Assembly: GCA_934613415.1 (NCBI GenBank)
Contig: CAKTSY010000001.1
Coordinates: 531,813 to 563,812 of the forward strand
Source of the DNA: an uncultured Opitutales bacterium
Lineage (GTDB): Bacteria > Verrucomicrobiota > Verrucomicrobiia > Opitutales > Intestinicryptomonadaceae
Length of the DNA: 32,000 nucleotides
Reading direction: 5' to 3'
Shown here: one piece after another, positions 1 to 32,000 of the stretch
Layout: each line of letters starts with the position of its first letter
Position numbering within the stretch: the stretch's first letter is position 1
Position numbers and translations under genes: made by a program
Notes under the pieces: model-generated
The model's input: the letters and a program-made list of their open reading frames with translations, nothing else
Database searches by the model: none
Told to the model about the DNA's origin: nothing

Positions 1-47
1 GCCAACGTTAGATAAAAATTTTTCTACTATATTTAACTTACATAACA

Positions 48-2861
48 ATGAAACTATCATACCTAAAAACAATATTCGTTGCGGCGGCTGTATCGGCAAT
101 GTCGGTAAACGCTGGCGCAGAAGACATGCATTGGCGCTACAAGTATGGGTCTACTGACGACAACGGCGCAAACGGCGGAAACTGGAGAGACTCGGCGGGC
201 AACCTTCTTAATCGCGCCCCCACTAGCGAAGACAACGTTATATTCGATTCTTACGATCCCGTAAGCGGAGACGGCGGCACGCAAGTTTCGAACCGCATGC
301 ACACGCAAGCTTTTGAATTTAACGTGGCAAATATTTTGTTCGACTTCGACTCAACAAAGGGTTCGCCCAGTAACGACATATTTCTGGTTACGGCGGTACG
401 CAACACAGGCAACAACTTCACCGTAACAGGTGGCGTTACAGTTAAAGGCGACAAAGACATTGTTTTTGTCCCCGAAAGAGCAGACGAACCCGCCAACCAT
501 GGTTGGAAATCCATAGATTTGGGCTATATTAGCGTAGAAAATTCCCGCGCGCTTAGGTTCGAAAACTGCTGCGCGAACATAAAGCTAAATGCCGTTTACA
601 ACGAAAGCAAAGGCCAATGGGAAAGCATTGGCGACCTGTTTACCAACGACATTGCCGAGGGTTCTACCATTGTATTTCAGGGCAAAGGGTTTGAAAGCTC
701 AGGGCAAAAGGTTAAAGCCGCAATGGGTTCTACAAACAACTACGGCACAATAAACATTTGGGCAAACACCGAATTTATCGGAGCTGGCGACAACTTCAAC
801 AACTACGGCAAAATAATTGTTGTTCAAAATAGTCAATATGCCGGCAACCAAGCGCTTTCGGGTGTTATAAACAACAAAGCGGGCGGCACAATCTCCATAG
901 ACAACAATACGAGCGACAACATCATTAACGCCGTCATCAACAACGAAGGCACTATAGACTCGAATGCATACGCGAGCAAAATGGTGTTCACAAACGGTTC
1001 AAAAATAAACAACATTGGCGGCTATATCAACCTGAACGCAGCTGGCATAGACTTCCAGGAAGGTTCTTCGCTATATTCTAAAACCTCAAGCAGAGTTGTA
1101 TTTAACGCAAAAACAAACGCAGCGCACTTCTCTACTTTCGAAGTATACGGCTCGGGCGAAAAGAACACTACAATAGACAAAGACGCACGCTATGTAGACA
1201 TCTACGGTACAAACGTTTCGTTCGACAATCTCACAATAGGCGGCGGTTTTTCGCGCTATTCGAAAGATGTTGAAACGCCGACCGCAAAGGCTGTAGACCA
1301 CATGTTCTACGTTTCCGACGCGGGCGCGTTTTCCGCAAAGAATATAACGATATTGACCAACCTTGTTTCGTCCGAAAACGAGGCAAACGGCATTACCGAA
1401 AACTACTCCCAAATTAGAAGCAACGGCGGGCCCGCTACAATAGAAAACCTAACCTTTATGGGCGGCGAAAGCGCAGATGCCAAGACATACCGCGTTGCCG
1501 AATTCCGCATAAACACAGGCAAAAAAGACTACGGCGACGGCTACGCCCTTACCATAGACAAAATAAATGTTTTAGGCTATGCAAAACAGTCGCACTTCCT
1601 TAGCACTTTTAGCACAGTAAGTGCGAAAATCGGAACTCTTAACATAGAGGACGGCATTTCGGTTTGCGACAACGGAATTGGCGACGAAGGATTTACCGGC
1701 ACAAACCTTTTGGTGGAAAAAGTTACGGGCAATGTACGCACGACAAATTCAAGCGAAGTTGCAGGCCACCAAGGCGTTACAGTAAACGACATTTCGCTTA
1801 CAAATGCAATGGACAGCGCAAGACAAATCTACTTTAACGTACGCGGCACAAAGAGCGTTGAAATCGACACTGTAAACGCGGTTGTAAGAAATTCGCTAGG
1901 CAATGGCGGCGATATTTACGCTTGGACAGAAGAAAACACAAAAACCGGCATTTCGGCGGGTGCAGTTCACATTAGGAATGTAAAGCTCGACACAAACTCT
2001 AGGTTGCACATAGGCTCGGTTGGCACAAGTGAATTGAACGGCTACACAGGCTATTCGCACCTAGACAACGTAGACTTGGGCAACGGCGGCATGCTTGAAT
2101 TTGCATTTAAAGACAGGGGCACAAGCGATGCCATTTTGCAAAAAACAGCAAATATTGGCAACCTTAACGGCTACGGTAAAATCGGCCTCGACGGCAATGC
2201 CGACTGGATTACATACACTGTAAACCTAAACGGCTCGGGCAAATACACCGGCGAAATAGCCGACTCGACCAACAAGGCGGCTCTTGTTATGAACATTGTG
2301 AAAAATGGCTCGGGCACGCAAATTCTAAGCGGCAACAACACCTATAAGGGAACGACAAACGTAAACGAAGGCACGTTGCTTATGAACAGAACCGACGGGA
2401 AAAGCACAATTTATGTGAGAAACGGCGCAACTTTCGGAGCGGCAGGCCAAGGCGTAAGTGCTTCGTACATCGTAAAAGACAGCGGCGGTTCGCTATTGTT
2501 CGACTTTTCAATGGGCGACGTATCGCTTAACCTTTTAGATGGATCGAGACTTAAGGGCGAAATTTTGTCGACAGACTTCATATTCAGCAACATTGCTGGA
2601 ATATTGAATAAGGACACTTTGCTCTTCTCGTTTGCCGACGAAGAAAGCATTACAAACGCTTCTTTAAGAGAAATTCTAAACAGCGGTTTAACCTACACAT
2701 ATATAGACAAAGCAACAGGGCAGCAATACACTGCAAAGTTCACCGAAGGCGATGCCGACGGCGGCATGTATGTAACATTCGAAGTTCCCGAACCCGCGAC
2801 ATGGGCGGCAATATTCGGCGCTTTGGCCTTGGCTTTGGCGATATACCGCCGCAGAAAGTAA
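48..2861 (+). CDS. Secreted PEP-CTERM-sorted repeat protein with autotransporter-associated beta-strand (PATR-type) repeat, probable beta-helical surface/adhesin-like protein
   Basis: 937-aa ORF. N-terminal signal peptide (MKLSYLKTIFVAAAVSAMSVNAGA/ED). Asn/Gly/Thr-rich repetitive body. PATR-like segment NGSGTQILSGNNTYKGTTNVNEGTLLMN. C-terminal PEP-CTERM signal VPEPATWAAIFGALALALAIYRRRK (PEP motif + TM helix + basic tail). A hairpin terminator follows. Confidence 0.85.
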   Translation: MKLSYLKTIFVAAAVSAMSVNAGAEDMHWRYKYGSTDDNGANGGNWRDSAGNLLNRAPTSEDNVIFDSYDPVSGDGGTQVSNRMHTQAFEFNVANILFDFDSTKGSPSNDIFLVTAVRNTGNNFTVTGGVTVKGDKDIVFVPERADEPANHGWKSIDLGYISVENSRALRFENCCANIKLNAVYNESKGQWESIGDLFTNDIAEGSTIVFQGKGFESSGQKVKAAMGSTNNYGTINIWANTEFIGAGDNFNNYGKIIVVQNSQYAGNQALSGVINNKAGGTISIDNNTSDNIINAVINNEGTIDSNAYASKMVFTNGSKINNIGGYINLNAAGIDFQEGSSLYSKTSSRVVFNAKTNAAHFSTFEVYGSGEKNTTIDKDARYVDIYGTNVSFDNLTIGGGFSRYSKDVETPTAKAVDHMFYVSDAGAFSAKNITILTNLVSSENEANGITENYSQIRSNGGPATIENLTFMGGESADAKTYRVAEFRINTGKKDYGDGYALTIDKINVLGYAKQSHFLSTFSTVSAKIGTLNIEDGISVCDNGIGDEGFTGTNLLVEKVTGNVRTTNSSEVAGHQGVTVNDISLTNAMDSARQIYFNVRGTKSVEIDTVNAVVRNSLGNGGDIYAWTEENTKTGISAGAVHIRNVKLDTNSRLHIGSVGTSELNGYTGYSHLDNVDLGNGGMLEFAFKDRGTSDAILQKTANIGNLNGYGKIGLDGNADWITYTVNLNGSGKYTGEIADSTNKAALVMNIVKNGSGTQILSGNNTYKGTTNVNEGTLLMNRTDGKSTIYVRNGATFGAAGQGVSASYIVKDSGGSLLFDFSMGDVSLNLLDGSRLKGEILSTDFIFSNIAGILNKDTLLFSFADEESITNASLREILNSGLTYTYIDKATGQQYTAKFTEGDADGGMYVTFEVPEPATWAAIFGALALALAIYRRRK

Positions 2862-2893
2862 GATTTAAAAAATATTATCATTCTTCTCCTTTC

Positions 2894-2920
2894 AACGCTC
2901 CCCTTTTGGGAGCGTTTTTT
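2894..2920 (+). terminator. Rho-independent terminator downstream of the PEP-CTERM gene
   Basis: Perfect 9-bp stem AACGCTCCC (2894-2902) / GGGAGCGTT (2908-2916) with 5-nt loop CTTTT, running into a T-tract (to 2920), 33 nt after the stop codon. Confidence 0.75.
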
Positions 2921-3400
2921 GTGTGCCCGCAAAATACTATTAAAACGCAAATAAAGGAGAAAAAATACGGCTTATTTTCGGCATAAAATCGGAGGGGGAA
3001 AGCCATTATTTACCGTGTTAATAGCGTTTGTTTGTATATAAATTGCGGGTGTTTTGCCGCATTTTTTACGGCATTTACCCGCAAAAAATGCGTTTTTTTT
3101 GGGCACAAAGCGGCGCTATTTTGCAGCATATTTTGTCAAAAAAAATATTCTTAAAAAAGCGTTTTTGGCAAAAAAGACCTTTGCAAGCTCTTCATTTTTT
3201 TTGCCCGACAAACGCAAATCTTGCGGGTTTTATCCAAAAAACATTATTTTGCATATATCGAATACACAGTAAGTTATATGTTTTTCGACTAAGCGCGTTT
3301 GCCCCGTTTTTTGCGTGCAACGCAAAAATTTTTATACGCGGCGCAACAAGATACCCTTTTTTTGTACCTTTTTCTACAAAAACCCAACCTTTGCCGCCGC

Positions 3401-3530
3401 TTTGGGGGCTTTTTGGAGCTTTGGTGGGGGCGTTTTTTTTGAAATTTAAAAATTTTGGGCAAAAAAACTAAATTTTTGCAAATTTTTGGCCGATTTTGGG
3501 ATAATACTGCTTGACAATGGAGGGTTTTGG
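3401..3530 (+). promoter_or_regulatory. Array of helically phased TTTGG(G) direct repeats; candidate MraZ operator / dcw promoter control region
   Basis: TTTGG starts at 3401, 3412, 3420, 3454, 3485, 3495 and 3526. Six of the seven fall within about 1 bp of a 10.5-bp phase (offsets 0, 11, 53, 84, 94, 125). The array lies directly upstream of mraZ and overlaps both candidate promoters. Confidence 0.35.
3476..3505 (+). promoter_or_regulatory. Candidate sigma-70-type promoter (distal) for mraZ/dcw operon
   Basis: TTGCAA (3476-3481), 18-bp spacer, GATAAT (3500-3505). Consensus-like by eye only; the promoter rules for this lineage are unknown. Confidence 0.25.
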
Positions 3531-3538
3531 GTAAGAAT
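3511..3538 (+). promoter_or_regulatory. Candidate sigma-70-type promoter (proximal) for mraZ/dcw operon
   Basis: Perfect -35 TTGACA (3511-3516), 16-bp spacer, AAGAAT (3533-3538). This would give a ~20-nt leader before the AAGGGAG RBS and ATG 3567. Confidence 0.3.
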
Positions 3539-3566
3539 GGAGGAAAATGGTAAATTAAGGGAGAAA

Positions 3567-4031
3567 ATGTCTTCGGAAACAAGAGAGAGAGCCTACTATT
3601 ACGCCGGCGAATACAAGCGTTCGCTGGACGATAAACGCAGGCTTATAGTGCCAGCAAAATGGCGTTTTTCCGGCGACGACAAAGACAACGCCTACCTTGC
3701 TTTGCCCAATCCAAACGGTTCGATAACGGTGTATCCGCCCAATATGCTTGAAAAGTTGGACGAAAAGATTTCGCAGGCGGGGCTTACAAACCCTGCGCGC
3801 CAGCGCGTTCTTTTAAAAATATTCCGCAACGGCGAAAGGTTTGGCTGCGACAAACAAGGCAGAATAAGCCTAACCGACAAGCTTATGTCTATGGCGGGAA
3901 TAGCCAAAGACGCAATTCTTGTTGGTGCCTACCAAACATTCCAGATTTGGGATCCCGAACGCTTCGACAAGTTCATAAACGAAGACGACGGCGAAGACCC
4001 GAACGAAGTTTGGGCAAATCTCGTTTTCTAA
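3567..4031 (+). CDS. mraZ: Transcriptional regulator MraZ
   Basis: Two SpoVT/AbrB-type MraZ half-domains with the DxxxR signature (DDKRRLIVPAKWRF and DKQGRISLTDKLMSMAGI). First gene of the dcw cluster. Start moved from the ORF-track 3486 to ATG 3567, which has RBS AAGGGAG 6 nt upstream and gives a typical 154 aa. Confidence 0.9.
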   Translation: MSSETRERAYYYAGEYKRSLDDKRRLIVPAKWRFSGDDKDNAYLALPNPNGSITVYPPNMLEKLDEKISQAGLTNPARQRVLLKIFRNGERFGCDKQGRISLTDKLMSMAGIAKDAILVGAYQTFQIWDPERFDKFINEDDGEDPNEVWANLVF

Positions 4032-4100
4032 TTACCGTGAAAATTTTACACACATTTAAAACCGCAACATTTAAAAGAGGTCGCACAAAATCGGCACTAT

Positions 4101-5045
4101 ATGAGCAATAACATAGCACAGCGCGTTAAGTCGGAGATTGCGGGGCACTATCCCGTAATGCTCGAAGAAGTGCTTGCAATTATTGCGCCGAAAGACGGCG
4201 AACGCTATTTAGACTGCACTTTCGGCGGCGGAAGCCACTCGAAGGCGATTTTGGAAAGCGCAAACTGCCGCCTAGACGCCCTCGACCGCGACCCAAATGC
4301 GCGCGCTATTGCGCAAAATTTCTCTCAAAAATACGGCGAACGTTTCGGGTTTTTTAACACAAATTTTTCGAACCTAAACGATACCGGCTTTTCGCAATAT
4401 GCTGGAATTATTATGGACTTGGGGGTTTCGTCGTTCCAGCTAGACAACGCCGAGCGCGGATTTTCGTTTATGCGCGACGGCCCAACCGATATGCGTATGA
4501 ACCCCGAATGCGGGCAAAGCGCGTTGGAGTTGCTAAACACGGTTTCGCAACGCGAGCTTGAAAGAATCCTTAAGGTATACGGCGAAGAACCGCGCTACCG
4601 CAAGGTTGCCAAGGCAATAATAGACGCGCGAAACACCGACGTTTTAAAACGCACAAAGTCGCTTGCCGAGCTTATTGCAAAAAACGCGGCTTTCGAAAAA
4701 GGCAAAAAAACGAATCCTGCAACGCGCTCTTTTCAGGCAATACGAATTGCCGTAAACGGCGAGCTAAGCGAAATAGAAAGCGCCCTACCCAAGGCGTTCG
4801 ACGCCTTAAAAAGCGGCGGAGTGCTGGCGGTTATAAGTTTCCATTCGCTTGAAGACAGGATTGTAAAACGCTTTTTCAAATCGCTGGCGGGAATGCCAAT
4901 AGACGCAAACGACAACACCTGCCAGCAAGACCGCGTAAAGAAAGCCGAGCTTTTAACGCGCAAGGCTATTGTAGCCTCAGACGTCGAAAATTTAGAAAAC
5001 CCACGCAGCCGAAGCGCAAAGCTTAGAGCCGTAAGAAAATTATAA
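4101..5045 (+). CDS. rsmH: 16S rRNA (cytosine1402-N4)-methyltransferase RsmH (MraW)
   Basis: HYPVMLEEV, SAM-binding DCTFGGGSHS, DLGVSSFQLD and ISFHSLEDRIVK motifs. Canonical position after mraZ. Confidence 0.95.
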   Translation: MSNNIAQRVKSEIAGHYPVMLEEVLAIIAPKDGERYLDCTFGGGSHSKAILESANCRLDALDRDPNARAIAQNFSQKYGERFGFFNTNFSNLNDTGFSQYAGIIMDLGVSSFQLDNAERGFSFMRDGPTDMRMNPECGQSALELLNTVSQRELERILKVYGEEPRYRKVAKAIIDARNTDVLKRTKSLAELIAKNAAFEKGKKTNPATRSFQAIRIAVNGELSEIESALPKAFDALKSGGVLAVISFHSLEDRIVKRFFKSLAGMPIDANDNTCQQDRVKKAELLTRKAIVASDVENLENPRSRSAKLRAVRKL

Positions 5046-5047
5046 AA

Positions 5048-5434
5048 ATGAAACAAGACCTAAAATATTTCTACATTCTTGTATCGCTGGTAGGCATCTG
5101 CATTTGCTCGATGTCGTTCGGCGCATTCTTTTTAAGCTTCGAAAGAAACCTTCAGGCCGACTTGGCCGACAGCATTAAAAGCCTTGAAAAGAAGGTAGAC
5201 AAGCTGCACATAGCCAATAGCGACTTAAAAGTAAAAATAGCCAACGAAGAAAACCCCCACATTTTAAAATTAAGAGCCGCCGCCAACCTCGAACCCATAT
5301 CCGACAAAATGGTTGTTTGGGCTTCGTACGATAATTTTGAAGGTGGCCGTGTAGAAGCGTCTACGCGCGAAAAACTGGTGCTAAGCTTTAGGGCGCCCGC
5401 AAAACTGGGAACATATAAAACCGCAAGCAAATGA
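5048..5434 (+). CDS. ftsL: FtsL-like cell division protein (bitopic membrane protein with coiled coil)
   Basis: 128 aa with a single N-terminal TM helix (YFYILVSLVGICICSMSFGAFFL) followed by a heptad-like coiled-coil segment (LADSIKSLEKKVDKLHIANSDLKVKIANEEN). Sits in the conserved slot between rsmH and ftsI. Its stop overlaps the ftsI start (ATGA). No strong sequence signature; the call is positional and architectural. Confidence 0.6.
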   Translation: MKQDLKYFYILVSLVGICICSMSFGAFFLSFERNLQADLADSIKSLEKKVDKLHIANSDLKVKIANEENPHILKLRAAANLEPISDKMVVWASYDNFEGGRVEASTREKLVLSFRAPAKLGTYKTASK

Positions 5435-7203
5435 ACCGTTCGTTTATAGACAAGTTTAGAATTACACTTCTTACCGTTTTTGTTGCGGCAGGCTTTTTGG
5501 GCGTTGGCGCAAACTTATGCAGGCTGCACATTTTCAAGCGCTCGTACTGCGTAAAGGCAATAGAGGAAACCCGCAACCGCACAATTAAAATAGACGCGCG
5601 CCGCGGCGATATTTTAGACTCGCGAGGGAACATTTTAGCGACAACAGCCCCCTACATAGAATTGGGCTGCGACCCCGTAAGCATAACCGAAAAAGACGAG
5701 CAAAAATTTGGCCAGCTTGCCGAAATTTTGGGAATAACAACCGCCCAAATAAAAGAGCTTTGCAAAAAAACAACCTACAAAACGCAAGACGGGGCAGTGC
5801 GTCAAAAAAGATGGCGCAAAATGGCCGACCAACTCGACGAAGGCACATACTCGCGCATTAAAGACCTGAACTTTAAGGGCATTTATGGAGTAAGAAAATA
5901 CAAGAGAATGTACCCTGCAGGGGCTCTTACTTCGCACATAATAGGCTTTATGAATGCGGAATCCGTTCCCGAATTCGGCGTAGAAAAAATGTCGGACTAC
6001 TACCTTAGGGGTCAAGACGGCTGGAAGGAAATTGAATTCGACGGCCGCCGCAGGGAAATGGCGCAGTTTAGGGGTCGCGAACAGGACGCCGTAGACGGAA
6101 TGAATGTTGAAACCAGCATAGACATTATTTTGCAGGAGGCAGCCCATCAGGAAATGCGCAAGATTGTTTCGAATTTCAATCCCGACGGAGCAAGCATAAT
6201 AATTAGCGACACTTCGGGCTTTATTTTGTCGATGGTAAACTACCCGAATTTCGACCCGAATTCCTACAACAAATTCCCGATGGCAAATTTGCGCAACCGC
6301 GCAATTTCCGACAGGCTAGAACCGGGCTCGACATTCAAAATAGTTCCCGTTTCGGCAGCTTTAAACGAAGCCTTTGTTAGCGCCGACGACGTTTTCGACT
6401 GCAAGAACTCGACTGCAACCTACAAGAACAGAATTTTAAGGCTCCCCAAAGACACCCACGTTTACGAAAAGCTTTCGGTGCGCGACATAATAAAGAAAAG
6501 CAGCAACCGCGGCTCGGCGCAAATTGGCATTTTAATTGGCGAAAACAAGCTTTACGAATACGCAAAAGAATTCGGCTACGGCGAAAAGACGGGCATTGGC
6601 TTGGCAGGCGAAGTTAGCGGCATTTTGCACAAGGTAAAAGACTGGGACGGCCTTACAATTACAAGGCTTCCGATGGGGCACGCAATAGACGCCACGCCCT
6701 TACAGATACACTGCGCAATGAGCGTTATTGCAAACGGCGGCTTGTATATGAAGCCCCAAGTTATAAAAAAGGTTACCTCGAAAAGCGACGGGGCAAGCAT
6801 TGTATTTTCGCCCAAGGCAATGCGAAGGGTTGTTTCGCCCAAAACCGCCGCCCTTATGAGCGATATGCTTGTTGGCGTTACCGAAAAAGGCGGAACTGCT
6901 ACAAGGGCGGCAGTAGAAGGCTTTAAAGTTGCAGGCAAAACCGGCACGGCGCAAAAGATTGTAAACGGCCGCTATGTGTCCACCCAGCACGTTGCGTCTT
7001 TTACGGGGTTTTTCCCCGCGCAAAGGCCAAGGCTTGTAATAACCGTAATTATAGACAACCCAAGGGGCAAACCCGGCAGCGGCTACGGCGGCGTTTCGGC
7101 GGCTCCCGCATTTAGCAGCTTGGCAAAAACCGCTGCAAGCTACCTTGGCATACAAAACGACGAAGAAGCCGCAAAAGGCGTCGCCTGGAAATTTTCGAAA
7201 TGA
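5431..7203 (+). CDS. ftsI: Peptidoglycan D,D-transpeptidase FtsI (class B PBP, PBP3)
   Basis: N-terminal TM anchor and PBP dimerisation region. Transpeptidase motifs SxxK (GSTFKIV), SxN (KKSSNRG) and KTG (AGKTGTAQK). dcw position. Confidence 0.9.
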   Translation: MNRSFIDKFRITLLTVFVAAGFLGVGANLCRLHIFKRSYCVKAIEETRNRTIKIDARRGDILDSRGNILATTAPYIELGCDPVSITEKDEQKFGQLAEILGITTAQIKELCKKTTYKTQDGAVRQKRWRKMADQLDEGTYSRIKDLNFKGIYGVRKYKRMYPAGALTSHIIGFMNAESVPEFGVEKMSDYYLRGQDGWKEIEFDGRRREMAQFRGREQDAVDGMNVETSIDIILQEAAHQEMRKIVSNFNPDGASIIISDTSGFILSMVNYPNFDPNSYNKFPMANLRNRAISDRLEPGSTFKIVPVSAALNEAFVSADDVFDCKNSTATYKNRILRLPKDTHVYEKLSVRDIIKKSSNRGSAQIGILIGENKLYEYAKEFGYGEKTGIGLAGEVSGILHKVKDWDGLTITRLPMGHAIDATPLQIHCAMSVIANGGLYMKPQVIKKVTSKSDGASIVFSPKAMRRVVSPKTAALMSDMLVGVTEKGGTATRAAVEGFKVAGKTGTAQKIVNGRYVSTQHVASFTGFFPAQRPRLVITVIIDNPRGKPGSGYGGVSAAPAFSSLAKTAASYLGIQNDEEAAKGVAWKFSK

Positions 7204-8768
7204 ACAATACTTTTTTAAATCTTGCAAACCTGATATGCCTTAGCGGCAAAAGACTTTCTTTTGCCGAACAAAAAGGCCCGTCTATTGTTTTCACAACAAG
7301 CGATTTGGCAAAAAGCGTAAAGGCTTTAAAAGTTACAAACGACAAATCGCTTCCCGTAAAGACCCTTTTGGCAGACTCCAGAAGAATAACCGAAGGTTCG
7401 GCTTTCTTTGCCGTTAAGGGCTTTAATTGCGACGGCAACCAGTTTGTAGGCGATGCAATACACAGAGGGGCTGTTGCAGTTGTTTCCGAAAACGAAGCGC
7501 CTAAAATTTGCCCCACCACTTGGATACAGGTGCAAAATATGGCGTTTGCCAAGGCTTGGGCTGCAAAGGCGTTTTACGAAAACCCCGACGAAAGCCTTAA
7601 AATTTTTGCTGTTACCGGCACCAACGGCAAGACAAGCGTAAGCTGGCTTATTAAGCATATGCTAGACCGCCTCGGGCAAAAATGCGGTATGGTTGGCACC
7701 ATTCAATACGACTTGGGCGGACGCTGCATTCCCGCAGGCAGAACAACGCCCGACTCGCTTGAACTTTACGCAATGCTCTACCAAATGAGGCACGCTTCGT
7801 GCAAGTCGCTTGCAATAGAAATAAGCTCGCACTCGCTGGAGCAGTCGCGCGTTAAGGGGCTTTCGGTAGACTGCGCATGCTTTACAAACCTAACCCAAGA
7901 CCATATCGACTACCACAAGACTATGGACGAATACTTTAAGTGCAAAGAACTGCTCTTTAAGGGTTCGGTTTGCAAAATGCCCAAAAGCGCGGCAATAAAT
8001 ATCGACGACGAAAAAGGCGCATATCTGGCTAAAAACCTCGACAAATCCATACGCCTTATCACCTTTGCAATAGACAACAAAGACGCCGTTATTCGCGCCG
8101 AAAATCTTAAGATGGACTCGCAAAGCGCAACTTTCGACTTGGTGTACCCCGAAGGCACAATAAAAAATTTGAAGATTTCAATGCCGGGGCACTACAATGT
8201 CTTGAATGTGCTTACGGCTTTGTCGGCGCTTTATTCACAAGATATTGACATCGTAAAAGCGGCCCAAACCCTTGCCGACTTTAGGGGGGTTCCCGGCAGA
8301 ATGGAGCGCGTAAAAAGCAATGCGCCATTCGACATTTTTATAGACTACGCCCACACCGACGACGCCCTTAAAAACGGGCTTTCAATGCTTAAAAGCGTTA
8401 CAAAGAAAAGGCTTTTGGTTGTGTTCGGCTGCGGTGGCAAACGCGACAGAACAAAGAGACCAAAAATGGTTGCAGCCGTTCAAAAATATGCGGACTTTGC
8501 GTGGGCAACCTCTGACAATCCGCGCGGCGAAGACATCTCGCAAATCTTTGCGGATATGAAAGCGGGAGTTGTAGACAATTCAACAATAGAGTTTGTTGAA
8601 AACCGCCGCCGAGCCATAAATATGGCAATTTCGCAGGCAAAGGAAGGCGACTGCATTCTTATTGCGGGCAAGGGTCACGAAACATTTCAGGAATTAAAAG
8701 ACACCATTATTCCCTTCGACGACAAAAAGGTTGCCGAAGAGCTGCTCGCCTTAAGGGAGTTGATATAA
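7200..8768 (+). CDS. murE: UDP-N-acetylmuramoyl-L-alanyl-D-glutamate--2,6-diaminopimelate ligase MurE
   Basis: Mur ligase P-loop VTGTNGKTSVSW. DNPR motif (TSDNPRGED), associated with meso-DAP specificity. GKGHE near the C-terminus. ATGA overlap with ftsI. Confidence 0.95.
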   Translation: MNNTFLNLANLICLSGKRLSFAEQKGPSIVFTTSDLAKSVKALKVTNDKSLPVKTLLADSRRITEGSAFFAVKGFNCDGNQFVGDAIHRGAVAVVSENEAPKICPTTWIQVQNMAFAKAWAAKAFYENPDESLKIFAVTGTNGKTSVSWLIKHMLDRLGQKCGMVGTIQYDLGGRCIPAGRTTPDSLELYAMLYQMRHASCKSLAIEISSHSLEQSRVKGLSVDCACFTNLTQDHIDYHKTMDEYFKCKELLFKGSVCKMPKSAAINIDDEKGAYLAKNLDKSIRLITFAIDNKDAVIRAENLKMDSQSATFDLVYPEGTIKNLKISMPGHYNVLNVLTALSALYSQDIDIVKAAQTLADFRGVPGRMERVKSNAPFDIFIDYAHTDDALKNGLSMLKSVTKKRLLVVFGCGGKRDRTKRPKMVAAVQKYADFAWATSDNPRGEDISQIFADMKAGVVDNSTIEFVENRRRAINMAISQAKEGDCILIAGKGHETFQELKDTIIPFDDKKVAEELLALRELI

Positions 8769-8789
8769 CTTTAAATACAAGGGTAAAAA

Positions 8790-10388
8790 ATGCCATTCTT
8801 TAAATCTAACGACTTGAAAATCTGGACCGGCGGCGAATGGAAACAGCTGCCCAAAGACATAACTATTAACAAGTTTTCCACAGACACTCGCACGCTTGAA
8901 AAAGGCGATGCCTTTGTTTGCCTAGTTGGCGAACGCGACGGACACGAATTTGCAAAAACAGCGCAGGAATTGGGAGCTAGCGCAATAATAGCCTCTAAAG
9001 AGCTAGAGGGCATAGAAATTCCCGTATTGCAGGTTGCCGACACATTAAAGGCACTGCAAACCATAGCAAAAATGCACAGGCTTAGGCTCGACTACCCCGT
9101 AGTTGGAATAACGGGCTCGTGCGGCAAAACTTTCACAAAGGAATTATTGGCAAAAACTCTTGCATGGCGCAGCCCCTGCTATTCCGAAAAAAATTTAAAC
9201 AACCAGCTGGGCGTAGCCTTAAGCCTGCTTAAGGCCGACTGCAAAAACAACAACTTGGCAATTATTGAAGCCGGCGTTTCGCGCCCAGAAGAGATGGACG
9301 TTTTGGCCTCCATGATAGAGCCGGACATTGCCGTTATAACCAATGTTACGGCGTCGCATTTGGCGGGCTTTGGCGAAATAAAACAAATTGCAAAAGAAAA
9401 GGCAAAGCTTGCCGAACACTGTGCCGAAGGCGGCTATTGCGTTATGCCCGCGGGCCTGCTTTCGTGGAAGTCTTTCGACGAACTAAAATGCAAAAAGGCA
9501 ATAGCCTTGCCTATGGACGCCCCCGAAACAAAAGCCGACTTGGTGTTCAGATACCAAATAGGCTATTTGCCCGACAAGTGCTCGATAGAAATTTACCTTG
9601 AAGGCGGCAACGAATATTCGTTTGAAACCCCCCTTATGAGCAGGGGCAACGCCGAAGACACGGTTTTGGCGATAATAGTTTCGCTTATGCTCGGCTGCAA
9701 AGAAGAAATTATATATACGGGCATAGAAAACACAAAGAATGTGGGCTATAGAAACCTGTTTGTAAACACGCCCAATGCCGAATATTTTATAGACTGCTAC
9801 AACGCAAACCCCACTTCTATGAAAGACTCTTTGGAGTTTTTCGAATTAAAATCGAAAGACGCCACGCAAAGAACTTTTGTTTTGGGCTCTATGGCCGAAT
9901 TGGGAATTTCCACACTGAGCTACCATAGGGAAATTGCAAACAACATAAAACGCCGCGAAAACGACAAGGCAATATTGGTTGGCGAAAGCGCAAACATCTA
10001 CAAGGACGCCCTTATAGAAAACGGCTGGAACGAAGCCGACATAACACTTTGCGAATCGGCGCAAGACGTAAAGCCTTTGTTGGAAAACGCGGTGGGGTTT
10101 GTGTTCCTAAAGGGCAGTCGCAAATACGCGCTTGAAAACGCCCTGCCCGACGAAGTTGTAAACACAATAAACGGAACCGAACCAAAATCCGAGGAACCCG
10201 CAAACGAAGAAAAGCCCGAAGACGAAACGCCGCCTAGCCCCAGCGAAAACGACGACGAACCCCACGCGCAAACCCTTTTAGACAGCATCGACGAAAACGA
10301 CGACGAAAGCGAGGAACACCATTTTTGCGACGACGACGATTTCGACGACGAAAACATACAAATAGACAAAGATATTGAAAGATTCTAA
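8790..10388 (+). CDS. murF: UDP-N-acetylmuramoyl-tripeptide--D-alanyl-D-alanine ligase MurF with a 76-aa acidic C-terminal extension
   Basis: P-loop GITGSCGKTFTKE, DCYNANPTSM and GSMAELG motifs. The MurF body ends near ...FLKGSRKYALENALPDEV. The tail (10158-10385) is Asp/Glu/Pro-rich. Confidence 0.9.
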   Translation: MPFFKSNDLKIWTGGEWKQLPKDITINKFSTDTRTLEKGDAFVCLVGERDGHEFAKTAQELGASAIIASKELEGIEIPVLQVADTLKALQTIAKMHRLRLDYPVVGITGSCGKTFTKELLAKTLAWRSPCYSEKNLNNQLGVALSLLKADCKNNNLAIIEAGVSRPEEMDVLASMIEPDIAVITNVTASHLAGFGEIKQIAKEKAKLAEHCAEGGYCVMPAGLLSWKSFDELKCKKAIALPMDAPETKADLVFRYQIGYLPDKCSIEIYLEGGNEYSFETPLMSRGNAEDTVLAIIVSLMLGCKEEIIYTGIENTKNVGYRNLFVNTPNAEYFIDCYNANPTSMKDSLEFFELKSKDATQRTFVLGSMAELGISTLSYHREIANNIKRRENDKAILVGESANIYKDALIENGWNEADITLCESAQDVKPLLENAVGFVFLKGSRKYALENALPDEVVNTINGTEPKSEEPANEEKPEDETPPSPSENDDEPHAQTLLDSIDENDDESEEHHFCDDDDFDDENIQIDKDIERF

Positions 10389-10400
10389 CTTAATTTTGCT

Positions 10401-11498
10401 ATGTTATACTATCTGGCTGACTACGAAAATTTTTTCGGCCCGCTAAGGCTATTTAGATATTTGTCGTTTAGATGCCTTATGGCGTTTTGCTTTGCCGCGT
10501 TTATAGGGTTTCTTATTGCGCCGTATGCCATAGACATTCTGCACAAAATAAAATTCGGGCAGGCTTTTAGAACAAAAGAACAGGTTGGCAAACTTGCCGA
10601 ATTGCACGCCGCAAAAAAGGGAACGCCTACAATGGGCGGCATTATAATATTTTTTGCGCTTGTAATTTCGGCGGTGCTTTGGGCGCAGCTAAACACGCTT
10701 GTTTTGGTTTCGCTTTTTGTTTATGTGTCGTTCACAATTTTGGGCTTTGCCGACGATTTTCTTAAAATTAAAAGAAAAAGCAGCGAGGGCGTTCACGGCA
10801 AAGTTAAGCTTTTAGTGCAGCTAATTGTGTCGCTTGCATGCGTTTTTGTTTTGGTAAACAGCCAATACGAAGGCGTTGTAAGAGATTTGTACGCGCCCTT
10901 TATAAAAGGCCCCATTATAAGCAATATGCCGATTTGGGCATTGTGTGCATTTTTCTTTTTGGTAATTTCTGGGGCAAGCAATGCAATTAACCTAACCGAC
11001 GGCGTAGACGGCCTGGCTATAGGCTGCACAATTTCGTCTACACTTGCCTACGGCGTGTTTGCGTATGTTGCGGGCAACGCAATTGCCGCAAACTATTTGT
11101 TTTTACCCGCTATAAACGGCTGCGGCGAACTGTGCGTAGTTTGCGCCGCCCTAGTTGGGGCAAGCATGGCGTTTTTGTGGCACAATGCGTATCCTGCCGC
11201 CGTATTTATGGGCGACACTGGCTCGCTTGCACTAGGCGGCTTAATAGGCACAATGGCAATTTTAACGGCGCAGCCTTTAACCCTTGTAATTGTCGGCGGC
11301 GTTTTTGTTATGGAAACCGTATCGGTTATGATGCAGGTTTCTTCCTACAAACTTTGCGGAAAAAGAATTTTTAGATGCACTCCCATACACCACCATTTTG
11401 AATACGGCGGTTGGAAGGAAACGCAGGTTGTAATAAGGTTTTGGATAATTTCGCTTGCGTTTGCCCTTATGGGAATTGCAACACTTAAATTTAGATGA
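10401..11498 (+). CDS. mraY: Phospho-N-acetylmuramoyl-pentapeptide transferase MraY
   Basis: Polytopic membrane protein with NAINLTDGVDGLA, MFMGDTGSLALGG and HHHFE motifs. dcw position. Confidence 0.95.
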   Translation: MLYYLADYENFFGPLRLFRYLSFRCLMAFCFAAFIGFLIAPYAIDILHKIKFGQAFRTKEQVGKLAELHAAKKGTPTMGGIIIFFALVISAVLWAQLNTLVLVSLFVYVSFTILGFADDFLKIKRKSSEGVHGKVKLLVQLIVSLACVFVLVNSQYEGVVRDLYAPFIKGPIISNMPIWALCAFFFLVISGASNAINLTDGVDGLAIGCTISSTLAYGVFAYVAGNAIAANYLFLPAINGCGELCVVCAALVGASMAFLWHNAYPAAVFMGDTGSLALGGLIGTMAILTAQPLTLVIVGGVFVMETVSVMMQVSSYKLCGKRIFRCTPIHHHFEYGGWKETQVVIRFWIISLAFALMGIATLKFR

Positions 11499-12769
11499 GC
11501 GACAAAATTAAAGAGCTTTGCAATAACAAGCCCGCCGCAATATTCGGCAAGGGCGTTAGTGCGTTGTGCGCCAAAGGCCTGTTCGACAGCCTTGGCATAG
11601 AATCGGTTTTATATTCCGAAAACGCCGCCGACAACTGCCCCGTTTTCGACGAAAACGCGGCAAAAAAACACAGCCTGGTTGTATATTCGCCTGCGTTTCG
11701 CCCCGATCACAAGTGGCTAAAGCTTGCCAAACAAAACAACGCCGAGCTTATTTGCGAGCCAGACTTGGCTTCGCTTGCCTGGCAGGGCAACATAATTGCA
11801 ATTTCGGGCACAAACGGCAAAACCACAACAACCGCATTTTTGGCAAAGGCATTAAACGAAGCCGGCATTAACGCAGTTGCCGCCGGCAACATAGGCATTC
11901 CGCTTTCAAAATTTTGCGTCGAAAAAAACGGCGGCAAAAATTGCACTGCGGTTTGCGAGCTAAGCTCTTTTCAGCTTATGGGCGTAAAATATATGTCGCC
12001 TATAGCCTATGTTTGGACAAATTTCGATCAAGACCATTTGGATTGGCACACCGATATGCGCGAATATTTCGACGCAAAATTTGCGCTGGTTAAAATGCTA
12101 AAAAAACCCGTGTTTATTGTGGGGCAAAGCGTTGCCGACTATGCCGAAAAATACGGAGTTGCCCTGCCCGATTTTACCGAAGTTGTGCAAAGGCAAAACA
12201 ACTGCCCAAAGCCTTTCGACAACAACATACAATGCGAAAATTATTGTCTGGCAAAAGCTCTGTTTAAAAAGCTGCAACTTAGCGAAGAAATTTTGCAAAA
12301 GGCAGCGCAAACATTTTCGCTTGCAAAATATAGGTTTGCAACAAGCGGCACAATAAACGGCATAACCTTTATAAACGACTCGAAAGGCACAAACGCGCAC
12401 TCTACAATAGCCGCCATAAACGCCCTTAAGGGAAAGCCCGTTATTTGGATAGGCGGCGGCAAAAATAAAAAGTGCGACTTAACCGATTTGGCAAACGCCG
12501 TTGCCGAAAACTGCAAATGCGCATTTTTAATTGGGCAAAGCGCAAGCTTGCTAGAGCCATTGCTTAACGAAAGACACTGCAATACAAAAACTTGCGCCAC
12601 GCTAAAAGAAGCCGTATGCGGGGCGTACACCGCGGCAAAAAGCGGATACTATGTGCTCTTTAGCCCAGCCTTTTCAAGCTTCGGAATGTTCGACGGCTAC
12701 GCACACCGCGGAAAATGTTTCGACGAAGAGCTTTTAAGTTTGAAAATCGCGCAAAAAGGGCAAGTATAA
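11495..12769 (+). CDS. murD: UDP-N-acetylmuramoylalanine--D-glutamate ligase MurD
   Basis: Mur ligase P-loop ISGTNGKTTTTAFL, NDSKGTN and SPAFSSFGMF motifs. ATGA overlap with mraY. Confidence 0.9.
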   Translation: MSDKIKELCNNKPAAIFGKGVSALCAKGLFDSLGIESVLYSENAADNCPVFDENAAKKHSLVVYSPAFRPDHKWLKLAKQNNAELICEPDLASLAWQGNIIAISGTNGKTTTTAFLAKALNEAGINAVAAGNIGIPLSKFCVEKNGGKNCTAVCELSSFQLMGVKYMSPIAYVWTNFDQDHLDWHTDMREYFDAKFALVKMLKKPVFIVGQSVADYAEKYGVALPDFTEVVQRQNNCPKPFDNNIQCENYCLAKALFKKLQLSEEILQKAAQTFSLAKYRFATSGTINGITFINDSKGTNAHSTIAAINALKGKPVIWIGGGKNKKCDLTDLANAVAENCKCAFLIGQSASLLEPLLNERHCNTKTCATLKEAVCGAYTAAKSGYYVLFSPAFSSFGMFDGYAHRGKCFDEELLSLKIAQKGQV

Positions 12770-12796
12770 TTTCAATACATAAAGGATAACCACACT

Positions 12797-13990
12797 ATGA
12801 AAAACTCACTTACAATAACGGCCATTGCCGCCTTGCATATTGCGGTAGGTTTGCTTATATTCGCGCAGTCGGGCTGCAACTCGGCTAGCGACCAAAAAAC
12901 GGAAAAAGACGTTAACGCCGAAATAGTTCCCGCCAACGAAGAAAAGGTTGAAACTGCCGCCCCCGTTCAGGAAGAAGCTCCCGAAGGCAGCTCGGCATTA
13001 AGGGCAAACCCAACAAGGCCCGTTTGGTCGATGGACAACGGCAAAAACAAGCCCGTTATAGTCGAAAACCAGCCCTCTACAGTTTCGCCTAAATCTCAGG
13101 CAAACGAAGGGCTTATTGCACCCTCTACCTTAACGGCTAAAAGCGAAAAACAGCTGCCCGAAAATACAAAGATGTATACCGTAGCCAAGGGCGACTCGCT
13201 CGGCAAAATCGCAAGACGCCACAACACAACCGTTTCGAAACTTAAAAGCCTAAACAGCCTAAGCAGCCTTACAATAAAAGTAGGTCAAGAATTGATTGTG
13301 CCTGCAAACCCCTCCGACGAAGTTGTAAACCAAACCGCTCCCAAAGCGCAAACAATGGCTTCGGTTGAAAGCGTAGGCACCGACACAATAAAATATAAAG
13401 TTCAAAAAGGCGATTCGCTCGGCAAGATTGCAAAACGCCACAACACAACCGTTTCGCAAATTAAGGCTTTAAACAACTTAAAGAACGACACTATCCGCAT
13501 CGGGCAAACCCTTACGCTTGAAAAATCGGGCAAAGCGGTTTCCGAAACAAAAGCTTCGGCAAAAACCGAAGCGCAAAAAAGCGAAGTTGCAGGCAATTTC
13601 GAGGTATACAAAGTTCAAAAAGGAGACACATTGGGCGCAATAGCCAGAAAAAACAAAGTTAGCCTTTCGCAGATAGAAAAGCTTAACCCCTCTATAAACC
13701 CCAAAAGGCTTAAGATTGGCCAGCTTGTAAAAATAAAGGCTGCAGCCGAAGTTAAGGAACAGCCCAAACCTCAGGCAACCCCCGAACAGCCCAAGGTTGA
13801 AGAACCCAAGCAACAGGTTCAACCCACAGTATCTGCGGCTCCTGCAGCTCCCGCAGCTGCGGCAGAAAACAAGGTTGAACAACAACCCAAGCCGGTTCAA
13901 ACACAACCTGCACAGCCCGTGCAAGTTCAGCAAACTACAACTCCCGCCCCCGAACCAAAGGCAGGCGAAGAGGAAGTTATAGAAATATAA
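12797..13990 (+). CDS. Exported/anchored protein with three LysM peptidoglycan-binding domains and a Pro/Gln/Ala-rich C-terminal tail; no catalytic domain recognised
   Basis: N-terminal hydrophobic signal/anchor with Cys27 (IFAQSGC, a weak lipobox). LysM1 at 13175-13303 (YTVAKGDSLGKIARRHNTTVSKLKSLN...), LysM2 at 13394-13519 and LysM3 at 13607-13735. Low-complexity tail at 13736-13987. Confidence 0.85.
   Translation: MKNSLTITAIAALHIAVGLLIFAQSGCNSASDQKTEKDVNAEIVPANEEKVETAAPVQEEAPEGSSALRANPTRPVWSMDNGKNKPVIVENQPSTVSPKSQANEGLIAPSTLTAKSEKQLPENTKMYTVAKGDSLGKIARRHNTTVSKLKSLNSLSSLTIKVGQELIVPANPSDEVVNQTAPKAQTMASVESVGTDTIKYKVQKGDSLGKIAKRHNTTVSQIKALNNLKNDTIRIGQTLTLEKSGKAVSETKASAKTEAQKSEVAGNFEVYKVQKGDTLGAIARKNKVSLSQIEKLNPSINPKRLKIGQLVKIKAAAEVKEQPKPQATPEQPKVEEPKQQVQPTVSAAPAAPAAAAENKVEQQPKPVQTQPAQPVQVQQTTTPAPEPKAGEEEVIEI
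13187..13477 (+). repeat. Intragenic direct DNA repeat (LysM1/LysM2 modules)
   Basis: Copy 1 is about 13187-13257 and copy 2 about 13406-13477. They are visibly similar at the nucleotide level and share the exact 22-mer ACGCCACAACACAACCGTTTCG. Confidence 0.8.
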
Positions 13991-14021
13991 TTAAAAAAAG
14001 AGAAAGCCGAATACATTTGAA

Positions 14022-15158
14022 ATGAAAAGCGAAAAACAAAAGACCGAGGGTAAGTCTCCAATTCCGTCGTGGCTGTTGTTTTTGCTTTTTGTAATCTTCC
14101 TTACCACTCTGGGCTTGGTTATCCTTATAAGCGCAGGGTCGGCAAAGGAAGATTCGCTTGTATTCTTTAAAAAACAGGCAACGTGGCTTGTAATTGCAAC
14201 AATTATAGGAACGGCGGCGGCTTTTATAAATCTGAATCTACTAAAGAAATACGCCCTGCACTTCGGCGTATTTTCGGTTTTAACGCTTATTGCGGTTGCA
14301 ATTCCGCACATAGGCAAAGTTGTTAACGGCGCGCGCCGTTGGATAGAAATTGGCCCCATTACATTTCAGCCTAGCGACATAGGCAAAATTGCGTTGGTTG
14401 TGCTGCTTGCCTGGTATTTGCAAAACAACCAAAGGTATATGAAAACCTTTTTAAAGGGCTTTGTATACCCGATGACAATTGCGGGCTTTTTCTTTTTGCT
14501 TATAATAATCGAGCCCGATTTCGGCACGGCAACACTTTGCGCAATCGTCTCGCTTAGCATGATATTTTTAGCGGGCACAAAATTTTTGTATATAATTGCA
14601 ATTTTCATTTTTGGGGTTGCCGGCATTTTAACTTTGGTTTATTTCGACCCCGTGCGCTGGGCACGCCTTACAAGCTATTTGGATTTGGAAAACAACAAGC
14701 TAGACGGCGCATACCAGCTTTATCAGGCAATATTGGGCTTTGGCGCGGGCGGTGTAGACGGCGCAGGCCTAGGCCAGGGCCGCCAGCAGCAGTTCTTTTT
14801 ACCCGAGGCGCACACCGACTTTATCTTTGCCATAGTAGGCGAAGAACTTGGGCTTGTGTTTACCCTTTTGGTTGTAGCCGCCTTTTTTGCAATGTTTTTA
14901 ATTGTAGTTTCAAGGCTAAAAAAAGCCCCGAATATTTTCGAGCTATACATTGCGGCGGGCTCTATGCTAATGATAACGCTGCAGTCGATTTTCAATATGG
15001 GTGTTGTTACGGGAATGTTCCCGACCAAGGGAATTTCGCTTCCGTTTTTAAGCTATGGGGGATCTAACCTTGTGGCTATGTTCGTTTTTGCGGGGCTGCT
15101 TGTAAACTGCCTGCGCTCGTGGAACAAACCCATTAAAATAAAGGCTACACTGCTATGA
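14022..15158 (+). CDS. ftsW: Peptidoglycan glycosyltransferase FtsW (SEDS family)
   Basis: Roughly 10-TM protein with the SEDS signature LPEAHTDFIFAIVGEELG and SYGGSN. Located between murD and murG, apart from the LysM insertion. Confidence 0.9.
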   Translation: MKSEKQKTEGKSPIPSWLLFLLFVIFLTTLGLVILISAGSAKEDSLVFFKKQATWLVIATIIGTAAAFINLNLLKKYALHFGVFSVLTLIAVAIPHIGKVVNGARRWIEIGPITFQPSDIGKIALVVLLAWYLQNNQRYMKTFLKGFVYPMTIAGFFFLLIIIEPDFGTATLCAIVSLSMIFLAGTKFLYIIAIFIFGVAGILTLVYFDPVRWARLTSYLDLENNKLDGAYQLYQAILGFGAGGVDGAGLGQGRQQQFFLPEAHTDFIFAIVGEELGLVFTLLVVAAFFAMFLIVVSRLKKAPNIFELYIAAGSMLMITLQSIFNMGVVTGMFPTKGISLPFLSYGGSNLVAMFVFAGLLVNCLRSWNKPIKIKATLL

Positions 15159-16243
15159 GTAATTTTGTAATATCCTGCGGCGGCACGGGCGGGCATTTGG
15201 CCCCCGGAATAGCAATAGGCAAGGCGTTGATAAACAGGGGGCACAAAGTAGTTTTTGCCATAAGCAAAAAACAGGTAGATTCCGCCCTTGTAGAAAAATA
15301 CCCCGAATGCGACTTTGTAAAAATTTCGGGCGCGCCCTTTTCGCTTAATCCGAAAAAGGCGTTAACATTTGCATATATGCAAACTTCGGGGCTTTTGGCT
15401 TCGCTTAAACTTTTAAAAAATTTTAATTGCAACACGGCAATAGCCTTTGGCGGCTTTAATTCGTTGGGCGTTGCGCTTGCGGCAAAAATACTTAAACGCC
15501 GCCTTGTTTTGCACGAAGCCAATATGAAAATCGGCAAGGCCGTACGCTTTTTAAGCGTGTTTGCCGACCGCATTTACATTCCCCACGGAACTAGTATGGA
15601 GCGTTTTAAGCCCGACGTTGTAAAATATGCCGGCTACCCCGTTCGCCCCGAAATTAAGCGCATACCCAAAACCGAGGCTAAAGAATTTTTCGGCTTTGGC
15701 GAAAGCGACAGGGTTTTGCTTGTGTTTGGCGGCAGCCAAGGCGCCTTTGCCCTTAACGACTGGCTTGCAAAAAACGAAAGGCTTTTCGCCGAAAACGGAA
15801 TTTCGGTGCTGTGCATTTGCGGCGCAAAATTCGGGGTTGAAAACGAAAAGCTTTTGCCCGCAAAAAACGGCAAAACGGTTAAAATAAAAAGAATTATGTT
15901 TTGCGACAATATGGCGTATGCGCTTTCGTGCTGCGACCTTGTTGTTGCGCGCGCGGGCGCGGGCTCTATTGCCGAATTTGCAAAATGCGGCTGCGTGCCC
16001 GTGTTAGTGCCCTTGCCCACTTCGGCCGACAACCACCAGTTTGAAAACGCAAAGCTTGTAGAGCGTTGCGGCGGCGGCCTGCTTATTCAGCAAAGCGACA
16101 TCGACAAACTTTTCGACAATGTCAAAGACCTGTTTTTTAACGATGCATTAAAAGAGCGTATGGCAAAAAATCTTGCAAGGATAGACGCCATGAACGACGT
16201 TTCCGAAATGATTGCAGACATAGAAAAGTTGGCGGAGGCTTAA
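15155..16243 (+). CDS. murG: UDP-N-acetylglucosamine--N-acetylmuramyl-(pentapeptide) pyrophosphoryl-undecaprenol GlcNAc transferase MurG
   Basis: N-terminal G-loop SCGGTGGHLAPGIAI, GGSQGA, and C-terminal AGAGSIAE...NHQFENA. ATGA overlap with ftsW. Confidence 0.92.
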   Translation: MSNFVISCGGTGGHLAPGIAIGKALINRGHKVVFAISKKQVDSALVEKYPECDFVKISGAPFSLNPKKALTFAYMQTSGLLASLKLLKNFNCNTAIAFGGFNSLGVALAAKILKRRLVLHEANMKIGKAVRFLSVFADRIYIPHGTSMERFKPDVVKYAGYPVRPEIKRIPKTEAKEFFGFGESDRVLLVFGGSQGAFALNDWLAKNERLFAENGISVLCICGAKFGVENEKLLPAKNGKTVKIKRIMFCDNMAYALSCCDLVVARAGAGSIAEFAKCGCVPVLVPLPTSADNHQFENAKLVERCGGGLLIQQSDIDKLFDNVKDLFFNDALKERMAKNLARIDAMNDVSEMIADIEKLAEA

Positions 16244-16250
16244 AAAGCAA

Positions 16251-17468
16251 ATGGGCGTAGTCTATATGGGAGGCATTTGCGGAATGGGAATGGCGCCTTT
16301 GGCCATTCTCCTTAAGGCCGCAGGCAACACGGTTTTAGGCTTCGACGACAACGCCGACATTCGCGTAAAAAACCTGCTGCAGCAATTCGGCATAGAATGC
16401 CAAAGCTCTTTTAACGAAGCTGTAAAACCCGACTTGTTTGTAATTAGCACAGCCCTTTGTAGCCGCAACTTAAAAAGCACGGCAAAAATACAAAGACGCG
16501 GCGTTTGTTTTGCGGACTTTTGCAAAAACAGAAAGCTTGTTGCAATAACGGGCAGCCACGGCAAAAGCACGGTAAGCAATCTTTGCGCGCACGCAATAAA
16601 CAAACTTTCGCTTAACGCAGGCTATATGGTAGGAGCCTTGTCAGAGCACTACGCCCCGGCAAAATTCTGCAAAGACGGCGAATATATGTTTTCGGAAATA
16701 GACGAAAGCGACGCTACCATAGAAAACTTTTCGCCCGAAATTTGCGTTGCCTTAAACTACGATTTAGACCACACCGACACCTACAAAAACGCCGACGCCC
16801 TAAAGGATATGTTTTGCAGGCTTTTTGAAAGGACAAAGCAAAAAATAATAGTGCCCAGCTGCGACAAAACATTGTGCGAACTGGCAAAAGCTTCGGGCAA
16901 AAATTTCGAGATTGTGCAAATTGAACCGAATGCCGATTTTTCCTTAATAAACGCGCTTATGGCGCAATGCGCATTAAAAAGCGTTTTTGGAGACACCTTA
17001 GATTGCACCGTTTTAAATTCTTTTGAAGGAACATACCGAAGGCAGGAGGTTTTGTGCAATACCCCCGCCCTTTTTGCGATGGCAGACTACGCGCATCACC
17101 CAAGCGAAGTAAAAGCCTTTTTAAATTGGTTTGGCAAAAAATACGGCAACGGCAATTATATATTTTTCCAGCCCCACAGATATTCAAGAACAAAGTGCTT
17201 TGCAAAAACTTTTGCGCAAATTTTAGAGGATTTTGCAAAACAAGGCAACAGCGTCTACGTTTTGCCTGTATATGCGGCAAGCGAAAAATTCGACGAGCTT
17301 GGAACTTCCGACAAAATAACGCAAAATTCGCAACTGTTAAAATTGGCAAGTTTTTCGGAAATGCAAAAAATTGTAGAGCAGCTAAAAACCGGCGGCAAAA
17401 AATCCGCCGCATTTGTCGGGGCCGGCGACATTTATTTTAAGGCAAAGGAGTTTATATTACAGAAATGA
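16251..17468 (+). CDS. murC: UDP-N-acetylmuramate--L-alanine ligase MurC (compact, 405 aa)
   Basis: N-terminal YMGGICGMGMAPLA (IGIGGxGMS-like), P-loop ITGSHGKSTVSNL, EIDESD and DYAHHPSEV motifs. Confidence 0.85.
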   Translation: MGVVYMGGICGMGMAPLAILLKAAGNTVLGFDDNADIRVKNLLQQFGIECQSSFNEAVKPDLFVISTALCSRNLKSTAKIQRRGVCFADFCKNRKLVAITGSHGKSTVSNLCAHAINKLSLNAGYMVGALSEHYAPAKFCKDGEYMFSEIDESDATIENFSPEICVALNYDLDHTDTYKNADALKDMFCRLFERTKQKIIVPSCDKTLCELAKASGKNFEIVQIEPNADFSLINALMAQCALKSVFGDTLDCTVLNSFEGTYRRQEVLCNTPALFAMADYAHHPSEVKAFLNWFGKKYGNGNYIFFQPHRYSRTKCFAKTFAQILEDFAKQGNSVYVLPVYAASEKFDELGTSDKITQNSQLLKLASFSEMQKIVEQLKTGGKKSAAFVGAGDIYFKAKEFILQK

Positions 17469-18379
17469 AAAGTTTTAAATTGGCGGTACTGTGCGGCGGA
17501 ATTTCGCCCGAAAGAGACGTTTCGCTAGTAAGCGGCAGCTATGTGGCAAAGGCTTTGGAAAATTTCTACGATGTGGAAAAATTTGAGCTTGCCGAAAACA
17601 AACTGCCCGAAAAGCTTAACGGCAAAGACTATGTTGTAATGCCCGTAATGCATGGCGACTACGGCGAAAACGGCGGGCTTCAGCGCGACTTGGAAAACGC
17701 CAATATTGCATTTGCAGGCTGCGGCAGTTTGTCTAGCTCGGTTTGCATGGTTAAACCCGCGGCAAAAGCCCTTATGCGCTCGGCAAATATTAACACTGCA
17801 AAGGAAATTCTGTTTTGTTCTTCCGACAAAATTTCGGGGCAAAGCCTGGTAGAAATTTTGGACAATAAAACAGTAATAAAACCCGCCGATAAAGGTTCAA
17901 GCGTTGGGCTTAAGTGCCCCGAAGGCGTTGCCGAAACCGACAGCGCGCTAAAAGATTTGGACAACGGGCAATGGATGGCCGAAAGCTTTTTTAAGGGACG
18001 CGAATTGTCGGTTGGCGTTTTAAACGGCCGCGCAATGGGCATTGTTGAAATAAAACCCGAAGGCGGCGTATACGACTTTAAACGCAAGTATACGGCGGGC
18101 TCTACAAAATACGAATTTCCCGCCCAAATAGGCGACGAAAATACAAAAAAAATTCAGGCTGCCGCCGAACGCGCCTACATAGCCTGCGGCTGCCGAGACT
18201 TTTGCAGGGTAGACTTTATTTTGGGCGAAACTTCGTTTATTGCGCTTGAAATAAACACGCTTCCGGGTATGACGCCCACAAGCTTGCTGCCCAAAAGCGC
18301 ATCGTGCATAGGCTTAAGTTTTAACGACTTGTGCAACGAAATGGTAAAACCCGCAATACAAAGGTTTTTAAACAGCTAA
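17465..18379 (+). CDS. ddl: D-alanine--D-alanine ligase Ddl
   Basis: AVLCGGISPERDVSLVSG N-terminus. ATP-grasp C-terminal motifs (CRVDFIL, EINTLPGMT). ATGA overlap with murC. Confidence 0.9.
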   Translation: MKSFKLAVLCGGISPERDVSLVSGSYVAKALENFYDVEKFELAENKLPEKLNGKDYVVMPVMHGDYGENGGLQRDLENANIAFAGCGSLSSSVCMVKPAAKALMRSANINTAKEILFCSSDKISGQSLVEILDNKTVIKPADKGSSVGLKCPEGVAETDSALKDLDNGQWMAESFFKGRELSVGVLNGRAMGIVEIKPEGGVYDFKRKYTAGSTKYEFPAQIGDENTKKIQAAAERAYIACGCRDFCRVDFILGETSFIALEINTLPGMTPTSLLPKSASCIGLSFNDLCNEMVKPAIQRFLNS

Positions 18380-19245
18380 TGGCAACAAAACAAAAGTCTA
18401 AAACCTGGAAAGACATAGGCAAAAGCAAAAGCTCTAAAAAAGCCCCCTTGTCTTTCGAGGCAAAGTTCAGAAAATTTGCGATATTTTGCAAAATTGGCGG
18501 CTTTGTGCTGCTGTTGGCGGCCTTGGGCTTTGGCGCATACAAGGCGGTGCAGTTGGGCTTCGTAGACGACATTTTATACAACAAAAATCAGGTTGCAAAA
18601 AAGCTGTTTTTAGACAACCCCGACGGCAAGATTTCCCCAAAATGGATAAGGGAATATCTGGGCATAAAAAAGGCAACCCCCATAGACAAAATAGACCTGC
18701 TTGGACTTAAGAAAAAAATCGAAAATGTAAATCAGGTAAGTTCGGCAAAAGTTGAAAGGGTTTACCCCGACCAAATAAAAATCTGCATAACCGAGAAAAA
18801 GCCAATAGCCAAGGTAAACACAAACAACGGCGTTTTGCTTATGTCGGCAAACGGTGAATTTTTTGAACCTATATGCTATGCCGTAGAGGAAATCGACGCG
18901 TTTGTAGAGCTTACGGGTATAAAGATTTTGAAACAGGGCAAAAAATATGTTGCATACCCGATGGCAAAAACCGTAAACGAGCTTTTTGCGGAAACAAAAA
19001 AAATGCTGCCAGCGGTTTTCAACACCTACCAAAGGGTAGACTTAAGCGACCTGCACTCGAAGGTTTCGCCGCTGCTTGAAGTATACACAAACGAAGACGT
19101 TAAAATAATATTTTTGGCGACAGATTTTAACAAGCAGCTTTCCAAGCTCGAATATGTTTTAAGATACGCAAAAGACAAATCCGTAAGGGGTGCACAAATA
19201 GACTTGTCTCTTGAAGGCCGTACTGATATGAAATTGCGAAAATAG
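18379..19245 (+). CDS. ftsQ: Cell division protein FtsQ (POTRA domain)
   Basis: Basic N-terminus and a TM helix (FAIFCKIGGFVLLLAALGFGAY). POTRA-like segment (ISPKWIREYLGIKKATPIDKIDLLGLKKKIENVNQVSSAKVERVYPDQIKICITEKKPIA). Start chosen at ATG 18379, which overlaps the ddl stop (TAATG), rather than ORF-track 18331, which would overlap ddl by 49 nt. Confidence 0.75.
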   Translation: MATKQKSKTWKDIGKSKSSKKAPLSFEAKFRKFAIFCKIGGFVLLLAALGFGAYKAVQLGFVDDILYNKNQVAKKLFLDNPDGKISPKWIREYLGIKKATPIDKIDLLGLKKKIENVNQVSSAKVERVYPDQIKICITEKKPIAKVNTNNGVLLMSANGEFFEPICYAVEEIDAFVELTGIKILKQGKKYVAYPMAKTVNELFAETKKMLPAVFNTYQRVDLSDLHSKVSPLLEVYTNEDVKIIFLATDFNKQLSKLEYVLRYAKDKSVRGAQIDLSLEGRTDMKLRK

Positions 19246-19256
19246 GATAATTTTTT

Positions 19257-20456
19257 ATGAACGACAGCAAAATGGTGGCAGCCCTCGAAATAGGAACCTC
19301 GAAAATGCAGGTTTTTGTGGGGGAAATTGTAGACGGCGAGTCTTTAAGCATTATAGGAATGGGACAAAAGCCCAGTGCTGGCGTAAAAAAAGGCGACATT
19401 GTAGACTTAAAAAAAGCGTCGCAGTTGGCGCAAGAGGCAATTTTAGACGCCGAAAAAAACACAAGCATAAAAACAAAGTCTATTTATGTTAGCATTAGCG
19501 GCTCGCAAATAAAGGGCATGCGCACAATGGGCTATGCAAACGTGCGCAGCGCAAACAATATTGTTACCCAAGAAGACGTAGACAGAGCCTGCGAAGACGC
19601 AAAAAGCAAAACATTGCCCGAAAACAGAGCCTTTATACATTTCATTTGCTGCGGCTACTATATAGACGGCGTATATTGCCAAGACCCTGTCGGCAAGCGC
19701 GCCCGCCGCATAGACGCCGAATTTTGGCTTGTACACGACGATTGCGACGCCATTGCAAACACCGTTCACATTGTGCGAAGCTTCGGAATGGAAGTAGACG
19801 ACATTGTGCTTTCGGCGATTGCGTCGGCTAGAATGGTAACAAGCATGCAGCAGCGCAAGGAAGGCGTTTTGGTTATAGACATAGGCTGCGGCACAACCGA
19901 CTATGCAATGTACAAAAATTCGAGAATAGTTATTGCCGGCACAATTCCCGTAGGCGGCGACCATATTACAAACGACCTTGCGCACGGCCTTAGGCTTTAC
20001 AACAAAAACGCAGAGCTTTTAAAATGCAAAATAGGCAAAGCCGTAATTAGCGAAGACGAAAAATCGGAATTTATCTGGACAAAGGGCGACCAGCAAATTG
20101 GCGACAGAAAAATTTCGCTAAACTCTATGAACATAATAATAAGGGCAAGGCTTGAAGAACTTTTCCTTATACTAAGAGACGAGCTTGGCGAGGTTTTCGA
20201 CTCTACAATTCAAAGCGTTGTAATAACGGGCGGAACCTCGCGCCTTACGGGCATAAACGAGCTTGCCGAGGGCGTTTTGGGCGTAAAATGCACAACGGGC
20301 AAATTCAATTCGTGGGTAAAACATTCGCTTTGCCACCCAGAATTTGCAACGTCGCTTGGGCTGTTAGACTACGCGCTTGAAAACGAAATACGCAACGCTT
20401 CCGACTCGGGCGAAGGCCTGTTTTCTAAAATTAAGGGGCTTTGGAGGAATCTGTAA
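19257..20456 (+). CDS. ftsA: Cell division protein FtsA (actin-like ATPase)
   Basis: VAALEIGTSKMQVFVGE phosphate-1 motif, VIDIGCGTTDYAM, VITGGTSRLTG, and a C-terminal amphipathic membrane-targeting helix (GLFSKIKGLWRNL). Confidence 0.9.
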   Translation: MNDSKMVAALEIGTSKMQVFVGEIVDGESLSIIGMGQKPSAGVKKGDIVDLKKASQLAQEAILDAEKNTSIKTKSIYVSISGSQIKGMRTMGYANVRSANNIVTQEDVDRACEDAKSKTLPENRAFIHFICCGYYIDGVYCQDPVGKRARRIDAEFWLVHDDCDAIANTVHIVRSFGMEVDDIVLSAIASARMVTSMQQRKEGVLVIDIGCGTTDYAMYKNSRIVIAGTIPVGGDHITNDLAHGLRLYNKNAELLKCKIGKAVISEDEKSEFIWTKGDQQIGDRKISLNSMNIIIRARLEELFLILRDELGEVFDSTIQSVVITGGTSRLTGINELAEGVLGVKCTTGKFNSWVKHSLCHPEFATSLGLLDYALENEIRNASDSGEGLFSKIKGLWRNL

Positions 20457-21205
20457 TGGCGGCAAACATAAAGATTATAGGAATCGGCAAAGGAGGCTCT
20501 TTTTTGGCGTCTAAGCTAAAGATGGGAGCCTTTAAAAACGCGGCGTGCTGCGCGGTTTCAACAAACAAGACCGATTTGGAAAGCGTTTCGATAGGCGAAA
20601 AAATGCTGATTAGTGCCGACCCCGAAGCCGCCCAACTTCAGATTGCGTCTATAAAGCGCAGCATAGAAGGATATTCCACAATAATTTTATTGGCGCAATT
20701 TGGGGGAGATAAATCTGCGCATCTGACCGCCGCATTCGCAAAAATTGCAAAGACAATGAATATTGGCAGGCTTGCCATTTGCGCAATTGCAAACAAGATA
20801 GACGACTATTCCAGAGCCTCGCTTGCCCGCCTTAGGGAAAATTGCGAAAACCTGCTATGCCTACCGAACGACCTTTCCGTAGGCGAAATATTCCGTCAAA
20901 ACGATATAATGAAGTCCTTTCAGTATGTGCAGACAATTCCCCCGCAAAGGGTTGCGCCCGAAGTAAAGAAAACTTCGTTTATGTCGAAAATAACAAGGTC
21001 TAAACCCAAAGACACGCCGCCTGCCGAGCAAAAAAGCCAAACGCCAAAGGCGGCCTCGGGCGAAAACCTTGCCCAAGACGAATTTCCCTTCGTTTCGCTT
21101 TCCGAACAAAGGGGCTTTTTCGGCGATACAAAACGCAATTTCTACAACGGCGAAGATTTGGATATACCAACCTATTTGCGCCGAAACCTTAAAATTATAG
21201 TATAG
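20456..21205 (+). CDS. Degenerate, C-terminally truncated FtsZ-like protein (N-terminal FtsZ/tubulin-like domain remnant + disordered linker + conserved FtsA-binding C-terminal peptide)
   Basis: Sits in the ftsZ slot. ATG 20456 overlaps the ftsA stop (TAATG) with a GGAGG RBS at 20443-20447. By-eye alignment to E. coli FtsZ: IKIIGIGKGGSF vs IKVIGVGGGGGN; AVSTNKTDL vs AVNTDAQAL; LAQFGGDKSAHLTAAFAKIAK vs AAGMGGGTGTGAAPVVAEVAK; LLCLPNDL vs LITIPNDK. The C-terminus GEDLDIPTYLRRNLK aligns with DYLDIPAFLRKQ. No counterpart of the FtsZ C-terminal domain. Confidence 0.7.
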   Translation: MAANIKIIGIGKGGSFLASKLKMGAFKNAACCAVSTNKTDLESVSIGEKMLISADPEAAQLQIASIKRSIEGYSTIILLAQFGGDKSAHLTAAFAKIAKTMNIGRLAICAIANKIDDYSRASLARLRENCENLLCLPNDLSVGEIFRQNDIMKSFQYVQTIPPQRVAPEVKKTSFMSKITRSKPKDTPPAEQKSQTPKAASGENLAQDEFPFVSLSEQRGFFGDTKRNFYNGEDLDIPTYLRRNLKIIV

Positions 21206-21209
21206 AAAA

Positions 21210-21500
21210 ATGATAACCCACTTTGTTGTAATAAGAACTAAATCGGGCGAAAACGCCTCTAAAATTTTAGAGGGCCTGCAAACCCTAAAACAGATTAAAT
21301 GCGCCGACAGCGTAAGTTTTGGCAGCCCCGTTGCCAGCGAAAGACCAGTTGTAGACGACACATTCACCGCCGCCTTGTGCGTTCAGTGCAAAGATTCCCA
21401 AACCCTTTCGCAATATCTTAACGACCCTATCCACGTTAAATTCGCCCAAGACTATCTAAAAAAGTATCAGGCAAAAATAACGGTGTATGACGTTCAGTAG
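21210..21500 (+). CDS. Dabb (stress-responsive alpha/beta-barrel, dimeric) domain protein
   Basis: 96 aa. It has an ITHFVVIR... beta-strand start and the LNDPIHVKF motif typical of the Dabb family (Y..HP.H..F-like). Size and pattern fit; function unknown. Confidence 0.65.
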   Translation: MITHFVVIRTKSGENASKILEGLQTLKQIKCADSVSFGSPVASERPVVDDTFTAALCVQCKDSQTLSQYLNDPIHVKFAQDYLKKYQAKITVYDVQ

Positions 21501-22845
21501 CAAAGACGCCTGCCAATATATTGCCGCCCAAGCGGCGGCTCTCGGCGGCCGCGCCTACTATGTGGGCGGCTGCGTGCGAGACTCTATTTTAGGCATACAG
21601 TCGAAAGATACCGACGTTGAAATTTTCGGGTTAAGCCCCGAACAAATAGAAAAAGTTTTGTCGAAAAAATTCCACTTCGAAGCTGTCGGCAAAAGCTTTG
21701 GGGTTTGGATTTTAAAAGGGCTGGATATAGACGTAAGTATGCCGCGCAAAGAGCGCAAAAACGGGCTGGGCCATAAATCGTTCGAAATTATAGGCGACCC
21801 AAACCTTTCGCCCAAAGAGGCGTGCTCGCGCCGCGACTTTACCATAAACGCAATGCTGCGCGACATTTTAAGCGGCGAAATTATAGACCCTTTTGACGGA
21901 CAAAAAGACCTTGCAAAAAAGCTTATAAGGCACACTTCCGACAAGTTTGCGGAAGACCCTTTGCGCGTGCTTAGGGCAATGCAGTTTGCCGCGCGCTTCG
22001 ATTTTGACGTGGCAGAAAAAACCGTCGAACTTTGCTCGAATATACCCATGGAAAACCTACCAAAAGAAAGGGTTTTTCAGGAATTTAAAAAGCTTATTTT
22101 AAAGGGCAAAAAAATTTCGAGGGGACTTGCCTTTTTAAGAGATTGCAACTGGGTTAAATATTTCCCCGAACTTTCGGCAATGGTTGGCTGCCCGCAAGAC
22201 CCTATTTGGCACCCCGAAGGAGACGTATACACCCACACAATGCTTTGTATGGACTCTTTTGCGCAAGACCGCATTGGCGACGAAAAGGAAGACACCATTG
22301 TAGGCCTTGCCGTTTTATGCCACGATATGGGCAAACCCCTTTGCACTAAAAAAGACTCTACCGGACGCATACGCTCGCTAGGTCACGACATTTTGGGAGG
22401 CCCTGTTGCCGAAAAGTTTTTACGCCGCATTAGCGACGAAAAAGTTTTGCTAGACGACGTAAAAGTTTTGGTTGAACGGCATATGGCAATTTTAGACTTG
22501 TGGCGTTCAAAAGCGGGCGATTCCGCCATACGCAGGCTTGCAAACAAGGTAGGTCGCATAGACAGGCTTGTGCGCATCGACAAGGCCGACCGCGAAGGCC
22601 GCGCCGTAAAAGAGGTAGAAAGCTCGCCACAGGGCGAATGGATTTTGTCGAGAGCCGAAGAATTGAAAATTAAAGATTCCGCCCCCAAGCCCCTGCTAAT
22701 GGGAAGGCACCTTATAGAGCGCAAGCTAAAGCCGTCGCCAAAGTTTGCCGAAATTTTAAACGCCGCCTACGAAGCCCAGCTAGACGGAAAATTCTTCGAC
22801 CTAGACGGCGCGTTGAAATATCTAGACAATGTGTTGCTAAAGTAG
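21487..22845 (+). CDS. cca: CCA-adding tRNA nucleotidyltransferase (class II) with HD phosphohydrolase domain
   Basis: YYVGGCVRDSILG, DTDVE and RRDFTINAM head-domain motifs. HD domain HPEGDVYTHT...LCHDMGK. Overlaps the Dabb gene by 14 nt. Confidence 0.85.
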   Translation: MTFSSKDACQYIAAQAAALGGRAYYVGGCVRDSILGIQSKDTDVEIFGLSPEQIEKVLSKKFHFEAVGKSFGVWILKGLDIDVSMPRKERKNGLGHKSFEIIGDPNLSPKEACSRRDFTINAMLRDILSGEIIDPFDGQKDLAKKLIRHTSDKFAEDPLRVLRAMQFAARFDFDVAEKTVELCSNIPMENLPKERVFQEFKKLILKGKKISRGLAFLRDCNWVKYFPELSAMVGCPQDPIWHPEGDVYTHTMLCMDSFAQDRIGDEKEDTIVGLAVLCHDMGKPLCTKKDSTGRIRSLGHDILGGPVAEKFLRRISDEKVLLDDVKVLVERHMAILDLWRSKAGDSAIRRLANKVGRIDRLVRIDKADREGRAVKEVESSPQGEWILSRAEELKIKDSAPKPLLMGRHLIERKLKPSPKFAEILNAAYEAQLDGKFFDLDGALKYLDNVLLK

Positions 22846-22852
22846 CATTTTG

Positions 22853-24340
22853 CTAAAACAGCATAAAGCACCCTACCATTACCGCGGCTGGGAACAGCGC
22901 ATAAAGCAAAAGCATAACGGGCGAAACACCGTTTTTAAAGCATGGCGACAATATAGAAACGCCCGCAGGGTTCGGCGCATTTGCAATAATTGTAAGCCCG
23001 CCGCCCGAAACCGCGCCGGCCACTACCATATATTTCATTGTGTCCGACAAATTCGGAACAAGCGAAGCCAAATAGGTAATTGCGGCGTTGTCGTTAAACG
23101 CGCTTAAAATCATCGAGCCGAAAAATATCATATCCTTGCCCATTCTGCCAAGCAAAGGTTCTATCCACCAAGCCTGCAAACCGCCGTGAATGACCAAGCC
23201 CGTAAGGAACAAGCCAACCAAAACGGGGCTGCGCAACGACACTTTGTTTTGGTATTGGGCAGTGCCTTCCACAAATGCCAGAAAAAGCAAAAAACCGAAG
23301 CACAAAAGCACAATGTGGTGCAAAAACATAACCGAATACGCCAAAAAGAAAACGTGCGCCATCATTATAAACTTTACGGTAACCGACTCGCGCTTTTGCC
23401 CCATATCCAAGTCGCTGTGCATTTTTGCCATATAGGAAAAGTCTTTGGCAAACGCAAAACGCCCAACAACCACGCAAATAACAATGCCCACTACCGCGCT
23501 TAGCCCGAAATTTTCAAGCATATACAAAAAGCCCCAGTCCCATTTTGCGGCAATCATCAACACCGGAGGGGCTGCAAAGTGGGTAAGAGTACCCCCTACC
23601 GAAACAGAGGCAAGCAATACCGCAAGCGTATAATACTTAAAGTGCCCCGAAGGCCTTAGCTTGAATATCTTTTTATGCAAAAGCATTGCCGAAATTGTAA
23701 TTGCGGCAGGCTCGGTTATAAACGAACCCAAAAGAGGCCCTATTATTAAAATTGCGCACCACCAAGCGGCGGGAGTTCCCGAACCTATTCGCGCAAAAAA
23801 GCCTATTAAGTCTTCCGCCAATCTTATTACGGGGCGCGTTGCCGAAATTGTCATAATAACAATAACAAAGGCAGGTTCCGTAAACTTCTTTTCTACATAC
23901 ATTAGCGAATTTAAATATTCAAGCAACGCCGAATGCCCCTTAAAGAAAACAATTGCCGCAAATAGCGGTATAAGCCAAATGGCAAAAACCGTTTCTATTT
24001 CGCCCATATAGTGCAATGTTGTTGCCAAAAGGCTTACGCGCCTTTTATGGGGCAGCTTGCCGCTGCGTATAAGCGGCTCTAGTTTGTTCGAGTATCTGCG
24101 GGCAACCTTTTTCGACAACGATTCAAAAAACGGACACACAAAGGTGTGCACTATTGCCATAAAAAAGATTATTGCCGCCCACAAATTAAACGGGTCTTTT
24201 TTTATTCTGTCGACCAAAGTGCGCCAAAGGCACTCGCTTTGAGCCCCGTATTCGGAAATGGGCAAAGGAAATTGGTCTACCGCGTTTGCAGCGCACGCAA
24301 CCCCCGCCAAAACAACAGCTGTTAAAAATACCTTCTTCAT
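22853..24340 (-). CDS. Polytopic membrane transporter (putative ion transporter, possibly 'putative Na+/H+ antiporter'/ArsB-NhaD-like; family assignment uncertain)
   Basis: About 12 hydrophobic segments with a signal-like N-terminus MKKVFLTAVVLAGVACAANA. Start trimmed from ORF-track 24616 to ATG 24340, because the 92-aa extension is non-hydrophobic and would overlap the divergent regulator gene. The C-terminal GGGLTIIANAPNPAG motif is remembered from putative antiporter families; this is memory only. Confidence 0.65.
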   Translation of the reverse strand: MKKVFLTAVVLAGVACAANAVDQFPLPISEYGAQSECLWRTLVDRIKKDPFNLWAAIIFFMAIVHTFVCPFFESLSKKVARRYSNKLEPLIRSGKLPHKRRVSLLATTLHYMGEIETVFAIWLIPLFAAIVFFKGHSALLEYLNSLMYVEKKFTEPAFVIVIMTISATRPVIRLAEDLIGFFARIGSGTPAAWWCAILIIGPLLGSFITEPAAITISAMLLHKKIFKLRPSGHFKYYTLAVLLASVSVGGTLTHFAAPPVLMIAAKWDWGFLYMLENFGLSAVVGIVICVVVGRFAFAKDFSYMAKMHSDLDMGQKRESVTVKFIMMAHVFFLAYSVMFLHHIVLLCFGFLLFLAFVEGTAQYQNKVSLRSPVLVGLFLTGLVIHGGLQAWWIEPLLGRMGKDMIFFGSMILSAFNDNAAITYLASLVPNLSDTMKYMVVAGAVSGGGLTIIANAPNPAGVSILSPCFKNGVSPVMLLLYALFPAAVMVGCFMLF

Positions 24341-24495
24341 TTTCGTATTTAACATTAGCCCTTTTTTGCAAAAAAAGCTTTCTACGTCAACAATATCCGA
24401 CCTGTTTAAATCGGATAATATTTCGATGCCATAAAATTTTACATTATTGTAGTTTTTTTGTTGAAGAGAAAAAATAAACAGGCAATATTTACCGC

Positions 24496-26151
24496 GTGAA
24501 ACAAAACCCCAATATGTATTCGGTAGAGGCCGTGCGAGAGGCATGGGAAAGCTCCAGACGCACAAAGAATCTGGAAGTTGAGGTTTTACATAAAATAAGC
24601 TATGCGGTTGCCACAAAAAAAGACGTTTCGCTTTTGCTTAAGGAAGTCTTGGAAATTCTCTACCGCGAAATGGATTTGCAAAGGGGAACTATCACCCTAA
24701 AGCAGGGCGATATTCTTATGATAGAAGCCTCGCACGGAATGACCGAAGAAGAAATAAAGCGCGGCATCTACCGAATAGGCGAAGGCGTAACTGGCAAGGT
24801 GGCGCAAACGGGCAAGTCTAGAATTGTGCCTAATATTGCGGAATCTTCAGACTTTTTAAACCGAACCAAAACAAGAGACGGCAAACACAACATAGCCTTT
24901 ATCTGCGTGCCGATTATACACTTAGGCGAAGTTATAGGCACAATGAGCATAGACCGCAAGCTAGACGCCAACGCAAATTTGGGCAGAGATTTATGCCTGC
25001 TTGAAACAGTTTCGAACATTATTGCCGAAGCCGTTTCGGTGCTATTTTTATATAACGAAGAGCGCGAAAAGCTTATAGAGGAAAACAACCGCCTAAAATC
25101 TGAGCTAGACGACAAACGCCCCGCAGACCTTATCGGCAACTGCAGCGCAATGCGCAAGATTTACCGCGACATAAACCAATTTGCCAATAGCGACATTCCC
25201 GTGCTTATAAACGGCGAATCGGGCACGGGCAAAGACCTTATTAGCCGCGCAATTTGGCGGGCTTCGCGCGAATGGAACAAAAGCTATTGCGTGGCGCACT
25301 CGTATGCTTTAAGCGACACTTTGTTTGCCGCCGAACTTTTCGGCTACGAAAAGGGAGCTTTTGAAGGAGCTACCTCGCGCAAAAAGGGCTTGGTGGAAAA
25401 GGCGGAATCGGGCACGCTTTTTATAGACGAAATCGGCCAGCTGTCGAAGGAAAATCAGGCTAGGCTAAAAACCCTTTTGCAGGACAAAAGCTACCGCAGG
25501 CTGGGCTCGTCGGAAGAGCGCAAGGCGAATGTCAGAATTATTATGTCTACAAGCTACGACCTTGAAGAGCTTGTAAAAAACGGAATGTTTTTGGAGGACT
25601 TATACGCCCAAATTTCGCCCTTTAAGATAACAATTCCACCGCTTAGAAACAGGCGCAGCGACATAATTTTGCTTTCGGAATTCTTTATAGAAAAATACGC
25701 GGTCGAAAACGGCAAAAAAATAGAGCGCATTTCCACCCCCGCAATAAATATGCTTATGGCCTACCACTGGCCGGGCAACGTAAGAGAGCTTGAAAACTGC
25801 ATAGAGCGCGCTGTTATTTCGGCTACAAGCAAGGTTATTTTAGGCTACAACCTGCCGCCCTCGCTGCAAACGGGGCAGTCTACCGAATCGGCAAAAGTTC
25901 CAAGCGAAAGCGAAACCGACTTTACCTCTATGGTAAATTCTTTCGAGCGCGAGCTTATAACCGAGGCCTTAAAACTGCACAAGGGCAACGCCTCTTTGGC
26001 TGCAAAACACCTGAACATAACCCAACGCATAATCAACTACAAAATAAAAAAGTTCGGCATTAAACTTGAATGGTTTAAAAACAGGTCGTCGCCCTACTTT
26101 ATAAAAAAGAGAATGTTGATGAAGAAAAATTCAAACGCGCTAAACTCGTAA
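24496..26151 (+). CDS. GAF-sensor, AAA+ enhancer-binding-protein-like transcriptional regulator with Fis-type HTH (NifA/FhlA-like architecture, atypical sigma-54 interaction motifs)
   Basis: GAF domain (about aa 30-185). AAA+ domain with Walker A GESGTGKD and Walker B TLFIDEIG. GAFEGA at 25354-25371 in place of GAFTGA, and FLEDLYAQI at 25588-25614 in place of FRxDLYYRL. C-terminal HTH NASLAAKHLNITQRIINYKIKKFGI. The start is ambiguous: GTG 24496 or ATG 24514. Confidence 0.85.
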   Translation: MKQNPNMYSVEAVREAWESSRRTKNLEVEVLHKISYAVATKKDVSLLLKEVLEILYREMDLQRGTITLKQGDILMIEASHGMTEEEIKRGIYRIGEGVTGKVAQTGKSRIVPNIAESSDFLNRTKTRDGKHNIAFICVPIIHLGEVIGTMSIDRKLDANANLGRDLCLLETVSNIIAEAVSVLFLYNEEREKLIEENNRLKSELDDKRPADLIGNCSAMRKIYRDINQFANSDIPVLINGESGTGKDLISRAIWRASREWNKSYCVAHSYALSDTLFAAELFGYEKGAFEGATSRKKGLVEKAESGTLFIDEIGQLSKENQARLKTLLQDKSYRRLGSSEERKANVRIIMSTSYDLEELVKNGMFLEDLYAQISPFKITIPPLRNRRSDIILLSEFFIEKYAVENGKKIERISTPAINMLMAYHWPGNVRELENCIERAVISATSKVILGYNLPPSLQTGQSTESAKVPSESETDFTSMVNSFERELITEALKLHKGNASLAAKHLNITQRIINYKIKKFGIKLEWFKNRSSPYFIKKRMLMKKNSNALNS

Positions 26152-26160
26152 AAATCAAAT

Positions 26161-26197
26161 AAAATTCCGTACCTTTAAAAAAGTATGGAATTTTTTT
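26161..26197 (+). terminator. Probable Rho-independent terminator after the regulator gene
   Basis: AAAATTCCGTAC (26161-26172) pairs with GTATGGAATTTT (26183-26194): 12 bp including one G-U, with a 10-nt loop and a T-run to 26197. The stem is AT-rich, so strength is moderate. The ORF-track start at 26185 lies inside this stem. Confidence 0.45.
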
Positions 26198-26223
26198 GTT
26201 ATGTATGCTTTAATTTACGGCGA

Positions 26224-26721
26224 ATGAGACTTTTTTTACTACGACACAGCATTGCCAAAGAAATTTTGCCCGATTGCGATAGGCCGCTTACCGAAAGCGG
26301 CGTTGCGCAGCTCGACAAACTTTGCAGCCTGCTAGACCCCGCAATTTTCAGGAACACCGCCCAGTTGTGGCATAGCCCGTATTTAAGAGCAGCCCAAAGC
26401 GCAAAACTTTTTGCCGAAAAGCTAAATATAAAAATTCCCCTTCTTAAAACAAAAGGGCTTTTGCCCGACGATTCGTGCACTCAAATGGCAAAGACAATTG
26501 CTTCGCTTTCAACAATAGGTGCCGATTTAATGATTGTAGGGCACAACCCGCATTTAGAATCGCTTTCGCAGCTGCTGCTAAACGACAAGTCGCACAGGTG
26601 CGCCGTAAGGTTTTACCCCGCAACATTTGCGTACCTTGAATTGGCAGAATTTCCCTCGCACGAAAACGAATTCGGCATATGGCACTTAAAAAGCCTTATA
26701 TCGCCTACACTTTTAAAATAG
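26224..26721 (+). CDS. sixA: SixA-like phosphohistidine phosphatase (histidine phosphatase superfamily)
   Basis: MRLFLLRHSIA (RHG-type catalytic motif as RHS), RPLTESG, SPYLRAAQSA and IVGHNPHL align by eye with E. coli SixA (IMRHGDA, RPLT, SPFLRAEQT, ISHLPLV). Start moved to ATG 26224. Confidence 0.75.
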   Translation: MRLFLLRHSIAKEILPDCDRPLTESGVAQLDKLCSLLDPAIFRNTAQLWHSPYLRAAQSAKLFAEKLNIKIPLLKTKGLLPDDSCTQMAKTIASLSTIGADLMIVGHNPHLESLSQLLLNDKSHRCAVRFYPATFAYLELAEFPSHENEFGIWHLKSLISPTLLK

Positions 26722-26728
26722 CATTAAA

Positions 26729-27640
26729 ATGGATATCTCGATAATTCTTCCGCTTTACAACGAACAGGAAACTTTGCCCGCCTTCTTTGCAAAGCTTTCG
26801 GAAACAATGTCGAAAATTCCATCTTATTCGTACGAAGTTATTTGCGTTAACGACGGCAGCACCGACAACACCCCCGCAATTTTAAACGAACTGGCAAAGG
26901 ATAACCCAGATATAAAAGTTATAAATTTTTCGCGCAATTTCGGCAAAGAAGCCTCTATGATGGCTGCGTTAAAATTCTGTTCCGGCAAATGCGCAATACC
27001 AATCGACGCCGATTTGCAAGACCCCCCAAGCCTTATAATTGAATTTGTTAAAAAGTGGCAAAGCGGCTACGATGTTGTTTACGGAGTGCGCAAAGACAGA
27101 ACAAGCGACGGGCTTTTTAGAAAGCTTACCGCAGGCGGGTTTTACAAGATTTACAACCTACTTGCCGAACGCCCCATTCCCTACAACACAGGCGACTATA
27201 GGCTTATGTCGCGCAAGGTTATAGAGGCTGTTTTGTCGCTTAACGAGCGCGGACTTTTTATGAAGGGGCTTTTTAACTGGGTTGGCTTTAAGTCGTGCGC
27301 GGTAGAATATGTGCGCCCCAAGCGCGTCGGCGGGAAATCTAAATGGAACAACCTAAAGCTTTGGAACTTTGCGCTAGACGGCATTTTTAGCGCTTCTACT
27401 TTGCCCCTTAGAATTTGGAGCTATGTGGGCTGCTTTATGGCGTTTATTTCGTTCTTTGCGGCGTTTTGCGTATTGATTTTCGGAGAGGCTTCGTATGCAA
27501 AAATAACGCTGCTTTCGGTGCTGTTTTTGGGCGGCATTCAGCTTATTGCGCTTGGCATTTTAGGCGAATACATAGGCAGAATCTTTAAGGAATCTAAACA
27601 ACGCCCGCGCTATATAATAGAAAGCACGAAAAACTTGTAG
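26729..27640 (+). CDS. Family 2 glycosyltransferase, polyprenyl-phosphate sugar transferase type (GtrB/ArnC/DPM1-like)
   Basis: ISIILPLYNE, VNDGSTDNT and DADLQDPP (the DxD region) motifs, plus two C-terminal TM helices typical of GtrB/ArnC-like enzymes. Confidence 0.9.
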   Translation: MDISIILPLYNEQETLPAFFAKLSETMSKIPSYSYEVICVNDGSTDNTPAILNELAKDNPDIKVINFSRNFGKEASMMAALKFCSGKCAIPIDADLQDPPSLIIEFVKKWQSGYDVVYGVRKDRTSDGLFRKLTAGGFYKIYNLLAERPIPYNTGDYRLMSRKVIEAVLSLNERGLFMKGLFNWVGFKSCAVEYVRPKRVGGKSKWNNLKLWNFALDGIFSASTLPLRIWSYVGCFMAFISFFAAFCVLIFGEASYAKITLLSVLFLGGIQLIALGILGEYIGRIFKESKQRPRYIIESTKNL

Positions 27641-27651
27641 GGCAAAAAAGC

Positions 27652-27675
27652 GGCTTGCGACAAAGCCAGTTTTTT
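27652..27675 (+). terminator. Weak hairpin + T-run after the GT2 gene
   Basis: GGCTT (27652-27656) / AAGCC (27663-27667), 6-nt loop, then AG + TTTTTT (27670-27675). The stem is only 5 bp. Confidence 0.3.
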
Positions 27676-27683
27676 GCGAACAC

Positions 27684-27731
27684 AAAAAAGCGGCAAAAGA
27701 GCAAATTCTTTTATGCCGCCTTTTTGTTTTT
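27684..27731. terminator. Bidirectional Rho-independent terminator between convergent GT2 gene and lpxA
   Basis: GCGGCAAAAGA (27690-27700) pairs with TCTTTT-(AT bulge)-GCCGC (27707-27719), with a 6-nt loop. It is flanked by A6 (27684-27689) and TTTTTGTTTTT (27721-27731), so it presents a U-tract on both strands. Confidence 0.6.
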
Positions 27732-27742
27732 GCGTTAAAAGA

Positions 27743-28519
27743 CTATAGCAAACCGCGCTCTGTAGAATTTTCCGCAAAATGTATTATAGCCTGAAGCACC
27801 CTGTCGGAAGCTTCGGGGTGTTTGCGCAATTCTTCTATTGCCTGCGGACGCGCATAGTGGCGTTTGTAGATAATCTTAAACGCGCTAAACGCCAAGTCTA
27901 TTTCGGCAACAGTGTAGGCGTTTCTTTGCATATTAACCTTGTTTATTGCGCAAACCGCCGCGGGCGAGCCGTCGGCCATAAAAAACGGAGGCAAGTCTTT
28001 TACAAGTTTAGACGATGCGCTTAGCATTGCGTACGCGCCTATTCTGCAAAACTGGTGCACACCGCTACCCCAACCTATTACGGCGTGGTCTTCAACCTTA
28101 ACGTGGCCGCCCAAAGCGGCGTGTGCACTCATAACAATGTAGTTGCCAACGATGCAATCGTGCGCAATGTGGCTGTAGGCCAAAATGTTGTTGTTGTCGC
28201 CAACTATTGTGTTTTCGCCGTCTTTTGTGGCGCAGTGGGCGGTTGTATATTCTCTAAATACGTTGCCCGAACCTATCTTAAGCCCGGGGGTGCCCCCTAC
28301 AAATTTAAGGTCGTGGGTTTTGCCGCCTATAAACGCATAGGGAAAAACCTGATTGTTTTCGCCCATTTCGGTAAGGCCGTCTACTGTGGCATGGTGCGCA
28401 ATTACGCTGCCCGCGCCAATCTTTACACTTGCGCCAATATACGCATAGGCGCCGACTTGCACGTTGTCGTCTAGCTGGGCGCCCTTTTCAATAATGGCAG
28501 TAGGATGTATATTTGTCAT
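27743..28519 (-). CDS. lpxA: Acyl-ACP--UDP-N-acetylglucosamine O-acyltransferase LpxA
   Basis: MTNIHPTAIIEKGAQL start, left-handed beta-helix hexapeptide repeats, and a C-terminal helical domain. Sits downstream of lpxC::fabZ. Confidence 0.93.
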   Translation of the reverse strand: MTNIHPTAIIEKGAQLDDNVQVGAYAYIGASVKIGAGSVIAHHATVDGLTEMGENNQVFPYAFIGGKTHDLKFVGGTPGLKIGSGNVFREYTTAHCATKDGENTIVGDNNNILAYSHIAHDCIVGNYIVMSAHAALGGHVKVEDHAVIGWGSGVHQFCRIGAYAMLSASSKLVKDLPPFFMADGSPAAVCAINKVNMQRNAYTVAEIDLAFSAFKIIYKRHYARPQAIEELRKHPEASDRVLQAIIHFAENSTERGLL

Positions 28520-28543
28520 AACCGCTATTTATTTTTAAATTCG

Positions 28544-29890
28544 TTAAACCGTTTCGGGGGCTGCAACTATTGCAAACATAATTTCGGCCGACGAAACCGT
28601 TTTGCCGTCTACACAACACTCAGCCGTTGCGCATGCAAATTTTTCGCCGCGCGTTTTTGTTATTTTTACGTCTATTTGAATTTGGTCGCCCGGCTTTACG
28701 GTGTTACGAAACTTTACGTTGTCGGCACTCATAAAATATGCAATTTTGTTTTCGCCGTTAACGTGCCTTAGCATAAGCACGCCCGCCGCCTGCGCCATTG
28801 CCTCGAGCTGCAAAACCCCCGGCATTACGGGGTTGCCAGGGAAGTGCCCCTGAAAAAACGGCTCGTTAATTGTAACGTTCTTTATTGCAGTAAGAGACAT
28901 ATTGTCGGGGCTAACCTTAACGACTTTGTCTATCATCACAAAGGGGTATCTATGCGGCAACAAATCCAAAATGCGGCGCGAGTCCAATACCTCTTCGGTA
29001 AACATCTTTACCTTGGGCGAAAGAGACTTTGCCGGAGTAGAATGCTCTTCGGCGGGCACGGCAGTCATTTGCTCGTAGATTGCCTTTGTAAGCTTTGCGT
29101 TAAGCGAATGCCCCGGGCGCACGGCAATTATGTGTGCTTTAAGTTTTTTGCCCAGCAAAGCCAAATCGCCCATAAGGTCTAAAATCTTATGGCGCACAAA
29201 CTCGTCCTGAAAACGCAGGGGCTCTTTCGACAAAATTTTGTCGCCCTTAATAACTATTGCAGAATCTAAGCTGCCGCCCTGAATTTTGCCCATTTTAAGC
29301 AAGGGCTCTATATCTTCGTAAACTGTAAATGTGCGCGAAGGAGCAATGTCGGACTGGTAGAAATCCGGATACAAATCTACCGACAAGTGCTGGGTGTGAA
29401 TGCCCCTGTCGTCGGCCGAAGTGCAGGTTATTTTTAAGCCGTCGTATGGCAATGCAATAAGCGAGCGGTTGCCGTCGGTTACCGAAAGCGGGCTTTTAAG
29501 AGAATAGTATTCGCGCTCGGCGTTTTGCTCTACGGGTTCTGCCTGCTGTATTAAATTTACAAAATATTTCGCCGAACCGTCTAAAATGGGGGGTTCTGCG
29601 GCGTTCATTTCGACAATAACGTTGTCGATATTCATACCGTTTAACGCCGACATAACGTGCTCTATTGTATGAAGCGAAACATTGCCGTCGCTAACGCCCG
29701 TGTTGCGTATTAAATCTGTGCCTATAAGGGTAATAGACGGCTTTATTTCGGGCTTGCCGTAAAGGTCTTTGCGCCTGAAAACTATGCCCGTATTTTCGGG
29801 GGCGGGCTTTAATGTAAGCGTTACGTCTACACCCGAGTGCAACGCTTTGCCGCTAATCGAAACTTCCCTATTTATGGTTCTTTGCTTCAT
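28544..29890 (-). CDS. lpxC-fabZ: Bifunctional UDP-3-O-acyl-GlcNAc deacetylase / 3-hydroxyacyl-ACP dehydratase (LpxC-FabZ fusion)
   Basis: LpxC part: [50 protein letters not shown]. FabZ part: [36 protein letters not shown]. Start set at ATG 29890 ([10 protein letters not shown]...), 5 nt after the obg stop, rather than ORF-track 29971, which overlaps obg. Confidence 0.9.
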
Positions 29891-29895
29891 ATCGT

Positions 29896-30900
29896 CTATA
29901 AATTGTTCTTGGCTTTTACAGATGTGTATATTGCACTCTTTAAGGTGTCTAACCCCTCGTTTGTAAGGCACGAAACGGGGATAACGTCTACCAAAGGATA
30001 TTTCTTTTTAAACGCCTTAAGGTTTTTTGCCGAGCTTTCTTCGTCCATCTTATTGGCTGCCACAAGCCTTGGCTTTTTAAGCAGGTCTTCGTTATACAAG
30101 GCAAGCTCTTTAAGCAGGTTTTCGTAGTCGTCTACAGGCTTGCGGTTGTCGGTACCCGCCATATCAAGCATAAACAAAATAGTTTTGCATCTTTCTATAT
30201 GGCGCAAAAACTTGTGCCCTAAACCCTTGTTTTCCGAAGCGCCCTCTATTAAGCCGGGAATGTCTGCCATACTTACAAAGTCGTAGGTGTCGGGGTATTT
30301 TATAATGCCAACATTAACATGCAGCGTTGTAAACGGATAACTTGCAACTTTGGGCCTTGCCATTGTTATAATGTGCATTAGCGAAGACTTGCCCGCATTT
30401 GGGAACCCAACCAACCCTACGTCGGAAATGGTTTTTAAAACTATGTCGAACTCGCCGTATTGCCCCTCTTCGCCCATTGTGTGCTGGCGCGGAGCCTGAT
30501 TTACCGAGCTTTTAAAATGCAGGTTGCCCAAGCCGCCCTTGCCGCCCTTTAGCAGCAAAATTTCCTGCCCGTGGGTAAGCAGTTCGCAAACAATGTCGCC
30601 CGTTTCGGGGTTTATAAAAACGGTTCCCGGGGGGAAATGCACGCGAACATCTTTGCCGCATTCTCCCGTTTTTTGGCGGCTTTGACCTTTTTTGCCGTCG
30701 CCCGCCTTATAGAACGGAGTATATCTAAAGCGTTCCAAATCGCCAACGTTTTCGTCGCACAGCGCGTATATGCTGCCGCCGTTGCCGCCGTCGCCGCCGT
30801 CGGGCCCGCCAAAGGGTATATATTTTTCCCTTCTAAAGCTGGCAATTCCGTTGCCGCCGTCGCCCGCCTTTAATCTGATATGTGCTTCGTCTACAAACAT
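29896..30900 (-). CDS. obg: GTPase Obg/CgtA
   Basis: [27 protein letters not shown] and a glycine-rich Obg fold (GGDGGNGGS). G1 [10 protein letters not shown]3 [10 protein letters not shown]4 NKMD. Start at ATG 30900. Confidence 0.95.
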
Positions 30901-30945
30901 AATTATATAGACAAAAGTTTCTACATTTGCCGGCAAATGTCAAAA

Positions 30946-31842
30946 TCAAAAAAAGCCCCTAAAATGCTCCATACACATACCCCATCTTAGGCTTTTCCGG
31001 GTATAGTATATTTTATCGGCGTCGAAATACTCTAGGGCTGCCAATATGCAAGTAAAAGCCGCAGCAATTATGTCGGAACGCGCGGGCTCTATCCCGTATT
31101 TTTCGGAACGCTCTTTTGCCGAAGAAGCCGCAATTTTCTTTAGCGCAAATTTAAGCTGCCCAAGCTCTAACGGCGAACCGTTTGGTGTTTTTTGCATTAA
31201 GCGCGCGGCAGCCACCGCTCCGCCCGTGGCTATAACACATCTGTTGTGCGACTTAAAGTTTGCAGCTTTAAGCTGGGCTAGGCAATAGTCGTTTATCTTT
31301 AAAATAGTTTCCTCTAAAACGGGCATTTGAGGGTTTTTTATAAACTTTTTTGTAAGCCTTACCGCCCCTATGGGTATAGACACCGCCTTTTCGGGCTTTC
31401 CGTTTTCGCAATAACCGCATTCCATACTGCCGCCGCCTAGGTCGAAAAACACGCATTTGTCGAATTTTGGCAGCGCAGAATCCGACAACGCTCCCGACAT
31501 AGAAAGCATTGCCTCGGTTTGCCCCGAAATTATGTTTATTTTAACGCCGCACTTGTCGTAAATATACCTGCAAATTTCGTCGGCATTTTGCGCCCCCCTT
31601 AATGCGGAAGTAGCGCACGCAATTATGTCGAAACTTTCGCTCTCTTTTTTTGCAAGCTCTATAAAATCGCAAATTGCTTGAACGATAAGCTCTTTTGCGT
31701 TGCCTACAAGCCCGTTTTTGCCGCAAATTCTAAAATTGGCGGTATTCGTAAAAATTTCCCTAATAGACAGCTGCGCCTTTTTTGCAAACAGACACTTTAT
31801 TGTGTTCGAGCCTATGTCTATAGCCAATACATATTCGTTCAT
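30946..31842 (-). CDS. Ppx/GppA-family phosphatase (exopolyphosphatase / pppGpp phosphohydrolase, short single-module form)
   Basis: ASKHA-fold motifs LAIDIGSNTIKCL and DLGGGSMEC. At 298 aa it has only the N-terminal Ppx/GppA module. Confidence 0.8.
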   Translation of the reverse strand: MNEYVLAIDIGSNTIKCLFAKKAQLSIREIFTNTANFRICGKNGLVGNAKELIVQAICDFIELAKKESESFDIIACATSALRGAQNADEICRYIYDKCGVKINIISGQTEAMLSMSGALSDSALPKFDKCVFFDLGGGSMECGYCENGKPEKAVSIPIGAVRLTKKFIKNPQMPVLEETILKINDYCLAQLKAANFKSHNRCVIATGGAVAAARLMQKTPNGSPLELGQLKFALKKIAASSAKERSEKYGIEPARSDIIAAAFTCILAALEYFDADKIYYTRKSLRWGMCMEHFRGFF

Positions 31843-32000
31843 ATTTGGTATCCTTCGGGTGCAATTATAACCACAAATTCGCCCTTAACCGCGCTTTTTA
31901 AAAGCTCTTGGCGCACGCTTTCTATTGTGCCCGTAAAAAAGCGTTCGTGCATTTTTGTAAGCTCTTTTGCTATGCAAATTGCACGGTTGGGGCCAAAAAC
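31839..32000 (-). CDS. rsmI: 16S rRNA 2'-O-ribose C1402 methyltransferase RsmI, C-terminal fragment (gene continues beyond window)
   Basis: Not in the ORF track because no start lies in the window. My translation of the minus strand gives VFGPNRAICIAKELTKMHERFFTGTIESVRQELLKSAVKGEFVVIIAPEGYQI*. The (A/R)KELTK.HE...G(T)...KGEFV(L/V)(V/I) pattern is the remembered RsmI C-terminus. Its stop overlaps the ppx start (ATGA). Confidence 0.6.
   Translation of the reverse strand, partial: VFGPNRAICIAKELTKMHERFFTGTIESVRQELLKSAVKGEFVVIIAPEGYQI

Follow-up and report, generated by a model that had tools for sequence, protein, structure and literature searches.

In almost all walled bacteria, cell division is regarded as organized by the polymerization and treadmilling of FtsZ, and the FtsZ C-terminal peptide binds FtsA. 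Oliva et al. (2004) and Osawa and Erickson (2005) are said to have found that the FtsZ N-terminal domain folds alone and that neither normal filaments nor GTP hydrolysis are obtained without the C-terminal domain or the T7 loop. Truncated FtsZ paralogues of the Hyphomicrobiales reportedly lack both the linker and the tail. These FtsZ GTPase duplicates (A. tumefaciens FtsZ1/FtsZ3) are found beside an essential full-length FtsZ (bioRxiv 10.1101/2025.09.29.679267). FtsZl1, an ancient family that coexists with conventional FtsZ, carries an extended coiled coil followed by an alpha-helical C-domain and is encoded in vWA/GTPase/OmpA operons (Makarova & Koonin 2010, PMC2875224). Chlamydiota and Planctomycetota have lost ftsZ entirely and, for the most part, ftsA as well (PMC5147048, PMC12283558). 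Verrucomicrobiota is the one PVC phylum thought to conserve ftsZ uniformly, and genetic tools exist for its member Verrucomicrobium spinosum (PMC12283558).

The protein considered here is encoded in 32,000 nucleotides of DNA from an uncultured Opitutales bacterium, a stretch called the window below. With canonical PVC/Verrucomicrobiota FtsZ (TIGR00065; PF00091 plus PF12327) it shares the position after ftsA, the N-terminal domain from S1 as far as the beginning of H7, a disordered linker and an extended C-terminal module, QxEFxF...EQRGxF..T.RN.Y.GEDLDxPTYLRR. In contrast to the canonical proteins of 375-435 residues, however, the short form has 243-249 residues and lacks the distal part of H7, T7, the C-terminal domain, T3, T5, the tubulin signature and the other nucleotide contacts. 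Like the Hyphomicrobiales paralogues it is a naturally shortened FtsZ derivative retained by selection, and those paralogues have been proposed to tune division. Rather than a complete GTPase core without linker and tail, we found the inverse, a positional orthologue in which the GTPase core is destroyed and the tail is kept. The engineered N-domain fragments differ again: made in the laboratory, they have intact GTP pockets but no tail, whereas the natural short FtsZ combines a remodelled pocket with a linker and a tail.

A family without the FtsZ C-domain had been mentioned in the original prediction as a possible relative. That family, FtsZl1 (PMC2875224), proved to be unrelated by architecture and context. 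The likeness is an FtsZ-like N-domain, alignable only to about H5, with no recognizable T6-H7 region or FtsZ C-domain. FtsZl1 has neither an FtsZ tail nor a dcw context, whereas in the short FtsZ a disordered linker and an FtsZ tail follow the N-domain and the neighbors are ftsA and a Dabb-domain gene; FtsZl1 membership was rejected. Tubulin_2 gave no Pfam match to the short FtsZ at E ≤1. Chlamydiota and Planctomycetota belong to the same superphylum and likewise keep peptidoglycan synthesis and FtsW/FtsI-type machinery while having lost canonical FtsZ function. Unlike them, the short-form clade keeps an intact, highly constrained ftsA and a tail-bearing half of FtsZ.

The ftsZ position of the division cluster

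The coordinates of the locus are collected in Table 1. The expectation that the rest of the divisome and peptidoglycan cluster is intact was borne out from mraZ to ftsA by Pfam, TIGR01174 and the ORF map, and the order of the upstream genes is the same in related loci. FtsA scored 277 bits against TIGR01174 (cutoff 176), matched both Pfam FtsA and SHS2_FTSA, and ends in an amphipathic membrane-targeting helix, GLFSKIKGLWRNL.

Table 1 Features of the short ftsZ locus, in positions of the window
Feature	Position	Strand	Content	Basis
Upstream dcw cluster, intact	3486..19245	+	mraZ, rsmH, ftsL-like ORF (5048-5434), ftsI, murE, murF, mraY, murD, LysM protein, ftsW, murG, murC, ddl, ftsQ	Pfam matches, ORF map
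ftsA	19257..20456	+	399 aa, canonical	TIGR01174, Pfam
Ribosome-binding site	20443..20447	+	GGAGG, within ftsA end, 8 nt 5' of ATG	Direct sequence reading
Short ftsZ	20456..21205	+	249 aa + stop	ORF; exact protein on 29 contigs; relatives 243-249 aa
FtsZ N-terminal domain, remodelled	20456..20935	+	Residues 1-160, S1 to start of H7	hhalign, AlphaFold, Foldseek
T1 loop remnant	20480..20500	+	GIGKGGS (canonical GxGGAGxN)	Alignment column audit
T4 tubulin-signature remnant	20699..20719	+	FGGDKSA (canonical LGGGTGSG)	Alignment
T6 motif	20864..20872	+	PND	Alignment
Disordered Pro/Lys/Ser-rich linker	20936..21067	+	Residues 161-204, retained FtsZ C-terminal linker	AlphaFold, composition
PVC-type conserved C-terminal module	21068..21202	+	Residues 205-249, LAQDEFPFVSLSEQRGFFGDTKRNFYNGEDLDIPTYLRRNLKIIV, includes FtsA-binding-type peptide	Family alignment
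Downstream genes	21210..22845	+	Dabb-domain gene (21210-21500), CCA-type nucleotidyltransferase (21487-22845)	Pfam; related loci

The ATG of the short ftsZ overlaps the ftsA stop codon (TAATG, 20454-20458); this coupling and the GGAGG site, both noted earlier, are plain in the sequence. The stop codon occupies 21203-21205 and the following gene begins at 21210. NCBI chose a TTG start at 20441 (254 aa), which was dropped in favor of the ATG at 20456, because the spacing to the ribosome-binding site is right and the N-termini of the family align from the ATG.

The ftsQ-ftsA-[short ftsZ] arrangement is constant across short-form loci, and the translational coupling to ftsA is conserved in related loci. 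Full-length relatives occupy the same dcw slot immediately 3' of ftsA, and what the sister lineages carry there is a full-length but unusually divergent FtsZ. In every short-form lineage the Dabb and CCA-type nucleotidyltransferase genes come next 3' of the short ftsZ; they are absent 3' of ftsZ in the full-length lineages examined. The short ftsZ is the positional orthologue of full-length ftsZ.

Domain content and nucleotide-binding motifs

The 249-residue protein descends from FtsZ. Against 27 canonical FtsZ proteins, hhalign aligned residues 4-157 with a probability of 99.9% (E 2e-37). TIGR00065 matched at E 1e-8 with 34.9 bits, below the curated cutoff of 295.2, and PF00091 gave 17.4 bits, below its cutoff of 33. 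A profile of the short family matched 49 PDB sequences, all of them FtsZ (best E 5.5e-11). AlphaFold modelled residues 1-140 with pLDDT values of 80-93 and the Rossmann-like tubulin/FtsZ nucleotide-binding fold, and the top 50 Foldseek matches were all FtsZ. The Foldseek outcome was the same for two independent models, built from alignments with and without canonical sequences. Sequence, profile and structure searches thus agree with the original prediction that the N-terminal part is an FtsZ homologue. The homology had been placed over about 140 residues, up to PND; it runs some 20 residues further, through H6 to the beginning of H7.

The protein has lost the distal half of H7 along with T7 and the entire C-terminal domain. 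Neither the protein nor any of the six frames of the locus contains a C-terminal domain (PF12327) with its T7 synergy loop (NxDxxD), and the FtsZ C-domain was absent from every frame of the window and of any short-form locus within ~10 kb, in searches where the positive control matched at 3e-100. This agrees with the view that the domain was removed by an in-frame deletion and is not hidden in another frame. About 95 low-complexity residues had been described after PND; the first ~20 of these are still FtsZ-homologous, and the linker proper has only about 45 residues. In the short family 7% of linker positions are invariant, and AlphaFold gave pLDDT values below 50 over residues 157-207.

The C-terminal module is common to the short FtsZ and canonical PVC FtsZ, and 27 of its 45 positions (60%) are invariant in the short family. 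Its ending, DLDIPTYLRR, is identical to that of canonical PVC FtsZ, which upholds the earlier reading of an intact FtsA-type tail, although the conserved stretch is about 45 residues long and not 15. The short FtsZ thus has both a disordered linker and a conserved C-terminal peptide, for which binding to FtsA or another membrane anchor is predicted. By homology with the canonical peptide, we infer that the short FtsZ binds FtsA through this tail.

The nucleotide-binding motifs were examined by a column audit of 55 canonical PVC FtsZ proteins against 7 short proteins. Among the 102 columns at least 85% conserved in the canonical set, 31 are deleted in 7/7 short proteins and only 26 are retained in 7/7, about 19 of these in the tail. 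The audit agrees with the earlier reading of degenerate motifs, GKGGS at T1 and FGGDKSA at the tubulin signature. At T1, where GKGGSF aligns with GGAGxN, glycines G9, G11 and G14 are kept and the Asn is lost; it is F, K or T in 6/7 family members and is kept in one. FGGDKSA aligns with GGGTGSG, its core reading GGDKS. The third Gly is replaced by an Asp (D85) that is invariant across the short family, as are Q81, F82, C109, I111, K114, E144, F146 and Q148. Of the seven family members, 5/7 have G[GDS]D[KNFT]S at T4, and the other two have DDDKS or DNDKT. PND is kept at T6 in the window's lineage, with SSD, AKD, PNS or PNN elsewhere in the family, and the AD of H7 has become VQ, LS, IS or EQ. 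A shortfall of about 19 residues with no T2/T3 counterpart had been claimed. Two deletions account for the shortfall, T3 having lost ~14 residues and T5 (PFxxE) ~5, whereas T2 does have a counterpart, STN for NTD.

The short family therefore does not have the canonical set of nucleotide contacts (the GGGTG[ST]G of T4, the T1 Asn, T3, T5 and the H7 Asp). Judged from these residues, GTP hydrolysis has almost certainly been lost, and with it, probably, GTP binding of the canonical type. Weak or non-canonical nucleotide binding may persist, because G9, G11 and G14 survive, as do GG83-84 and PND in the window's lineage.

Proposed role and the number of FtsZ copies

Our explanation of the locus as a whole, to which we give an even chance, is that the resident dcw ftsZ underwent an ancestral deletion and was kept as a nucleotide-independent protein docked on FtsA. 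A clean internal deletion in the common ancestor of this Opitutales clade would have taken the second half of H7, T7 and the C-terminal, GTPase-activating domain, after which the gene would have been retained as a functional protein of 243-249 residues. Such a protein should neither bind nor hydrolyze GTP in the canonical manner, nor should it form head-to-tail protofilaments, because the entire bottom interface is gone. Its tail would dock onto membrane-bound FtsA, where the protein could act as a nucleotide-independent adaptor or scaffold, and the former nucleotide face of the N-domain may have been remodelled into a new conserved interaction surface. The short protein thus probably works through FtsA.

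Loss of the C-terminal half together with the GTP motifs means that the walled hosts may do without a normal FtsZ ring when they divide. This depends on whether a second FtsZ is present, and we lean slightly towards the short protein being the only FtsZ-derived protein in its genomes. The search for a second copy covered the nearest full-length homologues, which were traced to their loci, and the best 120 matches. The full-length homologues (P0037, P0290, P0291, P0065, P0015 and P0192) each sit 3' of the ftsA of their own dcw cluster, in another lineage. No P0037-like paralogue assignable to the short-form clade was found among the best 120 matches, with at least 37 contigs of the window's species in the database. 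One candidate, P0036, was rejected as a second copy; it is a typical Opitutales FtsZ found on one contig only, outside the dcw cluster, in a compositionally different organism (tetranucleotide r=0.57 to the window). We know of no peptidoglycan-walled, FtsA-bearing bacterium without a polymerizing FtsZ, and for this reason the prior for a sole copy was lowered. If the short FtsZ is alone, an FtsA-centered divisome would organize FtsW/FtsI septal peptidoglycan synthesis without a treadmilling Z-ring. The fuller proposal, in which the sole copy is a dead half-FtsZ serving as an FtsA adaptor, division by a complete FtsA/FtsQ/FtsW/FtsI divisome proceeds without a GTP-driven FtsZ filament and the clade is a living intermediate toward the FtsZ loss of Chlamydiota and Planctomycetota, is tentative and falls somewhat below an even chance.

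A serious possibility, although we hold it doubtful, is that the short protein is an accessory regulator, an FtsA decoy or tether that tunes Z-ring attachment or divisome activation while a canonical polymerizing FtsZ is encoded outside the dcw cluster. FtsZ is near-universal and usually essential among walled bacteria, and P0036 provides at least one Opitutales-like contig with ftsZ outside the cluster. Division-modulating FtsZ paralogues are, moreover, retained in the Hyphomicrobiales (bioRxiv 10.1101/2025.09.29.679267). However, the short gene sits in the orthologous slot, which holds the only ftsZ detected in the sister lineages, and the best 120 matches contain no P0037-like paralogue from its clade. 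Filament capping by such a regulator is unlikely because T3 and T5, loops of the top face, have been deleted.

The FtsA-docked reading and the regulator differ in what they would mean. In either case the protein is a natural, selected FtsZ reduced to an N-domain scaffold, a linker and an FtsA-binding-type tail, suggesting that, once filament and GTPase are lost, the indispensable part of FtsZ is the FtsA-docking module with a folded head. As a sole copy it would offer a tractable intermediate, FtsA-centered division without a Z-ring, and would bear on the open question of how Chlamydiota and Planctomycetota dispensed with FtsZ. With a second FtsZ in the cell, it would represent a new kind of natural division regulator directed at FtsA.

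It is improbable that the short FtsZ has remained a cytoskeletal protein that binds nucleotide and self-assembles through a new interface independent of the C-domain. The dN/dS of its N-domain is only 0.018, the invariant residues specific to the family are concentrated on what was the nucleotide face and the GxGxxG pattern is kept in T1; FtsZl1 has likewise been proposed perhaps to assemble by a novel mechanism (PMC2875224). Against this, T3 and T5 are deleted, the T1 Asn and the H7 Asp are lost, the third Gly of T4 is an invariant Asp, T6 varies within the family, and the data suggest no assembly interface.

Family distribution and selection

The short proteins form a conserved, monophyletic, domain-deleted FtsZ family. 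The exact 249-residue protein occurs on 29 independent contigs, the longest of 594 kb, and 8 further contigs carry a variant with 96% identity. The family comprises six 90%-identity clusters of 243-249 residues in three deep lineages that have diverged to ~40-45% identity, and the FtsA tree places all of them in a single clade with 98% bootstrap support. The first full-length FtsZ ranked below the short-family clusters, with a fall in bit score from 354 to 130. Only 3 representatives were present among 1.84 billion proteins. A scan of a genome collection with peptide patterns specific to the short family, which bears on family distribution only, found the family in three GTDB species representatives. 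Among other short matches of an exhaustive search, P0088, P0120, P0063 and P0182 were rejected as contig-end fragments of normal FtsZ, and P0155 because it is another FtsZ-like protein and has no such tail.

The original prediction had called for orthologues to be tested for selection on the N-domain and tail. Between the window and L001, dN/dS was 0.032 for the short ftsZ as a whole, 0.018 for the N-domain and 0.10 for residues 161-205, compared with 0.009 for ftsA and 0.045 for ftsW; residues 206-249 had 5 synonymous changes and no non-synonymous change. A second lineage pair gave 0.075 for the short ftsZ and 0.058 for ftsA, and a third about 0.11 and 0.10, respectively. The short ftsZ is under strong purifying selection, similar to that on ftsA, in three independent lineage pairs.

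The gene is therefore a selected domain-deleted orthologue and not a decaying remnant, the term first applied to it. A functionless pseudogene might account for scores far under the family cutoffs (35 versus 295 bits for TIGR00065, 17 versus 33 for Pfam) and for the NCBI label of hypothetical protein. That reading is refuted by the selection data (dN/dS 0.03-0.11 in the three pairs) and is very improbable: the 243-249-residue frame is intact in all six clusters despite the divergence of the deep lineages, and the coupling to ftsA is conserved. Least probable of all, to the point of being negligible, is that the gene reflects an error of assembly or gene calling (a collapsed deletion) or belongs to another FtsZ-like family and was acquired horizontally. 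Only the unusual length speaks for this, whereas many samples assembled with MEGAHIT, SPAdes or Logan gave the same gene, no Tubulin_2 match or FtsZl1 architecture was seen, and both linker and tail match those of the local PVC FtsZ.

No description of the short FtsZ was found in the literature searched. Note that genome surveys could score its hosts as FtsZ-less, because annotation pipelines label the protein as hypothetical. The genomes of the short-form clade are all MAGs, among them JAXFOH01, CAKUIA01 (a Hadza MAG), JAWXTY01 (GCA_044433115.1) and JAMHIZ01 (GCA_028748565.1). The hosts form a small clade of uncultured Opitutales that are at least partly gut-associated.

Descent and domain content of the short FtsZ

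Single-sequence searches with the 249-aa product of the gene following ftsA gave weak matches, yet FtsZ was the sole match. TIGR00065 aligned with residues 3-159 over profile positions 18-192 (E 1e-8, 35 bits; cutoff 295), Pfam Tubulin reached E 0.006 (17 bits, under the cutoff of 33), and the 42 PDB chain sequences found at E <0.1 were FtsZ in every case (best E ~1e-4). When a profile of the short family (the 243-249-aa relatives) was used, all 49 PDB sequences matched were FtsZ (best E 5.5e-11), and hhalign of the family against 27 canonical (full-length) FtsZ proteins gave a probability of 99.9% and E 2e-37 over residues 4-157, strand S1 through the beginning of H7 (helix). From a mixed alignment, AlphaFold predicted a six-strand beta-alpha-beta domain (pLDDT 80-93 over residues 1-140), disorder at residues 157-207 and a tail of moderate confidence, and the top 50 Foldseek matches of this model in the PDB were all FtsZ. 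A rerun from seven short-family sequences alone left the topology unchanged and Foldseek again matched only FtsZ. At the level of sequence profiles the descent of the protein from FtsZ is settled, and the original prediction of homology to the FtsZ N-domain was upheld by both the profile and the structural comparisons.

Losses were scored in seven short proteins by auditing 102 alignment columns, each conserved at 85% or more among 55 canonical FtsZ proteins of the PVC superphylum. In all seven, 31 columns were deleted (C-domain, T7 synergy loop, T3 and the T5 PFxxE motif) and 26 were identical, ~19 of the latter being in the tail. The T3 deletion comprises ~14 residues and that of T5 PFxxE five. 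In the window lineage the tubulin signature (T4) has become GGDKS, an invariant Asp standing at the site of the third Gly. The T1 Asn is substituted in six of the seven proteins and kept in one, the guanine-contacting Asp of H7 is absent from all seven, and T6 (PND) varies across the family. The C-domains of two full-length relatives gave no tblastn match in any frame of the window, nor in any frame within ~10 kb at any short-form locus; the controls matched at 3e-100 and 3e-14. The linker (residues 161-204; Pro-, Lys- and Ser-rich) has 7% invariant positions. Across the last 45 residues, 60% of positions are invariant in the family and identity between deep lineages is 71-76%; this stretch holds the C-terminal module of PVC FtsZ, with DLDIPTYLRR at its end.

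The first description, with its degenerate GTP motifs and a C-domain missing from every frame, was thus right in substance, with four points corrected. The ~19-residue shortfall stands as a length, but it reflects two deletions (T3 and T5) rather than a single T2/T3 loss, and T2 has a counterpart. The N-domain homology, thought to end near PND, runs ~20 residues past it, and the FtsA-binding-type tail is present but its conserved part spans ~45 residues. The position of the ORF after ftsA, the overlap of the two genes and the GGAGG were confirmed by direct coordinates. A TTG upstream and in frame was chosen as start in one NCBI record; the ATG is preferred because the RBS spacing fits and the family N-termini align from it. 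As the next gene, encoding a Dabb-domain protein, begins at 21210, extra coding sequence after short ftsZ has no room.

Coordinates of the features discussed (window positions unless a related locus is named)
Feature	Position	Strand	Remark
937-aa secreted-looking protein	48-2861	+	
Three-LysM-domain protein gene	12797-13990	+	between murD and ftsW
murC	16251-17468	+	405 aa
ftsA	19257-20456		
TTG, alternative start	20441		would give 254 aa
GGAGG	20443-20447		upstream of short ftsZ ATG
TAATG	20454-20458		ftsA stop codon overlaps short ftsZ ATG
short ftsZ	20456-21205	+	ATG 20456, stop 21203-21205; 249 aa
Dabb and overlapping CCA-adding-type nucleotidyltransferase genes	21210-22845	+	after short ftsZ
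FtsZ P0036	L020 1340-2542		
cas2 and cas1	L023 4348-5115	-	

Distribution, selection and origin

The possibility of an assembly deletion, raised originally, was dismissed: the exact protein is present on 29 contigs of up to 594 kb, and a 96%-identical variant on eight further contigs from MEGAHIT, SPAdes and Logan assemblies. An exhaustive HMMER search of 1.84 billion representative proteins yielded only two more full-length matches, P0034 (248 aa, 46% identity) and P0035 (243 aa, 42% identity); the remainder were normal FtsZ aligned in two stretches or contig-end fragments. Clustering at 90% gave six short clusters (243-249 aa); the first full-length FtsZ ranks next, with a fall in bit score from 354 to 130. 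Gene order at every short-form locus is ftsQ-ftsA-[short ftsZ]-Dabb-CCA-type nucleotidyltransferase, with the short gene abutting or overlapping the end of ftsA at each. A genome-collection scan using short-family-specific patterns found three carriers among GTDB species representatives, all uncultured Opitutales MAGs, one derived from a Hadza human-gut metagenome. Another HMMER match, P0155 (304 aa), is a different FtsZ-like protein: its T3 region is shortened, its signature reads GGDAGTNA, and its Cys-rich C-terminus is unrelated and lacks the PVC tail.

The term remnant, in the sense of a decaying gene, did not hold. Between the window and related locus L001 the short gene has a dN/dS of 0.032 (76.5 synonymous vs 12.5 non-synonymous changes), compared with 0.009 for ftsA, 0.045 for ftsW and 0.116 for murC. 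For L011 vs L022 the value is 0.075 (ftsA 0.058, ftsQ 0.051) and for L007 vs L023 ~0.11 with dS saturated (ftsA 0.10). By segment, the window-L001 pair gives 0.018 for the N-domain and 0.10 for the linker, and the tail has five synonymous and no non-synonymous changes. Over deep divergences the N-domain evolves faster than canonical N-domains relative to FtsA, the N-domain/FtsA identity ratio being 0.51-0.75 in deep short-short pairs vs 0.88-1.30 in nine of ten canonical pairs (the exception, L016-L018, is 0.64). These substitution patterns indicate an N-domain that is remodeled yet clearly maintained, which refutes the pseudogene reading.

On a neighbor-joining FtsA tree (12 lineages, 387 columns, 300 bootstraps) the six short-form lineages are monophyletic (98%) and join L012, L016, L018 and L024 at 100%. 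These four have a full-length FtsZ (392-413 aa) in the matching slot, and Opitutales of a more typical kind (Cerasicoccus, L021) branch outside the group. One deletion in the clade stem is the parsimonious history. The full-length FtsZs of sister lineages L012, L018 and L016 (P0037, P0290 and P0291, respectively) look unusually divergent: FtsZ_C is absent or weak in their precomputed Pfam matches, and no FtsZ from beyond its own lineage exceeds 42% identity to the core of P0037. Divergence of the P0037 type hints that constraint on FtsZ may already have been relaxed ahead of the deletion.

A proposed FtsA-directed role

In FtsZ filaments the longitudinal interface is formed between the nucleotide face of one subunit and, on the C-domain of the next, the T7/H8/S9/H10 face. 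Short FtsZ lacks all bottom-interface elements, the catalytic T7 loop and most nucleotide contacts. With the bottom interface and T7 gone, we infer that canonical head-to-tail assembly and GTP hydrolysis would be impossible. Our favored reading is an FtsA-bound, nucleotide-independent adaptor or scaffold: the tail would dock on FtsA in the manner of FtsZ C-terminal peptides, the linker would serve as a spacer and the folded head would present a conserved surface of a new kind. What was once the nucleotide face bears non-canonical residues that are invariant in the family, in T4 (Q81, F82, D85), at S5/T5 (C109, I111, K114) and at H6/H7 (E144, F146, Q148). The alternative that it caps filaments of a canonical FtsZ seems unlikely because T3 and T5 of the top face are deleted.

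The nearest full-length homologs, when traced, were all positional orthologs of other organisms, bar one unrelated contig. P0036 was rejected as a second copy in short-form genomes, being on a single contig (L020) of a different organism. It is a typical full-length Opitutales-type FtsZ with no dcw cluster around it, a cytochrome c gene on one side and an acetyltransferase/Y1-transposase region on the other. Judged from traced homologs rather than whole genomes, the chance that short-form genomes have no canonical FtsZ is about even or slightly better.

Short FtsZ is a real, conserved, selected domain-deleted FtsZ ortholog, and no description of it was found in the literature searched. Truncated FtsZ paralogs of Hyphomicrobiales reportedly lack linker and tail, the inverse of its architecture. 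Those paralogs were presented as FtsZ GTPase duplicates (bioRxiv 10.1101/2025.09.29.679267). FtsZl1 was ruled out as its identity by the coiled coil, alpha-helical C-domain, vWA operons and coexistence with FtsZ of that protein (PMC2875224). In recent surveys of the PVC superphylum, ftsZ is reported to be highly conserved among Verrucomicrobiota (PMC12283558; PMC5147048). Short FtsZ is of interest either as an intermediate on the way to division independent of FtsZ, in a bacterium that has a wall and FtsA, or as a natural FtsA-directed regulator of a new type.

The dcw cluster and its neighbors

As had been predicted, the cluster is otherwise complete: mraZ, rsmH, an ftsL-like ORF, ftsI, murE, murF, mraY, murD, the LysM protein gene, ftsW, murG, murC, ddl and ftsQ. 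FtsA is canonical (TIGR01174 277 bits, cutoff 176), and the FtsA of every lineage has a C-terminal amphipathic helix. Eleven FtsA positions (E60, I71, M88, R97, N101, R151, H243, L304, G339, N351 and E375), several of them in the SHS2/1C insert, carry a residue that every one of the six short-form lineages shares and none of the six full-length lineages has; by their pattern these residues may reflect co-adaptation with short FtsZ.

The LysM gene is kept in the short-form lineages and in full-length L012, L021 and L024 (loci fetched far enough upstream) and looks like a lineage-specific dcw member. MurC is short, TIGR01082 matching only its N-terminal half (196 bits vs cutoff 335). The window cluster lacks murB; Cerasicoccus (L019) has a 723-aa MurC-MurB fusion. 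The 937-aa protein carries a passenger-associated transport (autotransporter-type) repeat and its C-terminus, VPEPATWAAIFGALALALAIYRRRK, resembles a PEP-CTERM sorting signal; at E <=0.001 the NCBIfam models for PEP-CTERM gave no match.

At each of the six short-form loci the Dabb (stress-responsive alpha/beta barrel) and CCA-type genes come after short ftsZ; they are missing downstream of ftsZ in the five full-length loci extending past it (L012, L018, L019, L021 and L024), which places the synteny break and the truncation on one and the same branch. Constraint on the Dabb gene is lower (dN/dS 0.08-0.33). In the short-form lineage L023 (GCA_028748565.1), the CCA-type gene is followed, ~0.5 kb downstream, by cas2 and cas1.
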